A stretch of 64,000 nt of DNA from a virus. Of this stretch, positions 1-64,000 are shown piece after piece. The DNA lies in IMG/VR virus record IMGVR_UViG_3300025133_000026. One strand, written 5' to 3'. Position 1 is the first letter of the stretch. Every line of letters starts with the position of its first letter. The notes beneath the pieces are model-generated. The model saw only the letters and a list, made by a program, of their open reading frames with translations. It did no database searches and had not been told where the DNA came from. The position numbers were made by a program, and so were the translations under genes.

Positions 1-2954
1 GCTTCTAAGTCTACCTCTACATCATCAGCTGGAATCTTCTTGGCAACTATGTAGTGGAATTGGTATTTAGAATATTTATAAGTAATATCTACAGAGTCAG
101 TGACTGTCCATTTGCAATAGATCAGTCCAGTTGCATAGTTTACACTATAGGCTCCATTTCCTGGAGCTTCTCCAGAGGCGAAGGCATAGGTCGCTGTAGT
201 CCCTTCTGGAATACCGCTACCCCCTAGATTTACTGTTACTAACCCTGTCGCTGGCTCCGAGTAATAGTTTCCAACAGAACCACTAACTGCTGCTGCAGTG
301 CTTACTGGAGTTGTAAAAACAGAAGCATCCGAATACTTTACTCCATAGGTTGCGATGAATGCGTCGCCGTTGTTTATTGAAAAAGTATAAACACCAGAAG
401 CCCCAGTAGAAACAAGATTTTCTGTTTGTACAGCAACCGCATTGTTTAATTCAGTATAGCCATCAATAAAGTCTACTTCTTCTGGAGTGTAAATATCAAA
501 GATGCCATCTCCCAAACTGATTGTTCCAGGGATTACAGCCTTCTGAGAAAGACGAATAAGTTTTCCAGAACTGCTGCTTACATTTGCAACATGGGCTCCT
601 GCAACTGACTTTCCATTTTTATCGAAAGGCTCTCGTGCTGCCCCAGTTGTATCTGTCCATTCTTGACTAACAAAAGCATCAGAAGGGATATAGACAGTAT
701 TGTAGTTTCCGGAGTCTCCTTGTCTAATCTCATACTCTTCTGCCTCAGAAACTGTATATGCTTTATAGGTGATTGTCGTTACTCTGTCTTCTGCTGCTGG
801 TTTTGAGGAAGTGAGGATGCCCTTCTCATAATCAATATGATAATCTCCTGTACTAGAAACATCAGCTAAATCTGCTTCGAGAGTAACATAGCTCGTTGCA
901 GCCAATGCACCCAAGAAGTTTCTTTCTTCAATTTGAACAGTAGAACTATCAATGGGGGCTTGTTTAAGAGAAATCTCGTCTTCACCAACAGGGAGGATTT
1001 CTGTAATAGAAGAGGCTGGAGGCGTCGTTAGCTCAAGCTTGCAGCTTTTCTTGTCTCCATCTGAAGGAAGTGCTAGGAGAGCTGTATAGCCACCATCAAC
1101 TACAGAAAAAGCAAGAGTCTCTGGAGTCAACCCAGCAGTAATAAAGGCACCGGCCCTAGGGCTGGCACTGTTTCCTGTATTCGTTCTTATATCGCCATCG
1201 CCAAAAATGACATAGCCGCTGTTGTCAATGTAGAATGATTGACTCCCGGCACCTGCAGCATCGAGAGTACTTTCTGCATTAACTCTAGTCCAGGCTTTTC
1301 CAGCAACATATACAGTTACGTCAGACTTCAAGATTGAAGACTTTGGGAAAATGTCAAAAGGAAGCTTAACTCTTAGAGGCCCACCAGTACCTCTAGCGAT
1401 AACAAATCTTCCTTTGGCAAAATCATCATCTCCACGAGACCCGACGGGACTCTCAAATATATATACAACATCAGAGGCCAATGTTTTTGACGGAGTAATT
1501 GTTGCAGGAGAAGAGTCTAAGGAGACTTTAGAGAGTTCAAAAGCTACAGGGTTGCTTCCTGCTCCTTCAAACAAAGAGCTAAGCTCTTCAAACTTTTCAG
1601 AGTTTCGAGAAAGAGAAATCCTATATCTTAGGTTTTGATAGCCATTCCCTGTATCGTAGGTAACAATTTCCTCTTCTGAAACAGAAGACTCTAGTGGGTA
1701 GATGTCATTCCACGTATTTCCATCATCTACTGTCACACTAAAGGCTACTTCCCCAATCTCATTAGTTGTCGGAATGTAAGCAGAGAGAAGGCCCAGTTTC
1801 CACAGAGGAGCATTGAGAGAAAGAGAGCTAGAAACTATTTCGCCAGAGTCTTCATATTGTACACTGTAAACATCTATCGACTTAACGCCAATGGCCAATC
1901 TATTTTTTACTCCACTACTGGTTTCAATTCCTACTGGGTATTTTTGAACAAGAGTACAGGAAACATACTTGGCCCTTCGTGGGAGAAAGGGATAAGTGAA
2001 CACGCCCTTGTAATTAGCAGATTCTGGAGAAACAGTGTAGAAAGTATCCTCAGACTCGTCTAGGTAATCTGCCAGCGGAGCATCTCCACGTATAGTCGTC
2101 CAAGATGTCCCGTCAGTTGAAACTTTAATATCTTCAATAACCACACCCTCGAGTGTTCCAAAGTTTACTGGATCAATAAAGATCTGATTAATTATCCTTT
2201 CACTCTCTAATTCCAGAATCAACCGTACCGTTAGCGGATCTGAAGTCTCATCTGTATAGTAAGTCTTTTCAAATTCTACCCAAGTGTCTGCATTTTGGTC
2301 ACCAATGTTCCCTAAATTAGATTGGGCGCCATACTGATTATTTGTATCTTCGTTGTTTCCAAGAACACCATTTGTTGTGTTTTCGTCTAGTTTGATTTTC
2401 TTTACGTTGATAACAGTAGAGGACACAATTGGAAGAGAAACAAAAGCACCGCTTGTATTTACTTCCGCCTCTGTCGCTCCAAGAAGCTCTGACTCTATGT
2501 CAATATTTTCTGTAGTGCTAAAATTGTCTCCCAGGGCAAAACCAATATCCCCTAGATAGATTTTATAATCAGCAAGCTTCCCGTCCGTCCTCCGTAAACG
2601 CCCCAAAAGATCATCAAGTTCAGAGACTTGTCTGTTAAAACTAGACACAGCAAGTTTATCTAATGCTTGTAAATGGATGTAGAGAAGAATTAAGTCCTGT
2701 CTAATACGAGAAAGGATTTTATTCCATTCCTTGTAATCAGCATATGTTCCAGCTGATACTTTTGGCGCTTCTTTGAATCTAACTCTGTTCGAGATTTCTC
2801 GATAAGCTGTCATCAGTTCACCAAAGGTTTTGCTTAGTTCTTCTTCTGTCCTAACGTCTCCTGTTCTAAAAGACTTTACTAATTCTCCCAAAACAAGAGA
2901 AACCTTCTGTTTGAGTACTTTAGAGGATTCATCAAGATATTTATTCTGACTCAT
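1..2954 (-). CDS. Large baseplate/tail structural protein, partial (runs off the left edge, >980 aa)
   Basis: Absent from the ORF track because there is no stop in the window. Manual translation from ATG at 2954 (MSQNKYLDESSKVLKQKVSLVLGEL...) stays open to position 1. The start overlaps the stop of the 623-aa gene. It has an N-terminal helical region, beta-rich domains and Y-x-(I/V)-(D/N)-Y-x-x-G modules. Confidence 0.7.
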   Translation of the reverse strand, partial: MSQNKYLDESSKVLKQKVSLVLGELVKSFRTGDVRTEEELSKTFGELMTAYREISNRVRFKEAPKVSAGTYADYKEWNKILSRIRQDLILLYIHLQALDKLAVSSFNRQVSELDDLLGRLRRTDGKLADYKIYLGDIGFALGDNFSTTENIDIESELLGATEAEVNTSGAFVSLPIVSSTVINVKKIKLDENTTNGVLGNNEDTNNQYGAQSNLGNIGDQNADTWVEFEKTYYTDETSDPLTVRLILELESERIINQIFIDPVNFGTLEGVVIEDIKVSTDGTSWTTIRGDAPLADYLDESEDTFYTVSPESANYKGVFTYPFLPRRAKYVSCTLVQKYPVGIETSSGVKNRLAIGVKSIDVYSVQYEDSGEIVSSSLSLNAPLWKLGLLSAYIPTTNEIGEVAFSVTVDDGNTWNDIYPLESSVSEEEIVTYDTGNGYQNLRYRISLSRNSEKFEELSSLFEGAGSNPVAFELSKVSLDSSPATITPSKTLASDVVYIFESPVGSRGDDDFAKGRFVIARGTGGPLRVKLPFDIFPKSSILKSDVTVYVAGKAWTRVNAESTLDAAGAGSQSFYIDNSGYVIFGDGDIRTNTGNSASPRAGAFITAGLTPETLAFSVVDGGYTALLALPSDGDKKSCKLELTTPPASSITEILPVGEDEISLKQAPIDSSTVQIEERNFLGALAATSYVTLEADLADVSSTGDYHIDYEKGILTSSKPAAEDRVTTITYKAYTVSEAEEYEIRQGDSGNYNTVYIPSDAFVSQEWTDTTGAAREPFDKNGKSVAGAHVANVSSSSGKLIRLSQKAVIPGTISLGDGIFDIYTPEEVDFIDGYTELNNAVAVQTENLVSTGASGVYTFSINNGDAFIATYGVKYSDASVFTTPVSTAAAVSGSVGNYYSEPATGLVTVNLGGSGIPEGTTATYAFASGEAPGNGAYSVNYATGLIYCKWTVTDSVDITYKYSKYQFHYIVAKKIPADDVEVDLE

Positions 2955-4812
2955 TAGTTTCCTCCTGTGCTAAAAGAGTATAGTCGAAAACAATTGGCGT
3001 TTCTCTTGTAAAACTAAAATCTAGACTCCTTGTAATGATGACCATATACAAATGGCTATAGGAAACAGATTCATCTGAAGAATAAGTGTAAGTGATTGCT
3101 CTTGAACCAAGCTTGGCTGTTTGGCTTGCATTTAAATCTTTATCTGTAGCTGCTGTGTAAGAAGTTGTATAGACAGAAGAGATGATCGGGGTCAAAATCT
3201 TTACCCTTAATTCTGGAGGTGGGCCTCCAACCGCGGCAGCTTCAAGATCCGTTAGTGTTGAGTAGTAATTCAGACCATCAACAGACAACTGATAATCAGT
3301 TCCAACAGCTAGTTCAATAAAATCTTGATAAACTTTTACCGTATTGAAGGTAGGGAAGAACCTAGTCTTTGACACACCATTATTTAGCGTAAGAACTTCA
3401 TGCGTTACACTATCTGCAGAAACAGGAATTGGCGTTCTCTCTAATGAAACAAAAAGTCCCGAGCTGTCATAATTGAGTTTAGCTATATAAAACTCAATAG
3501 CATCAAGTGGATTTCCATTAGATGCTAAAGAATTCTCAATTGCTGCAGTAGCATATACTTCTTTTAGTCGTCCTGTAGAAACAATCGGACTTGAAGAAAC
3601 ATAAATACCTAAGTCTTGGAATGAGTTCTCTCCACACTCGACAAAGTCATATCCTAGAGTATAGAAATAACCTCGCGCATACTTGTCGGTTTCTCCACCG
3701 CTCCCAACGGTGATTCCTTCTACTCCTCCTGCATCCATAAGGTCTTGGATTTCAGCAATGTCTTCTGGAGTGTCTGAGTAGTAAAAGTCTGCAATCTCGC
3801 TATAGCTTTTCTGTGAAGCTGTTACTCTTATAGATTCTGCAACTACTCTAGAGAAAGTAAAGGTAACTTTCTCCGTGATCGCTTGTGGTGTAGAAAGAAT
3901 ATAATAAGAATTCCCATCAACATCTTGATAGGAGATACTTTCAATAGTCATTGATGTATCTGTGACAGGAGACAAAGTAATATAATTGATTTGTTGCGCA
4001 CCGCTTAAAGTAAATTCTACAGTTAAGTCAACGCCATCACTTGGAGGAGTTGTTTTCTCTCCACCTTCGTCTTGGTCTACAAGAATAATAGGGTGAACCC
4101 AAAACTTTCCATCACTATCTGAATATAAATTCGTTATAGAGTTATCGTCTGGCTCCATATCTAAATCAGATTCTGTTGTGTCATTTCCTTCAATGACATC
4201 AACTACTGTGATAGTGGCTTTTGTTGTCTCTCCACTCAGGGGTAAGGTAAGTCCCTCTGCTGCAACATCCACAGTGCTTATTTGAGAATCAGAAAGCAAG
4301 GCTCCAGATCTTGGGTCTACATATAATAGTTTTCCAATCTCAGTATCATATTCATAAGATCCAGCTTTGAGGGTATTGAAAGTATTATAATCAATTAACC
4401 CATAGTCTGGTTCTGTAGTTAGGATCTCATATCGACTGATTTCTGTATCAAGTCGAGCTAATGAGTTTTTTAAATCTGTCAGTTTTTTACTAAAAAGTTC
4501 TCTGTGAGAAATACTCAAATCACAAAACCCCTGAACTCTGTCAAACAGAACACCCAGGTCATTGTCAATATACTTTACTAAAGTATTGTAATACTCTGAA
4601 GTTATCTGATCTAAGGGAGTGACATTCTTTTCGCTAGCTGTCAAAGGACGTGATAAATTTCCACTCTTTTCAACAAGAGAGTCTAGTGCTGTTTTGAAAT
4701 CAGCAAGATTTGATATCTTGCTACCAGCAAGCTCTTCTTGTAATAAAGTTTCTATCTCTGCTTTTTGGGCCCCACTAAGGTTACTAGCGAAACCCTCCAA
4801 TAGACGTGCCAT
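2941..4812 (-). CDS. Baseplate/tail structural protein (623 aa), paralog of the downstream large protein
   Basis: ORF track; acidic and beta-rich with an N-terminal coiled coil; lies in the distal tail operon. Confidence 0.6.
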   Translation of the reverse strand: MARLLEGFASNLSGAQKAEIETLLQEELAGSKISNLADFKTALDSLVEKSGNLSRPLTASEKNVTPLDQITSEYYNTLVKYIDNDLGVLFDRVQGFCDLSISHRELFSKKLTDLKNSLARLDTEISRYEILTTEPDYGLIDYNTFNTLKAGSYEYDTEIGKLLYVDPRSGALLSDSQISTVDVAAEGLTLPLSGETTKATITVVDVIEGNDTTESDLDMEPDDNSITNLYSDSDGKFWVHPIILVDQDEGGEKTTPPSDGVDLTVEFTLSGAQQINYITLSPVTDTSMTIESISYQDVDGNSYYILSTPQAITEKVTFTFSRVVAESIRVTASQKSYSEIADFYYSDTPEDIAEIQDLMDAGGVEGITVGSGGETDKYARGYFYTLGYDFVECGENSFQDLGIYVSSSPIVSTGRLKEVYATAAIENSLASNGNPLDAIEFYIAKLNYDSSGLFVSLERTPIPVSADSVTHEVLTLNNGVSKTRFFPTFNTVKVYQDFIELAVGTDYQLSVDGLNYYSTLTDLEAAAVGGPPPELRVKILTPIISSVYTTSYTAATDKDLNASQTAKLGSRAITYTYSSDESVSYSHLYMVIITRSLDFSFTRETPIVFDYTLLAQEETNESE

Positions 4813-5261
4813 TAAGCCTCTTCATAGATTAAATCTATTTGGAAATAGAGACGGCGAGCAGTCTCACTTGAGGGCGGTGTTACTTTAAAAGTAATCTCTA
4901 CACTTTCTCCAGGGCTAATCCCTGTTGATGTAGTCGGACCAATAGATAGTGGAATCGCGTTTGAGGTCTTGTCACCTACACCAAATTGAAATTGAGTTGT
5001 TGTTACATTCTGCACAATGCTCAATCCTTCTCCTGTTGTAGCTCCCCAAGTCAATAGATCGAACCAATCCTGAACAAGACCTTGTCCTGAGGGTTTGGTT
5101 ACTTCTCCTTCCAAGTCAGCTACACTCAAATAAAATCCTAAAGAACTAGCTATACTATCTCCAGTATTTTTGAGAGTAAAAGCATAAGATTGATTTGCTG
5201 TATTTGCAAAAGGCTCCTCAACCAGGGAGCCAGATTGAGACCATTCTAATGTTACTGCCAT
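4812..5261 (-). CDS. Virion structural protein, Ig-like beta sandwich (149 aa)
   Basis: ORF track; TAATG coupling; FTLKNTG...ISPGESVEITFKV pattern typical of Ig-like folds. Confidence 0.5.
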   Translation of the reverse strand: MAVTLEWSQSGSLVEEPFANTANQSYAFTLKNTGDSIASSLGFYLSVADLEGEVTKPSGQGLVQDWFDLLTWGATTGEGLSIVQNVTTTQFQFGVGDKTSNAIPLSIGPTTSTGISPGESVEITFKVTPPSSETARRLYFQIDLIYEEA

Positions 5262-5821
5262 TAAAGCACCTTTGCCCCGTACACTGTACTCGATGGGCTT
5301 TCAATTTCACCCAAGCTCAATGCATGAATCTTAAAGTAATAAGTTACATCTTGTGTTAAGCCACAGTTTCTATACTCATTATACCCATAAGTTGTTCCGT
5401 CTACGGTTGCAATCTTTTCAAACTTTTTATCAATATAAAGAGAACGATAGATTATAAATCTATAAGTTGGATCTTCTAGCTCCCAACGTAATTTAACACA
5501 GCCTGATTCTGGAGTTATAGAAATAAATTCAGGAATGACGCCATCGTAAATAATCACAGGATACTCGCCTGCACTCATATGTTTTTCTATAAGGTTTCTT
5601 ATAGCCTTCTTTTCTAGATCTCCACCATACTCTTTAAGAAGTGTATAGGGAACACGGATAACATGAGTAGCATATTTAGGATAAGAGTATCCTCCAGAAG
5701 GAGAGATAGGAGGAGTATAAGCTAATTTATAGTTAACGAGGAGCGCCTCTTCTAAATTGTTTGTTTCAACGCCGCCACCATTGCTTCTGGCATCAATAAA
5801 AACTGCATCGCCACCAGCCAT
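5261..5821 (-). CDS. Baseplate-associated protein with C-terminal FN3-like domain (186 aa)
   Basis: ORF track; VKLRWE...FIIYRS...Y.NCGLTQDVTYYFKIHAL resembles fibronectin type III; GGAGG SD and TAATG overlap. Confidence 0.55.
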   Translation of the reverse strand: MAGGDAVFIDARSNGGGVETNNLEEALLVNYKLAYTPPISPSGGYSYPKYATHVIRVPYTLLKEYGGDLEKKAIRNLIEKHMSAGEYPVIIYDGVIPEFISITPESGCVKLRWELEDPTYRFIIYRSLYIDKKFEKIATVDGTTYGYNEYRNCGLTQDVTYYFKIHALSLGEIESPSSTVYGAKVL

Positions 5822-7365
5822 TAGACCTCCAAGGGCTCTGGACGAGCCGTTTCCAATACATTAATTTCAGCCAGTATGAGATATTCTGGATACTTATCTT
5901 CAAAAGACGCACCATAGATTCCCTCTGCTGCATAGTTCAGTCCGATAACAGAATTGGTGTTTATTGAACCATCGCTATTGAGTGGCGAAAGATTAGGGAC
6001 AAATGTTCCTCCAGTCTGGGATATATAAATAATTTTATTATCTCTGACGAATAAATGATAGAGAGAAGCTTCGTCTGTACCCTTTACATCTGGAACTATA
6101 TAGAGAACTGTCATCTTGTTTAGAATATCTGGATATTGAATTGGATTAAAATTCACAACAGTGTAAGTGTACTCTCTCTCTTCATAATAATAAGCAGCCC
6201 GCAAGTCATGCCTGTCTTCAATTGTTACACCATCTAAAACAACAAAGCTTTCTTGCGAGTCCCAAGAAGAGATAGCGGTAGAGTTATATTCAATATCAGT
6301 TGCCCCATACTTTGTGCCTTCTAGAGTAGTGTCTGTTGTTAAAACATATTCAACCACACCTGTCGTCTTGTCTTGAATAATGATAGAGAAATGAATATTT
6401 TCGTCTGTATCAATTCTAAGCATTTCTCTTTGTAATTTCAAAACATTATTCGATACTTTCAGTGCCTGTTCGTATCCAACTTGTTTCAATGGGCCGTAAG
6501 GAGTAAAAATTTGTAAGTCAAACTCTTCTGGATAATAAGTATAGTTAACTCCATCCAGTGCTCTTGTAAACTGTCCTACAGTTACACCAAATTGCCACGG
6601 GTCTTCAGCTTGAGTTAAGACTGGTGGTGTAGGATTGATTCGTGTCTGGGGAGAATCTTTTATATAATAAATCCCATAAACTGGAAGGGTGTAATGAAAA
6701 CGCCCATTCCTCTCATCCTTTGTATAGGCCGTTACTCCTTCTTTTACTGTGGCAGTATCAAAATCAATGTCATCGAAAGTTGCTTCTGTGTAAATTTGTT
6801 TAGGATTCCAAACCTCGCTAACAACATTTCCTGATGAATCTATTGACTGAATGTAATAAAGACGATATCTTCCAGTAAGCTCATCAAACCAGTTCTCAAA
6901 GTTTGCATAAATCTCAGAAACAGACGAACTTGTTTTGTACAAACCAGTACTAACATCGGTACTTCCATTATGTGTTACTTGACGAATGGAAACAGTGGAA
7001 GTGTTTTCTGGGAGAGAATGCTTCTTGAAAAGAGGAGTAACGTTTCCGGCACTGTCCGTGATGACTTGATCTGTTATTAGAAGATTATCCAGATCGCTAC
7101 TAACAGTTTTTGTAGTAGTCGCCGTCACTTCTGCAAAATACGTAGGTCTTGTAGAGTTCTCTTTTACATCTGCTGATCTATTAACATAGCTAATATCTTT
7201 CTCTGCATGTATTTCAGGTAGACCAACATAAGAGAGAGGGATGTCTTCATCGGGTACAGATTGACTGTACTTGATATACTCAATCCTTTTTTGTACTAAC
7301 TGTCGCGTAGAAAGAATCTTTTCACCTGCAACATTTGTAATAGAGAGCTTGTGAACAAGACCCAT
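5821..7365 (-). CDS. Baseplate/tail structural protein (514 aa)
   Basis: ORF track; coupled within the tail operon; beta-rich. Confidence 0.55.
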   Translation of the reverse strand: MGLVHKLSITNVAGEKILSTRQLVQKRIEYIKYSQSVPDEDIPLSYVGLPEIHAEKDISYVNRSADVKENSTRPTYFAEVTATTTKTVSSDLDNLLITDQVITDSAGNVTPLFKKHSLPENTSTVSIRQVTHNGSTDVSTGLYKTSSSVSEIYANFENWFDELTGRYRLYYIQSIDSSGNVVSEVWNPKQIYTEATFDDIDFDTATVKEGVTAYTKDERNGRFHYTLPVYGIYYIKDSPQTRINPTPPVLTQAEDPWQFGVTVGQFTRALDGVNYTYYPEEFDLQIFTPYGPLKQVGYEQALKVSNNVLKLQREMLRIDTDENIHFSIIIQDKTTGVVEYVLTTDTTLEGTKYGATDIEYNSTAISSWDSQESFVVLDGVTIEDRHDLRAAYYYEEREYTYTVVNFNPIQYPDILNKMTVLYIVPDVKGTDEASLYHLFVRDNKIIYISQTGGTFVPNLSPLNSDGSINTNSVIGLNYAAEGIYGASFEDKYPEYLILAEINVLETARPEPLEV

Positions 7366-9095
7366 TAGTCTATATAAGTAATAACTGCTTTAAAGTTAGT
7401 TGCCCCCGGCCATGAGCCAGCAGCAGAAAAGTCAAAATTAAGCGTGTTTGCACTGCTGTCATAATATACACCATACGAACCGCCAGATAATAGCGTAGTA
7501 TAAGTTCCTGGCGCAACCCATTTACTAGTACCCACATCCACCAGTACCTGTACTCCAACTACAGTCTTTGTGCTTAAAGCGCTAGGCATCGCAACAGAAT
7601 CAATCCCGCCAGCAGGCGCTGCTGTAACAGAGTCTTCGACAATTTTCGTTTGCCACAAGGTGCTACTTGCACTGTTGTCATTCCTAATTCCATCTAATGC
7701 AGTAAGTCCTTCGTCAACCCGAAAGGTTTTTTCAACCCTAACGCCCTTGGTTTTAAAAGTAACAACATCAAGCGCTTGCGCATAATGGACATAAGCTTGA
7801 GACCCAAAATAAATTCCAAAAGAATCTGATGTAGTAGAAAACGGAGTGACTCCAGTAGGGGGAGTGTCTGATGCTAATCTAAAATCTGTTAGCATTGCAT
7901 TTAAAGTAGTGTCTCCTAATCCAGGATTTCCCCTATAGAGATACTGTGGGTGGTCGACCCGATCTCCTGTTCCAGTAGTATAGGGCGTGAATTGAAAAAC
8001 AAAGCTATTGAGGGTTTCTCCCCCATGGGCTAGCTGATCAAGATCACCGTGCTTTATCCTTTGACTACCATTTGTTCCATCATGTCTGTGCTTCCGATAC
8101 CTAGAGCGAAGAGAGTCTAAAGTTCTTGTGATATCCACACCAACTACGCAAAGAGAATATCTATCAGAACCAACCTCTAGAGTTACTCCTGTATTTACGC
8201 TAACTTGAATTGAAGTTTGACTTACATAGAAAAAAGTAACATTTGGAAGAACCACCTTGCTGTCGCCATCCCAGAGACCGACAAGGCCTTCTGCTATTTG
8301 ATCTCCAGCAGTGTATTCATTAGAAAAATACTCAGGAAGATTAAGCTGAGCCAAATAGTTAAGATCATCGACCGCACTCAGTGTCGTTGATGTGTCATCC
8401 CAATTTGCCTGTTGATCAGTGACTGTAGGGAAAGCAATAGTATATTTTCCAGCTGTTGGTCCAGATACCGTGCATTTTGTAGACTGATTGGGGTCTGGAA
8501 TTACATTAAAGCGCGCCCCCTCGTAAGTGTCTCCCATATAAGAAGCACTGACATCAACATCATATGTGGCTGTACCAGGGCTAGAACCTGTATCCCAAAC
8601 AACAACACGACCTGTAGAGTAGTCTACATAATATTTTCCTGTAGTACTTACACCACCCTCTGTTGTCTCTGTTGCAAACTGCGTTCCATTTGAAAAGGTA
8701 AGTGTTCCACTCTCTGGAATGAATTCTAGATAGAATTCATTCACATTTGCAGGAACACTCTCTCCAGTAATTGTCGCTGTATTGTCTGAGAGAATGCGAG
8801 GATTGAGGGCCGAGGCAGGCCCCATCAGCCTAGCAAGATTCAATATTTGTAGATGTCTTTGTTCAGACCCAAGACTAGTTCCACTTTTATTGAAAGCCCA
8901 TCCACCAATAGGAGTATTGCTAGATCCAGAAAAAACTGGATACGAATCACCCCAAAGATCTCCCAAAGCTAAGGAAACTAGATTCAAAGCACTATTCGTT
9001 TGTCTTGCCCAATTAGTTAGCTTCTCGGCACTAGGCTGTTCGCCTGCAGAAAAGGTTACATTAACTGGAAATAAATCACGTAGTTTGTCAGACAT
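7365..9095 (-). CDS. Tail fibre / receptor-binding-like protein (576 aa)
   Basis: Ser/Thr/Gly-rich; HRHDG...H..L and DHPQY fibre-type motifs; position in the distal tail genes. Confidence 0.55.
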   Translation of the reverse strand: MSDKLRDLFPVNVTFSAGEQPSAEKLTNWARQTNSALNLVSLALGDLWGDSYPVFSGSSNTPIGGWAFNKSGTSLGSEQRHLQILNLARLMGPASALNPRILSDNTATITGESVPANVNEFYLEFIPESGTLTFSNGTQFATETTEGGVSTTGKYYVDYSTGRVVVWDTGSSPGTATYDVDVSASYMGDTYEGARFNVIPDPNQSTKCTVSGPTAGKYTIAFPTVTDQQANWDDTSTTLSAVDDLNYLAQLNLPEYFSNEYTAGDQIAEGLVGLWDGDSKVVLPNVTFFYVSQTSIQVSVNTGVTLEVGSDRYSLCVVGVDITRTLDSLRSRYRKHRHDGTNGSQRIKHGDLDQLAHGGETLNSFVFQFTPYTTGTGDRVDHPQYLYRGNPGLGDTTLNAMLTDFRLASDTPPTGVTPFSTTSDSFGIYFGSQAYVHYAQALDVVTFKTKGVRVEKTFRVDEGLTALDGIRNDNSASSTLWQTKIVEDSVTAAPAGGIDSVAMPSALSTKTVVGVQVLVDVGTSKWVAPGTYTTLLSGGSYGVYYDSSANTLNFDFSAAGSWPGATNFKAVITYID

Positions 9096-9102
9096 GGTTA
9101 TC

Positions 9103-11787
9103 CTATGAAATTGTTAACAAATGCAATTTGCTCGCGAAGGGATTCGCTATTGCAGTACCAGAACTTCCGGCCACTGGGTTTATTGTAACAAATGTTGCTC
9201 CATCTAAGCCGCTTGCAGCCACCAAGCTGTCATCTCCTAACCTCCAACCGTAAGGGACTTTTCCACTAGTTCCAAGATAAACTCCTTTCAGATAATCAGG
9301 AAGATCAGCCTGGAGTTGAATTGTATTAGAAAGTACAGTTCCTCCAGATAATGGATCTACAGCAGAGGCTTGAAAAGGAATGCTCCGCGGCGTACTTACC
9401 CAATAAGCTCCAAGATTTGTTTCAACATCAGATTTATTAGGTGTCGCCAAAGCATAATCATACGTTAAGGTTGTTGTTCCATTAGCAACTGTAATCGTTG
9501 TGGGATAGATAGGACGATAAGCACCAAGCTCAGAAGTTACAGGATTGATGGATGTTGTGTCATATATATATAAAACTCTTTTCTTTCCATTTAGTCCAGA
9601 AGCACTCCATTCTGTCCAATCAGTTCTTAGAACACTGACAAAATCTATGTTACTTAGAGTCATCCCAATATTGCGGTCAAGGTAAAGTGTTTTTCCAACC
9701 CAATAAAGAAGAGTTGCACTTTCTCTATCTCCATCTTTACCGTAAATTGTCACAGTGGCCCCATCTAGACTTCTATCACTATAGACTTTGTCAGGATCAA
9801 CAGTAGTGTCATGTAAGAAAGTAGCTTCTATAGAACTTTTTGCTAAGCCTAAACTTACGGCAGTTGTGTATGTGGCTGTATCAATGTCGAGAAGAACACC
9901 AACGGTACCTCTCGATGGATCGTCTTTTGTTACTGCATAGATATAAACATCTTCTGGCTCAAGATCTGGATACTCTCCTTGGATTGTTAGAATGCGAGTA
10001 TCTCCAGAGCCAATAGTTATATCTGTTACAAAGGTTCCCAAGAGGTCGAGGTTGGCTCCTAAGCTATAGCTGGCGGTAACTTGACCTTGGGCATTCGTGA
10101 AGCTTGTAAAAGCATTCTGGGCACCATTAAGAAGCCCTACGAATGGGTATATTGTTTCGTCAATAGTTGTTTCAATTTGAGAAACGATATCTCCGTTTCC
10201 ATCATAAGCTGTAGCTGTTAGTAACGCATAATCAGCACCAATATAAAGTGGGCCATATGTGTTTCCAAAAACCTGTTTCTTGTCAGTTTCTAAAGTAAGA
10301 CTAACAATAGAAGACGGGATTCTGGAGATATAGACTATTCCGCGCGGGTCAGGGTTACTTACTGGTCGAAGGTCAACATCTTTTCCAAGAAGAGTTGTTG
10401 GTTCGTCAGCAAGACCATACTCAATTCTTGGCGTTGTCGAATATCCCATGTAGATAGCTTCGCTGCTTGTTGGGACTGCACCGGACCTCTGCCAGGTAAT
10501 AGATACACCTTGAAGATGAGTAGCAGCTATTGTAGAGGCATGCCCTCGTTCACATTGTAAAAGTTGAGTTGTATTTCGTCCAACATAACGAACAAGTTCA
10601 TCCCCTGTCTTAATGATTCCCTTCTTCGGCCAATGTTCAATGTCGCCAATAACATTAATCATTGTGTCTGTGTCGGAAATAGTCAAGCCCAAGGCAATCT
10701 TGTCTTCGTACATTGCTGATCCAAAAGTCAAAGTTCCAAGATCAAAATCTATTGAATAGACTTTGTCACTGGGCCCATGATTAGTTAAATCATTTGAGGT
10801 AGCCTGCAGCCAGAGAGTATCATCAACATAAACCAAATGGTTTGCCTGAGACCCAGAAAGAGTATCGTTGGGAGATACTGGGAAGTACTTTGTAAAGTAC
10901 TTCTGTAAACTCCCTCCAGAGCTTGTTCCTAGCTTTTCTAACAATAATTCAGGACCATTTGTGAACTGGGCAAGATAGGAAGCATCTGTTCTTCCTACAG
11001 TAAAAGCAAAGTTTTGATTAAAGTAAAGGTTTTTGTTTTCTTGATCATAGAATAATTCATACTTGTGAAAAGAATCTACCTTTGTATAATCGGGCAGTCC
11101 ATCCGAAGTTAGAGTACTTTCTCTTCCAGAACTTGTTAGTGTTCCCGTAAACTCACTAACCAACTCTGCGATTCGATAAGGAAAGGCACTGAGATTATCT
11201 TCTCGCCTGTAGATTCCAGCAATAATTGGGCTTGAGGTCGATGGTTCAAACTCAAGAGTTATTTTATCTGTAGTTACATCGAAGCCAGACACAAAGCCTA
11301 CATAAAGAGAATGCATTACATGCTTATCTCCAAACAAGAAATAAGGCTGATGATGACTATAATAGTAGCCTTCATCAATTCTTGGAAGCCAGGATTTTTT
11401 TCGTTCATCATCTTTCCAGAAACGAACTAGCTCAGAAACAGAACAGTCTTCCGTCTTCTCTCCAACACCAGAATGCCAGTGGGCTTCTTTTGTCCCATTA
11501 TGTAGCTGGTGGGAGATATTTCCTACAGTTCCCGGAAGAAAAGTCTTTTTGTCTTCTAGGTCAACCCAGCGATTTATATCAAATTTAAATCCCTTGTATG
11601 GGTGATCGCTTTTCCACGGCATGTCTGCAATGTCATTGTAAGGGCCAACAATAGGTAGTTTCTCTGAAGTAACAAAGACATCTTGTCTTAAAGATAAACT
11701 TACAGTTCCAGAAGTGATAACTGCGCCACTTCCTCCTAAACCAGATGTAATGGGATTACCGCCTAATCCACTAGTAACAACAGACAT
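9103..11787 (-). CDS. Large baseplate/tail protein with Ig-like (Big_1-like) segment (894 aa)
   Basis: LLTATAYDGNGD...FTNAQGQVTASY is an Ig group 1-like pattern; YSIDFDLGTLTFG baseplate module. Confidence 0.55.
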   Translation of the reverse strand: MSVVTSGLGGNPITSGLGGSGAVITSGTVSLSLRQDVFVTSEKLPIVGPYNDIADMPWKSDHPYKGFKFDINRWVDLEDKKTFLPGTVGNISHQLHNGTKEAHWHSGVGEKTEDCSVSELVRFWKDDERKKSWLPRIDEGYYYSHHQPYFLFGDKHVMHSLYVGFVSGFDVTTDKITLEFEPSTSSPIIAGIYRREDNLSAFPYRIAELVSEFTGTLTSSGRESTLTSDGLPDYTKVDSFHKYELFYDQENKNLYFNQNFAFTVGRTDASYLAQFTNGPELLLEKLGTSSGGSLQKYFTKYFPVSPNDTLSGSQANHLVYVDDTLWLQATSNDLTNHGPSDKVYSIDFDLGTLTFGSAMYEDKIALGLTISDTDTMINVIGDIEHWPKKGIIKTGDELVRYVGRNTTQLLQCERGHASTIAATHLQGVSITWQRSGAVPTSSEAIYMGYSTTPRIEYGLADEPTTLLGKDVDLRPVSNPDPRGIVYISRIPSSIVSLTLETDKKQVFGNTYGPLYIGADYALLTATAYDGNGDIVSQIETTIDETIYPFVGLLNGAQNAFTSFTNAQGQVTASYSLGANLDLLGTFVTDITIGSGDTRILTIQGEYPDLEPEDVYIYAVTKDDPSRGTVGVLLDIDTATYTTAVSLGLAKSSIEATFLHDTTVDPDKVYSDRSLDGATVTIYGKDGDRESATLLYWVGKTLYLDRNIGMTLSNIDFVSVLRTDWTEWSASGLNGKKRVLYIYDTTSINPVTSELGAYRPIYPTTITVANGTTTLTYDYALATPNKSDVETNLGAYWVSTPRSIPFQASAVDPLSGGTVLSNTIQLQADLPDYLKGVYLGTSGKVPYGWRLGDDSLVAASGLDGATFVTINPVAGSSGTAIANPFASKLHLLTIS

Positions 11788-11795
11788 CTAGCCCC

Positions 11796-12308
11796 TTATG
11801 TGGTAGGAACTCTAGAGTAAGGTTGTTGCGAAGTAGCTTCACCGTCCGCGTCGAATAAGTCGAACGTATTGGTTAGTAAACCACTAGAATCATAGAATTT
11901 CAATTGATTGTCAGCTATCTCCCATTTTCCAACAAGGACATCTACTGTTTGGTTCATCTTAGAAAGGGCTGTTACAACATTACTGGCCACTGTGTCCAGT
12001 GTTGCGGATATATTGTTTGTAAGCTCGTGAGCATTATCAAATTTTGTAATTTCACCATGAATAAAACGTTCACTAGCCTCGGCAATACCCGCGCCGGCAT
12101 CTATGGTAAAAACTACCTTTTCCACACCACTGTATTTTGCTGCGTCCCAATTTACAACAAATTTATAATGACCATTACCTATTTCTGAAATAGTTTCAGG
12201 GGTGATTGCTGCACCGGACAAAACATTTCGAAAGGAGCCAAAGGTCGGGGTCAAGCCTGTCGCCACCGACCCAGAATCTGTGATTGTAAGAGAATAAGTT
12301 TCTGACAT
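11796..12308 (-). CDS. Virion accessory protein (170 aa)
   Basis: ORF track; C-terminal GKWEIADNQLKFYD...FDLFDADG motif; lies among tail genes. Confidence 0.5.
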   Translation of the reverse strand: MSETYSLTITDSGSVATGLTPTFGSFRNVLSGAAITPETISEIGNGHYKFVVNWDAAKYSGVEKVVFTIDAGAGIAEASERFIHGEITKFDNAHELTNNISATLDTVASNVVTALSKMNQTVDVLVGKWEIADNQLKFYDSSGLLTNTFDLFDADGEATSQQPYSRVPTT

Positions 12309-12366
12309 TATGATTTCCTAACAACTTTTTAATTTGACTTGCAAGCACTCTGAGTCTATCACTCAT

Positions 12367-13476
12367 CTACTCTAGTACGTCCCAGACTTTGACCCACAGC
12401 TTCTCGGCGTGCGCGATCTGGTCAGAGCGGTTGCCAGCCTTGCCGACAACTACTGCTGCCGTGCTAACGGCGAGATAGTTTGCGGTTGTGGCCGCCATGT
12501 TAAAGCCGAGAAGGGTATTGGTGTCCTTAGCGCTAGCCCACGAACCACCCGAGAATGCGGTCTGGTAGTCGGCTGCGTCCGTACTGTAGTAGACCTCGAC
12601 CTGGTTCGGATTCAGCAGGCGAAGCCCCATCACGCGGGTCTTTGCCCCAGGTAGTGGTCCACTGGAATCGTTCGACAGAGCGTTGTTTTGGAGCCTGGTG
12701 CACTCCACCTCTTCGACACCACCATTGTCGAAGCCCGCCTTGATCAGAAGGGCATCAGACCCCGCATCACCGGGCAGGGTGGTTGGGTCACAGATTCCAA
12801 ACACCGCCTGCGCGAAGCCCAGGGTGAAGGTGTCGTTGGCGAGGAGCAGCTGGAGGTCCACCACCTGCCGGCTGTCTACGTAGGCGGCAACGAGGTCGGA
12901 GATCAAGATGTGGATGTTCGGCCCACGGGAGGTGGTGGTGCTCTCCCAATGTCTGGTGCCGGTGTTAGTCATTTTCAAACCAGTGCCATTGATCACTTGG
13001 AAGTCGGACGTGTAGATCATGGCTTCGGCGGTCCACGTCTTGGAGTCGAGTGTGATGCTGCCGTCGCCAGCCGCATCGATGTCGAGGCTCGCCTCGGTTG
13101 TAAAGTCGAGCTCGTACTCGTTAGAACCCCAACTCGTTCCGCCTGCGCCAGCCCGAAGTGTTCGGCTGGTTTCTTGTGAATCAGAGTCTACTGTCACTGT
13201 ACATCTAATTTCCCAAGACCCCAGGGCATCGGGAGTAAAGGTTGGCGTCTCAACATTTGCATCGCTAAATTGAGTTGTACTGGCCGACCCATCGGTAGGA
13301 TCGATACAAGACCAGGACCAGGCCGTCGCCGTGCCTCCTGTAACGGTTGGAGCAACTTGTACTTCTGCCCCAAGCGCGGGCTGGGTTGCATCAGCAGCGA
13401 GCCCAACAGTCCATTGTGCACCACCACCGGATACAACACTTTTGAAGATTTTCCCTTTTTTATGGAATCCTGACAT
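12367..13476 (-). CDS. GC-rich accessory virion protein, N-terminal PKD/Ig-like domain plus beta-sandwich C-terminus (369 aa)
   Basis: TAWSWS...FSDANVETPTFTPDALGSWEIRCTVT is PKD-like. A sampled 60-nt line (12781) is 37/60 GC versus 20/60 at line 12001. Confidence 0.55.
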   Translation of the reverse strand: MSGFHKKGKIFKSVVSGGGAQWTVGLAADATQPALGAEVQVAPTVTGGTATAWSWSCIDPTDGSASTTQFSDANVETPTFTPDALGSWEIRCTVTVDSDSQETSRTLRAGAGGTSWGSNEYELDFTTEASLDIDAAGDGSITLDSKTWTAEAMIYTSDFQVINGTGLKMTNTGTRHWESTTTSRGPNIHILISDLVAAYVDSRQVVDLQLLLANDTFTLGFAQAVFGICDPTTLPGDAGSDALLIKAGFDNGGVEEVECTRLQNNALSNDSSGPLPGAKTRVMGLRLLNPNQVEVYYSTDAADYQTAFSGGSWASAKDTNTLLGFNMAATTANYLAVSTAAVVVGKAGNRSDQIAHAEKLWVKVWDVLE

Positions 13477-13913
13477 TAGCGTAGTCCTTCGGCAATCACA
13501 CGCCCTAGTTTCTTGTTTAAAGTAATTGTAGTCACTCCATCAGGTCGATCAAGACGTCCAGAGATAAAACGTTCACTATCTTCTGCGCCGGCGGCATCAA
13601 GGTAATGAACTGTCACAGTTTGGGCGCCGACTCCAGCTGCATTATCATTCGCATGTTCTGAAACTACTGACATCTGTTCCCCAGCATCGTCGGGAAAAGG
13701 AATACGAGTATGAGATGTTGGGGCGGGCGTTAAGTCATTACCACGCCACAAGTCTTCTCCTGTGATCGTTGTTCCTATGCTTTCTCGTTCCGCCATCGCC
13801 TCCATAATTCTACAGCCAGGAATTAGACTCATCTGAACTTTACGAATAAAATCAAAATCTTGCCTACCGTGCGCCCTGGAAGAACCACCTAAGACTACTG
13901 TTTTTACAGACAT
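13476..13913 (-). CDS. Probably truncated or chimeric virion accessory protein (145 aa)
   Basis: EDLW...P..A.QMSVVSEHANDNAAGVGAQTVTVHYLD resembles the N-terminal half of a longer phage beta-barrel protein family. The C-terminus resembles part of the 170-aa gene. Confidence 0.4.
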   Translation of the reverse strand: MSVKTVVLGGSSRAHGRQDFDFIRKVQMSLIPGCRIMEAMAERESIGTTITGEDLWRGNDLTPAPTSHTRIPFPDDAGEQMSVVSEHANDNAAGVGAQTVTVHYLDAAGAEDSERFISGRLDRPDGVTTITLNKKLGRVIAEGLR

Positions 13914-14813
13914 TTATTCACCCCAGGTTCTTTTGTGAACAGAAATAAGTTCATTAATGATCTCAGCACCTTCTGCGGTTGGTAATTCACGAACTGTATT
14001 CCCATCATCATCCGTATGAGCTTCTAATAATATTTCCTGAACATCGGGATTGTAAACAGTTTGAATTGCAATCGGAGACCATTTTAAAAGCAATGGGAAC
14101 CGATGATATGAAAAGCTCACAGTTCCTTCTATAGGATTATAAGTGTGTAGTTTTCCTTCTTCATAGTTTATCATATACTCCTCTGGTGCACTTGGGGTTG
14201 AAGAAACCTCTGTTCTTAATCCAGTTGCCTCTGAAAAGAGTACAGAACTGCCAAGATAATTTCCAACCTTAAGAACATCGTCAAAGTTATTAATCTTGGA
14301 AGCTCTTAGTGGATAACCGTAACTATAAATCTCTGAAGAGACCTGCTCTAATTGCAAGCTTTTGCTATAGTCAGCAACCCCACTGGATGTAATGGTCCAA
14401 TTATCTAAAGCATTAATCAAGTCAAGAACCTGATAAACAAAATATCCGTCAGTTCTGTCTGTTAGGTCTATTTGAAGATCTATAGACTTGCTTTCAAAGT
14501 TAGAATAAAGAGTAAGGTATTTAGGAGTTATAGTAAGCCCTAGATTCGGATTAATGGGGAAGCCATCACTGTCTCTTAGAACATCGACTATAAGTCCGGT
14601 TGTCTGACCATCTAAACCCAGCTCTCTTGTAATTCCATTATAAAGCCCCCTGGAACTCCCAGAGGCTTTATTAATAAATGCGTCAAGGACTCTATCTTTA
14701 TAAACAGGAAGGGTTTCGGAAGGAAGACGGTAAAGATTAAGTAGTTGACCAATTTGATCAATCGTACTTGTAATCTTTTTCTTCTGTGGGGTTCCTGTAA
14801 ACACTACACTCAT
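13914..14813 (-). CDS. Baseplate wedge protein, P2 gpI-like N-terminus (299 aa)
   Basis: IDQIGQLLNLYRLPSETLPVYKDRV...GLYNGITRELGL matches the gpI-type LD..G...R..GE.D..YR.R pattern; follows baseplate J. Confidence 0.65.
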   Translation of the reverse strand: MSVVFTGTPQKKKITSTIDQIGQLLNLYRLPSETLPVYKDRVLDAFINKASGSSRGLYNGITRELGLDGQTTGLIVDVLRDSDGFPINPNLGLTITPKYLTLYSNFESKSIDLQIDLTDRTDGYFVYQVLDLINALDNWTITSSGVADYSKSLQLEQVSSEIYSYGYPLRASKINNFDDVLKVGNYLGSSVLFSEATGLRTEVSSTPSAPEEYMINYEEGKLHTYNPIEGTVSFSYHRFPLLLKWSPIAIQTVYNPDVQEILLEAHTDDDGNTVRELPTAEGAEIINELISVHKRTWGE

Positions 14814-16504
14814 GCTGTCACCGTTACAGAATCATACTCTTCTCTGAAATAAATAACCTTCTGTTCATAATCAATCAAAGAGTAATCATAAAACAAATTT
14901 ACTTTATAAAGCTCATTATCTGTTGTCGCGACACAGAGCTTTTGGTCTGAATTAACTACAAGGCCTTTTGCAGACAAGCCAGCTGGCATCGATAGCTTTC
15001 TATCTATATTCTTAGATAATCTTGTTATCAAAAAAGTATCTGTTTCTGTTTCTTCATCATCAAAAACAGTTTCTAACTTAACCACTCCGAGCCAATTAGT
15101 AGAAGATGTCAAGGTAGTTGAATCAATGTCTACTCTTCGTTCATTCCACCCTGTGAGTTTATTGGACTCAACCCAAGAAGATGTTGCAGAAAGTATATTT
15201 CCAGACCAGTCATGATATGTACGAGTTACTGTTCCGTTCTCGCGGTCATAAATCGTTACACTTAATCTTGTTTTGGAGATAGGACGGACTGGCTTTACTC
15301 TACGAGTGGAAATCTCTATATTTAAAGAAACAGTAGGGAGGAGCCAGTTACTAGGAATATCTAGAATTAATTCACAATCAGGTGTTCGTTCTAACAAAGC
15401 TTTCTGGAGTGCAGTAATTCCAAGACTGTCTTCTTGTTTCTCTTGGAGCAAGCCCAGGGGCTTCGCAGAAAAGAATAGAAGATCGGAAGCAGTAGCGGCA
15501 ACAATTATGTCTGAAAAGGGCAAACGCTCGATGTCAACGATTTCTTCTGTTAGGAAAGTTCCATCTGTATCCAATAAACCATATTCATATTCTGTAGAAA
15601 GTGACCCAAACCCCTGGCTCGCTAAAGCAGCACTTGCAATGTCAGAGATTTGAAACTTGAGATATGGAAGATAACCACCCGAAACTGTCGTGTTGGTTAC
15701 TTCATACCACAGTTGATGTTGTCCATCAATATCCATCCAAATCCATTCGTTTTCTGGAATAACAGATCTATTCATCCCTTTGGTTACTTCTAGAAAAGTT
15801 GCATCGTCATAAATACCTCTGACCTCGATAGAGGCTAGCTCTTTCCATCTATTAATGCTTTTCTTTGTAGTGTTTCTGGTAAAGATTAAGTGTTCTTCTA
15901 TTTCATCTACCTCTTTTATTGGTGTACCTGTAAGAACTACCTTTCCAATTTCGGCATCTCCAGACTCAAGTCTTGAACCAAAAAGCTCGCCGTTTGTTAC
16001 TTCAACATAAACATGGCCTAAATCTTGTAACCCTGTGTCGTTAATTACAGCGTTATCTAAACCAAGAAGACTTGTGCTCTCTAGTATTGTGTTTGAATAA
16101 GAGCTAGACAAAAGAGTAGTTGACAACCTGGTTGGAAATACATTCTTTTTACTAATGCTATAGAACGAAAAAGCATTCGAAGGACTGATTGTTATAGACT
16201 CAGATCCCGACAATGCGACAATCGTAGGAGCAGTCCAGAGAGGCTTTCCAACTCTTTGTTCTGTTGAAGAAAATACAAAATCCTGACCAACACGAAGAAT
16301 ATAAGCAAAGGCTTGCTCATTTAAGTCTGTCTTTTCAATAAAGTAATTATTCCCAACTCTTAGTAACTCTTCAAGAATTTCGTCCATGAAGGACAAACCA
16401 CTATTCATGAATACATGAGCAACAGAGTCTGCTCTCGCTCTTGCACGAGACCAACGTGGGAAATTGTTAAGTGCTCGTTGTGTAGTCCAGGAAAGGTTAC
16501 TCAT
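14810..16504 (-). CDS. Baseplate wedge protein (564 aa)
   Basis: ORF track; between baseplate J and gpI-like genes; ATGA overlap. Confidence 0.55.
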   Translation of the reverse strand: MSNLSWTTQRALNNFPRWSRARARADSVAHVFMNSGLSFMDEILEELLRVGNNYFIEKTDLNEQAFAYILRVGQDFVFSSTEQRVGKPLWTAPTIVALSGSESITISPSNAFSFYSISKKNVFPTRLSTTLLSSSYSNTILESTSLLGLDNAVINDTGLQDLGHVYVEVTNGELFGSRLESGDAEIGKVVLTGTPIKEVDEIEEHLIFTRNTTKKSINRWKELASIEVRGIYDDATFLEVTKGMNRSVIPENEWIWMDIDGQHQLWYEVTNTTVSGGYLPYLKFQISDIASAALASQGFGSLSTEYEYGLLDTDGTFLTEEIVDIERLPFSDIIVAATASDLLFFSAKPLGLLQEKQEDSLGITALQKALLERTPDCELILDIPSNWLLPTVSLNIEISTRRVKPVRPISKTRLSVTIYDRENGTVTRTYHDWSGNILSATSSWVESNKLTGWNERRVDIDSTTLTSSTNWLGVVKLETVFDDEETETDTFLITRLSKNIDRKLSMPAGLSAKGLVVNSDQKLCVATTDNELYKVNLFYDYSLIDYEQKVIYFREEYDSVTVTA

Positions 16505-17787
16505 TATTCAGTTACACTCAAGAAAGAGAATTGAAAGGGCTGTACAAGGCTAGTCTCTGCTATTACAATCTCATGATCTTCTATCTTGTATCCATCAAAA
16601 TCAACACCAAGGGAAGATGTAATCTTTGAGCGCCCAGCAAGTAGTTGCGTCTTTCTTCTTTGGTTTGCTGTGTCTGAAGCCCTGTAAACATAAAGTTCGT
16701 CAAAGAAATCTTTATTGGGTCTGGTTCCGAAAGAAACAATTCGACTATCAACTGCAAGCATTCTTCGGACAAGCCCTTCGAGATCTAGTTCTTGACCAAT
16801 GCCCTGGTCTGCAAAGAAATTATAAATAGAGACCAAGAGATCTTCTTCCATGTTTATTTTTTCATCTGCAGTCAAGGGTTCTGACGTATTTACTCTTGTA
16901 ACAAAACTTAGTCCAACTTTAGGCGGGGCGTAAGCTGTAACGTATTCTCCAGCAGAACTTGTTCTATCTATTGCCGCTTGTGCTTGTGCAACCATAGATG
17001 TTGGGGTTTGATTATCTTGACCCGCAACAAAAACACCAACTGTGCCAATGCCATCGAAGTACTTGTTGATAGAAAAGTCTATAACACCAGGGACAGACAA
17101 AAGAGAAAGTTGCAAGGCCAAGGCGTTAGACGCCTGTAAGGCTGTAGCTGCAATTGAAATTGCATATCTATAATCACTATCAGTTTGCCTGTCAATGCCA
17201 TTGACAATAGCAAATCTATTGGTAACTAGAAGACTGCCCACGCCCGCATTTGTATAAGAAGTAAAGTTATGACTTACCAGAGTATTAGAACCTAGATTTT
17301 GTTCTTTGCCTTCAACAAGTGCCTCTACTCCGACATAACCAATCGTGCTAGCTGAGCTAAGAATTGTTGTTGAGATAACTTGATAAGAAACAGGCTCAGA
17401 AACAACACCACCTGTTCTGCTTTCAATAATAGTTCCAGCAACTATAGTGATATCATTCCCGTTATTAATGCTTCCAAAAGTGCCCCCGCCATCAACATAG
17501 AAAACAATGTTTTCTTCACTAACAAGCGATAGCGCCTTCTTCGCTTCCTTACGTCTCAAACTAAAAAGTCTTCCAATTGAATCAAGATTACGACCTGTTG
17601 CAGATCCTAAAAAAGCCTGATTAAAATTAGACTGAAAGAACTGATAAGCAACAGAAAGCTCAGACCCTAAAGCGTCTGCAATTGCCCGAGCCTTGGATCC
17701 TTTTGGTAAAAAAGTTACTCCACTACCTCGTAAGTTTGAAATAAAAGAGCCAACGATATCGTCATTAGATCTAACTGGGAAAGCCAT
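16504..17787 (-). CDS. Baseplate J-like wedge protein (427 aa)
   Basis: FLGSATGRNLDSIG, VEALVEGKEQN, NGIDRQTDSDYRYAI, LLSVPGV are baseplate J motifs. Confidence 0.85.
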   Translation of the reverse strand: MAFPVRSNDDIVGSFISNLRGSGVTFLPKGSKARAIADALGSELSVAYQFFQSNFNQAFLGSATGRNLDSIGRLFSLRRKEAKKALSLVSEENIVFYVDGGGTFGSINNGNDITIVAGTIIESRTGGVVSEPVSYQVISTTILSSASTIGYVGVEALVEGKEQNLGSNTLVSHNFTSYTNAGVGSLLVTNRFAIVNGIDRQTDSDYRYAISIAATALQASNALALQLSLLSVPGVIDFSINKYFDGIGTVGVFVAGQDNQTPTSMVAQAQAAIDRTSSAGEYVTAYAPPKVGLSFVTRVNTSEPLTADEKINMEEDLLVSIYNFFADQGIGQELDLEGLVRRMLAVDSRIVSFGTRPNKDFFDELYVYRASDTANQRRKTQLLAGRSKITSSLGVDFDGYKIEDHEIVIAETSLVQPFQFSFLSVTE

Positions 17788-18230
17788 TAGATTACTCCTA
17801 AGATATTATTTTCTGAATATTCATAGTAGAATAGCTTCTTGAGGACATGAGAAGATTTATTGCTTACTGTTGGAAGCACAGCCAAGCTAATTTCAATCCC
17901 CAACGTATTAGGCCCAAGAGGAAATACATCAACAGATATATCGCTTGTGTTTATCCCAGAATATGCCTGCAATGCAGAATAAATGCGGATCCTAATTTGT
18001 TCTCCTAGTTCCGAAGAGTTTCTTTCTCCTACAAAGTCTCCAAGGCTTGCTCCTATATATGGGGCATGCTTCCAATCACCCTTGTCAGACTTAACTCTGT
18101 CCACAATGGTTTGTGCAATAGAGTAGAGAGGATCGTTTTGAGTTGAGAGTATATCTCCATTCGGAGAAAGCGCAAAGTCGCCAGCAGTACTATCCCAGAA
18201 TAAATCTATAGCATCATAATCTCTAGGCAT
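17787..18230 (-). CDS. gp25/gpW-like baseplate (sheath initiator) protein (147 aa)
   Basis: GDFALSPNGDIL...IVDRVKSDKGDWKHAPYIGASLGDFVGE pattern; directly precedes baseplate J. Confidence 0.8.
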   Translation of the reverse strand: MPRDYDAIDLFWDSTAGDFALSPNGDILSTQNDPLYSIAQTIVDRVKSDKGDWKHAPYIGASLGDFVGERNSSELGEQIRIRIYSALQAYSGINTSDISVDVFPLGPNTLGIEISLAVLPTVSNKSSHVLKKLFYYEYSENNILGVI

Positions 18231-18565
18231 TAAGTTATTAATCCTTTAAGTTCTATTACAGTAGAGATAAGGGGCTTTAAAGCCTCCAGAGGTAATGAAG
18301 GCTTTAGAACAGGGATGGGGGTTACAGGAGTTGATGGAATAAAAAGAAGGGGCCAGAAGTTAAAACTGGACAATCCTCCAATCTTAATATCATGACTCAT
18401 CTGTTGGAACAAGACTTTGTCTCCTCCAACTGTAGTCCCTCCTGGAGCTACACTGACAAAGGAAGAAGGGTCTGAACTGTTTAATGCAGCCCAGTTTTCT
18501 CCAACTTCAACAGCAGCTTCTGTGTCAGATCTGACCTTATATGTTTTCTTTTGTTCATCAAACAT
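18230..18565 (-). CDS. Small baseplate/spike-associated protein (111 aa)
   Basis: ORF track; position between hub and gp25-like gene; Pro-rich C-terminus. Confidence 0.45.
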   Translation of the reverse strand: MFDEQKKTYKVRSDTEAAVEVGENWAALNSSDPSSFVSVAPGGTTVGGDKVLFQQMSHDIKIGGLSSFNFWPLLFIPSTPVTPIPVLKPSLPLEALKPLISTVIELKGLIT

Positions 18566-18567
18566 TT

Positions 18568-19041
18568 TTATCCTAGAAGCCCACTGCCTAAATCAAATCG
18601 AAGAGCTTTGTGACTATCTGATTTGTCAGGATCTGTGCTGTTTTTTAATGAATTGATTCCAATCAGATGGGCCTCTCCAGTCAAAATTGCAGATCTAGAG
18701 AAAACGATCTCGACTATTCCTCCAACTAGTCCACCACTTCCCATAGCATCAGATCCAATTAGACTTGCGAATACATTTGGATCCATATTTAATGGAAACA
18801 CAGTTTCCCTAATTATAGCACGGTAGCCAGACCCCTCTCCCCTGAGGGGCTCAACCTTAACTCTTACTGTGTTTGAATTAAGGTGATCTCCATACTTTTC
18901 TGTATGCTCTTGACCGGGATAGTAAACAGAAATAACTTGTGCAGGGATTTTATTAGTTTCGTCTCTAATGTTAGATCTAGAGATCTTGTCTTGCATTCTC
19001 TGAAGATCTTGCGCCCCTTTTGTTTTTCTTTTAATAGACAT
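18568..19041 (-). CDS. Putative central spike OB-fold-like protein (157 aa)
   Basis: Synteny (after the hub); beta-rich VRVKVEPL...GGIVEIVF. Confidence 0.35.
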   Translation of the reverse strand: MSIKRKTKGAQDLQRMQDKISRSNIRDETNKIPAQVISVYYPGQEHTEKYGDHLNSNTVRVKVEPLRGEGSGYRAIIRETVFPLNMDPNVFASLIGSDAMGSGGLVGGIVEIVFSRSAILTGEAHLIGINSLKNSTDPDKSDSHKALRFDLGSGLLG

Positions 19042-22000
19042 TAGCCTTCATCTCCCAATCCTGTGATGGCCCATTTTTCCCATGTGCTTAAATCGTCACT
19101 ATATGCATTGACGATATCGTGATTATATAGAGAGAAATCAATAAGCCTATTCATAAAACCTTCCTCTGCGTCGTCGACCCAAAGACGAAGCTTTCCCAAC
19201 CATGAATCAAAAATGTTTTCAGGAATATCTTCAGGAATTCCAGCAAGCATGGGGATCCCCCCTTTTGCGAGAGGGATCACCATGCCAATTGTTTTATCTG
19301 TACTCTTTAAGATTTGTCTAAAACCACCGGTTAATTGTGCTCCACTAATAGGTGTTGGATGAGAGACAAAGTTTGCTGTATTTATAAAAAGATTACCTGC
19401 GGCGGCACTTACACCTGTTAAGACTTGCCCCGCAGTCCCCGAGAAAGTATTCGTAGCAAGTAATCCTGCACCAGCGATCACCCCTCCAACAACAACTCCT
19501 GCAGGACCTGTCGCTACACTAGCTACACCGACACCTGCCCACATCCCAGCGCCTCCGCTGAGCAAAGTTCCTCCAGTTTGAGCAAGGCTTTCGTTTAGTG
19601 TTGGGTTCCCAATAGCAGAAGTAAATTCTAATGTATTCCCGAAAAGAGAGCCGGCCGCTTTTAGAGCCGCCCATCCCATTGAATCTAACAATCCAGTCGA
19701 CCCCATTTCATTAACAACAACGACAGCATCTGGAATAACAACAGAAATAAATCCTGTGTTTGGAGAAAAGAAGTGGGTAACTTCTTCAACTTCGACAGGA
19801 CCTGCCATATCATTGTAGTTGTCCATAAGGAAAACAATATCGTAAGGTTTTAGTTCTGGATTTCCCAATAAGGTAAGCTGCCCAGTATACATTTCTTTAA
19901 GACCTTCTTGAATCGCTTTCAAAGAATAGCGTTCGGCCATTGCTTGCCCATTGCAATTTTCAAAGTCCAGATCAGCTAAAAGAATATCTTCATCTGCCAT
20001 GTAAGGATGATATTTATAAATAGCAACTTCAGACTCTGTCCTTCCTTTGCTTATCGATCTCCAAACAAATCCGCCGGCTTCTCCGGCGGCCACAAGGCCG
20101 ATGTTCAGAGAGTTCGCTGATGGCCCGCCCTCACCGAAGGCTTCTTCCTCTCCTCCTTCCGTAGCTTTACTAACATCGTCTATAAAGTCTAGCGCGCGGC
20201 CACCCCAGGTTCTTGCGTTATACCTGACAGCAACACTGTTGTGCATATTATAGGAAGACGTACTAATTTCATTAGATACAATATCGTGATAGCTTGTAAC
20301 AAAATGATATTTGCGGAAAGGCTTAAAGCGTTGACGCAATCCTCTTAAATATAAAGTTAGTGAAGGAATAAGATTGGTTTCTATGCTCTTTCTTTGCGCT
20401 CCAGAGAGAGCAGAAGACCCCAATTGATCTTCTGCTAAATTGATATCTTCTCTTGCCTTGTTCATTGATTCAATAAAAGCTGGAGTCGCATCTTCGGCCC
20501 AATAGCGCTGAGAGGGGATACCAAAGAACATTGTCATTCTAGACCCATAAGGAACAGGAGAAGCGACCCACCCTGGGTGTCTGAAGGTCATCTCTTGAAA
20601 AACATCCCAAATAGTAGTGCTCTTCGGGTGATAAACAATTTGCCTATGGTCCATCCCTCCACTAAAATCCCATAACCCATAATCAATATAAACGTCAGGA
20701 TCAGGAGCATAAATATTATTGTCGGCAGGACTGTCTCTATAGCTGCGCCATCTCTTTAAAAGAAATTCCTTCAGTCTAAGCTCTCCTGCAGCATTAATTC
20801 CTTCTCCAATCCATCCCCGCGCTTGACCCATATTTGCAATTGCACTAGCCCCACTATCAAGAATTCCATCAATAAGAAATGTATCGGTAGTGTCTGTTAG
20901 ATTCTGCTGAATTGCGCGACTAGAAGAAAGCAAAGAGTTGACTTTGTTGTCGTAAGTCTTCTTTGCCGTCATCCATTTTAGACTGTTTCGATAAGTCCTA
21001 TCATTGTTATTAATTGATAGTTGTTCTCCCACTTGTGGCAAATAACCCCACTGCCATTTTCCAAAGTGCATAACCTCAGGAGAGCGAATCATTGAAGAAA
21101 GGAGATCTGTTGTGTTTAGGTATGCTGTCGCAAAGCTAAGAGTTGCGTTAGCCTCTACTGGGCCATCAACAGGAAACTCTTCTCCAGAGATTCCCTTCTT
21201 CATTTGAACTAGTTCGGTTGCATATGATTGACAAACAATTGTCACAATATCGGTATTGTTTGACCAGTGTACTTCAACTACCCTGCCATTAAAAACAGTT
21301 GACAGAAAGTCGGGGTTGTTTGAATATCCCAATCGTAATTGAACATTCATTCCTTCTCGAAGAATGATTGAGTTGAATACATCTTCTTCTGCCGACCCTT
21401 CTTTTGCTCGAGATCGAGATGCACTCATTTTCTCTGATTTTTCTGTTGGATTGGCTAGATCTGTGTTCTTTCCTAACACATAGTCTAGATCAGTAATAGC
21501 TCCTTGAAGTGTTCCGTCAAGAACACCAGAAACATTCTGAAGCTCTACTACACACAAGTCTGCAGGTATTTTCCTTGATCTTGTTAATGAAATTGACCGA
21601 ACTGCATTGTATCCATAGAAGTCATCAAGAGCTGACCAGCTTTCTTCTCCAGAGTCTTCTTCGATAAAATAGAGTTTAAATGTAGGGAAGGCTCTTTTTA
21701 ACAAGTATTTTCGGCTTTCAAAGTCTTGCATAGAGTGATATGCAATTTCTTTTAAAGCATCAATATCAAATTTGTGATCAAGAAGGGGGTCTTTTTCAAA
21801 GACTGTCTCTTGTGCAAGGATATGACTTACTCCACTAAATTTACTATTGAAGTGTTTTTCTACATTGTCCACTTCTTTTCTAAGAGATTCGTAGCTAGCA
21901 GTTCCTCCACTCTTTCTTTTGATAGTTTCTGAGCCGTCAAAATGCTTTCCTATCTTAAACTCTTCTCTAAAGTTTTCAGATTCGAAAGTTCCATCTTGTA

Positions 22001-25000
22001 AAGCATCCATCGAGGCCTTGTTGTTCCTCAGAATTTGGAGAATCTGTTTCTTCAATTTTGGATCAGCACTATCAAATCCTTCAATCCCTGCATTGTCTGC
22101 ATAATTGTAAAAGTAGAAATCAGGGTCTGTAAAAGTACTACTTCCAAAGTATGGATGGTCTGGCAGGTTAAGATCAGGATAACAAGGAGACCTTTTTCTT
22201 GAGGTAGCAGCAGAAGTAAAAATATCCTGAAAGTCAGAGTGTAGCCTTGCTTTTGGGTCTTGCAAAAAAGCTTGTTGGAGAACGCCAGCAATCAATTCTC
22301 TTATCAAGGCTATTAGTTCTAGTTCTTTTGCTTTTTTTGCTCCTGGGCTTAAGGGAGCCACTATCTGCTCAGCATCAACACTACCAAGAAGACCTGTTCC
22401 AGCAACAGCAGTTCCACCACCCAGCAAAGCGCCCAACCCCGCGGCTGCTGCTCCTGCCGCACTCAAGCCAGCACCTATACCTCCAAGAATTCCTGCAACG
22501 AATGCATTGGAAGAATCATCTTCTTTGAATTTATGTGCGGTTCCCAATGTAGCAATTAGTCTATTTCCTAATGTAGACCAAGTTCTATTTCCAAATTCAC
22601 TGAGAAAGTCTTCTTCTCCGTTTATATAAGAGAATCCGGCCACAGTGGGAACGTTTATTAACCGTTTCCCAGTAGTCTGTTCATAGGAAGGAAGGACATA
22701 TTTCTCTATACCAAAGAAAGGAGCTCTTTCAATGATTTCTTGTCTAGTCAATCCATGATAATGACCATCAGAAAGAACAAGGTTTGCAAAGATACAAAGC
22801 TGAGCAATATCTTGTAGCTTTCCTGCCAACCATTCATCACCTACATTGTCTACTGTATATTTGAAATTCCAAGTTTTCCAATACTCTTCTTTCCTTTCTT
22901 CTCCTTTCTCATAAATGGTTCCTGTGTCTTTCTCACTTGGAAGTGCACCACGGTAACCTTTTTGTTCTAAGTGCCCATGTTCGACAGCATGTTTAGAAGG
23001 AGCTGTATCGGGTCGATCTTGAAATACCGAACGAAGAACTTTTCGTTCATAAGGCATCCCAACCTTGTCTTTTCTGGTATATCTTTGAGTAACTGTCCAG
23101 CCCTTTTTCTTTAAGCTAGAAATCTTAGAGGCTTCGCGCACTGAGTCTAAGAACTCTGAATCTTCTGGTGGTGCAGGCGGAGGCGCATGTCTTATATTTG
23201 TGTCTCCACTAGCGATAAAAGCTCTTTGTTGTTGTCCCCCAATATCTTTATTTAATTGAGAAGAAGAAGGGTCCATCCTTACCATTTGTCTTGTCGAGTC
23301 TTGTCGACTTTCAACAATCTCTACTTTGATGTATTTCTCAAAGAGTCTTTCAACAATCTCTGCCATCGTTTCTTCAGTGGAGTAACCAGTACTTTGTAGA
23401 GATTCTCCAGAGAAGGGTTCCGAGGCTGTTAGTTCAAGATCAAAAGTATAAGATCCTGGATGTTGAGGGATCGTATCACTACGCAAATTGTTAACTGCAA
23501 ATTGGCGAGCCCCAATGAGACGAGAGCCGAAACAGGAAACATTGACTGTCCAAGAATCTGGGATTGCTCGAAAAAGTCTTGCATTCTTCTGTAACATTCC
23601 AACCATATCAACAAGGGCTTTGGCTCCAATGGGAATATCATCTGTCTGTTTAGAGAGAGCTGCAAAGTTTAAAAAGAGCTTGCCCTCAAAACTTCCGACA
23701 AGTTGAGACGTAGGTGTTTCATGACTAAGAAGAGGGAGTGTAGCTATTTGATTTCCAAGTGTTGCTGACATTGCTGTGCAAATAAAAGCACTGTTGGATC
23801 CGAACTCACCTTCTGTTAAAGGAACGATTAATTTCCAATCTCTGTAAATTACATTTGCCACATGTGGGGATTTGTAAAGGTGCCAGCCTTGGGCTGCCAG
23901 ATCTTTCATCTGTTCAGAGGTCTGTTCTGACAATTTTTCAAAGTCTACTTCAGAGAAAGTCGGAACAGGACTACTTCCAGAAGAGAAAACAATGGCAGAA
24001 TCACTTTCTTCAATACTCAGAGTCAAGGGATCTATTGGATCTCCATTCCTTCTAACTTCCCAGTGAAGGTGAGGTCCTGTACTGAGTCCAGTACTTCCAA
24101 CGGTTCCAATAAGCTCTCCCTTCACAACTGTACTTCCAAGACCTGTCTCAATAGAATTGAGATGCATAAAAGAGTGTTTGTATCCACCAGCTTCTTGGAG
24201 ATAAACGGTTAAACCATTTGCACTGTTATCTTCAGTTCGGAGTCGAACAATCTTCCCTTCAATAGGAGCCACAACAGGTGTTCCAGTAGGTGCTCCGATG
24301 TCAACGCCGTTGTGTGGCCTATAGACTTTATCTACAGGATGAAATCGATTAGGATTAAAGAGAGAAGTAACAGTTCCTTTTGTTGGAAACAAATAGCTCC
24401 CAGAGTTAAAATTAGAGTTTGTTTCTGCCAAGACCTCTTCACTTACCGTAGCATTCTTTACTAAGGCAGCTACATCGGGACCACTAGGAAGAATTCCGAA
24501 CTCTTTCCATTCTAGAACAACACTTTTTCCTTTTGTATAGGCAGAAGTATTGTATCTCATCACTTGCGCTTCTGGGGTAGCCATAAAGATTGACATTGCC
24601 CAAGCGGCTCCAAAGTGGTCTTCCAGCCCTTTTGCTTGAAGATAATTAATATAGTAACGGTAAATATCAGACTCTTCTGGTGTGACATCTGTGGTTGTCG
24701 GCTCTCTAAAAGGAGAAGGATTTAATCCCGTAACATCGACTCTTTGTTCATCCAATTGGAGATAACGGGGCTGACTAATCGTTTCAAGACTAGAGAAGGG
24801 TGTCTCTTCTTGGAAGATATTCTCTTCTTCTCCTACTTCAATATTATAAATAGTTCTCTTTTTTCCATCAAGGCTTTCAATATTCCAATCCTTTCTCCAC
24901 CTTAGGTTTGGAGCATAAGGGGCATAATTGAAGTAGGAGAGAGTTAGCCCGACCTCAAAAGAGTGAGGAAGTTCAGGCACAGAAACAACATTCATGTCTC

Positions 25001-25307
25001 TGGCAGTGAAAGCCAAAGATACATGCCTTGGCATTGAACTACCAATTGCATTTTTAAGATATCTATTCTTTACATACCAAATAGGAGTATTTTGAAATTC
25101 TAAGACAAGACGATGCAATTGATCTAGATTACCTGGAGTGAATACGAGTCTCAATCCAACACTGATGTCTCCCTGCCCTGTAGGGATCTTCGCAGATTGT
25201 GAACTACGAAGAGTCTTCCATTCGAAATGTTGATTTGAATGGTTGACAGTTATATCCGTAGGCGGAATATCAAAAACAAGATCATTTATTTGAAAGTAAT
25301 TATTCAT
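19041..25307 (-). CDS. Multidomain baseplate hub / tail-associated lysin with M23 peptidase (2088 aa)
   Basis: HNGVDIGAPTGTPVVAP...HLN...IGTVGSTGLSTGPHLHWEV is an intact LytM/M23 domain (about 24030-24390). The C-terminal ISLTRS...ADLCVVEL...VQLRLGYS...VFNGRVVEV is a gp27/late-control-D-like hub. Gly-zipper segments are present. Confidence 0.8.
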   Translation of the reverse strand: MNNYFQINDLVFDIPPTDITVNHSNQHFEWKTLRSSQSAKIPTGQGDISVGLRLVFTPGNLDQLHRLVLEFQNTPIWYVKNRYLKNAIGSSMPRHVSLAFTARDMNVVSVPELPHSFEVGLTLSYFNYAPYAPNLRWRKDWNIESLDGKKRTIYNIEVGEEENIFQEETPFSSLETISQPRYLQLDEQRVDVTGLNPSPFREPTTTDVTPEESDIYRYYINYLQAKGLEDHFGAAWAMSIFMATPEAQVMRYNTSAYTKGKSVVLEWKEFGILPSGPDVAALVKNATVSEEVLAETNSNFNSGSYLFPTKGTVTSLFNPNRFHPVDKVYRPHNGVDIGAPTGTPVVAPIEGKIVRLRTEDNSANGLTVYLQEAGGYKHSFMHLNSIETGLGSTVVKGELIGTVGSTGLSTGPHLHWEVRRNGDPIDPLTLSIEESDSAIVFSSGSSPVPTFSEVDFEKLSEQTSEQMKDLAAQGWHLYKSPHVANVIYRDWKLIVPLTEGEFGSNSAFICTAMSATLGNQIATLPLLSHETPTSQLVGSFEGKLFLNFAALSKQTDDIPIGAKALVDMVGMLQKNARLFRAIPDSWTVNVSCFGSRLIGARQFAVNNLRSDTIPQHPGSYTFDLELTASEPFSGESLQSTGYSTEETMAEIVERLFEKYIKVEIVESRQDSTRQMVRMDPSSSQLNKDIGGQQQRAFIASGDTNIRHAPPPAPPEDSEFLDSVREASKISSLKKKGWTVTQRYTRKDKVGMPYERKVLRSVFQDRPDTAPSKHAVEHGHLEQKGYRGALPSEKDTGTIYEKGEERKEEYWKTWNFKYTVDNVGDEWLAGKLQDIAQLCIFANLVLSDGHYHGLTRQEIIERAPFFGIEKYVLPSYEQTTGKRLINVPTVAGFSYINGEEDFLSEFGNRTWSTLGNRLIATLGTAHKFKEDDSSNAFVAGILGGIGAGLSAAGAAAAGLGALLGGGTAVAGTGLLGSVDAEQIVAPLSPGAKKAKELELIALIRELIAGVLQQAFLQDPKARLHSDFQDIFTSAATSRKRSPCYPDLNLPDHPYFGSSTFTDPDFYFYNYADNAGIEGFDSADPKLKKQILQILRNNKASMDALQDGTFESENFREEFKIGKHFDGSETIKRKSGGTASYESLRKEVDNVEKHFNSKFSGVSHILAQETVFEKDPLLDHKFDIDALKEIAYHSMQDFESRKYLLKRAFPTFKLYFIEEDSGEESWSALDDFYGYNAVRSISLTRSRKIPADLCVVELQNVSGVLDGTLQGAITDLDYVLGKNTDLANPTEKSEKMSASRSRAKEGSAEEDVFNSIILREGMNVQLRLGYSNNPDFLSTVFNGRVVEVHWSNNTDIVTIVCQSYATELVQMKKGISGEEFPVDGPVEANATLSFATAYLNTTDLLSSMIRSPEVMHFGKWQWGYLPQVGEQLSINNNDRTYRNSLKWMTAKKTYDNKVNSLLSSSRAIQQNLTDTTDTFLIDGILDSGASAIANMGQARGWIGEGINAAGELRLKEFLLKRWRSYRDSPADNNIYAPDPDVYIDYGLWDFSGGMDHRQIVYHPKSTTIWDVFQEMTFRHPGWVASPVPYGSRMTMFFGIPSQRYWAEDATPAFIESMNKAREDINLAEDQLGSSALSGAQRKSIETNLIPSLTLYLRGLRQRFKPFRKYHFVTSYHDIVSNEISTSSYNMHNSVAVRYNARTWGGRALDFIDDVSKATEGGEEEAFGEGGPSANSLNIGLVAAGEAGGFVWRSISKGRTESEVAIYKYHPYMADEDILLADLDFENCNGQAMAERYSLKAIQEGLKEMYTGQLTLLGNPELKPYDIVFLMDNYNDMAGPVEVEEVTHFFSPNTGFISVVIPDAVVVVNEMGSTGLLDSMGWAALKAAGSLFGNTLEFTSAIGNPTLNESLAQTGGTLLSGGAGMWAGVGVASVATGPAGVVVGGVIAGAGLLATNTFSGTAGQVLTGVSAAAGNLFINTANFVSHPTPISGAQLTGGFRQILKSTDKTIGMVIPLAKGGIPMLAGIPEDIPENIFDSWLGKLRLWVDDAEEGFMNRLIDFSLYNHDIVNAYSDDLSTWEKWAITGLGDEG

Positions 25308-28300
25308 ATTTACGACGCTCTCTATTTAGCTCTGCTGGAGATAAGACTCTTCTCCTGTCCTCTATTCTACTATTAATACTTGTTTTATTGAGTCGTTCTC
25401 TTAAGGCTTGATGAAAACCTCCCATATTTATTCTGCTCATGTCATCTCGAATACTCATCCTTGTTGATGTGCCCTGTCTAGACAAGGACATGCGTGGTTG
25501 ATGGAATTGACTATCTGGTAAAAAGTCTGTGCTTCCAACGGGCTGATGAATAGACATTTGAGGCTCTTGTGAGCGCTGCGCATTTAGTAATTCTCCAGAG
25601 CGAATTGCATTAAGAATACGGGGGTCTACCTTCTCACCCTCTGCAAGCAAAGGCTGGGGTGAATACCCTGGATCGCCCAGCAACCCAAAGGCCAAGGCTG
25701 AACCTGCGAGACCTAATAGAATAGGGGCTCCGAAGAATCTGTCTCCAAGTTTACCCGCTGCTCGTCGCGCTCTGTCTCCAAGCTCTGTATTGATTGCTTC
25801 TATTGTTTCTCTCGATGCACCAGCAGCTTCAGCTTCTCCAAGCATAGCAGCAAGTACTGCAGAACCAGGGTCTCCGCTTTTCTTGGCAAGTTCTCGGGCT
25901 TTTATTAAGCCTTCAACGCTAAGATCTCTGCCGTGCTGCTCTCTCTTTCTTCTGTATACATCAAAGACTTTTCGATCATCCGAACCGAGATAATCCCCGA
26001 AAGTATTAACAAGCTTATGAAAATAGTCATCATCTACTTTCAAGGTTCTTGTCTCTCCATCGCCCACCGAATAATCAATTCCCGTCGCAAGTTCTTCAGG
26101 AATTAATTCCTGAGATAGGTGAGAGATAAATTTAAGAATATCAGGATCTCGTCCACCACCTGAAGACAATGCTGATGCCAAGTCTCGTGAAAGAGTCGGA
26201 GCTCTCTCTAGCTTCTTAGCCTTGAGGGTACCTGTTTCCTCTGCGACGGCAAGAAGGTTTACAGTTCGAGAAATAAAGTCTTGATCTTTAGACTGGGTGA
26301 GAACCGCATACTTGACTTCTTCAAGGGCTCTTGAAAGTGGCCCAATATCTTTACTGTATCTTTGCTTATAGGCTGCCCGACTAAGACCACCCATTGCTGC
26401 TTGGCTATTGACTTGTTCCATCTGTTTCTTTAGAACTTTGGAAAGAATTTGTTGCTCTGCAGCTCGTGCTTCAAACTGTTGTTCGAACTTTGCCCATCCG
26501 GCTTTGTTTTCTGTCATTATCGAAATTGCATTTTTCTCTTGCATTATTTTGATAGCAACCATATCTTTGTCAAAGTCAAGGGTCATACCAGGAGCCATAC
26601 CGAGATCTGCCTCAATTGTGCCTCCTAGAAGTTGTTTGGCGGACTCATTGAGAATATTAATATTCTTCATTCTGTTCTGTATCACAACACGACTAGAAGA
26701 ATCTGCTGTTTCCAGACCTTGATGAACTCGTAAATAAACAGGCTGGGTTGATTGTTCTCCGACTGTTGGGAAACGCCAAATCATTCCAGCCATTGATGAT
26801 TCACCCTTCATAAAGGCTTTTTTCGAAACAGCATCAAGCTTGGCTCCTCTTGTTAAGTTTCGTGCTTGGTTTTGAGAAAGAAAGACTGTTCTCTTTAACT
26901 CACCAGGGTCTACTTGATCTAAAGTTCCCAAAAGATCTTCTCCAATTGTTCTTCCGGCAGCAGCCCATTCGTCACTACCTTTCCCTGCCTTAAGAACTAA
27001 ATCTAGATCAGAAACACCAGCCGCCTGAACAAAAGAAGAGGCTGGCCCAAGAGAGTTGACGGTTATTCTTTTGTCTGCAGCTAAAGAATACTTTGCCATA
27101 CTCGTCTTCAGTTTCTTGGCAAAATAGCGTGCTTCTTCTGGAGACTTCGCATCTCTTAATCCTGAAACATTTCTTGTTATCTCTTTTGTTATATGTCTAA
27201 AGTCAACTCGACCACTATTCTTTTGTCTATAATATCCAACACCAGTTTCAAGAGACTCTTCTCCAGGAAGCATAAAACGTTCAGGAACAATATCAGCAAC
27301 AGCATCGACTTGAGAGGGAGAAACTTTTCTTAGATCTAAAAGGAAGTCTTTTTTAGGATAAAGGCGCTCCTTGTCAAGCAAGAGAGAGTCGGCATACCCC
27401 ATGACATTCATAGACTCACTTGGAAGCTTACCTCCATGGAGACTACTGAGAGATCTCCTTAGAGTAGCTGCCATTCTCACAGCACCTCTGTTTTCTCCAG
27501 AGATTGCAGACATAAGGTCTTGAATCATCGCAGAAGAGAGGTCTTTGTCTCCCAGTTTCCAGCCGGCAGTCATCAAACCATCAAGACTGCGAGCTTCGAG
27601 TGTTGCAAATCGACCTTTGTTAAGCGTCGGGTCATCAGCAGGGACTAAAGCACCCCAAGAGATGACCCCACTAGCTTGCTCAATACTTGTCATTACTTGC
27701 TTTCTTTCTGCAACAGAAAGACCAACATCTTTTAGAAGACCGCCGAACTTTTTAGCTCCAAGAACTTTAGCCGCACCCTTAAAGGCTGTGCCTGTCTGGA
27801 GCGCACTTCCGAAAACACCAATTTCTCGTGCTTCTAAAAGAGCAGCCCTCATGAAGTCTTCAAGTGTGCCAGCAGCCCCTTTGGCCATCTTGCCTTGAAG
27901 ATAATCCAGAGGAGATACCCCTAGAATTCCCTTCATTTTTTGTCTTCTGTCGGACTCAGCCGAAAGTGTTGCTGATGCCCAGTACTTCAATGCACCTGCT
28001 ACCTGTCTTTTAACACCGTAGGCACCTTGTTTTACAGATGTCGCGCTGGTGGTTACTGCCTCTACTCCTTGTGATAAAAGTTTATAATCAGCGCTATCTG
28101 CATCTGCTGGATTAATGCGGCCGAGAATCGTACCCATCATTTTGTCATCAATAAATTTAAGAGTAGTTTTCCAGCCACCACTAATACCTTGTTGTAGTTT
28201 GGTTCCTTCTCCAAGACCAAAGATACGTTGCATCTGGAGAACTCTGTTTCCAGCCTCGTCTGTTGTTACTCCAATAAGCCTGTCTTGCATTCTTCGTCCT

Positions 28301-30762
28301 CGAACGGAAAAGATCGGCTTTCCAGTCTCTGCATCAAGACCCAAGAAAACACCTTTTGGCAAATCCATATCAGGAAGACCTTGCTTTAGATAATCATCTA
28401 CAAAAGGTGAAGAAACTCCAGCGCCAACAACTCTTTGAGTATGAGGCGAAGCAAACCGTATTCCGTACCCACCTTTAGATGTTCTTGTTTTAAACTTCTC
28501 ATGAAGATACATTTCACCCTCAAGCAAAGAAAGGTTCTTCTCAAGAGTCATCACTTTCTTATCATCAATGACTTCAAAAGTTAATGCATGTGGGTTTAGG
28601 TAACCATATTTTCCGAGCAGCTCTTCTTCAAATTTGGCCCCAGGGTTTACTGGCATCCAACGGTTAAAAGCCTTCAAAGGTCCGCCTCGCATCGCAGCGC
28701 CCTTGTTCTTATCTAATTTCCACCCACCGTTAATGTGCGGACTAATGCCTTGTCCTGTTTGTACTTCTGTAGGAAGTACAACTGATATCTCTCTGAAGCT
28801 TTGATAGGGTCGTGACAATACAAAAGGCTCCATCTCTGCTTGTAAAACCTTTCCACTTGGACCAGCAAGAGCCTCTTCTGAAGGAAGTCCAGAATACCAA
28901 TCATAAGCAAGACGATTTTGCTTGTTGGTCATGATAAACATACCTTCCGCTGTTTGCTCAGGACCCATCAAGTGCACATTTGGTGACCCACCAAGGCGGG
29001 CCACGATTTTGTCTTTATCTTTTGTATAAAGTTTATTGTTAACATCTTCATAGATTTCTCTAGACACAGCAAGATTAGACTGAAGAACATTCTGTAATTC
29101 TGCCCCACTTGTTGAGCCAGGAGTGATGTAGCGAGAGAATTTTGAAATTCTCTCCATTCCGGATCTTAGAATACTTCGTCGCTCCCAGGGTCGAGTCTGG
29201 GGAGAAAGAATTCTTCCGAAAATATCTCTTCCTGCTTCCCATAGAGCAGTGCGTCCAGACACACTTTTTTCAGCACCCTCTATTCCAACCCTTGACATTG
29301 TATAAGCACTGCCATTAGAAGTTAAATAAGTACTCCCTGCATGTTTTCCTGGGAGGATCATTTCAAAAGGTCGGTGCGTCCCTTCCATAAACAACCGAAC
29401 ACGGAAGTAATTGCCAGGGTCAGAAGTATGCAAAGCACCTTGACGAAACAGAGTATCAACTTCAAGAGAAGCTCCTGTGGGTAATTGGTCAAGGCCAAGT
29501 CGTCTTGCTACTAGTTTTCTTTCTATATCTGTAGTAGCGCGGGATGAGACACCAGTACCACCGAATCCTTTGTTACTTGGAAGAGGAGTGCCTCCATTTT
29601 TCAAATTGTCATGAAGAGTTATCATTAGCTCTGCATCTAATGCAGCATACTGCATTTGCTGAGCAGATAAAGGCCTGAGGCTCCAGTCTGACTGTTGGTA
29701 AAGTTTTTCTACCCTAACCCCCATCTCTCTCTCAACCAAAGCGGCAAGACTATGGCTATAACCTTTTGTCTTGCCATATTTTTGCTGTGAGGCATCAAAA
29801 GTATCAAACACATTGTCAAGCTGTATACCAGCTTTTTCAAGAACTTCTTTTTCAAACTTAGAATAGTGGATTACTTTTGTTGCTGGCCCTTCCAAGATAG
29901 GCTTCAATACTTCTAAAGAAGAAAGTGTTTTCGCATCAATAATCCAAGTTCCTTCATTTGTCGCTAACTGAACGGTAGATATTTGTTTTGTTCCAAAAGT
30001 CTCAACATCGAGACCAAAAACCTCTACACCTTGAACACTTTTAACAAACTCTCCAACAGCTTGGGCACCAGAGAGAAACTTGACAGGCTTCGTCGTTTTT
30101 GCTGTTGGCAGAACGGGGGCTGGTAATGAGTAATCTCTTCGAGCCGCCCCCATGCCTTGAGAAAGTCCAGTAAACGAGATGTGTTCAGCTGAAACCCCGC
30201 CTCTTTTCAAGCTCTTTAGTTTCCCAAAAACACTACGATGACTGATTCCTTGGATTCTTAAAAACTCTCCTATTTCATTAGCACTAGCACCAGAGAGATA
30301 TCTGGCAGCATCAGCCATTGTATCCATCTTTCTGTTGTGGGTAGGGTCAAGCATTGTTGAGAATGCAGCCAAGCGAAGAAGAGGAAGTTCTTTTGCTGAG
30401 GTTTTCTTAGAAAAGTCTATAACTTCTTTTGCTAAACTAGCATCGTGCTGTGCGCTGCTGTGCCGTTGAAAACGCCCGGCGGTCTCAGCGACTAAACTCC
30501 CCAAGTCACGGAAGCCTCGTGATTTACGAGAAGGTAAGGTTAAGCTTGGTCGCGATGGAGTAGGAGAAGGCAGATTCCCCTCTTTCGTTGTTGTAAAAAG
30601 ACTGTCCGTCCATGCTCCAATATCTTTAAGAGCGTCAACAACCTCGTCTTGATTTCGAGAAATAGTCCATGCTGCGGCACCCAATGCAGGAGCCATTCCA
30701 ACTATAGTGCCCATGCTGGAGAAAATGCCGCCTAAGCCTGATTGTTCTAAATCATTGCTCAT
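25300..30762 (-). CDS. Putative single-chain two-barrel (DPBB) virion RNA polymerase with embedded DEDDy 3'-5' exonuclease (1820 aa)
   Basis: DFDKD (26563-26577) preceded by WRFPT (about 26764-26778) parallels beta-prime R-x-P...DFDGD. GTKLQQGISGGWKTT (about 28150-28215) parallels beta GDK...GNKG. Exonuclease motifs are LDVET, HYSKFE and YAALDA (about 29595-30030). Confidence 0.7.
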   Translation of the reverse strand: MSNDLEQSGLGGIFSSMGTIVGMAPALGAAAWTISRNQDEVVDALKDIGAWTDSLFTTTKEGNLPSPTPSRPSLTLPSRKSRGFRDLGSLVAETAGRFQRHSSAQHDASLAKEVIDFSKKTSAKELPLLRLAAFSTMLDPTHNRKMDTMADAARYLSGASANEIGEFLRIQGISHRSVFGKLKSLKRGGVSAEHISFTGLSQGMGAARRDYSLPAPVLPTAKTTKPVKFLSGAQAVGEFVKSVQGVEVFGLDVETFGTKQISTVQLATNEGTWIIDAKTLSSLEVLKPILEGPATKVIHYSKFEKEVLEKAGIQLDNVFDTFDASQQKYGKTKGYSHSLAALVEREMGVRVEKLYQQSDWSLRPLSAQQMQYAALDAELMITLHDNLKNGGTPLPSNKGFGGTGVSSRATTDIERKLVARRLGLDQLPTGASLEVDTLFRQGALHTSDPGNYFRVRLFMEGTHRPFEMILPGKHAGSTYLTSNGSAYTMSRVGIEGAEKSVSGRTALWEAGRDIFGRILSPQTRPWERRSILRSGMERISKFSRYITPGSTSGAELQNVLQSNLAVSREIYEDVNNKLYTKDKDKIVARLGGSPNVHLMGPEQTAEGMFIMTNKQNRLAYDWYSGLPSEEALAGPSGKVLQAEMEPFVLSRPYQSFREISVVLPTEVQTGQGISPHINGGWKLDKNKGAAMRGGPLKAFNRWMPVNPGAKFEEELLGKYGYLNPHALTFEVIDDKKVMTLEKNLSLLEGEMYLHEKFKTRTSKGGYGIRFASPHTQRVVGAGVSSPFVDDYLKQGLPDMDLPKGVFLGLDAETGKPIFSVRGRRMQDRLIGVTTDEAGNRVLQMQRIFGLGEGTKLQQGISGGWKTTLKFIDDKMMGTILGRINPADADSADYKLLSQGVEAVTTSATSVKQGAYGVKRQVAGALKYWASATLSAESDRRQKMKGILGVSPLDYLQGKMAKGAAGTLEDFMRAALLEAREIGVFGSALQTGTAFKGAAKVLGAKKFGGLLKDVGLSVAERKQVMTSIEQASGVISWGALVPADDPTLNKGRFATLEARSLDGLMTAGWKLGDKDLSSAMIQDLMSAISGENRGAVRMAATLRRSLSSLHGGKLPSESMNVMGYADSLLLDKERLYPKKDFLLDLRKVSPSQVDAVADIVPERFMLPGEESLETGVGYYRQKNSGRVDFRHITKEITRNVSGLRDAKSPEEARYFAKKLKTSMAKYSLAADKRITVNSLGPASSFVQAAGVSDLDLVLKAGKGSDEWAAAGRTIGEDLLGTLDQVDPGELKRTVFLSQNQARNLTRGAKLDAVSKKAFMKGESSMAGMIWRFPTVGEQSTQPVYLRVHQGLETADSSSRVVIQNRMKNINILNESAKQLLGGTIEADLGMAPGMTLDFDKDMVAIKIMQEKNAISIMTENKAGWAKFEQQFEARAAEQQILSKVLKKQMEQVNSQAAMGGLSRAAYKQRYSKDIGPLSRALEEVKYAVLTQSKDQDFISRTVNLLAVAEETGTLKAKKLERAPTLSRDLASALSSGGGRDPDILKFISHLSQELIPEELATGIDYSVGDGETRTLKVDDDYFHKLVNTFGDYLGSDDRKVFDVYRRKREQHGRDLSVEGLIKARELAKKSGDPGSAVLAAMLGEAEAAGASRETIEAINTELGDRARRAAGKLGDRFFGAPILLGLAGSALAFGLLGDPGYSPQPLLAEGEKVDPRILNAIRSGELLNAQRSQEPQMSIHQPVGSTDFLPDSQFHQPRMSLSRQGTSTRMSIRDDMSRINMGGFHQALRERLNKTSINSRIEDRRRVLSPAELNRERRKYE

Positions 30763-33700
30763 TTGAATCTATCCTCATATTTCTTTCTCATAGCAAAACG
30801 AGAGTCTTCTATATTGAGACGAACATCATTTCTACTTTGACTAGATCTTACATCAGAGACCTCAAGGTCATAGTCTATGATACCAAAGTCAGAGGCTGTC
30901 TGGTCGATTATCCTACGAACATCGTTTGAATTTTCTTTTGGAGACATCATTTCATCAACCATCTCTTCATTGATGTATGGTTTTCTTGCAAGAAGCCTGA
31001 CATGACTATCCCAGAAACCAAAATCATGAATATCCATACCTTCAGACATTGCATACTTTAACTTAACATCCTCTAAGTCTACACCTGGATGAAAGCCCAG
31101 CCAAGAGCGGTCGGGAATGCCACCCTTTTCATCAAAATAAGCAATAACCTCAGCCGGGTCTGGTTGGTATGCGCTATAGGCTTCTTGTAGTCGTTCTAAT
31201 GTTGCTGTGTCTCCAGAAAGTTCAGCATCCATGCGAGCCCATTGGGCTTGATAAATACGTCTATAAGATTCTGGAATCAACTGCAGAATTTCTTCTCTTT
31301 CGCTTAATGATCGCGCTGAAGAAAATGCATCAAAATATTTTCTTTGTACTGCAGGGAGGGCTGCACGGATAATATTCTGATCACCAAAAGCATCAACGCC
31401 AGTTACTGTATTGCTTTGTAAACGAATATAATCTTGCGCCTTAGAGCTGTCTCCTTCATTCAAAGCATTTTTTGCTAGGAGATTCCACTTTAAATACTCA
31501 AGTTTATCAAAATGTTCTTCAACATCTCTTACATCTTGCAGATAAGAAGGTGCACCGAATCCAAGAAGCCCCCTAAAAGAATTAAAGGCAGGACGAACCC
31601 AGTCACGAATTGGCTTGTCCCAGAAAGCTAATTGAGTACCATGCATATGATATTGTTCATAATGCTCAACAGGGGTTTCTACCCCTGAGAGTAATTTACT
31701 GAATGGACGGAAGCCAAACGGGAACAGGTATTCGACTGGAGCAACAAGTTTTTTGAATGCAACTGTCCATCCTCTTCCGGCGCCACTAAAAAAAGCTTTT
31801 GCTTTTGTTTGCTCATTCATATCAGTGACTTGACCAAAAAGCTTATTTCTTCTATTCTTTAATCTTTGATCAATTCTATTCAGTTTAGCCAATGTAGCTT
31901 CGCTATAGATGCCAGCTTCAATTCTTCTATTGATTTGTGTTTCAACTGTTCTGAATTCAGAAGACCAATAGGCTACATCAGAAAGAATCTTGTATTTATG
32001 TTCAAGGGGATAGTCTTCTGGATTTAATCCTTCAAGCTCAGGGTGCAGGGCTGCATACCCAGGCCCAGGCATTCGCCCTTCTCCATATGGAATGTTATAT
32101 GGATCTCCCGTTCTCAAATCCTTTGGCAGCCAAGAAGGCATCGCATTTGGAATCGGGTTGTATTCTTTGATTTCAGAACCCTTTGCAGGGTAATATCGAC
32201 GAATAGCTTCCGAGGCAAACAGAAGACCGCCTAGTTCCATATCCCAAAATTTCTTACTAATGCTAGAAATCTGTTCTGCAGACTGGAGTCTTGTGTCTTG
32301 AGAGAATAATCTTGGATCTCCACCACTAGTTATTCCGACATAAGTCTGTTGTAAGAAACCAACCAAACCTGCTTGTTCACTGCTACTGTACAAGAAATCA
32401 GAAAATCGATTCTTGGGAGAGAAAGGAGAAACAGGGACAGCAGCGCCCAGACCGCCTAGTTCTGGAATTGGCGGTGTCGATAAACTATCGGGCGGATGGA
32501 GCATTTCAAGTTCACCAGATTCGCTTACTTGGACCCACTCTCCAAGATGCATTAGCTTGGGTGGTTTTAGAACCCTACCCACAGTAGACGCCAGAATCTC
32601 TCCAACAAAAGGAACATCATTAAAAGCAGTTGCCGTAATTGGGTATGGTCTGCTTTCATAATTGCGTCGCTCTAACTCATATGTAAAGTTCTTTAAAAAG
32701 AACTTTTGTAAAGGAGAAAGCTGGTCTTCTGTTACACCCCAAGCTGCTTTTTCAACAGCTCTTGACATCATTAATGGATACCAGTGAGGTTTGTGGTGGG
32801 TAATGTCAGCACCTTCATAAGGTGTTCCTCCAGCCTCCCAAAGCCTACCTCTTCTTACAGCAACTTGTTCGTCTCCGGAATAAAGTGCTTTTAATTCTTC
32901 TGGACTTTCTTTAGAAGCTAACTGACCTGTTGCAAGAGCCCATGCTCCTGCACCCGCTAAGAACCGAATAGCCCCGCCTCGCAATGGCAAATGTCGATTC
33001 TTCCACCAGATAGTGGATCTATTTAACTCTTCTAATAATTTTCCACCACCAGAAGTGAAGGCGGCCTTCGTTTGTCTCCACCCTTTACCAAGAAACCCGT
33101 CTCCTTGGTTGATATAATCTGCCCATCTTTCATCGATTGATTTTTGAAGTGCTATCCTTGGGTTCTCGCTAGAAAGACCATGAAGCATGTCTTGTTCTAC
33201 ACTATTCCAGGTTTCCTTCGCAGCATCGAGATAGCCTGTTAAAGTGGTTGGAGATCTGGTTCTCATTCGAGAAGCCCAGTCTCTCCATCGATCAAAATAA
33301 CCGTGAACTGGTCGTGTTTCTGATACAGCCAATCCTGCTGATCGAATAGCACTCTCTCCTACAAAGGTATTAAGCATTTTACGCCCACCAACACCAACAA
33401 CAAGACCGGCCAACAAAGCAGTTTCCGGTTTTGAGGCAATTGGATGAAGGGAGTCTGCTAATTCTCTGTGCCCTGCTCCGATAAAAGGCAATACACCACC
33501 AAAAGCATGAGACATATGTGATCTAAAAAGGTTTCCTCTGGTCAGGACTGTTCCAAGGCCCGGCAAAATACCTTCATCGAAAACAGGAGCAAGGGTAGCG
33601 AGCGCAGTACCTGCCCCAACCAAAGCAGAAACTCGAGGAGAAGCACTATAAGCACCTCTGGCAATAATACCAGTCATTGCACCATAAGCACCAGCAGAAA

Positions 33701-34718
33701 CAAAATTTCCTAGTTCGTCGTTTCTTCGAAGCCAGTCAGCCGTAGATAAGCCTAATCCGACAATACCAATCTTCGCGCCAAGCTTTGCATAACGCGCTTG
33801 CATGCTAAAGAAAGACCCCTCTTTAACAACCATATTAAAATTAGGAAGAAAAGAACCCAGGATAGGAACTTCTTCTATAAACGTAGAAACTAATTGATTA
33901 AGACGTTGGCTAGCAAACGCACCAACTGTTCGTGCGTACTGAAGAGCAAAACCAGTCCTTGGGCTCAATTCCCCAAAATGAGGAAGAGAGACGCGGGAAG
34001 AAGCAGGAACAAACTCAGGCAGCTGGCGGACTCTTTGTCTTTCTAATATTGCTAAGTCTTCCGCTCGACTTAAATTGACCTCGGCTTGTGTCCTTGGAGC
34101 CCCAGAATATGCTGATCTCTCTGAGGTTAATTGTTGATGGAGGTCTTCGTCAACAAGAGAAAGATGTGCCGCAAAGAATCTATCGTAAGAGGAGTTTAGT
34201 GGATCTCCTCTTCTTAGAAGAAATATGTTGTCTGCTAAAGTTCGGCCGTTGAGGGTTAGCCTTCCACTAAATTCACCGGTTCTATGAAACTGCATAGCGG
34301 CATCACGAGCATGGAAGCCACGAGCAGCCAATTGGGTTTCAGACATACCGGTGACTTGACTAATATATCTTGCTGTATTTCTTCTATTATTTCCAAGGAA
34401 ATTGGTAGCAATGTTTACGGTACCACCAACAATTTTTTCATGCTCAACAAACGGAGAGACAATACCTGGTAGTCTGAGGGTAGGACCAAAGAAAGGAATG
34501 GCTTGTTCGAAGCCAGCAAGGCCTCTGTAGAGCCACGTAAAGCCCGTATCGCCCTGATAGGTCTTACGTCCTGCTGCCCAGAGAGCAGCGCCTCCTGCAG
34601 CCGTCCAGGCCCCAGTACGCGCAACTTGGCCCCAAGGACTGGAACCCCCATACACAGTGGGCTCAGATGACCAAGTAGGTCTCTGAGCCCTTTGTTGGTA
34701 CTCTCTTGATACGGCCAT
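30759..34718 (-). CDS. Tape-measure / ejection protein candidate (1319 aa)
   Basis: Follows the tube genes and two chaperones; helical, Ala/Gly-rich with hydrophobic stretches; stop overlaps the RNAP-like gene start. Confidence 0.5.
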   Translation of the reverse strand: MAVSREYQQRAQRPTWSSEPTVYGGSSPWGQVARTGAWTAAGGAALWAAGRKTYQGDTGFTWLYRGLAGFEQAIPFFGPTLRLPGIVSPFVEHEKIVGGTVNIATNFLGNNRRNTARYISQVTGMSETQLAARGFHARDAAMQFHRTGEFSGRLTLNGRTLADNIFLLRRGDPLNSSYDRFFAAHLSLVDEDLHQQLTSERSAYSGAPRTQAEVNLSRAEDLAILERQRVRQLPEFVPASSRVSLPHFGELSPRTGFALQYARTVGAFASQRLNQLVSTFIEEVPILGSFLPNFNMVVKEGSFFSMQARYAKLGAKIGIVGLGLSTADWLRRNDELGNFVSAGAYGAMTGIIARGAYSASPRVSALVGAGTALATLAPVFDEGILPGLGTVLTRGNLFRSHMSHAFGGVLPFIGAGHRELADSLHPIASKPETALLAGLVVGVGGRKMLNTFVGESAIRSAGLAVSETRPVHGYFDRWRDWASRMRTRSPTTLTGYLDAAKETWNSVEQDMLHGLSSENPRIALQKSIDERWADYINQGDGFLGKGWRQTKAAFTSGGGKLLEELNRSTIWWKNRHLPLRGGAIRFLAGAGAWALATGQLASKESPEELKALYSGDEQVAVRRGRLWEAGGTPYEGADITHHKPHWYPLMMSRAVEKAAWGVTEDQLSPLQKFFLKNFTYELERRNYESRPYPITATAFNDVPFVGEILASTVGRVLKPPKLMHLGEWVQVSESGELEMLHPPDSLSTPPIPELGGLGAAVPVSPFSPKNRFSDFLYSSSEQAGLVGFLQQTYVGITSGGDPRLFSQDTRLQSAEQISSISKKFWDMELGGLLFASEAIRRYYPAKGSEIKEYNPIPNAMPSWLPKDLRTGDPYNIPYGEGRMPGPGYAALHPELEGLNPEDYPLEHKYKILSDVAYWSSEFRTVETQINRRIEAGIYSEATLAKLNRIDQRLKNRRNKLFGQVTDMNEQTKAKAFFSGAGRGWTVAFKKLVAPVEYLFPFGFRPFSKLLSGVETPVEHYEQYHMHGTQLAFWDKPIRDWVRPAFNSFRGLLGFGAPSYLQDVRDVEEHFDKLEYLKWNLLAKNALNEGDSSKAQDYIRLQSNTVTGVDAFGDQNIIRAALPAVQRKYFDAFSSARSLSEREEILQLIPESYRRIYQAQWARMDAELSGDTATLERLQEAYSAYQPDPAEVIAYFDEKGGIPDRSWLGFHPGVDLEDVKLKYAMSEGMDIHDFGFWDSHVRLLARKPYINEEMVDEMMSPKENSNDVRRIIDQTASDFGIIDYDLEVSDVRSSQSRNDVRLNIEDSRFAMRKKYEDRFK

Positions 34719-35320
34719 TAAATATTCCTTAAGGCTCTTGTCTCTTCCGCTATCTTACGAGAATCGAGAACACCCGATTGTTTTACATTCTGATTGTTCG
34801 CTGTAATTTCATATGGCTTTTCAATTATACCACGCTCTAGAAGAACACTTTCGGCCATAGCAAACAGTCTTATCAGTTCTTGGAATTCAGTTTGTTCCAA
34901 GGTTTTTAGATTGTATGAGGGGAAAACTTGCATAATGACAGACTTGATTTGACAATCGACAGTACCAACATAACCTCTTTGAACATTTAGGGTTTGTTGT
35001 AGTTCATTTAATTGATCAATATTCGAGGCCGTAAAAATGAATTTGCCCACAGTGGATATAATCCCTGCAGGCAATTCAAGATTCTCTAAGAGACTTTCTT
35101 CCATTTTCAGAAGATTCTTCCACCAATCTCCAACAACACATAGTTGAAAAACGTGAATCCAAATTTCAAATTCTGGTATTCCATTCAAAAGAGAAGATTG
35201 ATAGAGAGAATGCTCCTTATTGTTTAGAAGACGAAAAGGAACAATCTGTCCATCTCTTAGTGTCAACCCATAGACTTCTGTACCTTTGGATATTTTCATA
35301 TCCAGAATGTCTTGGTGCAT
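34718..35320 (-). CDS. Tail assembly chaperone-like protein 2 (200 aa)
   Basis: Synteny before the tape measure; shares F.R.L...E...CV...AG pattern with the upstream chaperone. Confidence 0.55.
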   Translation of the reverse strand: MHQDILDMKISKGTEVYGLTLRDGQIVPFRLLNNKEHSLYQSSLLNGIPEFEIWIHVFQLCVVGDWWKNLLKMEESLLENLELPAGIISTVGKFIFTASNIDQLNELQQTLNVQRGYVGTVDCQIKSVIMQVFPSYNLKTLEQTEFQELIRLFAMAESVLLERGIIEKPYEITANNQNVKQSGVLDSRKIAEETRALRNI

Positions 35321-35326
35321 AGAATT

Positions 35327-35884
35327 CTATAGCTTAACTACAAGACTCATCGCACGTTCAGGCTCAATGAAGTAAGAGGACTGCATAATTACTTCGAAAA
35401 GAAGATCTCTTAGTCCAGCCTGCTTCGTCATTGCGGAGGTCCCCGCCATTGCGGGCCAGAGGACACAACGTTGTACAACAGCATCTTTTAGCGCTTCTTG
35501 GTCTTGGACTAACTTCTCATTCGCAAGTAGTTGCTTATACCATTCAAAATGCTTTAGGTAGCGATAAACAAAAACATCACTACTGTGAAGAGGAAGAACA
35601 TATAGATCACCATGTGCCGCTTTCCATGCAACTAGGTCTGCCTCTGACGGGCCATTTTCTAACTGAAGAAGCAAATCCATCGGAGTTGGGCCTGCGGGTG
35701 CAGTAGCTTCTTCTTGGGCTTCGACGGCGGGGGAACCTTCTGCAGCAGCTCTTGCTGCTTCCACTTCTGCCATTCTTGCATCCATCGCTGACGGCTGTGC
35801 CTCCTTCTCTGGTGCCATTTGTGCAGCTTCCATAGCTGCTTTCTTTTTGGCTAATTCTTTAGCCATTGTACTCGTACTTGCCAT
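35327..35884 (-). CDS. Tail assembly chaperone-like protein 1 (185 aa)
   Basis: WKAAHGDLYVL...FVYRYL...VQRCVLWP...AGLRDLL is a myophage chaperone pattern; follows the tube genes. Confidence 0.6.
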   Translation of the reverse strand: MASTSTMAKELAKKKAAMEAAQMAPEKEAQPSAMDARMAEVEAARAAAEGSPAVEAQEEATAPAGPTPMDLLLQLENGPSEADLVAWKAAHGDLYVLPLHSSDVFVYRYLKHFEWYKQLLANEKLVQDQEALKDAVVQRCVLWPAMAGTSAMTKQAGLRDLLFEVIMQSSYFIEPERAMSLVVKL

Positions 35885-35897
35885 TCTATAAAGCTCC

Positions 35898-36533
35898 TTA
35901 TCTTATCTCTCTAGCAATAAAAGGATATGATTCAATGATTGGTTCGCCACCTACGCCCACCGTCTGTGCCGAACCTGTTATATGCACACCTGCTAGTTCT
36001 AAACTTGTTCTATTAGCTTCTGCCCCCAAATCAGGGGGAGGACCATATTGTACCCTAATTACAAAAGATTGCGAATGTTCGTCTGGACGCTTAAAAGCTG
36101 TCGGGACTACTGTTGTGTCTGGAGTTGACCAGTACCTTTCTACAAGCAAGGCGCGCACCTCCTTATTCAGACCCGGCATGGTGCTATTTGGGTCTATTCG
36201 CTCTGTAACTTGAGCTATCTGATCTTTATCATTTAATACACTAACATACGATTCACCACCACTCCCTTGTTGAGCCATGTCTATTAGAGTAGGAAGACGT
36301 GCTCCATCAAGAAAATTCATATGCAAAACACCAGAAACCTGTACGATCCCTGGAGCAACTGCATCATATAGAGAAGAAGCATAACCATAGATGGGTCTCT
36401 TCAGTTGAATAAGCTGGAACTCAACCCCAACTATTTCTGTTAGTAAACGAGAACCAATAAAGAGACCAATGTTCGCCCCACTGAAATAATCGTATGAATA
36501 CGAAGTTTCTTCAACAAAACTATAATCGGCCAT
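35898..36533 (-). CDS. Tail tube-like protein, paralog 3 (211 aa)
   Basis: FSGANI...QLKRPIYGYAS...GIVQVSGVL...IIESYPFIARE parallels the tube protein. Confidence 0.7.
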   Translation of the reverse strand: MADYSFVEETSYSYDYFSGANIGLFIGSRLLTEIVGVEFQLIQLKRPIYGYASSLYDAVAPGIVQVSGVLHMNFLDGARLPTLIDMAQQGSGGESYVSVLNDKDQIAQVTERIDPNSTMPGLNKEVRALLVERYWSTPDTTVVPTAFKRPDEHSQSFVIRVQYGPPPDLGAEANRTSLELAGVHITGSAQTVGVGGEPIIESYPFIAREIR

Positions 36534-36536
36534 CAG

Positions 36537-37226
36537 TTACCCCTTGTATTTGCTATAGGGGCCATCCCCTATTCCATAACTGTATTGGTTTTTAGCAGAT
36601 CTTCCAGTAGGAGTTTTTGTGACAGATAGTGTGCTATCTGTTTCAACACTGGCCACAGTAGAAGCCGCATCGTCTATATCTGGTTGGCGTTCTATGTCAA
36701 AGGCTTCATCTTGATGAAAGACAATAATGTCTCTAGCCTTGTATTGGTAAGTGTTTTCTGTGATCATATCTTCTACTGAAGTTACTATACCATCACTCAC
36801 TAGGTCCACACCAATAACTGCAAAGCTAGCGCGATGCCCCAGCTCACTAGCGTAGGTAATAATTAGATGAAAAGGAGGGATTTCATCAGGAAACATTAAA
36901 TTTGTTCCTTCTCTCCTTGGTCCACCAAAGCCTGCATCATAACTAAAATCATACTTGTACTCATTAAACAGGTCCCTGAGAGGATGATCTGCGAGGATAG
37001 TAGCTACAAGCGAACCCGCAATAACACGAGGGCCTCTGGTGTGTCCTTTAACATTTGTATATCCCAAAGCTCTCACAGGAGATTTCTCCCTAAAGATAGA
37101 GACAGAGACTGTCTGTAAGGACTGTAGAAAAACTAACCCTGTCTTTCCGGGTACTAGAGCATAAACTCTAGCATCAGTCCCGGAAAAAGACAGGGGGATG
37201 TTCTCTGTAAGAACACTAGTAGGCAT
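36537..37226 (-). CDS. Tail tube-like protein, paralog 2 (229 aa)
   Basis: FSGTD...LQTVSVSIFREKSPVRALG...RGPRVIAGSL...DEIPPF...SVEDMITENTYQYKARD. Confidence 0.75.
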   Translation of the reverse strand: MPTSVLTENIPLSFSGTDARVYALVPGKTGLVFLQSLQTVSVSIFREKSPVRALGYTNVKGHTRGPRVIAGSLVATILADHPLRDLFNEYKYDFSYDAGFGGPRREGTNLMFPDEIPPFHLIITYASELGHRASFAVIGVDLVSDGIVTSVEDMITENTYQYKARDIIVFHQDEAFDIERQPDIDDAASTVASVETDSTLSVTKTPTGRSAKNQYSYGIGDGPYSKYKG

Positions 37227-37231
37227 ATGAT

Positions 37232-37888
37232 TTAGTAGTGACCGATATTACCGTCAGTATCACGAAGACCGCCCGAAAGACGAGTCCAAGGGACAATTCC
37301 CCGGGCAACATAAGTCATTTGCATTTCGGACATAAGGTCATCGATAGAAATACCATAACCTTCGTTCAGAATCTCTACGCCTAGAACACGCATAATCATC
37401 AGTGTGCCTAATTCATTAGCTCCAGTCAGAACAACATCAAAGGGCGGGATTTGGTCAGAGTACCAAGGGGTAGCTGACTCTTGATCATCACCCGCTATAG
37501 TTGAATCCCCCTCACCACCGGGGTTAAGCCCATCGGTCACTCCGACAATACTCGAGTCAATGATTGTGTTAGATGCACCTGTTGAGGGGCGAATCTCCTC
37601 TTTGTCAGCTGCGAACTTGGAACTTGAAAAGATTCCTTGTACACCAACAAGAGCATGTGAATCGAATACAGCAAAAATCAATGTTCCTGCAATGCCGCGC
37701 TTACCGCGAGAGTAAGCACGAGGATCTGGATGCCCAAGCGTATAGATTGGAGCCTTCTCTCTCTGAACAGCATAAGAAATAGCCTGTAGGGGCAGGGCTG
37801 CTTTGTTATGGAAAACAGCCTTAATGTCTACGCCAGAAAGAGAGTTGTATGTATTTTCATAAGCATCACTTGAAGTCAAGGTCGGCAT
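37232..37888 (-). CDS. Tail tube protein (218 aa)
   Basis: Immediately after the sheath; LSGVDIKAVF...LQAISYAVQREKAPIYTLG...RGKRGIAGTL...DQIPPF...YVARGI. Confidence 0.8.
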   Translation of the reverse strand: MPTLTSSDAYENTYNSLSGVDIKAVFHNKAALPLQAISYAVQREKAPIYTLGHPDPRAYSRGKRGIAGTLIFAVFDSHALVGVQGIFSSSKFAADKEEIRPSTGASNTIIDSSIVGVTDGLNPGGEGDSTIAGDDQESATPWYSDQIPPFDVVLTGANELGTLMIMRVLGVEILNEGYGISIDDLMSEMQMTYVARGIVPWTRLSGGLRDTDGNIGHY

Positions 37889-37901
37889 TATCTCTCCTTA
37901 A

Positions 37902-39791
37902 TTATTCTGCAGCAAGACTAACGGTTAGGCTAATCTGTCTTAATTCATAGGCAGGAACAAGAACCATGGGGATCTCTGCCTGACCTGCTACTCTTTGTGC
38001 CGGGGTCGCAGTTACATCAAAGTCATAACGCTCTAGGGCATTTGGAACTTTCTCTTGTAGCTTTGTCTCGATGGCAGTACGGAGGGCTTCTCTTTGTGCT
38101 GTGGTGTTTCCTTCACCAAGGAATGGATCAGAGACATCACGGACTGTCTGAACAACATCTTTGACAATACGAACAGTTGTGAGACGAGTGTAGTCACTGT
38201 CTGGACGAGCCGCAGTTGGAGCATCGGTAACAACAACACCCTTCGGCTTGTTAACGAGAGAGATTAGACGAATACCAGCAAGGTCATCGAGCTTTGAGCC
38301 TTTTAGTTGACGAAGTAGTCTAACTCGTCTCATAACCTTGTTGGTCGGCGCACTTTCTACTCTAAGTCTAGAAACCATGCCAGCATATGAAGTTGCCATT
38401 GTTGAGATGTATGAAGTACTAGAGAAGTTATTAGTATGGACAACCACGCCAGCAACAACAGAAATATACTTTCCGATATCTACCTCAGCATCATTCTCAT
38501 CAGTTTCTTCAATACCATCAAGCCATGTTCCAACTGGTAGCGAGCCTTCGGTAGCAACAAAACCACCACCCTTAGCACCACCCCGGAAGCCAGCAGCACC
38601 TGCAAGCCACTTGTTTCCAAGTAGGCCTGTGCCATTGTCTCCAGATGAATTGACAAATTCTTCTAGGGTTGTTGAGTTGGTTGTGTATTCTGGAAGTTTT
38701 CCAATCCAAGAGGATAGTTCGCTTAACGAATACCCGGTAGGAAGCTTCACTGAAATAGCGCCAATTGGGAATTGCCACTGTTGGTTTGCACGATGACAAA
38801 AACGAGCGAGCTGGTAACCAAAGTTAACTTCATGAAAATCAGTCGCTGACAAAGAAGTTCCATCAATTTTTGCAGAAGGTCCGGCCGAGCCGATAGATGG
38901 GTAGATTTCAGCAATGCCGTCGTCATCAGTGTCCCACCAGAAGTACTCAACACCAAGATATTCTTCAACATAAACCTTACCAAGGACGTCGTTGCTTGCA
39001 CCCATGGTTGGATAAGTCGTTAGACTGGCAAGACCAAGACTTGCGATTTCTGCCGAACTTAAATCTGCAATGTTGAGATCGTCAAGATATGCATCCATTG
39101 GAACTACAATATCGAAATCATAGAAGTCGAGCAGACCATAGGCTTTGTAAAGCTTTTCGTAAAGCTCCATTCGTGAACAACTAGAACCATCAGTACCTGC
39201 AGTGTATGTAACACCAAGGTCAGGAGCAGTGAAGCTTAAAGCGGAGACACCACTCATAAGAACAGGAGCAGATACACTCCCAATATCACTACCTTCTCCA
39301 GTTGTTGGAGTTCCGGTAACGACTATATCTCCGTTTCCTTCTTCGTCCGCGAGTACACCATCGGTGTCGAGGACCCACTCTTCTGCACTAACATCATAAA
39401 TAACAAGGCGATCATTCGCCGCATCATACCAAATAGAAAAGGCATCACCAGCTTCATCATCTAATGAATCTGTTGTGACTGTGTAACCTCCTGTAATAGC
39501 ATCAACACCAATACCCTCAAGAACAGCAGCAGTGCCACCAATTCTCATAAGAGCAACATTGTCTGCCCCCTGGGCTTTAACCTCATGGGCGCCTCGAGCC
39601 AAAGTGCCAACAAGACCAAATTCAGAACGAACGGAACTTAAGTTCTTTAGGACTACGGGGTTATAATTAACACCCTTTCCAGCAGTGCCTAGAACAAGCA
39701 CTTTTGGGGCCGAGGAGGTGCTGTCAACCTGTAAGTTGCCATCGACAAGAGTCGGTTGTACTCCAGGAAGGTTTGTGTAAAAACTGGACAT
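37902..39791 (-). CDS. Contractile tail sheath protein (629 aa)
   Basis: NLPGV N-terminus; YAGMVSRLRVESAPTNK, VVTDAPT, TTVRIV...PFLGEGN, LVPAYELRQI sheath C-terminal motifs. Confidence 0.9.
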   Translation of the reverse strand: MSSFYTNLPGVQPTLVDGNLQVDSTSSAPKVLVLGTAGKGVNYNPVVLKNLSSVRSEFGLVGTLARGAHEVKAQGADNVALMRIGGTAAVLEGIGVDAITGGYTVTTDSLDDEAGDAFSIWYDAANDRLVIYDVSAEEWVLDTDGVLADEEGNGDIVVTGTPTTGEGSDIGSVSAPVLMSGVSALSFTAPDLGVTYTAGTDGSSCSRMELYEKLYKAYGLLDFYDFDIVVPMDAYLDDLNIADLSSAEIASLGLASLTTYPTMGASNDVLGKVYVEEYLGVEYFWWDTDDDGIAEIYPSIGSAGPSAKIDGTSLSATDFHEVNFGYQLARFCHRANQQWQFPIGAISVKLPTGYSLSELSSWIGKLPEYTTNSTTLEEFVNSSGDNGTGLLGNKWLAGAAGFRGGAKGGGFVATEGSLPVGTWLDGIEETDENDAEVDIGKYISVVAGVVVHTNNFSSTSYISTMATSYAGMVSRLRVESAPTNKVMRRVRLLRQLKGSKLDDLAGIRLISLVNKPKGVVVTDAPTAARPDSDYTRLTTVRIVKDVVQTVRDVSDPFLGEGNTTAQREALRTAIETKLQEKVPNALERYDFDVTATPAQRVAGQAEIPMVLVPAYELRQISLTVSLAAE

Positions 39792-39806
39792 TTTTTATCC
39801 TCCAGA

Positions 39807-40547
39807 TTATGGTTGACTTAAACCTAAATTAAGAATGATATCTCTAAGCTCGGCTTCAACTATGTTGAAGGTACGGTCTGTTCGGAAATAATATTTCATC
39901 GGTCGACCCTTTAGCCAGTTACCTTGAGTATCGTCCTCCAATCTTACATCCGTTTGTCTTTCAACAAAGAGTACCTCAGAGATACCTTTTAATTTAAAAT
40001 ACCAACGGTAAATATTCATAAAATCTTCAAACCACAAAGCTCTTGTATTAGCTGCCTTGTTACTTTTAGCCCAACAAGTAAATTCTACCACATTCTCCAT
40101 CATCTGGCCCATAACCACCACTCTTTGGTTAGGGTGGGTGGGGTCAACCTTGACATAGCGGGCTCTTGGTTGCCATTCACGGCGGTCGCCGTCCTTGAGG
40201 GATGTCGAGAGTCGTCCTTGACTTATTCGCGCAGGACAACGCTTTACAAGCCTCCAGGTGATAGTTTCAGACAATGCATCTGACGGAGGTGATTCTTCTA
40301 CCAACTGGACACGATCTGCATTAATGATTTTCTTTCTATTTTGAAAGTCAGTCAGTGCAATTTGAACTTCTCTAATTGCATAGTCTATGTCTTTAGATGC
40401 TACAGGCAATACTCCAGCTTCTGAAGTATCAGCAGATGAGCCAAGAACATGTACTTTTTTTCCACCTCTCGCCAAATTGTCTATAAGCTCTTCAACTCTT
40501 ATAGACAAGTTTGCCAATTCAGGAGGTAGGTCTTTTAGATCTGGCAT
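39807..40547 (-). CDS. Tail completion/terminator protein (246 aa)
   Basis: Position before the sheath; VEFTCWAKSNKAAN.RALWFEDFM pattern. Confidence 0.6.
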   Translation of the reverse strand: MPDLKDLPPELANLSIRVEELIDNLARGGKKVHVLGSSADTSEAGVLPVASKDIDYAIREVQIALTDFQNRKKIINADRVQLVEESPPSDALSETITWRLVKRCPARISQGRLSTSLKDGDRREWQPRARYVKVDPTHPNQRVVVMGQMMENVVEFTCWAKSNKAANTRALWFEDFMNIYRWYFKLKGISEVLFVERQTDVRLEDDTQGNWLKGRPMKYYFRTDRTFNIVEAELRDIILNLGLSQP

Positions 40548-41116
40548 TATGTACTGTACCTTTGCTGGTTGTTATCAATGACAACAGCTTCTTTCTCAGA
40601 GCAGTGAACGGCCCAATACTCCAACCGCCCATTGTCTGAACGATAAGGAACAATTGTCTGCGGTCGATAAAGCTTTAGTCTGGTGTGAGGTGTGTAGATC
40701 GAACCATCTTTGTTTGTTCTTAGTTCAACTATACGATCATAATAATCAATAGTCACCGTGCTTTTCAAATAGAAGACAAGAGTTTGTACATTAATTGTTC
40801 CTATCTTTTGATAAAGATCTCTTTTTGTAAAACCAACCTCAGAGCCTCGAACATATGTTCTTCGAACGTCAATCCACTCTTCATCCCAGAAATAGCCCTC
40901 TCCAAGACAAAACGGACAATGAAAATCCATATCAGGTTCTTGAGTTAGTTCATCTACACAAGAGCATTCAATGAGAGCATCGTTACTGTCTCTTCTCATT
41001 CGGCGAAGAAGGCCTTTGTGAGATTTTGCAATTTCAGAACCCGTGCCATCGAACATGTCGATAAGCTCTTGTCGAAGATCACCTTCAGCAACTTTTGAAT
41101 AGAACTTGGTGGTCAT
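40547..41116 (-). CDS. Neck / head-closure protein with Cys cluster (189 aa)
   Basis: CSC...PD..FHCPFCLGEGYFW and DNGRLEYW; synteny. Confidence 0.6.
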   Translation of the reverse strand: MTTKFYSKVAEGDLRQELIDMFDGTGSEIAKSHKGLLRRMRRDSNDALIECSCVDELTQEPDMDFHCPFCLGEGYFWDEEWIDVRRTYVRGSEVGFTKRDLYQKIGTINVQTLVFYLKSTVTIDYYDRIVELRTNKDGSIYTPHTRLKLYRPQTIVPYRSDNGRLEYWAVHCSEKEAVVIDNNQQRYST

Positions 41117-42141
41117 TAGTTATGCTTTTTATTGTCTGGATCTGTAGCATCGTCTTCCCAGGAGTGGACAACTCTACGATTCGCTTCTTTAGTATATGTT
41201 CGAGAATTAGCGCCTCGACCAGAGTTGTTCCAACTACGACCAAAAGCAGGTCGGTCTGCATGTTGACGACCCTTGATTCCGAACCTAGGCTTGAGAGAAG
41301 TATGCTCACTAAGCTCTCCTCCAGAAGCTAAGACTCTCTTCCATCGAAGACAAGCTTCTCTCATGTCGTTTATAAAACTTTGATAGCTCTCTGTATCCCA
41401 TTGAACTTCTAGTTGATCAAGTTTCTTTTTCTTAGGTAAGACTGAAATAGTATTTTGCAAAAGAAGCATTCCCGTACGACACATAACATATTGTCGACGA
41501 GCATGATTGTACCAATCACTATTTGTAATACTGGTTGTATAAGTTAAAAGATCAGATTCTTTAGAGGCTTGCCAAATAGTAAAATCTATAGTTTCTGTAT
41601 CTAAAGACCCGAGGTAGCTTCCTAGCTCTAAATCAACTATATCTGAGCTGACATAATAAGGATAGAGAGTTGTTGACCATCTAAATGCATAATCTTCAGC
41701 GAGGGTGTTTCCGTCTGTATCTGCAATAGTCTCATCTAAAGTTATCGTAACAACATAGTTGTTGTCAAGTTCGAGAGACACCATGGAGATTTTCTCAAGG
41801 ACATCAAAGCTGAAGATAACAGTACTACTAACACCATCGATAGTAGCCACCCAACGGTCATAGTAAGTGCCGACTGTTCTGTCAATTGCAACTGGCCATG
41901 TATAGGAATAAATTCCTGTTTCGTGCAAGATAACAAGGTTTGTTCCTTGTTGTCCAACGCCACCCAAAGAGGAAGTTGTTGCATTCAAAACAATGGCATC
42001 TCCGTCTACAACCGAACTATCAGAAGGGTCAGTAGAAAAGATACTTAACTGTGGAGTAGAATCAGGATTTATCAAAGTTCCATCAGCATTTGTAAACTGT
42101 ACAATTAGCTGAATGTCACCATCTTGATACTGATTTCTCAT
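41116..42141 (-). CDS. Head-tail adaptor-like protein (341 aa)
   Basis: Synteny; N-terminal beta domain and helical C-terminus with KKKKLDQLEVQW. Confidence 0.5.
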   Translation of the reverse strand: MRNQYQDGDIQLIVQFTNADGTLINPDSTPQLSIFSTDPSDSSVVDGDAIVLNATTSSLGGVGQQGTNLVILHETGIYSYTWPVAIDRTVGTYYDRWVATIDGVSSTVIFSFDVLEKISMVSLELDNNYVVTITLDETIADTDGNTLAEDYAFRWSTTLYPYYVSSDIVDLELGSYLGSLDTETIDFTIWQASKESDLLTYTTSITNSDWYNHARRQYVMCRTGMLLLQNTISVLPKKKKLDQLEVQWDTESYQSFINDMREACLRWKRVLASGGELSEHTSLKPRFGIKGRQHADRPAFGRSWNNSGRGANSRTYTKEANRRVVHSWEDDATDPDNKKHN

Positions 42142-42506
42142 TAGACTGTATCCAAGGCCTCTGGCAAATCAGACAAGTCAATAGTGTACGTCCCTGGTCC
42201 ATAGTTCCAAGTAACAGTAGTCCCTGTAGCATCTGCAGGCCCTGTGCTTTCGATAGAAGAAACAACTCTGTCTGCCGGACCAATGAAAGTTGTACTTTCT
42301 ATTCGACGACCACCGTTGGAGTGAAGCAGCCAGGTTCCGTAATCAGGAATAGGATGGCCTGAAACAGATGTTGTTGTTGGTCTAACTCCTAGATAAAATG
42401 CATCGCGGCGGCGCACTTCTCCAGACATTTTAATAATATCTGTACGTAGTAAATCTCCAGCCGCGTTGTAGTAAAGTCTTTGATATTCAACACTAGCGAA
42501 TGCCAT
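42141..42506 (-). CDS. Hypothetical virion protein (121 aa)
   Basis: ORF track; GGAG SD; TAATG coupling. Confidence 0.5.
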   Translation of the reverse strand: MAFASVEYQRLYYNAAGDLLRTDIIKMSGEVRRRDAFYLGVRPTTTSVSGHPIPDYGTWLLHSNGGRRIESTTFIGPADRVVSSIESTGPADATGTTVTWNYGPGTYTIDLSDLPEALDTV

Positions 42507-42516
42507 AACCTACTCC

Positions 42517-43644
42517 TTATATATCAATATATAAGTCCTTGCCACTGACGGTAAGGACTTTGGGTACTGCCCCTATCTCGCTCAAATCGCTTCCATCAAA
42601 CACACCATCTACAGGATTCACAGTAACAGAGACTGTTTCCTGAGTAATTGTGTCTGAATCGATATTGGCAGAGAAGGTTACAGTTATTCTCTTTTTAGTA
42701 ACAGAAATACGAGTAGACTTATCTACAGGACTAGTAGAAGAAACACTGAGTGCAGTCGTGCTCGTAGAAGTAGAAGTACCACCCAAAACAGTAGTACTTG
42801 TAGTGCTGGGAAGGGAGATAATCGAACCTGACCCAGTGGTGAATGTCCACTTATAAGTCGTGGTCATATACAAAGGAGCAGAAACATTAAAGCTAAAGCT
42901 GTCGTCTACTATAAAGCCACTTCCACCAAAAGTAATATAAACATCATTGTCTAACTCAACTTCGTTTGTGCTTGTAGTTCCTGTTCGGACGAGACTAGGG
43001 GCAGATGTTTTGTACCACTGGTACTTCGCCGTACCTATGTCCCCTGCAGTTGTTATCTCTACTATATAACCATCGTCTATAGTGCCTGTATACCCCCCTG
43101 AGACTGTTGCTGTGCCCGACCCGAGGTTCATACCCAAGGAGACATCGAAAACAGTCCTAGCAGCCAAGCCTACGCGAATGGTGTCACTTGAATCTTCATC
43201 ACCAGCTAAGTAAATAGTATAGGTTGTGCTAGGAGATAAGTTCTTGCTGGGAGAAAAGATAGCTTTAGTTCTATATGCGCCTGCACCAGCAGAATAAGTT
43301 CCAGACGAAACAGCATTGTCGTCTGCATCAAGTTTCTCAAAGGTAAATGTGCCAGCCACCAAGCCTTGATAATTTGGACTGTCTAAGAACAGTTCAGGCT
43401 CTGGCGTTTCAGCCCTATCGAAAGTTTGTAGACCACCACCTGTCCATCGATCAGTGTCGGGGCCTTCAACGATAAAGGCTTTATTGATTGAAACTGGATC
43501 AATTTCTTGATCAAAAACAACCCATACAGTGCTTCCAAGAACAACACCAGAAGCGCTATCGGACGGAAATACATTTTGAACAGTAGGGGCAGCCACAGAC
43601 TTTAATCCTTGATAAGCCTGAAGGTTCTCCCCAGGGAGACCCAC
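42517..43644 (-). CDS. Ig-like (Big_5-type) domain capsid/neck accessory protein (375 aa)
   Basis: PTVQNVFPSDSASGV...VVFDQEID, FSPSKNLSPSTTYTI, YKWTFTTG and a second VSSTSPVD...VTFSANID repeat; GTG start. Confidence 0.65.
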   Translation of the reverse strand: MGLPGENLQAYQGLKSVAAPTVQNVFPSDSASGVVLGSTVWVVFDQEIDPVSINKAFIVEGPDTDRWTGGGLQTFDRAETPEPELFLDSPNYQGLVAGTFTFEKLDADDNAVSSGTYSAGAGAYRTKAIFSPSKNLSPSTTYTIYLAGDEDSSDTIRVGLAARTVFDVSLGMNLGSGTATVSGGYTGTIDDGYIVEITTAGDIGTAKYQWYKTSAPSLVRTGTTSTNEVELDNDVYITFGGSGFIVDDSFSFNVSAPLYMTTTYKWTFTTGSGSIISLPSTTSTTVLGGTSTSTSTTALSVSSTSPVDKSTRISVTKKRITVTFSANIDSDTITQETVSVTVNPVDGVFDGSDLSEIGAVPKVLTVSGKDLYIDI

Positions 43645-43934
43645 CAGTTATTACTAAGTTCTTTATTCTTACGCTTTTCTTGGTCTAGCTTGTCCATAAG
43701 CTTTCTGGTTTCTTCTGTTCTATTTGCACAGCGAGCAATCCAGAGATCTTTCTCTTGGTATAGTTTACGTATTTCTTCAAGTTGACTATCAGAAGGAAGG
43801 CCTCTAGCCTCAATGAATATTTCTTCATTGTCTCCTTCTATAATACTGAAGTGGTCGTATTCAGCATTCTCTTTAATTAGTTTTTTCTTTGTGGCCTCAA
43901 CCATTGCTTTAAGGCGTAATTCTTCTCTATTCAT
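43602..43934 (-). CDS. Hypothetical charged coiled-coil protein (110 aa)
   Basis: ORF track; AGGA SD; overlaps the next gene by 43 nt. Confidence 0.5.
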   Translation of the reverse strand: MNREELRLKAMVEATKKKLIKENAEYDHFSIIEGDNEEIFIEARGLPSDSQLEEIRKLYQEKDLWIARCANRTEETRKLMDKLDQEKRKNKELSNNWWVSLGRTFRLIKD

Positions 43935-43950
43935 GTTGGTTCCTACAATG

Positions 43951-43982
43951 AGGGGCCAGCCAGTGAGAACCAGCTGGCCCCT
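43951..43982 (-). terminator. GC-rich hairpin downstream of the capsid gene (terminator or mRNA-stabilising)
   Basis: aggggccagc (43951-60) / gctggcccct (43973-82) is a perfect 10-bp stem. There is no U-tract, so it is not a canonical intrinsic terminator. A second stem tagttag/ctaacta lies near 44000-44025. Confidence 0.4.
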
Positions 43983-44032
43983 GTGGGCTTCAGAGCTTTA
44001 TAGTTAGCAGGGTTGAACTAACTACCGGTAGA

Positions 44033-45271
44033 TTAAACTACAGCGGTAGTAGCAGGAATTTCAGCAACCTCGCCAGATACAGTCTGCGTTAGCTGTGCCG
44101 GAAGAACGATCTGGTTGGGAACAACCTTAACATTCTTGGCGACTGCAATGGCAAGACCCTCATTATAGATACCAATGCCGTAACGTTCACGAAGCTTAAT
44201 CTTGCGGACATCGACACGAGGATCACTCCATTCATCGGTCGTAAGAGCTTCATCAACAAGCATTGCACCTAGCTCGCCTGACTGGAATACAACTACATCA
44301 GTAAGTAGAGTATCCGGATCAAATGGCATGAAGGGGCTAACAATTACTCGGAATGGGAAGGGCATGTAGCTCGGAAGAACGGGAGCACCAGTGGCATTCT
44401 GGTCATAGTCATTGACTCCAGAAGCACTTTGTGAACCAGCGTTTCCACCGGGAACGATATCACGACCACCACTTAGACCAAGCTTACCTTGGGGACCATT
44501 CTGGATCGGGTAACGAGCAGCGGGGGAACCCTGCCATCGCTGGAAGAAGCTTCCACCACCTGACTGTAGCGCGAAAGAACGCATAGTCGGATCCTTAACC
44601 CACATTAGCCATGTAAGCGGGTGAACAAGAATGGTATCAGGAACGAAGCCCTGATGGATAAGTTGTGCCATCATGTCGAAAAGGTCATCCATTATCATGG
44701 AACCATTCGCAGCACCAGCTAGGCCACGTCCAGTGGTTACACCGTGTGAACTAGTTGTGGGGTCAGCGTTATCGAATACCTTAACACCTAGCGAAAGGAC
44801 GTGTTGGAAGATCTTGGTTTCTTTGTGACGAGCCATCGCACGACCAGCTTGTCTCATGTATAGACCCATGAGATCAAACTGACTGTAGCGAATCATCTCT
44901 TCAGTGAAACCAAAAGCCATACCAACCTTACCTACGTTAGCGGTAACCGTCGCACCGCCAATCTGGGGCTGGTGCTCTGGGTACTCTTGACCTTCTGCAA
45001 TATCGTCAGCAGTCATTGCACCCATCGCTGGGAAAACAATTGACTGGCCATACTGATACGGAATCTGATCTAGCAAACTGGTACCGACAAGGAGAGGCTC
45101 TTGTGCCTCTTGGATGATCTGGACTACAACCTTAGGAAGTAGGGGGCCAGCATTGGATGTATTTAGAACATCCATCATCTCAAATCTTTTACCAGTCACG
45201 AGATCGAGTCCGCCACTCTGTAGAATAGAGCGAGCATGGTTCGTGTCTTTAAATTCAAAACCGGACATCAT
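44033..45271 (-). CDS. Major capsid protein, HK97 fold (412 aa)
   Basis: IAEGQEYPE, KVGMAFGFTEEMIRYSQFD, GRAMARHKE, PDTILVHPL, KLRERYGIGI; follows the protease and decoration genes. Confidence 0.9.
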   Translation of the reverse strand: MMSGFEFKDTNHARSILQSGGLDLVTGKRFEMMDVLNTSNAGPLLPKVVVQIIQEAQEPLLVGTSLLDQIPYQYGQSIVFPAMGAMTADDIAEGQEYPEHQPQIGGATVTANVGKVGMAFGFTEEMIRYSQFDLMGLYMRQAGRAMARHKETKIFQHVLSLGVKVFDNADPTTSSHGVTTGRGLAGAANGSMIMDDLFDMMAQLIHQGFVPDTILVHPLTWLMWVKDPTMRSFALQSGGGSFFQRWQGSPAARYPIQNGPQGKLGLSGGRDIVPGGNAGSQSASGVNDYDQNATGAPVLPSYMPFPFRVIVSPFMPFDPDTLLTDVVVFQSGELGAMLVDEALTTDEWSDPRVDVRKIKLRERYGIGIYNEGLAIAVAKNVKVVPNQIVLPAQLTQTVSGEVAEIPATTAVV

Positions 45272-45278
45272 TCTCTCC

Positions 45279-46526
45279 TTATCGACTGATTAGGTTGATG
45301 ATTACTTCGCGGTCGGCACCGGTTGTACTGACATTTAGAGTGTCAGGAAAACCAGAGGTTGCAGTACCAGGCATTTGGTTCACAGTACCAAGAGACGAGT
45401 AATGTGTCTTGACTTTGTCAAGATTGTCTCTCGGATGTGTAATAAAGCCTAGGACCTGGCCCATAACGGTATTGATACCGGTACCAGTAGCTAATGTAAA
45501 GTTAGAGTCACCATCGACCTCAACGAGTGAACCGGGGCGAAGTAGCCCTGTCGCAGCGACATAATCGTGGACAGAAGTCGGAACGCTGTTGTAATGGTTG
45601 TAAGAAAGTACAGTACCGCTTACGCGTGCTGGAACGGTAGCTCCACCAGAGACCCAGAAGAAGGCAACGCCAGCTTCGTAATCGAGGTAATAGTCACCGG
45701 ACTGAGACATACCATCAACGCTAGTGCGCTCACGAAGTAGGAGCGTAGAATCATCAGCAGAGATTGTAGTTCTCGCAGTGCTCTTAGCCAACGCAGAGTT
45801 GGTTAGAGAAGCAGCAATAAAGTCTGTACTTGTAACACCGCTATAGCGAACAGTCGCAATAACGTTAGCAGCACTAAAGAGGTTGCCCGCACCATAGGTG
45901 AGAGTTGAGCCAGTAAGAGCCGCATCTAGTGTCTCGTCAGTCGACGCGGACGCCAAGTGAGGTACACGAATTACATAGTCGCAAAGGACCGCTACCTGAT
46001 GTTGCATACGGAAGTTGTGGAACTTGAGATCCGCAGGCTTGAAGCCATCACGAGAGGTTGAGGCCCATACGTAGTAAGACTGCGCAGCTACACCAACAGG
46101 CATAGATACAAACGCATCGGGCGTTTCGGCGGAACCGATTAGGCCTCTACTGCGAAGAGCAGTCTGAACTTGGGTTAGAGTGTAAGAAGTAGCAGCTGAA
46201 ACAACCGCACCAGTGGTCAGGTCGATAACCTGCTCCGTAACATCGTTGGCAGTGTAGGTTAGGACTGTATCACCGCCAGCAGCAGCAGCCCAGCTTACAC
46301 GGAGACCAGCAGGACAGACATCACCCTCACGGGTTAGACCAACGGCCTTTCCAGCAGCAACAACAATCCAATTCTCGTAGTGCTTATCCTGAAATACAAC
46401 AGGGAGCCACGGAGCCGGAATAGAGTTGAAGTGCGGACGGATCCCCTCACTGTGCTCAAAGTTAGGAACGAGGTTACCTACATGATCCCACTGTCTACTA
46501 GTAGGGGTATAACTGTTAAAACTCAT
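45279..46526 (-). CDS. Capsid decoration / minor capsid protein (415 aa)
   Basis: Between scaffold and MCP; PAPWLP...VVAAGKAVG, PGSLVEVD, VMGQV motifs. Confidence 0.6.
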   Translation of the reverse strand: MSFNSYTPTSRQWDHVGNLVPNFEHSEGIRPHFNSIPAPWLPVVFQDKHYENWIVVAAGKAVGLTREGDVCPAGLRVSWAAAAGGDTVLTYTANDVTEQVIDLTTGAVVSAATSYTLTQVQTALRSRGLIGSAETPDAFVSMPVGVAAQSYYVWASTSRDGFKPADLKFHNFRMQHQVAVLCDYVIRVPHLASASTDETLDAALTGSTLTYGAGNLFSAANVIATVRYSGVTSTDFIAASLTNSALAKSTARTTISADDSTLLLRERTSVDGMSQSGDYYLDYEAGVAFFWVSGGATVPARVSGTVLSYNHYNSVPTSVHDYVAATGLLRPGSLVEVDGDSNFTLATGTGINTVMGQVLGFITHPRDNLDKVKTHYSSLGTVNQMPGTATSGFPDTLNVSTTGADREVIINLISR

Positions 46527-48490
46527 TATGAATTCTCCTTGTCAGTTAGGTAATCCTTGATATCAAATCCAGAATCAATAAAGCCACGCTTCATCATGCT
46601 ATCAACATAGTTGAGCGCCGCCTCTTCATCCTGGTCATCACAAATTGAAGTATATCTCTCAACCACTAGCTGGCCCCATCTGTCAAGATTGTCGACAGTT
46701 TTTGCTGCCTTCTTTCCGTCTTGAGCAAGAGTAGGATCATCGAGAACAACTTCTGCTTTTTCTGTTTTTAGAATCTCAAGTTCACAGGCAGTCTTTAGAA
46801 GATCACCGACTGAATCTTTGAGTTCTTGAACATTCTTTTCCTTGAGACTGTCTTTGATGGCCTCAAGTCCTCCTTCAGTACCATTGAGTTTTTGAAGTAG
46901 GGAAACATGATCCGCGAGAAGAGTTTTGTACTCTCCCGAGATTTGCTCTAGCTGCTCATCAGCAGAGTCGGTTAGACCCTCCTGTGCAGTTAGTTGAGTT
47001 GCAAGCTGAGAAACTTGCTCCTCTAGAGCGGCGAGCTTATCGACCAGGGTGTTGAGGTCCGGAGCTTTCGCTACCTTTTCCTTTTCCTCTACGGCTGAAG
47101 TAAGCTGCGTAATCGCATCCTTAAGATCTTCAATCTCAAATTCTGAAGTACGCTTTAGTAAATCGGATAGTTCCATATCTAAATCGTCTTCCTTTGAATC
47201 TTTGTTAACTAGAACATATTCCCCGGTATCTTCTCCAGCTATGCTGAATTGATCCAAGGGACCATTGATCATCGCTCCGCGCAAACCTTTCTCCTCAAGT
47301 ATAGCATGAAGTTTTGCGTGAACTTTATATACATCTGTAGGCATTTGCTCTTTTCTGGATAAAGACCATTCGTCTTCTTCTCGAACTGTATTATCCCATT
47401 CCCAATGAAGACCATCATGGAATCTAAGCAAAGCCTGTTGTTCCATCATTGTCTCTCCATCGAATGCATCTTCCCAATTTACTTCGCGGCCCTCGTGTAG
47501 GTCTTTGTAAAGATCTAGGAGACAACTTTGAGTATCTGTCATTTGCTTAACTTCTACTTCTTTCTCTTCTTTGTCAGAAACAGAGAGACCATCAAGAACG
47601 TCAGTATTTGCCTGCTGTATGCCATCAACAACACCAGCACTATCAGTAATTGAAAGCAGCTCGTAAGGAGTCGATCGTAAATTGTCAGTATAAACCGGTG
47701 TAATTTCTTCAGCATTTTCATGTAAATCTACAATCCTCACACCTTCACTAACAGCCTCACTGTCTGCCGGAATATTTACAAAGGAGACCTCTTCGTATGA
47801 GAGATTTCCTGCGATAAGAAACATGGGCGCGCCATCAACCATTTCTCCAACATCATGCTCACAACGTCCATCACTAACCCAATCTGTTTTGCAACAAGAG
47901 CACACTGCGGCATCTGTGGCGGCGCGGGTAGACACAGTTTGGTAACGGCCATCAAGAACCTTTGTCATCGCGTCAGAGTCTGTCACTTGAAGTGTAGTTC
48001 GTCCAAACCCTAACCCCTGAAAGTCTTTAGAGAACAGAAGACCAGAGTGAACTAAAGATTCAACAGCATCGACAGCCTGCCACATTCTATTCATTGTGGG
48101 TAAAGCAGCTATAGCGTCCTTAACATCACTGTACTTGTCAGAAATACGACCAAACACTTCACCGGAAGTGTCTATATATTCTGCAGCGACTACACGACCC
48201 AAAGGAGCGTCATAAGTATTATGCTCTGTAAGAACAGGCTTGTTGAAGGATGATGTTCCTCCTCCGTCTTTGGAAACAAAGCTTTTGATACCGTCTCTCA
48301 TTTTTGCAGGCAAGTACAAACCATTGTTTCGGGTGATGCGAGCAGCGTGCGTTGCTCGTACAGTAATCTCTACTCCAGTACCCGCCCGGACAAAAGAATC
48401 AATCATATGAAGCTTTTGGTCCTTGTCCCATTGTTTTTTGAGGTCAGGGTTTAAGAGAATGGAGTCATAAATGTAAATTTTCTTAGCCAT
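46526..48490 (-). CDS. Prohead protease fused to scaffold (654 aa)
   Basis: KPVLTEHN...PLGRV, KVLDGRYQTVS, CSCC...CEH, YEEVSFVNIPAD; acidic coiled-coil C-terminus. Confidence 0.8.
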   Translation of the reverse strand: MAKKIYIYDSILLNPDLKKQWDKDQKLHMIDSFVRAGTGVEITVRATHAARITRNNGLYLPAKMRDGIKSFVSKDGGGTSSFNKPVLTEHNTYDAPLGRVVAAEYIDTSGEVFGRISDKYSDVKDAIAALPTMNRMWQAVDAVESLVHSGLLFSKDFQGLGFGRTTLQVTDSDAMTKVLDGRYQTVSTRAATDAAVCSCCKTDWVSDGRCEHDVGEMVDGAPMFLIAGNLSYEEVSFVNIPADSEAVSEGVRIVDLHENAEEITPVYTDNLRSTPYELLSITDSAGVVDGIQQANTDVLDGLSVSDKEEKEVEVKQMTDTQSCLLDLYKDLHEGREVNWEDAFDGETMMEQQALLRFHDGLHWEWDNTVREEDEWSLSRKEQMPTDVYKVHAKLHAILEEKGLRGAMINGPLDQFSIAGEDTGEYVLVNKDSKEDDLDMELSDLLKRTSEFEIEDLKDAITQLTSAVEEKEKVAKAPDLNTLVDKLAALEEQVSQLATQLTAQEGLTDSADEQLEQISGEYKTLLADHVSLLQKLNGTEGGLEAIKDSLKEKNVQELKDSVGDLLKTACELEILKTEKAEVVLDDPTLAQDGKKAAKTVDNLDRWGQLVVERYTSICDDQDEEAALNYVDSMMKRGFIDSGFDIKDYLTDKENS

Positions 48491-50615
48491 TCTTAATTCC
48501 TACAGAACACTTACAGTTTGGGTGATGAGGAGGAATATCGGCAATTGATACCTTTTTGACTTTCAACTTCACATCACTAAAGTTAGAACACTCTTCACAA
48601 TCAGACTCACTAGCACTATTATACACAGTTTCTATATTCTGGCTTCTGTAACCCATTAGTTTTCCATAGTTATAAGATCTAGTTAATTCAGTATTGTAAA
48701 TAGCGTTAAGCCGCCCCTTCGAAATATCAAGAACAGAAGTATCGGAGTCGGTCATTTTGTATTTTTTAGCTCTACGAGATATATCATCCCTAAGCTTAAG
48801 AAGATAGTGGTCGAGATAAGTTTCTACTGTCTTGAAACCTGTTACAACAACTGTATCTGTCAGGCTTAAGCCACTTGCCCTAACTCCGTTTCTGAATTCT
48901 CTAGCGGCGAGCGCTTTAAACTTGTCAGTAAGGTCACGATGCCAGGCATCGATAATCCGATCAATCCATGCTTCCGACGCGCTGGTATTCTTGTAAAAAA
49001 GAACATCAGATTTGATAACTTGGAAAGACTCATTGATTAAATTATCAATAAAGTCTTTATTTGTTTTCGGTCCTGTTCTAGTACCGTGCTGATTCGCTGG
49101 CCTGTTGCGTGCGGCTCCAGAACGTTGTCCACTTGTCTTGCCACTTGCTGGGGCAACTTTCTTTGCCTGTTGTTCTTGCTTAGCACGCTGATCACCCTTA
49201 GAGACATTCCCTGATTGCACTGCAGTTGAATTATTCTCTGCAGCAACTTCAGGTAAATATCTTTCATCAATAGATTGAATAATTAGCTCAGGCTCTTGAA
49301 TGAGTTTCCAATAAGTCTGCTCCCACCACTCTTCGTCTTCTGGAGTTTTTGGATCATGTCCAATCGCAACCCGAAGTTCATCAAAGTTGATAGCGTGCTG
49401 AGTGAAGAGCTGAACCATGTGGTTTTGCCAAGCAATCTTCTGGTCTTTGTTAATCTCCTTGAACTGAAGGTGAACCATTTTGTCAGAATCAGTGATGTCG
49501 AGACTACCTTCCAGCATAAGTTCTTGAATTACAAAATAATCAAACTGAGCTTCAAAATCATCCTGAATATCTTTAACCTCGTCTCTTAGGTTTTGAGACA
49601 TGGTATCAGCAGTGGAACGATTGCTTGTGCCGCCTTCTCCAAAGTCAACAGTTGAAACACCGAGACCAGCAAAAACCCTATCTCTAAAGTGCTTCAGGTA
49701 TCCCTCCGCACGTAAGGCTCGGCCCTCAGAACCAATAAGAGAAATGCTATGTCGTTCTGGAGTAACAATCATTCCCTCTGGGGGCATGTATTCAATTTCT
49801 TGCTGAACAACATCAATCTCTGAACTGCCGTCAGGGTATATTACAGCAGGATCGTTGTCTGTTCCGACCTGATACTGAAACAAAGGAAATAGGTTTTGAT
49901 AAACAAGAAGATCAATATTTTCTTCAATACGACGTAGAGTACGAATGTCATCGATGACTGGAGTCAGGAGTGGTGTACCCGTAGCAAAACCTGTCTTTTT
50001 GTCAATATAGAAGTGCACAACATCATTCGGAGAGAATTCTTTTTCTTTCCCCTCTACGGTTTGTTTGTATTTGATTACTTTTCCGTATTCGTTTCTTTTG
50101 ATCTCCACGGTTTCAGGAGGCATTATAAAATAACCGGCGACGGGTTTCAGGGAAGAACCTCCAATACGTCGAGCTTGGCCAGAAGAAATCTTTGGGTTTC
50201 TTGCCTTCACCAAGTAAGCGTTGGACTTTGTCACAAGATCATTGATGATTTCTTTTAGAAGAATTCTCCATGGCTTACCTTGGGCAAAACCTGTTTCTAA
50301 CATCCTCCTATTGACATAAGCCAAAGCATCTTGGTCTTTGGCTACTAGGTCCCAGCCCTCCTTGAAGGCAAGTCCTCTTTTCTTCCTATGTGTTTGTCTT
50401 ACATAGGCCTCGACATCCTCAATTCTATTAATCTCTTCAAGATCATATTCGGGCTGAGCGAAAGAATTGCGAGACCCATAAGACCTAGCGGGGTCAGATA
50501 TACGCTTCTGCATTGCCGGCTTCAGTTTCCCTTTTGGATTTTCTTCAGCATCGGACATTGTAAATGTAGAAGAGACTATATTGACCTTTATCTTGTTGTC
50601 AGTAGATTCAAGCAT
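48483..50615 (-). CDS. Portal protein with C-terminal MuF-like domain (710 aa)
   Basis: FIMPPETVEIKR, DVVHFYIDKK.GFATGTPLL.PVIDDI..LR portal motifs; C-terminal C..C...PPHHPNCKC. Confidence 0.85.
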   Translation of the reverse strand: MLESTDNKIKVNIVSSTFTMSDAEENPKGKLKPAMQKRISDPARSYGSRNSFAQPEYDLEEINRIEDVEAYVRQTHRKKRGLAFKEGWDLVAKDQDALAYVNRRMLETGFAQGKPWRILLKEIINDLVTKSNAYLVKARNPKISSGQARRIGGSSLKPVAGYFIMPPETVEIKRNEYGKVIKYKQTVEGKEKEFSPNDVVHFYIDKKTGFATGTPLLTPVIDDIRTLRRIEENIDLLVYQNLFPLFQYQVGTDNDPAVIYPDGSSEIDVVQQEIEYMPPEGMIVTPERHSISLIGSEGRALRAEGYLKHFRDRVFAGLGVSTVDFGEGGTSNRSTADTMSQNLRDEVKDIQDDFEAQFDYFVIQELMLEGSLDITDSDKMVHLQFKEINKDQKIAWQNHMVQLFTQHAINFDELRVAIGHDPKTPEDEEWWEQTYWKLIQEPELIIQSIDERYLPEVAAENNSTAVQSGNVSKGDQRAKQEQQAKKVAPASGKTSGQRSGAARNRPANQHGTRTGPKTNKDFIDNLINESFQVIKSDVLFYKNTSASEAWIDRIIDAWHRDLTDKFKALAAREFRNGVRASGLSLTDTVVVTGFKTVETYLDHYLLKLRDDISRRAKKYKMTDSDTSVLDISKGRLNAIYNTELTRSYNYGKLMGYRSQNIETVYNSASESDCEECSNFSDVKLKVKKVSIADIPPHHPNCKCSVGIKNG

Positions 50616-52009
50616 TAGTCTGTAGACTCCAGATCCTTAATCCATTCCGCAATCTTGTCTTGTTCCTCGCTATTGAGCAAACCGAGACAGGACGGAACTT
50701 GTTTCGACGTTTCTAATATTGTATCACTAACAGTGAGACTCTCATTTTCTATTACAATTTCAACACCAGAGGGGAGACTGTTTGTTTGTGCTAGTTGATC
50801 GATAAGAGCCTGAATGTCTACAGCAGAAAGTGCTTGACTTGGATCTGTACAAACGCTATCGCTTTGAATAGCTTTGGTGATCGCTCTAATCAAGCCGACC
50901 AGTCGAACTAAATCAACAAGAATTGCAGCATAATCCATTCTGAGAGTTAGGCCTCGACCCAACATATCGATAAGTACCCGAACAGCTTTCTTGTATTTTG
51001 CTCTCCATTTTTCAATTAATTCTTTTACATCCTGTGTTCCAAGAAGCAAAGACTCAATTGCTGATATTGACCCAAGAACATCTTTATGAGTCACATACCC
51101 CCCGGTCGGGGCAATGTTTATATTCCACTTGGGGAATCCTCCAACAGAGGTTTCATCCAGGTCTTCTTCAGGCTCGTCAAATCTATCGAACTCGGCCTCT
51201 TCATCAAAGCCAGCCCTTCGTTCCTGGCCTTCTCTAAAAGAGCTTGCAGTGCCTTGTGCTGCCGCTACAGAGGTTTCGACAGCATGCTCTAGACTCATCA
51301 CTGCTGCTGTCAGAGAGTTCATGAAATTAATTACATAATCTATAAAACAACCCAAAGCCCCTAAGCCAAGCTGAGCCACCATATCAAGCAAGAGAAGGAT
51401 AAACATTAGGATAGGTAGTAGCAATGCGCCAAGAACCCCAATCCAATCAATGTCTAACTTAAAGCTTAACGTAAGGTAATGCTCAATTAGGAAAGCCAAT
51501 AAGGCGAGAACAATAATTAGATCCTGAGGACAGGTAAATCTTAAAGCATCTAAGAGAGGACAAATTGTTGAATAGAAGCCTGTAGGATCTAACAGGCCTT
51601 TTAGTTTCTCAATGAAATTTTCGATCTGATCTAGGTAACTACTCAGTAATTCCATAAAGGAAGGGAAGGGAAGATTTTCCCATCCGAACTCTACTCTGTC
51701 ATCACAGGGAATGCATTCCTTAAATTTGCTAATAGCTTGTTTACCAAGGGTGACTAGTTTTCCAGATTCGTTTTCTTCGGCAGACTCCATACCTGCAAAG
51801 GTATCAATTAATCCACCTAGAGAAGAAATCATTCCTCTTTGCTTTTCAATTTCTCCTAGCTGAGAACCCAGAATGCCTTCCTCTGTTCCTGATTTCCTCG
51901 CACCTTCTTCATAAGCCTTGATAATAAGATGAAGGTCTGCTTCAATATAAGGATTCGAATTCTGTAAAGGTGTCTCTGTTCCAGGAGTAGTTGTTATTAA
52001 AGCTGCCAT
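50615..52009 (-). CDS. Predicted membrane protein (464 aa)
   Basis: Long hydrophobic stretch LIIVLALLAFL...IGVLGALLLPILMFILLLL; conserved-looking Cys (CIPC, CP, C). Confidence 0.5.
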   Translation of the reverse strand: MAALITTTPGTETPLQNSNPYIEADLHLIIKAYEEGARKSGTEEGILGSQLGEIEKQRGMISSLGGLIDTFAGMESAEENESGKLVTLGKQAISKFKECIPCDDRVEFGWENLPFPSFMELLSSYLDQIENFIEKLKGLLDPTGFYSTICPLLDALRFTCPQDLIIVLALLAFLIEHYLTLSFKLDIDWIGVLGALLLPILMFILLLLDMVAQLGLGALGCFIDYVINFMNSLTAAVMSLEHAVETSVAAAQGTASSFREGQERRAGFDEEAEFDRFDEPEEDLDETSVGGFPKWNINIAPTGGYVTHKDVLGSISAIESLLLGTQDVKELIEKWRAKYKKAVRVLIDMLGRGLTLRMDYAAILVDLVRLVGLIRAITKAIQSDSVCTDPSQALSAVDIQALIDQLAQTNSLPSGVEIVIENESLTVSDTILETSKQVPSCLGLLNSEEQDKIAEWIKDLESTD

Positions 52010-52311
52010 TATTCAGTCTCTTCTTCGTCTGAATCAAATTCAACAAGATCTTCATATTTGTCAGCAATATTTTTTCCTCTGTCGAGATTCTTTTTATATT
52101 CCTTGGCTAAAGACTTAGCCCCAGACTGAGTTATGGATAAATCTGCAGAGTCTGGAAGTAGCGTATTCAAGAAACCAGTAAGAGCATCGATGAATGTCTG
52201 CATATCTTCTCTGGTGACAAAGTCCCGTCCAATCTTTGCAAACATTCTTTCATATTGTTCTTCCAAGTCTCTCTTCTGGCGATTTACTTCATCTTGGGCT
52301 TGAAAAGGCAT
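52009..52311 (-). CDS. Hypothetical protein (100 aa)
   Basis: ORF track; TAATG coupling. Confidence 0.55.
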   Translation of the reverse strand: MPFQAQDEVNRQKRDLEEQYERMFAKIGRDFVTREDMQTFIDALTGFLNTLLPDSADLSITQSGAKSLAKEYKKNLDRGKNIADKYEDLVEFDSDEEETE

Positions 52312-52823
52312 TAGTCCTCCTCTTCAGAAAAAACAGAGTCAAGTTCTTCTTTATTGAATTGATTACGAAGCTCAAGTGCTTGCTGATACATTGGCCAGGT
52401 AATCTTGTTCGTCACTTCACCGAACACTCTCTTGATTGCAGCACGTAGGGCTAAATCTTTTCGAGTATTGACTTTGACGGTAAGGCCCTTCTCTTTTACC
52501 TTTTTATCTAGAATTCCTGCCAGACTTTGTAGTTCTCCATCAATGACTTCCATCCTCTCTTTGAGACCCTTTGCTTTTTGATAAAGGTCATTAGGATCAA
52601 AGTCCTTGATATTTTCTTCTGGAATATAGTCAAGACCAGTTAGGGCACTGGTCACTGACGCGTCCTTAAGAAACTGATCAATATCCAGTGGTTCTTTCGG
52701 ATCAGCCTTCAAGAGCTTTTTGACAGTTTCGTCTGTCGGACGTGGAAGGGGTTGGTCATCAACCTCACGCCGAATTCGATTAATTCCTTCAAGTATTTCT
52801 AGGGCTTTCTTTTTGTCAGACAT
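52311..52823 (-). CDS. Hypothetical helical protein (170 aa)
   Basis: ORF track; TAATG coupling. Confidence 0.55.
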   Translation of the reverse strand: MSDKKKALEILEGINRIRREVDDQPLPRPTDETVKKLLKADPKEPLDIDQFLKDASVTSALTGLDYIPEENIKDFDPNDLYQKAKGLKERMEVIDGELQSLAGILDKKVKEKGLTVKVNTRKDLALRAAIKRVFGEVTNKITWPMYQQALELRNQFNKEELDSVFSEEED

Positions 52824-53260
52824 TAACCAACCACATGTTCTGTATAGGCTACTTTGAGAGAAACGTCAGTGAAGCTTTGGGCTTCATAATTCCCAGGGAT
52901 TGTTATCCTCGCCCAGAAAGGATGGTAACTAGTAATATCTGCCTGAGAGGAGGTCCCAATCGCTGATAAGGATATCGGATCTCCTGCGACAACCGCGTCC
53001 CACTCGAAGGGGGTCGGTTCTCTAATTCCAGTACTCAATTGCATTCCTCTCCCATTTCCATAGATGCCTAAAATATTCTCATCCCCGAGAGATGACTCTG
53101 GAGTAACAGTCAGGTTGTCATAATAAACACTAATACTATCGTTCTTTAAGTAGATCAAGGCGGTTACTATCTCTCCCTTTACTCCGTTATGTGAAGTAAT
53201 AAGAACATCTGACAAGTCAGAAAAGGCGACTTTATTTGAATTGTAAAACTTGAGTCCCAT
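52823..53260 (-). CDS. Hypothetical virion protein (145 aa)
   Basis: ORF track; beta-rich; YHPFWARITIP motif. Confidence 0.5.
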   Translation of the reverse strand: MGLKFYNSNKVAFSDLSDVLITSHNGVKGEIVTALIYLKNDSISVYYDNLTVTPESSLGDENILGIYGNGRGMQLSTGIREPTPFEWDAVVAGDPISLSAIGTSSQADITSYHPFWARITIPGNYEAQSFTDVSLKVAYTEHVVG

Positions 53261-53880
53261 TATCTGTTAATCCTATTCATTTTCTTGGATTGATTAGAAG
53301 AGCCCAGCAGGGAGTGTGCAGCAGAAGCACCGACACCAGTGGCTGCAGCTAATCCTGTTCCTGTTCCTCCAGCTGCCCATGCAATCATCGTTGAGTATCC
53401 TCCACGTTGCTGTTGTTTAGAAAGTAAATTTACACGCCGGCGAGCAGTTTTTTTTACTATCATCTTTCTGTATTGTCCTGAGAGAGTTTTCCTTCCTACT
53501 CCAGCACCAATAGCCCCCATTGTAAAGTTAAGGAGTCCAGAATCGGTTGGGCTCATAAAAGTATTCGCAAGACCACCAACAGCCATTGTCGTAATCATAC
53601 CACCATGTGTTGCCCAAATACTTTGATGGTTTTTGTGCATAAACCTCATGGCTTGTCCTCCAGCTTTCCAGGCCGGTCGCGCATATTTTAATGCGCTAAC
53701 GCCAAGAGCTGTTTTGGCTCCCATACTAGCGCCAGAAACAAAGCCAGTTCCAAACTTATCGTTCCACACACCAGCCGCAAAGCCGCTCGCGAGTCCGGTA
53801 CCTAGAGCGGCACCAGCCGTAACGATTCCAGTTTTTATACCTGCTTGAACAATACTTCTGCTTACAATAGGAGAAATCAT
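53260..53880 (-). CDS. Gly/Ala-rich basic hydrophobic protein, possible ejection/internal head protein (206 aa)
   Basis: Composition; Gly-zipper-like helices. Confidence 0.4.
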   Translation of the reverse strand: MISPIVSRSIVQAGIKTGIVTAGAALGTGLASGFAAGVWNDKFGTGFVSGASMGAKTALGVSALKYARPAWKAGGQAMRFMHKNHQSIWATHGGMITTMAVGGLANTFMSPTDSGLLNFTMGAIGAGVGRKTLSGQYRKMIVKKTARRRVNLLSKQQQRGGYSTMIAWAAGGTGTGLAAATGVGASAAHSLLGSSNQSKKMNRINR

Positions 53881-56800
53881 TAGATCTTACCTCTCTTGGG
53901 CTTCCCTCTTCTTCGAATACCAGAAGATCTAGAGGTAGCTTTCTTAGTGTGTTTCCATTCGGTATCCGAACCCCATCCGGATCGAATGGTACCAGCATGG
54001 CCTTGGGGGGTCCTTTCAAAAGACCTTCCTCCAGGTTGTGCTTGTCTTCGTTGATGTTCTCTCTGTTGAACGTAACCAGGATCATAATTTACTTCTAAAA
54101 ACCCTGGCATCCCGGCACCGCCAGGAAAGTTCTTTTTAAAGTCATCCATTGCCTCTTTCGGCAGCGGACCATCATTATTAGCAAACCTTGCGCCGATGCC
54201 CTCTGTAAAGCCAACATTTGGACTACTCATAAGTCGGGGTGCATAATCAGACATCTCTAAAATATAAGCGATTAGGGCAAGATTAAGAGCATCGAGTCGG
54301 TGATCTCCAACCTTCGCATCGTTCATGCCATACCTTGGAATACCAGTAGGACTGATCCCGTCTTGAATGTAATTTAAAAGCTGTTTGTGAAGAGTAATGT
54401 CTTTATAAGAAAAACGAATTCTTCCTTGTTCGAATTGTCGGACTGAGTTTTGGATAAGAAAAGCCTTTGCATGTGTCTTCTCTCTTCTTCTTGTTACAGG
54501 ATTTCTGTATTCAACCTTACTTCCGAAATCATAAGCCTTTAGACGATCATAAAGAGCAGCACCTTCCGATCCTGGGTTCACAAACCTTTGTTTATGAGAC
54601 CATGCTTGCAAGGATTCAATCTGCGACCCGCCATAACCTCTATCGACATAGATGAATTTGGGAGACCACTTTTGATTCAAATCAATAATGACTTCCATTG
54701 CTTTGTGCTGTTGATAATTTTGTTTAGAGATATTGACAGCTTCAACTACCCAGAATTCAAAGTCTGGTGCATCAGGGTTTAGTCCAGTTACAACTACCTC
54801 TACTCCTGCATTTGTGTTCCAATCAACACCTATAGAGTAAATCCAAGACGGTTCTCTGCGATTAAGAGAATACTTCTTATCTCCAACTGTTACCTTTGCT
54901 ATCTGTCCATAAGAATATGGCTTCTCTGCTTCTGCAACATGGCGTGGAGAATACATACCAGCAACCTGGTCAATAAATACAGCCATGTATTCTTGCATGA
55001 AGGAGGTTTCGTCGGTTCCCTCGGCTTCAATTTCATCTTTAACTTGATCCCAGTGATCAAGGACCGTAGACGGAAAGTAGAATTCTTTGACATGTGCTGA
55101 GCCTGTGCACTGGTTATAGAACCACTCTCTCTTACCTGTAGGTGTACTGGAGGACATAACAGCAACATCCGGTGTTGTCGCCTGGATAGGCTGAACAACC
55201 TGCTTAATGTCCTCTGCAGGCATGAAGTCGGCCTCGTCAAGAAGGATGAGATCTGCCGAATTGTGGACCACAACTCCATCATTAACTATAAAGTTGTGTG
55301 TGCCCCAAACCTCTATATCATAAAGTGTATCAACCCCTTTGCTTTTGATAGACTTGATAGCATCATAACGAAGATCATTAAAACTCATATTCGGAAAGCC
55401 CGCACTGTTTGCTAACGATAAGATTTCTTTAGACTTTTCTTCTTTCCCAGGAATAAGTCCGATAGACTTTAGAAGTCGCTTTGCTTCATTCACAGAACGG
55501 ATAGTAACCACATATTGTCTTTTGTGTTTCTTGCCCTTTAGGTATTTTTCTCTAGTTCGTAAAGTTCCGAAAACACCAAAGCTGGTCACTAGTTGCAAAA
55601 ACTGAGAGGCCAGATCACAACTTGTAGATGTAAACCCTATCTCAACTTGTTTGTTCTTAGCAACAAGCCAGCCATCTGTAGCTATTAGGCCTCTTAATAG
55701 AGCTGCTCTAACTGCAGGACCAGAGGCCAGGAGCTTAGAAGACAACTTCTTCTCTGGGGCTAGACTTCCCCATATTCCAGCATCGTCTAAAAGCTCTGCA
55801 ATTTCTATATTTCTAGTTCGTGGTGCCTTGATACGAATATCAACTGCTTTTGAGTTTTCCTTTTGGTAACTACTCCAGTCTACGTCCCAATTATCGAGAA
55901 TTGAACAAAATAAAGATTCGATTCTTTTATTAGCGACAGTAAATCTAACCGAACTGTGTTTTATAGCTTTTCTTCCACAACTTCCATCACCAGCCATTAG
56001 GCCAACAAACAGTGCTTCCTCTTCTGTGAAATGAACACCCTGTTTGTCAAGAGTGAAATTCTTTACTGTAGCAAGATGATTACTCTTTTTTAAATCTTTC
56101 AGTTTATTCCAAGAAAAGGTAGATTTCCCTAATTCAGAATATTTCTTTCTTATTCCTCGAGTAACAGTGCTGCTCAGAAGCCTGTGATCTTTTGAACAAA
56201 CAAGACTTCGGCCAGAGCGTAACCGAACTTCATATTTTTCCTTCTCTGTAGTATCAAACACTTTGGAAACCATAGAGGTGACTACCTTTCCATTGTTTGT
56301 TACAGAGAGGATGAGGTCATTCTTCTCGATATTAGAAATCTTCTTTCGTGACCCATCGGCCATCCAAACAAGAGTTTCTCCAGAAAGACACTGTCCACGA
56401 AGAGTGGACGCATTCTGTCCTGTACTAGCTCCTGTGGTGAAGCCCTTGATTGTTGCACCATTAGTAAAGACAAGCTCATGATAGGGAGTCTTTACGTTCC
56501 TCACAAGCTTAATGTCTGGATTTCTCGAAACAAGCTTCTTGATCTCTTCGAAAATCATAGAGATTTGAGCCAAGAATGGAGATACAACTAAAATCCGAGG
56601 GCCTCTCATGATCGGGGTGCCAGCGGCATCCACCTCATCACTTTTAACATAGGCGGTAATTGCTTTTCTAAGAGTAGAGACACACTCTTCGAATGTCTTT
56701 CCAGAACGCCGGCCAGCTCTCGATACTCTGTATTTTGCGGTACATTTAGCGACCACCCTCTGGTGATCACGAAAGTCTACACCCAGGACTTTTTTAGCCC

Positions 56801-57407
56801 AGAGGACAGGGTCTCTTACAATTCTCAATTGTTCTATTTCTTCTTCTGTCAGTTCTTTGACTAGTTCTCTTTTTAAATCATAACTTTCAGGAATAAAATC
56901 ACACTTGACAAGAAAGGCAGTTAATGCTTTCCAAGGAATCCATCCTTCGATCTTCTGGGTTCTGCTCGAAAAGCCACCCTTGCATGTCTGGCATACAGCA
57001 TCAGAGATTTGTTGCTTACTTTCTCGATAGACCCTTGTGTGGTCTTGGTCATTTTGACAAATACCATAATAAACAGAAGTTCCCACCAAGCATTTGTCTT
57101 TGTGCTTTTCTTTCAGAATTACTCTCTGGCCTTTGCGCAGTCGCCCAATCTTTTCTTTGAATTGATCATCCCCAAAAACGTTTACTCCCCTTACAGAAAT
57201 TTGGTATTCATTCCTTCCAGCATATTTTTGCAAGTGATCCATCTGACAAACTACACAGGAATTGTCAATATTCTTCGTTTTAATATTGTATTTTTCTTTG
57301 AAAAACTCTACCAAATCAGAACTAGGACGCATAGAATAGTCTAGGTAAGCTACCCCGTATTCGTTCTCCATGTAAAGATATTTCATATCCTCGTGAAGAT
57401 AGTCCAT
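53880..57407 (-). CDS. terL: Terminase large subunit with intein (1175 aa precursor)
   Basis: Walker A VSRAGRRSGKT; Walker B LILLDEA restored after splicing; FMQEYMA; nuclease IGVDWN and DHRLDAL. Confidence 0.95.
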   Translation of the reverse strand: MDYLHEDMKYLYMENEYGVAYLDYSMRPSSDLVEFFKEKYNIKTKNIDNSCVVCQMDHLQKYAGRNEYQISVRGVNVFGDDQFKEKIGRLRKGQRVILKEKHKDKCLVGTSVYYGICQNDQDHTRVYRESKQQISDAVCQTCKGGFSSRTQKIEGWIPWKALTAFLVKCDFIPESYDLKRELVKELTEEEIEQLRIVRDPVLWAKKVLGVDFRDHQRVVAKCTAKYRVSRAGRRSGKTFEECVSTLRKAITAYVKSDEVDAAGTPIMRGPRILVVSPFLAQISMIFEEIKKLVSRNPDIKLVRNVKTPYHELVFTNGATIKGFTTGASTGQNASTLRGQCLSGETLVWMADGSRKKISNIEKNDLILSVTNNGKVVTSMVSKVFDTTEKEKYEVRLRSGRSLVCSKDHRLLSSTVTRGIRKKYSELGKSTFSWNKLKDLKKSNHLATVKNFTLDKQGVHFTEEEALFVGLMAGDGSCGRKAIKHSSVRFTVANKRIESLFCSILDNWDVDWSSYQKENSKAVDIRIKAPRTRNIEIAELLDDAGIWGSLAPEKKLSSKLLASGPAVRAALLRGLIATDGWLVAKNKQVEIGFTSTSCDLASQFLQLVTSFGVFGTLRTREKYLKGKKHKRQYVVTIRSVNEAKRLLKSIGLIPGKEEKSKEILSLANSAGFPNMSFNDLRYDAIKSIKSKGVDTLYDIEVWGTHNFIVNDGVVVHNSADLILLDEADFMPAEDIKQVVQPIQATTPDVAVMSSSTPTGKREWFYNQCTGSAHVKEFYFPSTVLDHWDQVKDEIEAEGTDETSFMQEYMAVFIDQVAGMYSPRHVAEAEKPYSYGQIAKVTVGDKKYSLNRREPSWIYSIGVDWNTNAGVEVVVTGLNPDAPDFEFWVVEAVNISKQNYQQHKAMEVIIDLNQKWSPKFIYVDRGYGGSQIESLQAWSHKQRFVNPGSEGAALYDRLKAYDFGSKVEYRNPVTRRREKTHAKAFLIQNSVRQFEQGRIRFSYKDITLHKQLLNYIQDGISPTGIPRYGMNDAKVGDHRLDALNLALIAYILEMSDYAPRLMSSPNVGFTEGIGARFANNDGPLPKEAMDDFKKNFPGGAGMPGFLEVNYDPGYVQQREHQRRQAQPGGRSFERTPQGHAGTIRSGWGSDTEWKHTKKATSRSSGIRRRGKPKRGKI
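55260..56390 (-). mobile_element. Intein with LAGLIDADG homing endonuclease (377 aa) in terL
   Basis: N-splice LRGQ/CLSGETLVWMADG; C-splice YDIEV...NFIVNDGVVVHN/SAD; LAGLIDADG blocks FVGLMAGDGS and LLRGLIATDGW. Confidence 0.95.
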
Positions 57408-58195
57408 TAAATTCCTCTGAAACTTGAGATTGCTTGATATGAAGCCTCTTGTCCAAAAGCACTTCTTGCATTGATGTGAGAGCGTTGAATAGCCTGCACA
57501 CTTCTTTGTCTCATCGTCGTTGCGCCTCTGGTCTGGAAACTAGCTAGACTGCCAGCCGTTTCTAATGGAAGCTTACTCTTCCTGTACATTGCACTTCGAC
57601 TTGTCTGTGAGGTTATAAAACCAACCCCCATTGTCGTCATAGCGGCTGGGAGCAGCACAGTCCCTGCAGTGCGGAGCGCCATTGGACCCATAGAGCGCGC
57701 CGCCGCCTGAACCTTGCCTGCTTTCCAGGCGTTTACCAGTCCAACGACCGCGTGCTCTCCAACAGCGGCCCCGACAATACCCTTTCCTAGGCCTTGTCCA
57801 GCTCCAATGAAGCCACCCTCTCGGTAGCCCTGTACGGTACTTCCTGCCAGGAACAAAGGACCAGCTGCAGCTCTTAGTCCAGTGCCTGCAACCCCCATGG
57901 CGCGCTGGCCCCAGGTTGAGCCTGCCCAGGTTCTACCTGTTTTAAGGCCAACAGTAATCGGGCCGGGATCTCGAAGATTTGAAAGGCGGAAGGCTTCCTG
58001 CGCAGTCGGGAATCGCCCCATAAGAGTTGCGATACCTGGCTCAAGCGCCTTTCCAATATGACTAAAAGCTACCTTTCCTGTCTGGGGCATATGGCTCTGG
58101 TAGGCTGCTTTTACTTGACGCCATTGTTGAGGATTGGCTATTTCTTCTCCCGCCGCCATTCCTGCGGCCCCGAAGCTGGATGCCCAATCACTCAT
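57407..58195 (-). CDS. Gly/Ala-rich basic protein, possible ejection/internal head protein (262 aa)
   Basis: Composition; C-terminal TMRQRSVQAIQRSHINARSAFGQEA. Confidence 0.45.
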   Translation of the reverse strand: MSDWASSFGAAGMAAGEEIANPQQWRQVKAAYQSHMPQTGKVAFSHIGKALEPGIATLMGRFPTAQEAFRLSNLRDPGPITVGLKTGRTWAGSTWGQRAMGVAGTGLRAAAGPLFLAGSTVQGYREGGFIGAGQGLGKGIVGAAVGEHAVVGLVNAWKAGKVQAAARSMGPMALRTAGTVLLPAAMTTMGVGFITSQTSRSAMYRKSKLPLETAGSLASFQTRGATTMRQRSVQAIQRSHINARSAFGQEASYQAISSFRGI

Positions 58196-58704
58196 TATCT
58201 ACCCCCTCTCCGGAGCTTATTTAAAGCAAGTGGAAGACCTTGTGTTCCTCCACTGCGATTTCTTCTCAATCTTCTTCTTGAGAAGGTCATCATCTCTGCT
58301 TGTTGAAAGTTAGCTGCTCTTCTTGACTGAAGCATTGTTTTTCCCAACTTATCTAGGTGTTTTGCCATAGCATAGTTTTGTTGAGAGCCTGTTGCTGTAC
58401 CACTGAATAACGCGTAGCTTGATGTTCCCACCATGGCGGTGCCAGCAACTCTCCCCACCCATTTGTTTTGGCTACCTGTTAAAAAGTGTCTTGTTCCTGT
58501 GCTTGCAAAATTGTAACCTTCCATAGCCCCACCACCAACATGATCAGCTAATTCTTTCGAATATCTTGCTCCTGTCTTTGCATGACCATAGCCTGCTGTG
58601 AGTGTTCTCTTTCCAACATTATATCCTGTTGTGAGTGCTCTTTTTCCAGCACTACCCCAGGCGGTCGCTTTTGTCGCCCCACTTTTTATCCAACCAAACA
58701 TCAA
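58195..58704 (-). CDS. Small Gly-rich basic protein (169 aa)
   Basis: ORF track; short internal repeat KRALTTGY/KRTLTAGY; Arg-rich tail. Confidence 0.45.
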   Translation of the reverse strand: MMFGWIKSGATKATAWGSAGKRALTTGYNVGKRTLTAGYGHAKTGARYSKELADHVGGGAMEGYNFASTGTRHFLTGSQNKWVGRVAGTAMVGTSSYALFSGTATGSQQNYAMAKHLDKLGKTMLQSRRAANFQQAEMMTFSRRRLRRNRSGGTQGLPLALNKLRRGGR

Positions 58705-60794
58705 CTACCTCCTTTTGAATGTCCTATAGGGGATTTTAACATGCGCAATGCAGCATCCTTCTGAAGACGAGACATCTTCTGTTTTCTAAGGTTTGTTTTT
58801 CTTAGAAGATTTTGTCTTCGAATCTTCTCTGGGTCATTGCCCAATAGATTCATTCTTCTTTTTATCGGCTTTTCAAGAAGTGTTTTTCTTACCCCAAGCC
58901 CGCCCGGCAGTGGCGGCAATTTGTTTAATTCCTCTGCCGCTGTCTTGGCTGCTCTCCTGATGGGTTCGGGGTAAGTTTGAAAACTATCTTTGTTTTTTCT
59001 AAAAAAGGATAAAAGGAATCCCTTTATTTGGCTTGACACCCCCTCAGACCTTAATTCTTTTCTAAACTGAGGGTAGCCACCAAAAATAAATCCTCTTTCT
59101 TGTTCTTGTCCAACAAGTGCTAAAAATTCATGATGAGCTGCAATACCAGACTCTGTTGAGTTTCTGGTTTTTGTATTCCAACGCCAAGCATCTTCAATGA
59201 TTTCACTGATGTCGGCATCTTTGACAAAACCCTCTAGGAAAGTTTCTTCCCTGGCTCCAGTGCGTTTTCTAGGCTGACTCCAAAAATGTTCCCTTACTTT
59301 TTGGTGCACTCTTTCATGGGCAATAATTTGCCTGAGCTCTTCTCCTCGAAGATCTTTTCTGATTAATGAAAAAGTATTAAATCCAGACTTTTCTGCTTCG
59401 AAAATGGAAGAGAACAAAGAAGAAACTTCTTCTTGTAGTTTGCTGCCTTGCTTTACATCTACTTCCGATAATCGTTTTTTTAAGGTTGGCAATAAAAAAG
59501 ACAGACCCTTTGACCCTTTTCCTAAAGCTAAGCGTTGTGATAATTCTATAGAAATGGAACTTATCCCTCTCCAGCCACTACCAAACTCTGTCATCCCTTT
59601 ACGCATACCCTGGGCCCAGCCCTTATGGCTAAGCCCCTCTAGAGTATTGCGATTACTCTGGTGTCCAGAAAACGCTGCTCTGTTATGTCCACCTCTCGAA
59701 AGATTACCGAGAGACTCAAAGACAGAAAGATCTTCTGTAGTCATATATCCTTTAGCTTCGATATCCCATAGACTAAACATAATTTCAGCTTGAGTCTTAT
59801 CTTCTGCTAACCGATTCATAAGAGTATAAGTATTGAAGGTTGTGTGCTTTCCTGCTCTCTTGTCTACCTTCTGTTGGGCTTGCCAGAAGGCATGCCCCCA
59901 CATTCCCTTTTCTGTCTCGATCGCCTCGTTCCATTTTTTATAGAAGTTGCGTCTATCGATAATGGATTGTTCTGCTCTACCAAAAGGCAAATAAGACGCA
60001 GAGCCCTCGCCAACAAGACGGAGGTTGATATTCTGTCCTTGTTCGTCATAGACAACACCAACGGCACGTCCATAAGTCTCATCTTCTGGATCAAAGATAA
60101 TTGTAATATTATCTTGACTGTCAAGTATTTCCTGGAATCTTTCTCCAGCATTCTTTCCATATGGCTGGCCCCCAGCAATACGAACAGGAGACATTGGGTC
60201 AGAGTCGTGAGACTCTACTTCGGGAGCATCAATACCAGCAAGACGAATAGAGACTGCTTTTCCTGTCGGAGTTCCGAGGAGTCCTCTTTTCTTAATGAGC
60301 AGGGTGTCTGCATCTTCCGCTTTTAGTTCGTATTCGTCTTTATTCAGGGTTACATAATGAAGATCTTTCTTTGTTCCCTGGTTCAAACCTTCCCAAGTGC
60401 CGTATTCTTCATCATGAAGAGCAAGAGGCCCAAGAGTGTTGATAGAAGCAAGTTGCAGTCTTGCTTCTCGTTGCTTGGATTCAATTTCTTGTTCTAGCAA
60501 ATATCTGCGAGCGGGATCTTGCCAAATAGTTTTTTGGAATCTTTTCAGCTTCGCCCTTGGATCATCTGAGTTATAAACACCAATAATAGCGTTATATAAG
60601 CCCTGCCAGCCACTGCCAAATTGAGAATTTACTTTTCTCATAGCAGCAGCCATGCCTCCATGGATGAGGCCACTTATTTGCAGATGAGAATCTCCCCGCG
60701 TAGCGGGGCGGCGCACCTGTTCCCAAGCGTCGATCATTGTGCTCGCGCCTAGTATTTTCCCTTTTCGATTTTCATGATTAATCCAATTGAACAT
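58701..60794 (-). CDS. Polyvalent-type protein: SNase (thermonuclease) domain plus HExxH metallopeptidase-like domain (697 aa)
   Basis: DADT...RLAGIDAPE...TYGRAVG...NINLRLV.EG.A (SNase); IIAHERVH (59304-59318) with downstream HEFLA; two FGSGW-ending repeats. Confidence 0.75.
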   Translation of the reverse strand: MFNWINHENRKGKILGASTMIDAWEQVRRPATRGDSHLQISGLIHGGMAAAMRKVNSQFGSGWQGLYNAIIGVYNSDDPRAKLKRFQKTIWQDPARRYLLEQEIESKQREARLQLASINTLGPLALHDEEYGTWEGLNQGTKKDLHYVTLNKDEYELKAEDADTLLIKKRGLLGTPTGKAVSIRLAGIDAPEVESHDSDPMSPVRIAGGQPYGKNAGERFQEILDSQDNITIIFDPEDETYGRAVGVVYDEQGQNINLRLVGEGSASYLPFGRAEQSIIDRRNFYKKWNEAIETEKGMWGHAFWQAQQKVDKRAGKHTTFNTYTLMNRLAEDKTQAEIMFSLWDIEAKGYMTTEDLSVFESLGNLSRGGHNRAAFSGHQSNRNTLEGLSHKGWAQGMRKGMTEFGSGWRGISSISIELSQRLALGKGSKGLSFLLPTLKKRLSEVDVKQGSKLQEEVSSLFSSIFEAEKSGFNTFSLIRKDLRGEELRQIIAHERVHQKVREHFWSQPRKRTGAREETFLEGFVKDADISEIIEDAWRWNTKTRNSTESGIAAHHEFLALVGQEQERGFIFGGYPQFRKELRSEGVSSQIKGFLLSFFRKNKDSFQTYPEPIRRAAKTAAEELNKLPPLPGGLGVRKTLLEKPIKRRMNLLGNDPEKIRRQNLLRKTNLRKQKMSRLQKDAALRMLKSPIGHSKGGS

Positions 60795-61068
60795 TGCCTA
60801 GCATCATTTTTTTATATTCGACTTCTAAAATTTGATCTTGCCATTGCTGCTTGCTGAGTCGACGCCCACGGAAGTAATACTCAGGGCCCTCCGGTGCGTC
60901 CTTTCCAGTAACTGCGGGCCCTGAAGTACTATGAGTCAATCCATCCTGATAGTGCATAATAAAGTCCTGATCTAAAAACACAACTGCTGGCCAACCATTT
61001 GGGGCGTCTTCTAAACACCCTTCTTGATTGAAAGTATAAATGGCATTGCCGTCAAGAACTTGTTTCAT
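60778..61068 (-). CDS. Small phage protein with LHR-x-DGPA-like repeat (96 aa)
   Basis: HYQDGLTHSTSGPAV...EYYFRGRRLSKQQW. Confidence 0.55.
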   Translation of the reverse strand: MKQVLDGNAIYTFNQEGCLEDAPNGWPAVVFLDQDFIMHYQDGLTHSTSGPAVTGKDAPEGPEYYFRGRRLSKQQWQDQILEVEYKKMMLGNVQLD

Positions 61069-61082
61069 TTTTCTCCTGGTGA

Positions 61083-61892
61083 CTATTCATCATCAAAAAC
61101 ACTGAGTTCTTCGTATTCTACATCTAGAGCTTCAAGCTTTTGAATCTTCTCACTGAGTTCACTCATAGTCTTGGCAACATCAGTCTGCCAGCCTTCGTCT
61201 CCTTGCTTTAGCTTGGCTCTTGCATCTATCTTGTCTTTCCTGGTTGCAACCATAGACTTAAGGAGGTCTTGACGCATTCTATGAATCTTCTCTTTGAGAT
61301 CAAAGGCAGGGTGAATCTTAAGAGTAGTAAACTCCTCTTTGGTTATTGGGTCTTGCCCAATAGTCTCTTCTCTTAGAAGAGAACCTGCTTCATCTTTAGC
61401 TAGGAGTGCAGAAGCTCTGTAGTCGTAGATATCTAATGTAGCTATCTTAGTAACTATGGCTAAGTCTGTAGTATTCTCGGGGTTGATCTCGAACTCTTTA
61501 ACGAGGTCCATTATGTGAAGCTGAAGAATCTCTCTTTCGACAGGACATGCCCGCGCTAGAGGGAAGTGTGTGCTATTAAAGTCTGTCTGGTTAGTTGTGG
61601 GATCTTTCACCACTAAAGGACACTTATGAATAACCGGGCATTTGGGACCTGCACATATAAGAGGGACAACAGCATGCAAACCAGTCCTTAAACTAATTAT
61701 ATGATTCCGATATCTTTCTGCAGTTTCAGCATCCATGGGTACATTGTCATACTTGTCCATAGATAGCCCCAGGAACTTGTAGAACTGGTCTTTGTCTACT
61801 GCCCTTACCTGTGTAAGGTCTTTACTCACGGAGGCGATAGAGAGGGTACTGAGAGCTTCCTGTGGGGTGTTCTTGTTGTCGTCTTTACTCAT
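61083..61892 (-). CDS. Possible terminase small subunit, Cys-cluster protein (269 aa)
   Basis: ICAGPKCPVIHKCPL...CPVE, helical body and C-terminal coiled coil; upstream of terL. This is inference from synteny only. Confidence 0.35.
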   Translation of the reverse strand: MSKDDNKNTPQEALSTLSIASVSKDLTQVRAVDKDQFYKFLGLSMDKYDNVPMDAETAERYRNHIISLRTGLHAVVPLICAGPKCPVIHKCPLVVKDPTTNQTDFNSTHFPLARACPVEREILQLHIMDLVKEFEINPENTTDLAIVTKIATLDIYDYRASALLAKDEAGSLLREETIGQDPITKEEFTTLKIHPAFDLKEKIHRMRQDLLKSMVATRKDKIDARAKLKQGDEGWQTDVAKTMSELSEKIQKLEALDVEYEELSVFDDE

Positions 61893-62130
61893 TCTCTAAT
61901 TCCTTGACAAGATCTGTTAATTCTTGGTTTAATGTGCGCAAATACTTGACAAAGTCTTCTTTCTCAGAGTGTCCAAAGAACTCCTTGGTCTTCTTAGCAT
62001 ACCTGCAGGCTTTACCTAGAGTAGAGCTATCTACAAAGCCTTTATATCTATAAACATGAGTACAGTTGTTCCACTTAGAGAAACCTTGTACAAGAGAGCT
62101 AAATCTGTACATCAGATCATCTGTAGGCAT
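61885..62130 (-). CDS. Hypothetical protein (81 aa)
   Basis: ORF track; GGAA SD; fills the gap in the operon. Confidence 0.5.
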   Translation of the reverse strand: MPTDDLMYRFSSLVQGFSKWNNCTHVYRYKGFVDSSTLGKACRYAKKTKEFFGHSEKEDFVKYLRTLNQELTDLVKELENE

Positions 62131-62787
62131 TTATTTTCCTTCCGCGAAGCGAAATACACCAGAGGGGAGAAGATAGGCGGCGGTGTTACCACTACCAACG
62201 AGAGGAGGTGTAGTCTCTTCTAATAGTTTTGTTCTGACTCTTCCTCTTTTATCAATAGAAGTGTCTCTTACTTGACCGTAGGTCAGGCCTCTATGATAGG
62301 AAGGGAGGGCGATATGGACATAGTCCATTCCTAATTCTTTGTTAAAACAGTAAGAAAGCTCACCATAAAAGAGATGTATCTTCCTACAGTATTCCCAAAC
62401 ATCTCTAGCTGGAACTCCGGGAACTAAGAAATTGGCCGCGGAGCCAGTGGTATGCAAAGAAGAACCATCATATTCTCTGAGTTGTCTGTCTCTCAGGCCC
62501 CAGATGTCAAGACCTTTATAGATAACTTCTTTGTTTTTTTTATCTATAGACCTTTCTACCCAAGACATACCCTTGAGGACGACCAAAGGCCGTCCATAAA
62601 AATCAATAATAGGTTCGAGAAGATCCTCACACAAAGAAGCAAGATTGTATCTATAGTTGTTACCCCAGAGAAAGTTCTTATCTTCAAGATTGCCACCCGC
62701 AGGGGTGTGACATAAGTCCCAAAGACTAATATGGGCAGAGAGCATGTCAGCTTGGGTAAATAACCATTTGTTTTGAGTTCCTAACAC
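62131..62787 (-). CDS. Peptidase M15A-like protein, possibly degenerate (218 aa)
   Basis: LCEDLLEPI...YGRPLVV, SSLHTTGSAANF, YVHIA; GTG start with GGAGG SD. Confidence 0.6.
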   Translation of the reverse strand: MLGTQNKWLFTQADMLSAHISLWDLCHTPAGGNLEDKNFLWGNNYRYNLASLCEDLLEPIIDFYGRPLVVLKGMSWVERSIDKKNKEVIYKGLDIWGLRDRQLREYDGSSLHTTGSAANFLVPGVPARDVWEYCRKIHLFYGELSYCFNKELGMDYVHIALPSYHRGLTYGQVRDTSIDKRGRVRTKLLEETTPPLVGSGNTAAYLLPSGVFRFAEGK

Positions 62788-62821
62788 AGTCTGACCTCCT
62801 GGGAAAATATATGTTACATAG

Positions 62822-62832
62822 ATTTTATACCA
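62822..62832 (-). promoter_or_regulatory. Possible extended -10 element (TGgTATAAAAT) for the leftward operon
   Basis: Motif in the AT-rich divergent gap about 35 nt upstream of the first minus-strand gene; no convincing -35. Confidence 0.25.
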
Positions 62833-63029
62833 TATGCTGGAAACTTAGAAAAAATATATGAAAAATAGAGAATAAAAATGAAATGACTTTATAGAAAGGC
62901 GAAAATGCAAGAAATCAAAAAGAAGTGCTCTATAGGAAGGTGAAATTGTGGGGAAAATATAGGAGTAGGTATGATAGATGGGTGAGTTCCGTACTCTCGA
63001 GTTTGGAGCCCACCCCCTCTCTCACCCCA

Positions 63030-63117
63030 GTGTCCACCCCCGGACACACGCCTCTGTGCTCACCACACAGAGGTCTCTTCCCCTTCGTCTATGCCTTGGG
63101 TGAGCAAGGCAATGGAG
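63030..63117 (+). promoter_or_regulatory. Structured leader unit 0 (sequence-divergent, same kissing-loop architecture)
   Basis: Stem cctctgtg/cacagagg with loop CTCACCA; 18-nt linker; stem tgccttg/caaggca with loop GGTGAG; then ATGGAG SD. Confidence 0.75.
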
Positions 63118-63123
63118 TACAGC

Positions 63124-63327
63124 ATGTCCTCGGATATGTTCTACCGCCTCGTCCAGCTCCGGCTGGAAGCAGAGACCCGCAAGAACTCTTCGGAGTTCTT
63201 CCGGGCGCTCTACTTCCTTCGTGCCGCTGTGCACGCGGCAACCCTCGCCGCCACCGACCCCAGGCTGGTGTGGGTTGTCAACCGGCACCTGTACTCGGCT
63301 GAGCTGATCCTCAGCCGAGCGCGGTAG
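63124..63327 (+). CDS. Small hypothetical protein (67 aa, MSSDMFYRLVQLR...)
   Basis: GGAG SD 6 nt upstream of ATG 63124; GC3-rich codons; TAG at 63325-27. The track starts it at 63091, which lies inside the leader hairpin. Confidence 0.7.
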   Translation: MSSDMFYRLVQLRLEAETRKNSSEFFRALYFLRAAVHAATLAATDPRLVWVVNRHLYSAELILSRAR

Positions 63328-63465
63328 TCTTCTGCACTCCCCATCCACACCACACAGGTGTGGGTGGGGAGATCAGAGGGTGAACTCGTCCACCTCTCTC
63401 ATCTTGGTCCTGTCCCAGGATGCCACCTCACCCAGTAACTGCCATTTGACAGGATGGCAATGGAG
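63328..63465 (+). repeat. Structured leader repeat, copy 1 (138 bp)
   Basis: Direct repeat with 63569-63705 and 63835-63973; four hairpins ending at the GGAG SD. Confidence 0.95.
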
Positions 63466-63470
63466 CTCCC

Positions 63471-63563
63471 ATGTCTGACGACATGTTCGAGATCCTCCTC
63501 GCCATGGCTGGCTCAGCCATGGTGACGACGGTCTTTTGGGGGGGCATCTACCTGACTTGGTAG
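63471..63563 (+). CDS. 30-aa predicted single-pass membrane peptide MSDDMFEILLAMAGSAMVTTVFWGGIYLTW
   Basis: SD at repeat end, ATG 5 nt later, clean stop before the next repeat; below the ORF-track size cutoff. Confidence 0.65.
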   Translation: MSDDMFEILLAMAGSAMVTTVFWGGIYLTW

Positions 63564-63568
63564 ATGTC

Positions 63569-63705
63569 TCTTCTGCACTCTCCATCCACACCACACAGGT
63601 GTGGGTGGGGAGATCAGAGGATAAACTCGTCTATTCTCTCATCTTGGTCCTGTCCCAGGATGCCACCTCACCCAGTAACTGCCATTTGACAGGATGGCAA
63701 TGGAG
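63569..63705 (+). repeat. Structured leader repeat, copy 2 (137 bp)
   Basis: Differs from copy 1 only at stem positions, by compensatory or G-U-preserving changes. Confidence 0.95.
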
Positions 63706-63710
63706 TCAAC

Positions 63711-63824
63711 ATGTCTAACAACATCGTTGAGCGCCTCAACCTGGCCATCCTGACGGGTGGTCTGGGCATGATCGTCGCAATCTGCGGCATTCATGCCCTT
63801 GGGGCGGTTCTCCGGGCCATGTAG
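63711..63824 (+). CDS. 37-aa predicted single-pass membrane peptide MSNNIVERLNLAILTGGLGMIVAICGIHALGAVLRAM
   Basis: SD at repeat end; hydrophobic core; stop 10 nt before the next repeat. Confidence 0.65.
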   Translation: MSNNIVERLNLAILTGGLGMIVAICGIHALGAVLRAM

Positions 63825-63834
63825 CCCGGGGAAC

Positions 63835-63973
63835 CTTCTGCACTCCCCATCCACACCACACAGGTGTGGGTGGGGAGATCAGAGGGTGAACTCGTCCACC
63901 TCTCTCATCACAGCTCTGTCCTGTGATGCCACACAACTCAGTAACTGCCATTTGACAGAGGAATGGTTTGGAG
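63835..63973 (+). repeat. Structured leader repeat, copy 3
   Basis: 5' part identical to copy 1; 3' hairpins diverged with compensatory changes. Confidence 0.95.
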
Positions 63974-63979
63974 TACATC

Positions 63980-64000
63980 ATGTTGTACGTGATCAACGCT
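63980..64000 (+). CDS. Start of the next cassette ORF (MLYVINA..., partial)
   Basis: GGAG SD then ATG at 63980; truncated by the window edge. Confidence 0.55.

Follow-up and report, generated by a model that had tools for sequence, protein, structure and literature searches.

A disordered joint peptide at the borders of unrelated enzyme cassettes in a terminase-proximal protein of an uncultured marine jumbo-type phage

How are unrelated enzyme domains held together in a single phage protein, and what might a peptide that recurs in front of each of them do? These questions are raised by an open reading frame (ORF) in the window, i.e., the entire 64,000-nucleotide stretch of DNA analyzed here, which comes from an uncultured marine jumbo-type phage. 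The ORF encodes a protein of 697 aa (P0001), and an alternative start at Met20 (60737) is possible, which would give a 678-aa form recorded as P0002. A preliminary description of the sequence proposed that P0001 contains a nuclease and a peptidase, each preceded by a copy of a 26-aa motif. We refer to this motif, in the longer form defined below, as the joint. From the N to the C terminus, P0001 consists of joint 1, an SNase cassette, joint 2, an HExxH cassette, and a basic tail. Thus, at least two unrelated effector or enzymatic domains, SNase and HExxH, are present in a single polypeptide. The features of the locus are as follows.

61083 to 61892, minus strand: TerS-like conserved upstream neighbor, 269 aa, with four invariant Cys residues (25 loci; alignment A5; weak Atlas lead to Terminase_4)
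58701 to 60794, minus strand: two-cassette polyvalent protein gene (P0001; open ORF, 697 aa)
60588 to 60695, minus strand: joint 1, aa 34 to 69 (44.0 bits; pLDDT 30 to 40)
59688 to 60569, minus strand: SNase cassette, aa 76 to 369 (helical lead-in, SNase core, and helical tail as one folded unit; AF2, Pfam, and Foldseek)
59898 to 60248, minus strand: SNase core, aa 183 to 299 (Pfam PF00565)
59553 to 59675, minus strand: joint 2, aa 374 to 414 (56.0 bits; pLDDT about 30 to 40)
58875 to 59549, minus strand: HExxH cassette, aa 416 to 640 (score of 33 bits with the profile built from 28 "TIxHERxHQ" cassettes)
59304 to 59318, minus strand: HERVH, aa 493 to 497 (HExxH motif)
59178 to 59195, minus strand: EDAWRW, containing Glu534 (conserved in the alignment)
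58704 to 58874, minus strand: basic C-terminal tail, aa 641 to 697, ending in SPIGHSKGGS
57407 to 58195, minus strand: Gly-rich conserved downstream neighbor, 262 aa, with the C-terminal motif TMRQRSLQA...RSALG.EA (33 loci; alignment A4)
53880 to 57407, minus strand: large terminase (TerL), split by an intein; the packaging and head module begins here

The SNase and HExxH cassettes of P0001

The SNase core matched PF00565 with an E value of 1.3e-14 and 55 bits against a curated cutoff of 21. The AF2 model of the cassette had a pLDDT of ≥90 over most residues, and Foldseek matched it to staphylococcal nuclease (1stn, 1ey4, and others) with TM scores of 0.80 to 0.82 (by target). The entire cassette, including the helical extensions, can be aligned with 12 homologues. 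We tested D163, R184, D189, E192, and R243 of P0001 as the counterparts of D21, R35, D40, E43, and R87 of Staphylococcus aureus nuclease, its Ca-binding and catalytic residues, and all five are invariant across 13 SNase homologues. Based on Pfam, Foldseek, and these residues, the earlier assignment of an SNase domain with an intact D/R/D/E/R set is correct.

In the second cassette, a G, the H-E-x-x-H motif, and an E are invariant in an alignment of five sequences (A7), and the H, E, and H of the motif are also invariant in the 28 cassettes of the profile. The invariant E is Glu534, which lies approximately 37 residues past the second His and is a candidate third metal ligand. These motifs suggest that the cassette is probably a small zincin-like metallopeptidase. 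The label "peptidase" that it had been given previously is supported insofar as the C-terminal part of P0001 matches this recurrent HExxH-plus-Glu cassette; neither Pfam nor a profile search of PDB sequences gave a match, and the AF2 model, with a pLDDT of 43.5, was unusable. Atlas leads were all weak (DA1-like and M56, TM 0.31 to 0.33 by query; LPD23 in 18% of members). Neither phmmer nor a region search recovered homologues of the C-terminal part of P0001, and a search for related loci recovered only the cassette itself. An unrelated small membrane protein accounted for most matches in a scan with the TIxHERxHQ pattern, which contributed one true locus. A likeness between the C-terminal part of P0001 and the kinase of P0016 was due to the joint only. 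The tail of P0001 is a variant of a C-terminal signature, [NS][GAP]G[KRQ][GKR]H, that is common across proteins with the joint.

Sequence and distribution of the joint

The consensus of the joint, [FI]SGKDDxYNTIEGLxHxGxAxxxRKxxTDFGSG[WY]xG, spans approximately 36 aa, and two copies are present in P0001. The profile that we used was built from 53 copies from other phages with the window rows excluded. With this profile, both copies were detected where the repeated motif had been reported, with the scores listed above, while the next best match in the six-frame translated window reached 2.6 bits, and 2,000 shuffles of P0001 gave at most 8.0 bits. The 26-aa length given previously describes the core, which is at aa 40 to 65 in joint 1 (ISGLIHGG...FGSGWQG; 60600 to 60677) and at aa 385 to 410 in joint 2 (LEGLSHKG...FGSGWRG; 59565 to 59642), with 14 of 26 positions identical; the conserved unit is longer, at about 36 to 40 aa. 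Joint 1 is located 12 to 31 residues from the N terminus and carries an "HLQI" variant of the YNTI segment. A weaker echo, FTGLSQGMGAARR, had also been suggested at aa 197 of the RNAP-like protein (ORF 25300 to 30762). The joint profile did not detect it even at an E value of ≤100, and this protein has no similarity to the joint family. The exonuclease of the RNAP-like protein is unrelated to the N-terminal exonuclease domain found in that family.

In a profile search of 1.84 billion protein clusters, the joint was present in 615 clusters, with one to seven copies per protein. The median distance between copies is 230 aa, i.e., approximately one domain, and some tandem copies are only 7 to 40 aa apart. 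In 163 proteins, the segments between joints fall into at least 132 families, and their order varies. Among the Pfam domains in joint proteins are kinases (15 of 37) and SNases (11 of 37) as well as DEDD exonucleases and one Zn peptidase. Overall, the cassettes include ABC1/RIO-like kinases, which are present in about 40% of joint proteins and absent from P0001 as from many other members, together with SNases, DEDD exonucleases, HExxH cassettes, and many others of no known family. Searching phage proteins with the motif and tabulating the adjacent domains, as proposed previously, yielded hundreds of proteins and varied cassettes, and the claim that the motif delimits unrelated enzyme domains, in an order that differs as in polyvalent proteins, holds well beyond the window. 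We found no stand-alone cassette genes beside joint-protein genes in the sampled loci. tblastn of P0001 and a consensus-like joint against 50,697 GenBank phages gave no match, and the motif is not known from any cultured phage. A pattern scan of bacterial genome contigs listed at least 120 matches, which is about the number estimated by chance; no true joint was among the matches listed, the best of which was a single marginal match of 18.9 bits. The joint profile retrieved nothing meaningful from PDB sequences, 55 joint copies scanned with Pfam hit no consistent family, and a literature search found no phage paper with FGSGW.

Across 481 copies in the 163 proteins, seven joint positions (N11, G15, G20, R26, F32, G33, and S34) are conserved at ≥95%, while the proteins that carry these copies are otherwise approximately 11% identical. 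Identity between joints was 0.50 in unrelated contexts and 0.55 with the same upstream family; joints that share the family downstream and joints from a single protein both gave 0.54, indicating that the joint sequence is nearly independent of the adjoining cassettes. In AF2, both joints of P0001 are unstructured and lie outside the confident fold. The joint is thus an autonomous unit and not part of a fold; it is neither confined to the window nor embedded in one folded domain. The Gly codons at invariant joint positions match background usage, which argues that conservation is at the level of the peptide rather than the DNA. Because of this codon usage, the suggestion that the motif also serves as a DNA-level recombination site is unsupported.

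Genomic position of joint proteins

The joint protein has a fixed place in a syntenic order of TerS-like gene, joint protein, Gly-rich protein, TerL, and portal, with the major capsid protein (MCP) further downstream. The portal has a MuF-like C-terminal domain. Profile searches of PDB sequences with the two conserved neighbor proteins returned nothing meaningful. In related phages, one joint is also present in a giant protein of approximately 1,650 aa, which is encoded at the tape-measure position after the sheath and tube genes and in which the joint is placed between an N-terminal domain and the remainder. In one complete 204-kb genome, the terminase-proximal joint protein and the one at the tape-measure position occur together. 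Each of five complete genomes of approximately 200 kb encodes only one or two joint proteins, and the joint was found nowhere else in them. The head proteins in the window (MCP, portal, and the candidate scaffold region) contain neither the joint nor a joint submotif, and we recognized no prohead protease there.

Candidate roles of the joint

Judged from these sequences, the joint probably directs the loading or the cutting, or both, of enzymes that the phage delivers to its host. As the best overall explanation, to which we give an even chance, a reader acting in trans would recognize the joint as a signal for processing polyvalent cargo, for loading it into the virion, or for both, and P0001, with its two cassettes, would be a small representative of an extensive polyvalent cargo protein family found in uncultured jumbo-type myophages. 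In this family, domain-sized enzyme cassettes are chained by one autonomous, intrinsically unstructured 36-residue joint. Since all copies are held to the same sequence whatever their neighbors, we infer that a single common trans-acting factor reads them. The joint would most likely be a combined virion-incorporation and proteolytic-processing signal, with the enzymes between joints being loaded with the particle, in the head or the tail lumen, and each cassette being set free as a protein of its own, whether before or after it is ejected into the host. The conservation of joint 1 despite its closeness to the N terminus fits a role as a tag for the downstream cassette. Because the head proteins lack the joint and each complete genome encodes only one or two joint proteins, the joint is not a general head-maturation cleavage site. 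Further points count against parts of this explanation. The window has no recognizable prohead protease, no cultured phage is known to carry the motif, 36 conserved residues, to our knowledge, far exceed what any known protease site needs, and for packaging alone, one tag per protein, rather than repeated tags, would be enough. In a more specific version, which we regard as tentative and somewhat below an even chance, the joint would be a portable address-and-cut signal; one phage-encoded reader would serve both the enzyme chain and the protein at the tape-measure position, and anything between joints would be loaded and then released in the host.

The joints could instead act in docking only, as multivalent peptides that fold on a virion component, such that the uncut chain is held in the particle. 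The capsid interior, the portal with its MuF-like end, the tail lumen, and the Gly-rich neighbor protein are candidate partners. Long, highly conserved, disordered motifs are typical of peptides that fold upon binding, tandem joints 7 to 40 aa apart would raise avidity, the MuF-like domain on the portal is compatible with such a partner, and the N4 virion RNAP is packaged without processing (PMC5512222). Docking would nevertheless leave unexplained why joints occur regularly at every domain border, and the 1,650-aa proteins at the tape-measure position hold a single joint that separates the N-terminal domain from the rest; overall, we consider it unlikely. If cutting occurs, the HExxH cassette (aa 416 to 640) might itself cut the chain at the joints. 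It follows directly after joint 2, HExxH-type cassettes are recurrent in the family, and autoproteolytic release by metallopeptidase domains has been proposed by Iyer et al. (PMC5512222). However, the cassette type of P0001 is present in only 32 of the 163 proteins and any HExxH type in only 38 of 141 complete ones, which rules out a built-in protease as the general reader; also, the zincin-like fold of the cassette is putative, and it may be one more effector. We consider this self-processing in cis improbable.

A role after injection seems equally improbable to us. The joints would bind a conserved host molecule or be regulatory sites, tethering or switching the enzymes in the host, e.g., by phosphorylation of the invariant Ser/Thr of TDFGSG by kinase cassettes. 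The invariant Ser34 together with Thr30, the frequency of kinase cassettes, and the solvent-exposed, disordered state of the joint are consistent with this idea, but many members, including P0001, lack a kinase cassette, and the joint hardly varies even though the host range of the family is probably broad. Finally, we disfavor, as very improbable, that the joint is a passive linker or a recombination scar at points of cassette exchange or part of a duplicated folded domain. The widely different cassette order among relatives would agree with this idea; the near-invariance of seven positions in otherwise dissimilar proteins and the background codon usage at the invariant Gly residues speak against it. 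Also against it, two joints of the same protein resemble each other no more than joints of different proteins do, and the joint lies outside the confident AF2 fold.

Several known systems resemble the proposed loading and processing signal in part. Bacterial polymorphic toxins have pre-toxin junction motifs (VENN of CdiA, PT-TG, and the DPxGL end of the Rhs core), in which, like the joint at cassette borders, a short conserved motif linked to domain release precedes an exchangeable enzyme domain. They differ in that they belong to bacterial secreted toxins, have one junction in front of the C-terminal toxin, and have no known sequence similarity to the joint. The polyvalent proteins described by Iyer, Burroughs, Anand, de Souza, and Aravind in 2017 (PMC5512222) share with the joint family the combination of several unrelated enzymes of conflict or takeover in a single chain, genes near virion and packaging genes, mosaic architectures, and metallopeptidase domains, which were proposed there to release parts. 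The joint family differs in that it has no MuF anchor in the chain, a shared C-terminal tail, and its own repertoire of exonuclease, SNase, and ABC1/RIO kinase. That study does not describe a conserved interdomain peptide; it never uses the word "linker" and contains no FGSGW-type motif (PMC5512222).

The capsid-targeting sequence (CTS) of phage T4 directs proteins into the head before it is cut; even staphylococcal nuclease has been loaded by means of it (PMC9026906). In T4, internal proteins I to III and Alt carry a CTS that is cut by the gp21 prohead protease (PMC9026906; PMC5694885), and the proposed likeness is that a portable peptide sends unrelated enzymes into the particle, coupled to cleavage. 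The joint may be functionally akin to the CTS while being internal and repeated. The CTS is 10 to 20 aa long, N-terminal, and single, and its cleavage consensus is common to head proteins; in contrast, the joint has approximately 36 aa, is internal, occurs in up to seven copies, is absent from head proteins in the window and from other proteins in the five complete genomes, and is unrelated in sequence, and we rejected it as a T4-type CTS. Ejection proteins of giant phages are also processed (PMC5694885). The ejection bolus of phiKZ-like phages (SPN3US gp47/53/54 and phiKZ gp86, with processing at S/A/G-x-E) similarly involves jumbo myophages with inner proteins, including an RNA polymerase, but these proteins are encoded by separate genes and have long N-terminal propeptides and a three-residue cleavage motif rather than joint-linked cassette chains.

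Polyvalent phage proteins are already known. In this family, the domain borders are marked by a clearly defined 36-residue joint that is disordered and strongly conserved and that occurs in uncultured phages of the jumbo type by the hundreds, in two different sorts of presumed virion cargo; it turns a vague idea of polyprotein processing into a testable one. Because the majority of the cassettes flanked by joints belong to no known family, the joint is also a simple sequence marker for new phage-delivered enzymes. If it is portable, it could, like the T4 CTS before it, serve to package foreign proteins in phage particles. If the joint is a portable address-and-cut signal, jumbo phages would have a natural cargo system of the plug-and-play kind, which would explain why their cassette content varies so freely.

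A conserved peptide at cassette borders

The gene under study encodes P0001, in which the preliminary description had reported a 26-residue motif before a nuclease and a peptidase. The positions reported for the two copies agree with those found here.

58701-60794, minus strand: P0001 gene, an ORF of 697 residues
60600-60677, minus strand: joint copy 1, core motif (aa 40-65 of P0001)
59565-59642, minus strand: joint copy 2, core motif (aa 385-410 of P0001)

A profile that excluded the window copies scored 44.0 bits for copy 1 and 56.0 bits for copy 2, far above the runner-up match in the window (2.6 bits) and the best of 2,000 shuffles (8.0 bits), supporting that the motif is real. Metagenomic homologues of P0001 carry it once or twice, beside SNase, RNase T-type exonuclease or ABC1/RIO-type kinase domains. 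Using a degenerate DNA pattern, we identified 63 IMG/VR loci with 112 copies in 55 ORFs and at most five copies per protein. A profile from 55 copies (alignment A1), searched against 1.84 billion representative proteins, matched 615 proteins at E<=1e-3 and 159 at E<=1e-30; the matched proteins are about 400-2,454 aa long and contain up to seven copies. The consensus over 481 copies is [FI]SGKDDxYNTIEGLxHxGxAxxxRKxxTDFGSG[WY]xG, in which Asn11, Gly15, Gly20, Arg26, Phe32, Gly33 and Ser34 are each conserved at 95-99%. The motif is therefore present as described, but the conserved unit, which we refer to as the joint, comprises ~36 residues rather than 26. We found no joint in 50,697 GenBank phage records, no match among PDB sequences, no Pfam family, no true joint among the 120 matches listed in a DNA pattern scan of bacterial and archaeal genomes, and no paper that mentions it as a phage motif.

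Five lines of result show that the motif stands on its own as a joint rather than forming part of a domain. Across the family, SNase, exonuclease, kinase and other cassettes lie between copies, in agreement with the earlier observation that the motif borders unrelated enzyme domains. The median distance from copy to copy is 230 residues, mostly 150-300, which corresponds to one domain; 26 pairs are less than 50 residues apart. The inter-joint segments fall into at least 132 families by single-linkage BLAST clustering, which may merge or split true families, and their order varies from protein to protein. Of 37 proteins, 15 have Pfam matches to ABC1/RIO/APH-type kinases in these segments and 11 to SNase; DEDD exonucleases, one Zn peptidase and a weakly matching DnaJ were also recognised. 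The majority of segments have no Pfam match. In an AlphaFold2 model of P0001 aa 20-425 based on 13 sequences, the entire SNase cassette (aa ~76-369) is folded with pLDDT >=90, and both joint regions have pLDDT 30-40 with a short helix over GxAxxxRK only. Joints with no neighbour family in common have a pairwise identity of 0.50; the value is 0.55 for joints sharing the upstream family, 0.54 for those sharing the downstream family and 0.54 for joints of one protein. Judged from these comparisons, the joint is part of neither flanking cassette, copies inside a gene are not homogenised, and a single standard holds for all copies. Gly codons at the invariant positions occur at background frequencies: conservation is at the level of the joint peptide, not of a DNA site.

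Some joints are paired 20-40 residues apart (P0019, P0030, P0035, P0043, P0045, P0066 and others) around a recurring mini-spacer of the form ..DDxAYxxxR.., which could be a very small cassette or a spacer that has a role of its own.

The two cassettes of P0001

The proposed SNase domain was borne out by a Pfam match (E=1.3e-14), a staphylococcal-nuclease fold in the folded part of the AlphaFold2 model (TM 0.80-0.82 by target) and the invariance of D163, R184, D189, E192 and R243, which match the Ca-binding and catalytic residues of S. aureus nuclease (P0001 numbering). This part is a regular member of its family.

For the C-terminal part, a direct search with aa 416-697 detected no homologue. 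The signature TIxHERxHQ marks a small cassette, about 180-250 aa long, that is found in many proteins of the family. A profile of 28 such cassettes aligned with about 150 residues of P0001 at 33 bits. An alignment of five sequences shows an invariant Gly, an invariant H-E-x-x-H (HExxH) and an invariant Glu ~37 residues downstream (Glu534). The AlphaFold model from a shallow alignment was unusable (pLDDT 43.5), and the ESM Atlas pointed only weakly to peptidase folds of the HExxH kind (DA1-like and M56, TM 0.31-0.33 by query; LPD23, 18% of one cluster). The suggested peptidase is therefore plausible but not established: the cassette match and invariant residues speak for it, whereas no usable fold was obtained. 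Of 141 complete family proteins, only 38 have an HExxH-type cassette, of which there are three kinds.

A scan with the TIxHERxHQ pattern matched mostly a very abundant, near-identical 150-aa membrane protein with TIRHERIHQKQ on many viral contigs of 25-70 kb (L186-L241; IMG/VR sample 3300045988 and others). This protein has no relation to the joint family and is possibly a small membrane metallopeptidase.

Genomic position of the joint carriers

The window comes from an uncultured myophage. It encodes a major capsid protein, a tail sheath, a large terminase interrupted by an intein and a portal whose end is MuF-like. The terminase shares only 22-31% identity with those of jumbo myophages such as Acinetobacter phage ME3, Moorella phage MTATph1 and Bacillus phage 0305phi8-36, and complete related IMG/VR records measure 191-215 kb. 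The genomic place of the joint protein is fixed.

61083-61892, minus strand: Cys protein, 269 aa, immediate upstream neighbour of the joint gene in 25 loci (alignment A5)
57407-58195, minus strand: Gly-rich, glycine-zipper-like protein, 262 aa, downstream of the joint gene and directly upstream of TerL in 33 loci (alignment A4)
53880-57407, minus strand: large terminase (TerL) with intein (Hint/Intein_splicing and LAGLIDADG homing endonuclease, aa ~336-716); terminase domains follow the intein
48483-50615, minus strand: portal protein (phrog_9232, E=5.8e-55)

The Cys protein has four invariant Cys (CxGxxCPFxxxCP...C) and might be TerS-like, the small-terminase leads being weak. The Gly-rich protein, with a conserved C-terminal TMRQRSLQA...RSALG.EA, had no match in Pfam, PHROG or PDB; after it come, in this order, TerL, two small proteins, a protein of 464 aa and the portal. 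The portal C-terminus (aa 622-705) resembles MuF (PF04233 at 25 bits, under the cut-off); the MuF of polyvalent proteins is usually located on the cargo chain itself, as its anchor domain.

In another set of phages, a ~1,650-aa protein homologous to the 1,319-aa tail-module protein of the window (30759-34718) contains a single joint within its N-terminal third. Its gene is in the tape-measure position, after the sheath, tube and chaperone genes. These homologues (L010, L019, L023, L031, L034, L046, L049 and L052) have an extra N-terminal region with the variant ITGLxxxGxxxxxRHxLTDFGSG[WY]; the window's own protein has no joint. Across five complete genomes, no protein other than the terminase-proximal chain and the ~1,650-aa-type protein carries the joint, and one genome of 204 kb encodes both carriers.

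Adjoining the tail sheath, a 218-aa protein (37232-37888, minus strand) matches phrog_9206 'major head protein' (E=4e-41). Based on its position and a paralogue at 36537-37226, we suggest that it is tail-tube-type and that the family label is misleading.

Regardless of the last cassette, family proteins share a basic C-terminal tail, [NS][GAP]G[KRQ][GKR]H (e.g., NGGKGH, NAGRKH), 10-25 residues before the end (P0017-P0165 and ORFs in L001-L063), which may be a second, terminal signal. P0001 ends in ...SPIGHSKGGS (58704-58733, minus strand) and its nearest relative in ...SPINHHRGGS. A second tail type ends in ...NWTxHHxG.

Proposed role of the joint

Because this long peptide is extremely conserved, unstructured and the same in every context, the data point to recognition by one common partner. 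Both carriers are encoded where virion-internal, ejected proteins are encoded. The reading with the best support, at about even odds, is that the joint is a signal read in trans for loading and/or processing: the chain would be loaded into the particle and/or cut into separate enzymes. A tag role is favoured by joint 1 of P0001, which is well conserved at only 12-31 residues from the N-terminus, with nothing cassette-sized upstream to be separated. The T4 capsid-targeting sequence, which sends unrelated proteins into the head, is then cut off, and has loaded staphylococcal nuclease too (PMC9026906), provides a known model. Giant phages process their ejection proteins (PMC5694885), and Iyer et al. 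(PMC5512222) suggested that proteolysis releases the parts of polyvalent proteins in general.

Cleavage itself, by whatever route, we consider somewhat less probable than its absence. Were the joint only a protease site, it would be far longer than such sites are; moreover, no prohead protease was identified in the window, and its head proteins lack the joint, neither the joint nor its sub-motifs occurring in the capsid, portal or other structural proteins. That joints dock the chain without cleavage is unlikely; cleavage in cis by the HExxH cassette and action inside the host are both less likely still, and a passive linker or scar is very improbable.

P0001 has the testable characteristics of a polyvalent protein. 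The 2017 survey of such proteins (PMC5512222) describes neither the joint nor its recurrence at every border nor its occurrence in two cargo classes, and we found none of these features elsewhere in the literature.

Follow-up and report, generated by a model that had tools for sequence, protein, structure and literature searches.

We propose, with a probability of about one half, that the small early genes at the end of the DNA stretch analysed here (64,000 nt, hereafter the window) are punctuated at the RNA level, by five modules that would combine intercistronic processing or stabilising hairpins of the T7 RNase III type with structured ribosome-binding leaders and that punctuate five small ORFs. 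The conserved features of the repeat that builds these modules are sense-strand RNA features, namely G-U pairs, compensatory changes, loop-loop complementarity and a strand asymmetry of folding energy. Our best reading of the setting is that the array forms the promoter-proximal part of a GC-rich early-operon island of ~10.5 kb. The phage is an uncultured marine tailed phage, and its genome, of an estimated ~149 kb, otherwise has a GC content of ~40%.

A first, sequence-only reading had described four consecutive units, each made of a leader ending in GGAG and a short ORF, and we recovered this layout on the + strand, with ORFs of 67, 30 and 37 aa and a truncated one. ORF1 (63124-63327, 67 aa) starts with MSSDMF, ORF2 (63471-63563, 30 aa) with MSDDMF and ORF3 (63711-63824, 37 aa) with MSNNIV, whereas ORF4 begins at 63980 and runs off the window at 64000, so that only its first 21 nt lie inside; all are on the + strand, and a GGAG-N5/6-ATG ribosome site precedes each of the four. 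ORF2 and ORF3 encode hydrophobic micropeptides and are called as genes, the former in contig L003 and the latter on several contigs. Judged by eye, the products of ORF2, ORF3 and ORF5 resemble single hydrophobic helices. No Pfam or PHROG family was found for any array ORF and no homologue of them in the loci of relatives, and a homologue search with ORF4b, one of two alleles of ORF4, returned ORF4b itself as the sole match. The earlier statement that the ORFs share nothing does not hold, as four of the five array ORFs (ORF1, 2, 3 and 5) have a common N-terminus, MS(S/D/N/T)(D/N)(M/I), with similar first codons. Because these first codons are common to four ORFs, the sequences point to growth of the array by tandem duplication and not by capture of unrelated genes.

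The repeats start at 63328, 63569 and 63835, that is, 0, 5 and 10 nt past the stops of ORF1, ORF2 and ORF3, as originally noted. They are ~143 nt long, ~138 nt as far as GGAG, and the identity of the three leaders ranges from 84 to 94% (94% between repeats 1 and 2, 84% between repeats 1 and 3), in line with their first description as near-identical repeats of 137-139 bp. A 39-mer core of the repeat occurs exactly three times in the 64 kb, compared with no occurrence in 100 shuffles, and every unit folds with a better energy than all 200 of its own shuffles (z = -2.8 to -6.2). The sequence-only reading had suggested scanning the rest of the genome with the repeat; a covariance model found zero copies outside the single array in ~94 kb scanned of the estimated ~149 kb. 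The array and the neighbouring 5 kb had no DNA match in the phage GenBank collection. In IMG/VR, the exact 39-mer was absent, the neighbouring 218-aa protein had no close relative, and a flank-gap-flank pattern gave 22 single matches, none of which contained the hairpin and which we attribute to chance.

The repeat opens with a long hairpin, HP1, which starts 0-10 nt past the upstream stop codon. Since HP1 is present after each of ORF1 to ORF5 but absent before ORF1, it is intercistronic and not part of the leader. It consists of two stems, a lower one of 6 bp and an upper one of 15 bp, separated by a 2x2 internal loop, and the helix totals 21-23 bp (from 6 + 15 to 8 + 15 bp) in 5/5 copies. 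In repeat 1 (HP1 at 63329-63379, + strand), the lower stem pairs 63329-63334 with 63374-63379 and the upper stem pairs 63337-63351 with 63357-63371, closed by the loop ACACA. The internal loop, CA/AU (GU/GA in unit 5), keeps a fixed place between the two stems. When the five copies were aligned, standard pairs occupied 103 of 103 cells (100%), and five compensatory pairs, changed on both sides, were found, a result that no shuffled or slid control matched, within a set of only about five distinct sequences. The lower stem also covaries with its 3' partner. The copies contain 1, 2, 2, 4 and 7 G-U pairs, and because of these pairs the + strand RNA of the diverged copies is far more stable than its complement (-31.4 versus -24.0 and -29.5 versus -14.1 kcal/mol). 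The G-rich 3' arm is near-invariant and the 5' arm drifts from C to U, which is the pattern predicted by selection for RNA pairing.

This strand asymmetry also bears on the idea of an integron-like cassette array with the repeats as attC sites, an idea encouraged by the general look of such arrays, in which a folded tandem repeat follows each small ORF. Owing to the G-U pairs, the top strand, as RNA, folds better than the bottom strand; the repeat contains no GTT, hence neither a GTTRRRY core nor a RYYYAAC/GTTRRRY pair; the gene tables, which reach ~27 kb into the structural side and ~30 kb into the early side, list no integrase or tyrosine recombinase of the IntI type; and the genes of the region are early phage genes that have ribosome sites of their own. 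With no core sites, a fold on the wrong strand and no adjacent integrase, we regard attC recombination sites as effectively refuted and their probability as close to nil.

The dimensions of HP1 instead resemble those of a double-strand RNase substrate. Bacterial RNase III is known to react with helices about two turns long, and an internal loop in them limits the enzyme to one cut, so that a protective hairpin remains at the 3' end (PMC1540722). HP1 conforms to the two-turn rule (~20 bp or more, with coaxial stacking allowed; PMC1540722), and its 2x2 loop is, by sequence, of the kind associated with cleavage of one strand that leaves a 3' hairpin. A permissive Rfam scan of 60000-64000 returned only sub-threshold microRNA-like hairpins, the best of them at 27 bits, where the gathering score is 70; the scan gave no ribozyme or riboswitch match, and no hammerhead core was seen when the repeat was read. 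A covariance model of HP1 found nothing significant in the relatives L033-L036. In one of these, the distant relative L035, a single HP1-like hairpin, located by motif and not by the covariance model, lies a few nt past the stop of the second early ORF and carries the same CUCCAUCC...GGAG-AUCA motif. Conservation of this motif across phages with 30-40% protein identity exceeds what an enzyme reading helix shape would need, and hints at a sequence-specific reader.

Downstream of HP1, repeat 1 continues on the + strand (63379-63465) with three further hairpins and the GGAG at 63462-63465: HP2 (63379-63394), whose G63379 is common to the HP1 lower stem, HP3 (63400-63422, loop UCCUGUC) and HP4 (63440-63459), whose loop, UUGACAGG, is complementary to that of HP3. 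Repeat 2 (63570-63705, + strand) contains HP1 at 63570-63620, an HP2 stem changed to GAUA/UAUU, HP3 at 63640-63662, HP4 at 63680-63699 and GGAG at 63702-63705. In repeat 3 (63835-63973, + strand), where HP1 occupies 63835-63885, HP3 63906-63928, HP4 63948-63966 and GGAG 63970-63973, HP3 shows three compensatory pairs and its loop, CUCUGUC, is likewise complementary to the HP4 loop, UGACAGAGG. The HP3/HP4 pair thus sits just 5' of GGAG-N5/6-ATG, and the loop-loop complementarity exists in three sequence versions (P ~6e-4 in the leader of ORF1, 1.5e-3 and 2e-4). Unit 4 has no complementary loops.

The leader of ORF1, lead0 (~62978-63123, + strand), deserves separate mention. It has hairpins at 63030-63047, 63051-63073 and 63092-63111, followed by GGAG at 63114-63117; the last two hairpins carry the complementary loops CUCACC and GGUGAG, GUACUCU (62992-62998) can pair with GGAGUAC (63114-63120), and the fold has z = -2.8. 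The two-hairpin design before the ribosome site is retained. As a further copy of the repeat, lead0 was rejected, since HP1 is missing and its alignment scores lie within the shuffled range, with a marginal exception against unit 3.

A further view is that the HP3/HP4 kissing-loop domain is a sensor (of a ligand, a temperature or a protein) that switches the ribosome site and coordinates translation of the micropeptides, HP1 being secondary. The complementarity kept through three sequence versions speaks for it, as do a closing helix able to pair with GGAG (7 bp in lead0, 5 bp in unit 4, weakly in units 2 and 3) and the nucleotides common to the HP1 lower stem and HP2, which allow two alternative states. 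We nevertheless consider a sensor unlikely: lead0 and the repeats have no conserved junction nucleotides, which speaks against a ligand pocket common to them, the loops of unit 4 are not complementary, and no Rfam family matches.

The array opens the early region. The last gene of the minus-strand structural block (62131-62787) is separated from the plus-strand, GC-rich early region by an AT-rich divergent intergenic region (62788-62977, + strand), and GC content jumps at this border from ~40% to 58%. A chimeric assembly was rejected as the source of the jump, since the junction is present on several contigs and the neighbouring gene on five, contigs of an ENA and of a JGI sample both extend to base 64000, where they end, and a 142-kb contig of a relative shows a comparable island. 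The island holds tRNA genes for A-rich codons, and an island of this type also exists in a distant relative. From its composition and position, 62788-62977 presumably contains the early promoter, and a weak candidate, TTGTGG-18-TATGAT, ends near 62975. A consensus scan of the + strand revealed no good sigma-70 site, in agreement with the initial remark that no sigma-70 promoter is evident, and neither a sigma-70-like promoter nor an intrinsic terminator was found inside the array, whose units have a GC content of 49-59% and no AT-rich upstream element. The host polymerase would therefore read through the array. The sole match, TTGACA-18-CATCAT in unit 3, was discarded as a promoter, since it has no usable -10 and implies a start at or after the ATG; its TTGACA hexamer is explained by loop-loop pairing, because this -35 is the HP4 loop.

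The main rival reading holds that the units are autonomous pre-early cassettes transcribed by a virion-borne RNA polymerase of the phage, with HP1 as a hairpin terminator and a short promoter, GAU[C/A]AG..GGGUGA, overlapping the 3' flank of HP1, so that each small ORF would have its own transcript. A precedent exists in the pre-early genes of Thermus phage P23-45 (PMC10770324), and an 1820-aa ORF of the window (25300-30762) has the sequence DFDKD at residue 1396. If this protein is a virion RNA polymerase, the early units could be separate transcripts; the polymerase is putative, however, and a PDB sequence search with the ORF matched an exonuclease domain only. The presence of the HP1 sequence motif in a distant relative fits this scheme, as does a second family of hairpin motifs, found ahead of ORFs deeper in the island (one copy, at 8156-8189 of contig L009, ends just before tRNA-Gln), which suggests phage-specific transcription signals. 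The island's two AT-rich spacers, on the other hand, have no promoter-like motif in common. As for the proposed promoter, a weak GAU(A/C)AG..GGGUGA motif is common to all six units and, as GAU(A/C)AG-N0-2-GGGUGA, also opens lead0 right after the AT-rich region, but lead0 lacks HP1, and there the match with the flank motif does not reach significance. In addition, the motif overlaps the covarying lower stem of HP1, which must belong to the upstream transcript and leaves no room for a separate promoter. We therefore see separate transcription as possible but doubtful. A broader version strikes us as rather improbable: the units would be self-contained pre-early cassettes of a phage that injects a tail-borne RNA polymerase, the lineage-conserved HP1 motif (CUCCAUCC...GGAG-AUCA) would act as a terminator with an overlapping start signal, and the kissing-loop domain would represent a new class of translational riboregulator gating micropeptides in the first minutes of infection.

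As foreseen by the sequence-only reading, the array continues past the window. Contigs L003, L004 and L009 contain two more, diverged units (~57% identity), followed by a spacer and a gene for a 715-aa early protein whose homologue search retrieved only itself; these units 4 and 5 were read from a co-occurring strain that has 176 identical nt in common with the window. Base 64000, at which contigs of one ENA and one JGI sample both stop, is an assembly break located exactly where two alleles of ORF4 diverge: 4a, in L003, and 4b, in L004, L008, L009 and L010. The alleles are ~45% identical between identical flanks, both are found in a single sample (ERZ27249216), and contigs of several assemblies (MEGAHIT-style k141, Logan) break at both edges of ORF4. 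The breakpoints lie inside the ORF and not in the repeats, 21 nt past the start and ~10-16 nt before the stop.

This variable gene is relevant to the original proposal of an expandable array in which the repeat supplies both expression signals and homology for shuffling, with the PeSL regulatory cassettes of T4-type phages as the nearest precedent. On this view the repeats would be selected because they offer homology by which small genes can be inserted, excised and shuffled. The expression half of this proposal stood, given the ribosome sites and the conserved RNA structure in a tandem early-region array; homology as the main function was not supported. In support of mobile cassettes, the stop-to-ATG position, a stem-loop with G-U pairs and a Shine-Dalgarno site at the 3' end fit the PeSL layout (PMC2839356), and ORF4 has two divergent alleles between identical flanks, assembly breaks at both edges and both alleles in one sample. 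Against them, the array has neither a sigma-70 promoter nor an AT-rich upstream element, and consists of five copies in one place instead of dozens of dispersed sites; the ORF4 breakpoints avoid the repeats; and four ORFs have paralogous 5' ends. Cassette order among related contigs, which the same proposal wished to see compared, is unchanged in all contigs recovered, ORF4 being the one variable cassette, and the recombinase or reverse transcriptase that it expected nearby is annotated nowhere in the ~27 kb (structural side) and ~30 kb (early side) that the gene tables cover. Homology, moreover, has no need of elaborate RNA covariation, and recombination does not explain G-U pairs, compensatory changes, loop complementarity or strand asymmetry, so a role in homology is insufficient. 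Shuffling looks like an apparent side effect, with one instance seen, at ORF4, and we judge selection for it very unlikely.

Returning to RNA punctuation, which we favour, we envisage that the modules would act in mRNA and not in DNA, within what is probably one polycistronic early transcript. HP1 would be a 3'-end-forming element, most likely a substrate that the host RNase III, or a double-strand RNase like it, would cut a single time, at the internal loop. Upon cleavage, the upstream cistron would end in a protective hairpin and the downstream cistron would gain its own 5' end, at which HP2 would be placed. HP3 and HP4, locked by a predicted 6-7-bp loop-loop contact, would form a compact domain directly 5' of GGAG-N5/6-ATG that may set ribosome access and thereby tune translation. 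The DNA repeats themselves would stem from tandem duplication of one leader-plus-micropeptide unit, with homology for recombination as a by-product.

Since T7, conserved hairpins have been familiar as elements between the early genes of phages, and to our knowledge few families of such intercistronic hairpins have been described. The signal proposed here is thus of a known kind, whereas its sequence family is new and matches no Rfam entry. Its distinctive traits are an RNase III-type helix after every stop codon, a two-hairpin domain, locked by its loops, that precedes the ribosome site and is kept through three loop sequences, and sequences that clearly document expansion by tandem duplication, one cassette being hypervariable. 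Should transcript mapping become possible, the array would provide a compact test bed for how the first messages are segmented and timed in an uncultured lineage, possibly with its own injected polymerase, for whether intramolecular kissing loops beside a Shine-Dalgarno site tune translation, and for the effect on the host of three putative membrane micropeptides.

Several known elements resemble the array in part. REPs protect upstream mRNA from 3' exonucleases, and are chromosomal, present in hundreds of dispersed copies and mobilised by RAYT transposases. Like the REP/BIME elements of enterobacterial operons, HP1 is an imperfect palindrome of ~35-50 nt just past stop codons in what is probably an operon, but the array is neither chromosomal nor dispersed nor mobilised by RAYT. 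The SAS/ESAS of Cluster K mycobacteriophages also place a repeated, conserved motif immediately upstream of several phage start codons; that motif is an unstructured 13-nt sequence (ESAS adds a 17-bp inverted repeat) dispersed over the genome, whereas the array unit is a 140-nt multi-hairpin tandem element.

In Thermus phage P23-45, a virion polymerase fused to the tape measure is credited with 14 starts, which have a single conserved motif, and with 7 terminators close to the end of the genome, which have a 26-nt motif in common (PMC10770324). Small genes opening the early region, each bounded by a conserved motif, are common to both phages, and ours may also carry a giant, polymerase-like tail-module protein that contains a DxDxD motif. 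In P23-45 the promoter motif is AT-rich, in contrast to the GC-rich, folded units of the array (PMC10770324), for which no promoter motif covering all units was found.

The promoter-early stem-loop (PeSL) cassettes of T4-type phages occur in ~50 dispersed copies and have a sigma-70 promoter as their defining feature (PMC2839356, PMC4122927). As the nearest precedent named at the outset, they remain apt for the stem-loop and Shine-Dalgarno layout, and not for the promoter and the dispersal: as in PeSL, the element fills the stop-to-ATG gap of small early orphan genes, includes a stable stem-loop in which G-U pairs occur, ends with a Shine-Dalgarno site and a start, and one gene (ORF4) varies between strains with identical flanks. 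Unlike PeSL, the five copies lie in one array with no sigma-70 promoter or AT-rich upstream element, no re-ordering and no circles were seen among the recovered contigs, and the structure, more complex by far, is clearly under selection as RNA.

A close likeness is to the RNase III signals of the T7 early region (R0.3, R0.5, R1, R1.1 and R1.3), which have analogous sites in the early mRNA of Bacillus phages SP82/SPO1. Both systems place related hairpins between consecutive early genes, right after the stop codon, and both have a helix of about two turns with an internal loop, at which a single cut would give the upstream message a hairpin at its 3' end. The array differs in that its sequence family is unrelated, its cleavage is a prediction from sequence, and its first gene does not have the hairpin site. 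Its unit is also much longer (~140 nt), including a kissing-loop leader before the ribosome site, and its copies are recent tandem duplicates that extend into the first codons of the ORFs.

Re-reading of the ORF coordinates, GGAG sites and repeat positions confirmed the four-unit layout that the sequence-only reading had proposed. ORF1 (63124-63327, 67 aa), ORF2 (63471-63563, 30 aa), ORF3 (63711-63824, 37 aa) and ORF4 (63980 to beyond the window end, whose edge truncates it) all lie on the plus strand, each with GGAG, 5-6 nt and ATG at its start, and the repeat begins 0, 5 and 10 nt past the stop codons of ORF1, -2 and -3, respectively. Indeed, the three repeat copies are close to identical, as claimed (94% and 84% identity), and a 39-nt core occurs exactly 3 times in the window versus never in 100 shuffles. 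The ORFs had been said to share nothing, a statement that does not hold at their first codons: ORF1, -2, -3 and -5, the last located past the window, share the N-terminus MS(S/D/N/T)(D/N)(M/I) with similar codons, ORF4 being the exception outside this pattern. Since these first codons are shared, the repeat reaches into the ORFs, which points to growth of the array by tandem duplication of a unit made up of a leader and a micropeptide ORF. As judged by reading the sequences, ORF2, -3 and -5 are apparent single hydrophobic helices; searches with ORF1 to -5 and with a 715-aa protein encoded downstream returned neither a known family nor a homologue. The leader of ORF1 was rejected as a repeat copy on alignment, although it does share the design of two hairpins, kissing loops and GGAG.

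Each repeat comprises successive hairpins, HP1 to HP4, with HP1 just 3' of the stop codon and HP3 and HP4 before GGAG, and all units fold better than each of their own 200 shuffles (z from -2.8 to -6.2). HP1 has a lower stem of 6 bp and an upper stem of 15 bp with a 2x2 internal loop between them, and is capped by a loop of 3-5 nt whose sequence varies. Across its five copies, 103 of 103 cells are standard pairs and five pairs are altered on both sides, with shuffled and slid controls nowhere near. The copies carry 1, 2, 2, 4 and 7 G-U pairs, as a result of which the complementary strand folds much worse (-24.0 versus -31.4 kcal/mol and -14.1 versus -29.5 kcal/mol, complement versus sense, in the diverged copies). 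There is hardly any variation in the G-rich 3' arm, whereas the C-rich 5' arm drifts from C to U, an asymmetry that would be expected under selection for RNA pairing alone. The repeat, as read from these copies, is a sense-strand RNA structure. HP1 is present after each of ORF1 to -5 (the copies after ORF4 and -5 come from a co-occurring strain) and absent before ORF1, which makes it an intercistronic or 3' element and not a leader component. HP2 keeps its loop, AACUCGUC, its stem switches from GGUG/CACC to GAUA/UAUU, and it has one G in common with the HP1 lower stem. Further repeat copies, for which a genome scan had been suggested, were not found: an HP1 covariance model run over about 94 kb (the window and contigs L037 and L039) matched the five array copies and nothing else. 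No Rfam family matched the array repeats.

In unit 3, HP3 differs by three compensatory pairs. HP3 and HP4 have complementary loops in units 1 and 2 (CCUGUC/GACAGG; chance about 1.5e-3), in unit 3 (CUCUGUC/GACAGAG; about 2e-4) and in the otherwise unrelated ORF1 leader (CUCACC/GGUGAG; about 6e-4). When these loop pairs are taken as part of an ordinary helix, the extension fails, and for this reason an intramolecular kissing contact between HP3 and HP4 is the better reading. In unit 4, GGAG is preceded by two hairpins, but their loops are not complementary.

Exact-protein look-ups, together with a single pattern scan of metagenomes, yielded overlapping contigs. Among these, two of 27,004 bp, from ENA and JGI, respectively, stop precisely at window base 64000. 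An 865-bp contig, L003, spans repeat 1 to the window-type ORF4 (allele 4a; L003 652-865), and in contigs L004, L008, L009 and L010 the same repeat 3 leads into another version of ORF4 (allele 4b; L004 156-455). The two versions are identical over 176 nt (window 63825-64000) and share roughly 58% DNA and 45% protein identity beyond that; since the pattern HDCGxCxxC...AYxxLLxLExWAL is kept in both despite this divergence, ORF4 is coding and polymorphic. The window end is an assembly branch point. Three assemblies, a 121,378-bp contig from ENA and two from Logan, begin about 10-16 nt upstream of the stop codon of ORF4b, which marks the second edge of the variable segment, and several assemblies break at both edges. 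The ORF4 product is a small Cys-rich protein with at least two alleles, both present in one sample with identical flanks.

The array continues past the window, as had been stated, with two further diverged units on the 4b contigs, which represent a co-occurring strain and not the window's own record: unit 4 (L004 455-571), ORF5 (41 aa, hydrophobic, between units 4 and 5) and unit 5 (L004 698 to about 840), which is not followed by an ORF. Next on these contigs come an AT-rich spacer and then the 715-aa orphan gene at 66% GC. The leader of this early gene (L009 870-1030, about 160 nt) also contains several stable hairpins, so that heavy folding is not confined to the repeats but characterizes the early island in general. 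The 121-kb and 27-kb contigs sum to a genome estimate of about 149 kb.

The sequence-only reading likened the array to PeSLs and saw in it an expandable platform for shuffling. PeSLs combine a strong sigma-70 promoter, a stem-loop and an SD, with about 50 dispersed copies marking indel points (PMC2839356), whereas here there is no such promoter and, in the roughly 94 kb scanned, no dispersal of the copies, so that the analogy fails on both counts. In agreement with the earlier remark that no sigma70 promoter is evident, our scan found neither a sigma-70-like promoter nor an intrinsic terminator within the array; a TTGACA in HP4, considered as a promoter element, is accounted for by loop pairing. 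The replacement of ORF4 speaks for shuffling, but it is the sole replacement found and its breakpoints lie within ORF ends. The ORF order, expected to vary, is the same in every contig recovered, no attC cores are present in the array, and the gene tables, which cover about 27 kb of the structural side and about 30 kb of the early side, list no recombinase or reverse transcriptase, either of which had been thought worth seeking nearby. The array is not a mobile cassette platform, and recombination at the repeats is plausibly a side effect and not what the conserved features encode.

The window is part of the genome of a tailed phage. Its large ORFs up to 62787 are all on the minus strand, at about 40-45% GC, and include the major head protein (44033-45271) and the large terminase (53880-57407), whose gene is split by an intein that carries a LAGLIDADG homing endonuclease, an arrangement also found in the distant relative L035. 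At about 62960, GC rises to 58% and genes change to the plus strand, opening a GC-rich island (50-66% GC) of about 10.5 kb (window 62960-64000 plus L009 1-9500), followed by 38-40% GC. The island contains tRNA-Arg(UCU), tRNA-Gln(UUG), tRNA-Lys(UUU) and an SSB gene. We infer that the host is GC-rich, in which case the first genes would fit its codon use and the phage tRNAs would serve the AT-rich later genes. A second motif occurs in 7-9 copies in L009 3389-8189, as a hairpin GGTAGGCC-GAAA-GGTCTACC in which a G-U pair is conserved, then TAAACTTGTGAGAG or variants; several copies sit shortly upstream of ORF starts, and one (8156-8189) stops directly in front of tRNA-Gln (8190-8265), which makes a signal for transcription or processing likelier than one for translation. 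Elsewhere in the window, a GC-rich patch (12001-14000, 50-52% versus about 40%) lies over a 369-aa minus-strand ORF (12367-13476) with no Pfam match.

In L035, which lies on a 142-kb contig and whose neighbouring SNase protein is 30% identical, a GC-rich island occupies the same position (53-60% versus about 36%; L035 3000-8000), with small early ORFs separated by long, hairpin-rich leaders. It has no tandem repeat array and a single HP1-like hairpin, CUUCUCCAUCCC-UAAU-GGGAUGGAGGAG then AUCA (7650-7700, minus strand), which lies a few nt past the stop of the second early ORF (80 aa) and has the HP1 motif CUCCAUCC...GGAG-AUCA. In L036, a further relative, the leaders are short and the terminators ordinary. 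Based on this comparison, the array is specific to this phage, whereas its design and the HP1 motif go back further. Such a lineage-conserved motif suits a sequence-specific reader, and the main rival to our favored reading, conceivable if rather unlikely, is that a phage virion RNA polymerase serves the early genes of the array, as one does the pre-early genes of Thermus phage P23-45, which bear a conserved promoter motif and a 26-nt terminator motif that is likewise conserved (PMC10770324). The candidate is an 1820-aa ORF (25300-30762, minus strand) with a DFDKD motif at residue 1396 and, at residues about 234-389, a DEDDy 3'-5' exonuclease domain, the only part that a PDB sequence search matched to solved structures. 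However, the covarying lower stem of HP1 leaves little space for a separate promoter, and the ORF1 leader lacks HP1.

Because the array contains neither terminators nor promoters of the host type, a one-transcript model is the simplest. Our favored reading, with a probability of about 0.5, is that a single early transcript would start in the AT-rich region 62788-62977 and be cleaved at each HP1, that HP2 would end up at the new 5' end, and that the kissing-loop domain would govern ribosome access. Bacterial RNase III substrates have a helix of about two turns and an internal loop, both found in HP1, and internal loops limit cutting to one strand, leaving a protective 3' hairpin (PMC1540722). 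The repeats form a genuine and well-supported family of structured RNAs in the early operon of a phage. In phage T7, RNase III-type sites are located between early genes, and we assign the array to this kind of intercistronic signal, from which it differs by its unusual kissing-loop leader.

What the first reader, a model, noticed from the sequence alone, without database searches (positions are those of the whole stretch)
63051..63973. Novel kissing-loop RNA element with three independent compensatory loop pairs directly 5' of each Shine-Dalgarno
Each leader ends with hairpin A, an exactly 18-nt linker, hairpin B and then the SD. In unit 0, loop A is CTCACCA (63059-65) and loop B is GGTGAG (63099-104). 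In units 1 and 2, loop A is TCCTGTC (63408-14) and loop B is TTGACAGG (63446-53). In unit 3, loop A is CTCTGTC (63914-20) and loop B is TGACAGAGG (63953-61). Loops A and B are reverse-complementary over 6-7 nt in every case despite different sequences. Stems also covary (atcttgg/ccaggat, atcacag/ctgtgat, cctctgtg/cacagagg; tgccat/atggca, tgccttg/caaggca). G-U pairs work only on the plus strand, favouring RNA. The geometry recalls the regulatory kissing loop of cobalamin riboswitches, but no receptor domain or B12 box is present. I do not recognise it as a known family. It may be a translational enhancer, nuclease-blocking knot or ligand/protein switch.
Basis: seen in the sequence. Interest (0 to 1): 0.92.

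Follow-up and report, generated by a model that had tools for sequence, protein, structure and literature searches.

The report
Kissing-hairpin leader in phage micro-gene cassettes
Four tiny early genes of an uncultured marine giant phage each sit behind a folded RNA leader in which the tips of two hairpins pair with each other; the fold is real and uncatalogued, but it is one optional part of a larger repeated RNA-processing cassette and its function is untested.

Summary
In all four leaders of the window (u0 63051-63111, u1 63400-63459, u2 63640-63699, u3 63906-63968), two hairpins are separated by a 17-18-nt pyrimidine-rich linker. Their loops are Watson-Crick complementary over 6-7 nt, in three sequence versions. 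The stems covary, and the G.U pairs fit only the + strand. Among about 4,300 other adjacent hairpin pairs from this phage and relatives, only one (AT-only) reaches 7 nt. Nothing in Rfam matches.

The pair is one module of a repeated intercistronic cassette. The cassette holds a 21-bp RNase III-like hairpin H1, a small hairpin H2, a CUCUCUCA box, the A::B kissing pair, the SD and a start-codon hairpin C. It lies in the early micro-ORF operon of a marine jumbo myovirus.

The next two cassettes of the operon keep H1 and H2 but lack the kissing pair. The same operon holds a pistol ribozyme. A relative carries type II hammerheads at the equivalent positions.

Best reading (0.45): a compact 5'-proximal fold that stabilises or insulates the processed micro-gene mRNAs and presents the SD.

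Only three versions exist, all from one phage lineage. This scan has noted other uncatalogued kissing-loop leaders on other phage DNA.

The parts
62788..62977 (.). AT-rich divergent intergenic region between the minus-strand structural/lysis block and the plus-strand GC-rich micro-ORF operon; presumed promoter region
   Evidence: Strand switch and jump in GC content. A direct repeat lies at 62804-62822 and 62851-62869. The sigma-70 scan gave no convincing plus-strand promoter.
62978..63050 (+). 5' part of the u0 leader: GGGUGAG at 62980-62986, CUCUCUCA box at 63017-63024, and an extra hairpin at 63030-63047. It has no H1 because no gene lies upstream
   Evidence: Sequence and fold. The motifs GAGCCCACCCC and CUCACCC are shared with the first leader of relative L008.
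63051..63111 (+). u0 kissing module: hairpin A (stem 63051-58/63066-73, loop 63059-65), 18-nt linker 63074-91, hairpin B (stem 63092-98/63105-11, loop 63099-104)
   Evidence: Exact match to the described parts; loop-loop duplex of 6 bp, -9.7 kcal/mol; scores 8 in the background scan.
63114..63140 (+). u0 SD GGAG (63114-17), ATG (63124-26) and start-codon hairpin C (63121-63140). ORF0 of 67 aa runs 63124-63327
63329..63379 (+). H1 of u1: 6 bp, a 2x2 internal loop and 15 bp (21 bp in all), RNase III-substrate-like. Further copies lie at 63570-63620 (u2) and 63835-63885 (u3)
   Evidence: RNAalifold on five copies gives 21 pairs, 5 of them with compensatory changes, and conserved U.G pairs. Fold z-scores are -4 to -4.6.
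63380..63401 (+). Small hairpin H2 (GGUG/CACC in u1 and u3, GAUA/UAUU in u2) and the CUCUCUCA box (63394-63401), which abuts hairpin A
   Evidence: The differences between u1 and u2 cluster in H2 and are compensatory. The box recurs at L010 ~4504-4517 without hairpins A and B.
63400..63459 (+). u1 kissing module: hairpin A (63400-07/63415-22, loop 63408-14), 17-nt linker 63423-39, hairpin B (63440-45/63454-59, loop 63446-53)
   Evidence: RNAfold predicts both hairpins.
63462..63485 (+). u1 SD GGAG (63462-65), ATG (63471-73) and start-codon hairpin C (63470-63485). ORF1 of 30 aa runs 63471-63563
63640..63699 (+). u2 kissing module, identical in sequence to that of u1. SD at 63702-05, ATG at 63711; ORF2 of 37 aa runs 63711-63824
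63906..63968 (+). u3 kissing module: hairpin A (63906-13/63921-28, loop 63914-20), 17-nt linker 63929-45, hairpin B (63946-51/63963-68, loop 63952-62)
   Evidence: 7-bp loop-loop duplex, -10.5 kcal/mol. Three stem-A pairs and two loop-loop pairs changed on both sides relative to u1.
63970..63993 (+). u3 SD GGAG (63970-73), ATG (63980-82) and start-codon hairpin C (63977-63993). The ORF runs off the window and is 99 aa on L005

Best explanation
The element is a cis-acting fold of the plus-strand mRNA. Two hairpins pair loop to loop (6-7 bp) and form a compact pseudoknotted rod of about 21 stacked base pairs, bridged by a 17-18-nt unpaired pyrimidine-rich linker.

It is the SD-proximal module of a repeated intercistronic cassette in the early micro-gene operon of a marine jumbo myovirus.

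Proposed mechanism; every step below is inferred:
1. The operon is transcribed as a polycistronic RNA.
2. The 21-bp hairpin H1 after each stop codon is cut, most likely by host RNase III. Alternatively the RNA is cut or started at the CUCUCUCA box.
3. The kissing pair then lies at or near the new 5' end.
4. There it protects the short mRNA against 5'-end-dependent decay and keeps upstream pyrimidine-rich sequence from mispairing.
5. It leaves the GGAG exposed in a gap of about 10 nt between hairpin B and hairpin C, which holds the AUG. This sets a defined, probably low, initiation rate for small membrane peptides.

Shown: the anatomy, the covariation, the non-randomness and the context.
Inferred: cleavage, stabilisation and the effect on translation.
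For: The structure is real:
- Coordinates are exact and the loop duplexes are -8 to -10.5 kcal/mol.
- All four units score 7-8 nt of loop complementarity, against one of about 4,300 background hairpin pairs at 7 or more.
- Complementarity ends exactly at the loop edges.
- Relative to u1, stem A of u3 changed both sides of three pairs and the loop-loop helix changed both sides of two. u0 has a wholly different loop pair on a recognisably homologous hairpin B and SD frame (family D4, 15).
- Linker length is conserved (17-18 nt) although the linker sequences are unrelated.
- G.U pairs fit only the coding strand.

Cassette context:
- H1 has 21 bp and 5 covarying pairs.
- Leaders are invariant among strain variants. 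All 8-12 SNPs fall inside ORF0 and none in about 590 nt of leader. ORF4 diverges right after an identical u3 leader.
- The AUG of u0-u4 sits in a 6-8-bp hairpin that later genes lack.

Processing context:
- A pistol ribozyme above the Rfam threshold lies about 4.3 kb beyond the window end in the same operon (47.3 bits against a gathering score of 34.5).
- Relative L008 has three type II hammerheads at the equivalent intercistronic positions, with 96.5% of cells paired and 7 pairs changed on both sides.
- In two of the three, cleavage would leave a 5' hairpin whose loop (UGUUG) can pair with a CAACA stretch in the tail upstream of the SD, directly 5' of it in copy 2. This is close to the topology of A, linker, B, SD.
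- Tandem ribozymes in phage polycistronic RNAs, and the loop I-to-tail pseudoknot of type II hammerheads, are documented in PMC3088659.
Against: - Only three distinct versions exist, all from one phage lineage. No relative carrying the module was found in any collection searched, so no R-scape-grade statistics are possible.
- Cassettes u4, u5 and the one at L010 ~4477-4545 work without the module, so it is not required for processing or translation in general.
- Nearest-neighbour energies do not clearly favour the kissing fold. It is roughly iso-energetic with the nested alternatives.
- In u0 and u3, loop B has a second possible partner upstream.
- No RNA-level data are available.
- RNase III cleavage of H1 and the position of the 5' end are assumptions.
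- Thermodynamic folding predicts the SD-AUG stretch to be mostly paired with the first codons. The fold may therefore repress translation and not enhance it.
Confidence: 0.45

Rival explanations
1. Conformational switch or binding site. The kissing fold is one of two states, or is the docking surface for a phage or host protein or a small ligand. It gates access to the SD and AUG, so that early micro-peptides are made only at a set time.
For: - The kissing fold and the nested alternatives are near iso-energetic.
- Loop B of u0 can also pair with an upstream CUCACCC, and loop B of u3 with the CCUCUCUC box.
- In u4 the pyrimidine box pairs with the SD and closes a three-way junction around its two hairpins.
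- The start codon is sequestered in hairpin C in u0-u4.
Against: - The alternative partner of loop B is absent in u1 and u2, so no second state is conserved.
- No unpaired nucleotides are conserved between u0 and u1-u3 that could form a ligand pocket.
- There is no aptamer-like domain and no Rfam riboswitch hit.
Confidence: 0.17
2. DNA-level cassette. The repeats are promoter or terminator signals for a phage RNA polymerase, or recombination cassettes that shuffle micro-ORFs. The loop complementarity is then a by-product of nested inverted repeats and not a functional RNA contact.
For: - The phage encodes an 1820-aa protein with a DFDKD motif in the tail block, like virion two-barrel RNA polymerases (lead from scan note e1-5771441).
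- Phage P23-45 has repeated conserved promoter and terminator motifs in its pre-early region, transcribed by a tape-measure-fused RNA polymerase (PMC10770324).
- Leaders are identical across strains while the ORFs between them diverge, as with the PeSL cassettes of T4-type phages (PMC2839356).
- A sequence box (AGTTTCAC, then TCTC) recurs even where H2 cannot form.
Against: - G.U pairs in A, B and H1 work only in the plus-strand RNA.
- Complementarity is confined to the loops and is kept by compensatory change in three versions. A protein-binding DNA site would not need this.
- No sigma-70-type promoter is found in the units.
- Ribozymes in the same operon and in the relative imply long transcripts that are cut, not one transcript per cassette.
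- This rival explains H2 and the box better than it explains A::B.
Confidence: 0.15
3. A new self-cleaving ribozyme, or a dedicated site for a phage endoribonuclease. The cassette, or its A::B part, cuts itself or directs a sequence-specific cut at the CUCUCUCA box. It would replace the hammerhead or pistol used elsewhere.
For: - It occupies the same intercistronic position as three type II hammerheads in relative L008, and a pistol lies in the same operon.
- New ribozyme classes have been found by this kind of genomic association (from memory: Weinberg et al. 2015).
- The topology of hairpin loop, linker and complementary strand closed by a second stem resembles pistol P1-PK-P2.
Against: - No conserved unpaired core nucleotides are shared by u0 and u1-u3.
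- There is no CUGAUGA/GAAA core and no Rfam ribozyme hit at E up to 10.
- H1 already offers a conventional RNase III site.
- The module is absent from u4 and u5, which keep H1.
Confidence: 0.07
4. Chance, or a neutral by-product of repeat evolution with no function.
For: The sample is very small (three versions). u0 stem A and the u3 loops reuse nearly the same 7-mer pair, which suggests shuffling of short motifs.
Against: - The background rate of 7 nt or more of loop complementarity is about 1 in 4,300 hairpin pairs.
- A simple calculation gives 3e-4 to 1.5e-3 per unit.
- Linker length is conserved, and strain variants show no SNPs in the leaders.
Confidence: 0.06

Closest known systems
RNase III processing hairpins between early genes of phage T7 (R0.3-R1.3) and Bacillus phage SP82 (from established knowledge, not re-read here)
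   Same: Long imperfect hairpins of about 20 bp with an internal loop. They are repeated after each early cistron of a polycistronic RNA and leave structured mRNA ends. H1 fits this anatomy.
   Different: Cleavage is not shown here. Those sites have no kissing-hairpin module between the cut and the SD.
Ribozyme-punctuated phage and prophage operons (Perreault et al. 2011, PMC3088659)
   Same: Same genomic position, between small co-directional phage genes. Relative L008 has three type II hammerheads there, and in two of them the stem I loop can pair with the 3' tail upstream of the SD. The same operon as the window has a pistol ribozyme.
   Different: The window units lack every catalytic core motif. 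The loop partner is presented in a second hairpin loop, not in a single-stranded tail.
PeSL promoter-plus-stem-loop cassettes of T4-type phages (PMC2839356, PMC4122927)
   Same: Near-identical regulatory repeats flank small, fast-evolving ORFs in a plastic early region. The repeats are conserved while the ORFs between them are swapped or diverge.
   Different: PeSLs are a sigma-70 early promoter plus a terminator-like stem-loop. No such promoter is found here, and the leaders carry an extra RNA tertiary module.
Known kissing-loop RNAs: cobalamin riboswitch L5-L13, ColE1 RNA I/RNA II, HIV-1 DIS, phi29 pRNA (established knowledge)
   Same: A 6-7-bp Watson-Crick helix between two hairpin loops. 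7-nt loops that pair fully occur in ColE1.
   Different: There is no aptamer or B12 box and no Rfam RF00174 hit. The contact is intramolecular and sits beside an SD that is not part of either loop.
Other uncatalogued kissing-loop leader RNAs noted by this scan in other phages (e1-5679132, e1-3441540, e1-5625626; AI notes, unchecked)
   Same: Two-hairpin phage leaders whose loops stay complementary through compensatory change, and which are absent from Rfam.
   Different: In most of those, one loop pairs with the RBS or with a terminator hairpin. Here the SD lies outside both loops. There is no sequence similarity to the unit searched, the u1 leader.

Membership tests
Intramolecular kissing-loop (loop-loop pseudoknot) motif, generic | Two local hairpins whose loops are Watson-Crick complementary over at least 5-6 nt, kept through compensatory change | tested here: met
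   6-7 bp in three sequence versions. All four units are outliers against about 4,300 background pairs. There are two double changes between u1 and u3, and u0 is fully different.
Intramolecular kissing-loop motif, generic | Physical formation of the loop-loop helix in the RNA | not testable with these tools
   Needs SHAPE/DMS, NMR or native-gel assays. Nearest-neighbour sums are only roughly iso-energetic with the nested folds.
Cobalamin riboswitch (Rfam RF00174) | B12-box aptamer core with a regulatory L5-L13 kissing loop | tested here: not met
   No hit in 62700-64000, even at E up to 10.
Hammerhead ribozyme, type II (RF02276) | CUGAUGA and GAAA core, UH cleavage triplet, three helices | tested here: not met
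   No core motif pair in 62900-64000 and no Rfam hit. The feature is met in relative L008: 25.9 bits over the full model, below the gathering score of 37, but three copies with an invariant core and 7 covarying pairs.
Pistol ribozyme (RF02679) | P1 loop pseudoknot plus a conserved AAA-containing linker, P2, P3 and a G-U cleavage site | tested here: not met
   No hit in the window. The linker is 17-18 nt without the conserved nucleotides, and there is no P3. A true pistol lies at L010 3822-3883.
RNase III intercistronic processing site (T7 R-site type), for H1 | About two turns of dsRNA, often with an internal loop, between cistrons of a polycistronic RNA | tested here: met
   6 + 15 bp around a 2x2 internal loop, placed right after each stop codon, with 5 covarying pairs.
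RNase III intercistronic processing site, for H1 | Actual cleavage by RNase III | not testable with these tools
PeSL cassettes | Sigma-70 early promoter next to a stem-loop | tested here: not met
   The consensus scan finds no credible plus-strand promoter within the units. The one hit overlaps loop B and the start codon of u3.
Any Rfam 15 family | Covariance-model match | tested here: not met
   Only sub-threshold miRNA-like hits to the H1 hairpin. There are no gathering-level hits anywhere in the window.

The most novel reading that the evidence does not exclude
The H1, CUCUCUCA box and kissing-pair cassette is a functional replacement for the self-cleaving ribozyme plus pseudoknot used at the same junctions in a relative and elsewhere in this operon. 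It would be either a new self-cleaving or nuclease-guiding RNA class, or a dedicated 5'-end 'cap' fold that blocks 5'-dependent decay. If so, the long-unexplained purpose of ribozymes between phage genes would be to create short mRNAs with a defined, pseudoknotted 5' end next to the SD.
Probability: 0.15. Interest if true: 0.8.

Novelty: new variant of a known kind. Interest (0 to 1): 0.5.

Why it matters
Ribozymes between small phage genes have been known since 2011 without a tested purpose. Here three different devices occupy equivalent junctions in one phage lineage:
- a type II hammerhead with a loop-tail pseudoknot;
- a pistol ribozyme;
- a plain long hairpin followed by a kissing-hairpin pair.

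In the hammerhead and kissing-pair cases (the pistol's surroundings were not analysed), a folded, loop-paired structure ends up just upstream of the ribosome-binding site. This suggests a testable common function: making short, protected, translation-tuned messages.

The kissing pair is also a compact, sequence-programmable natural module. It has three orthogonal loop codes on one scaffold, which could be of use as an mRNA insulator.

Tried and rejected
- No whole genome is held for the window.
- Looking for more copies or relatives mostly failed. blastn against phage records found nothing.
- Exact or degenerate H1 patterns in IMG/VR gave 0 hits.
- The one metagenome scan gave one true contig (L005) and one chance hit.
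- Protein-anchored scans in IMG/VR with the 218-aa and 697-aa neighbours gave none.
- The 218-aa protein, ORF4 and the 603/715-aa early protein have no homologues beyond themselves.
- The u0 motif pattern gave 39 hits in IMG/VR, of which only the L008 contig is related.
- The GNRA-hairpin pattern gave one possibly related cassette (L057) and one chance hit.
- Contigs of the closer relatives P0002 and P0004 do not reach the early operon. The distant relative L059 (26% GC) has no such element.
- All assemblies of this phage break inside the repeat array, so the window end is a contig end.
No read mapping was therefore done, and there is no evidence on expression or RNA ends.
- MAFFT could not align the four modules in structural register. 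The pair counts for A, B and the loop-loop helix were therefore made by hand and by script, not with the count of structure pairs.
- Readings rejected: integron attC sites (no R'/R'' cores), intrinsic terminators (no U tract after H1 or B), and a sigma-70 promoter in loop B (its -10 would overlap the start codon, and u0 lacks it).
- Pfam finds nothing in the micro-ORF products.
Full report
**What the window is.** Positions 1-62787 carry minus-strand genes of a tailed phage. These include a large terminase with an intein (53880-57407), a portal (48483-50615), a major capsid protein (44033-45271), an SNase-domain protein (58701-60794) and three giant tail-block proteins. The portal is 32-42% identical to those of Bacillus phage 0305phi8-36-like jumbo myoviruses. 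An identical neighbouring protein lies on a 178-kb contig. The 1820-aa tail-block protein carries DFDKD, as virion two-barrel RNA polymerases do. At about 62990 the coding strand flips and GC content rises from about 40% to nearly 60%. What follows is an array of tiny plus-strand ORFs of 67, 30, 37 and 99 aa, each behind a GGAG and each preceded by a repeated leader of about 145 nt. The window end coincides with the contig end in every assembly found, because assemblers break in the repeats.

**Check of the observation.** Every coordinate and motif in the finding is exact.
- Hairpin A is in fact 8 bp in all units, with a 7-nt loop.
- The linker is 17-18 nt and pyrimidine-rich. Its length is conserved, but its sequence is unrelated between u0 and u1-u3.
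- Hairpin B has a 6-7 bp stem (5 standard pairs in u3) with a loop of 6, 8 or 11 nt.
- GGAG starts 2-3 nt after B.
- The loops pair over 6 bp (u0, u1/u2) or 7 bp (u3), at -8.1 to -10.5 kcal/mol. The complementarity stops exactly at the loop edges.
- Relative to u1, u3 changed both sides of three stem-A pairs and of two loop-loop pairs.
- u0 has a wholly different loop pair on a hairpin B and SD frame that is still recognisably homologous (repeat family D4).
- G.U pairs in stem A (u1/u2), stem B (u3) and H1 work only on the plus strand.

As a control, I enumerated adjacent hairpin pairs in the rest of the window on both strands and in five other loci, about 4,300 pairs. About 20 show 6 nt of loop complementarity. 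Only one, an AT-only pair in a 26% GC phage, shows 7 nt. All four units score 7-8. u1 and u2 are identical in this module, so there are three versions.

**The larger cassette.** The pair is only the SD-proximal part of each repeat.
- *H1.* Straight after each stop codon comes H1 (for example 63329-63379): 6 bp, a 2x2 internal loop and 15 bp. Across five copies, including two from the continuation contig, RNAalifold finds 21 pairs, five with compensatory changes, and conserved U.G pairs. It is followed by no U tract. This is the anatomy of an RNase III site such as those between T7 early genes. u0, which has no upstream gene, lacks H1.
- *H2.* A small hairpin follows. The differences between u1 and u2 cluster there and are compensatory.
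- *CUCUCUCA box.* This box abuts hairpin A.
- *Hairpin C.* Downstream, the AUG of each of the first five ORFs lies in a 6-8-bp hairpin. It is built from different sequence in u3. Later genes of the operon lack it. The GGAG thus sits in a single-stranded gap of about 10 nt between B and C.
- *Strain variation.* Among strain variants, all 8-12 SNPs fall inside ORF0 and none in about 590 nt of leader. ORF4 diverges completely right after an identical u3 leader. This resembles the PeSL cassettes of T4-type phages (PMC2839356).

**Continuation of the operon.** L005 and L010 extend the array.
- Cassettes u4 and u5 keep H1 and H2, with covariation, but not the kissing pair.
- u4 has two abutting hairpins enclosed by a helix between the pyrimidine box and the SD.
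- A later cassette (L010 ~4477-4545) has the CUCUCUCA box and then an unstructured leader.
- The module is therefore optional.
- Further downstream a second repeated cassette type appears: a GNRA-capped hairpin plus a conserved box.
- The continuation also holds four tRNAs and a pistol ribozyme above the Rfam threshold (L010 3822-3883; 47.3 bits against 34.5).

**A relative.** The neighbouring 269-aa protein has a 43%-identical homologue on L008. The equivalent divergent early operon there carries three type II hammerheads between its small genes.
- One scores 25.9 bits on RF02276 over the full model, below the gathering score.
- All three share an invariant core. On the hammerhead structure, 96.5% of cells pair and 7 pairs changed on both sides.
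- In two of the three copies the stem I loop (UGUUG) is complementary to a CAACA stretch in the 3' tail upstream of the SD, directly 5' of it in copy 2. This is the pseudoknot described for type II hammerheads in PMC3088659.
- After self-cleavage, such an mRNA would start with a hairpin whose loop pairs, across a 20-26-nt linker, with sequence next to or near the SD. That is close to the topology of hairpin A, linker, loop B and SD in the window.

**Interpretation.** The most economical reading is that all these junction elements serve the same end. They cut a long early transcript into short messages whose 5' region is a compact, loop-paired fold adjoining the ribosome-binding site. In the window the cutting would be done at H1 (RNase III) or at the box, and the fold would be the kissing pair.
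- The stacked A, loop-loop and B helices would make a rod of about 21 bp. The conserved 17-18-nt linker is the length needed to bridge it.
- The likely effects are protection from 5'-end-dependent decay, insulation of the SD from the pyrimidine-rich upstream sequence, and a fixed, probably low, initiation rate. The low rate is suggested by the sequestered AUG and by the small hydrophobic products (30, 37 and 41 aa).
- I put 0.45 on this mechanism and about 0.75-0.8 on the loop-loop contact forming at all.

**Rivals.**
- *Two-state switch or protein/ligand site (0.17).* Alternative partners exist for loop B in u0 and u3, but not in u1/u2.
- *DNA-level promoter, terminator or recombination cassette for a phage RNA polymerase (0.15).* The precedent is P23-45 (PMC10770324). 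It explains H2 and the box better than it explains A::B.
- *New ribozyme or nuclease-guide (0.07).* There are no conserved unpaired core nucleotides.
- *Chance (0.06).*

**Comparison and novelty.**
- No Rfam family matches. The cobalamin, hammerhead and pistol membership tests fail in the window.
- H1 fits the structural definition of an RNase III intercistronic site.
- I know of no published description of the kissing pair as a leader module beside an SD. I found none in the two full-text searches run for it.
- This scan has, however, already noted other uncatalogued kissing-loop leaders in unrelated phages (unchecked AI notes). The general phenomenon therefore recurs.
- I rate it a new variant of a known kind: structured intercistronic cassettes of phage early operons.

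**Limits.** There are three versions from one lineage, no RNA data, and energies that do not decide between the folds. Interest is 0.5.

Noticed in passing
L010 3822-3883 (+), about 4.3 kb beyond the window end in the same operon: Pistol self-cleaving ribozyme above the Rfam gathering score (47.3 bits against 34.5), inside a gene-poor stretch of about 1.5 kb that looks full of structured RNA.
   Followed up: partly
L008 minus strand 5618-5556, 4136-4076, 3782-3720: Three type II hammerhead ribozymes between small early genes of a related phage. The core is invariant, 7 pairs covary, and in two copies the stem I loop can pair with the tail upstream of the SD. Only one copy is seen by Rfam, and it scores below threshold.
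   Followed up: yes
window 63121-63140, 63470-63485, ~63707-63730, 63977-63993; L010 ~131-148: The start codons of the first five micro-ORFs each lie in a 6-8-bp hairpin (CAUGUC-N4-GAYAUG in three units, a longer bulged helix around the AUG in u2, different sequence in u3). This also explains the shared MSxDM N-termini. Later genes of the operon lack it.
   Followed up: partly
window 63204-63282 (ORF0): All SNPs between strain variants (8 in L001, 12 in L004) cluster in two patches of ORF0, and those translated change residues. The flanking leaders show none.
   Followed up: partly
L010 3484, 4213, 4386, 4477, 4938, 6598, 6958, 7750; also L057 minus strand ~10540: A second repeated cassette type: an 8-bp GNRA-capped hairpin followed by a conserved box (ACTTGTGAGAG-like). 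It sits after stop codons and, at L010 7750, before a tRNA gene. One near-identical copy lies in an unrelated-looking IMG/VR contig. The cassette at ~3484 is followed by a T-arm-like mini-tRNA piece (~3510-3560).
   Followed up: no
L010 ~300-625 (= L005 ~740-1064): About 330 nt without an ORF after cassette u5, partly AT-rich, with several hairpins. It may be a small RNA or a long leader of the 603-aa early gene.
   Followed up: no
window 25300-30762 (-): The 1820-aa tail-block protein carries DFDKD at residue 1396, consistent with a virion-packaged two-barrel RNA polymerase as proposed by another reader. It has only a weak local match (residues 220-388) to Pseudanabaena phages.
   Followed up: partly
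window 53880-57407 (-): The large terminase is interrupted by an intein with a LAGLIDADG endonuclease domain.
   Followed up: no
window 62804-62822 and 62851-62869: An AT-rich 19-nt direct repeat in the divergent intergenic region, possibly a promoter or operator element.
   Followed up: no
L003 vs L005, ORF4: Two strain variants share a 100% identical u3 leader and the first 8 codons, and then diverge strongly. The leader therefore acts as a recombination or gene-conversion boundary.
   Followed up: partly
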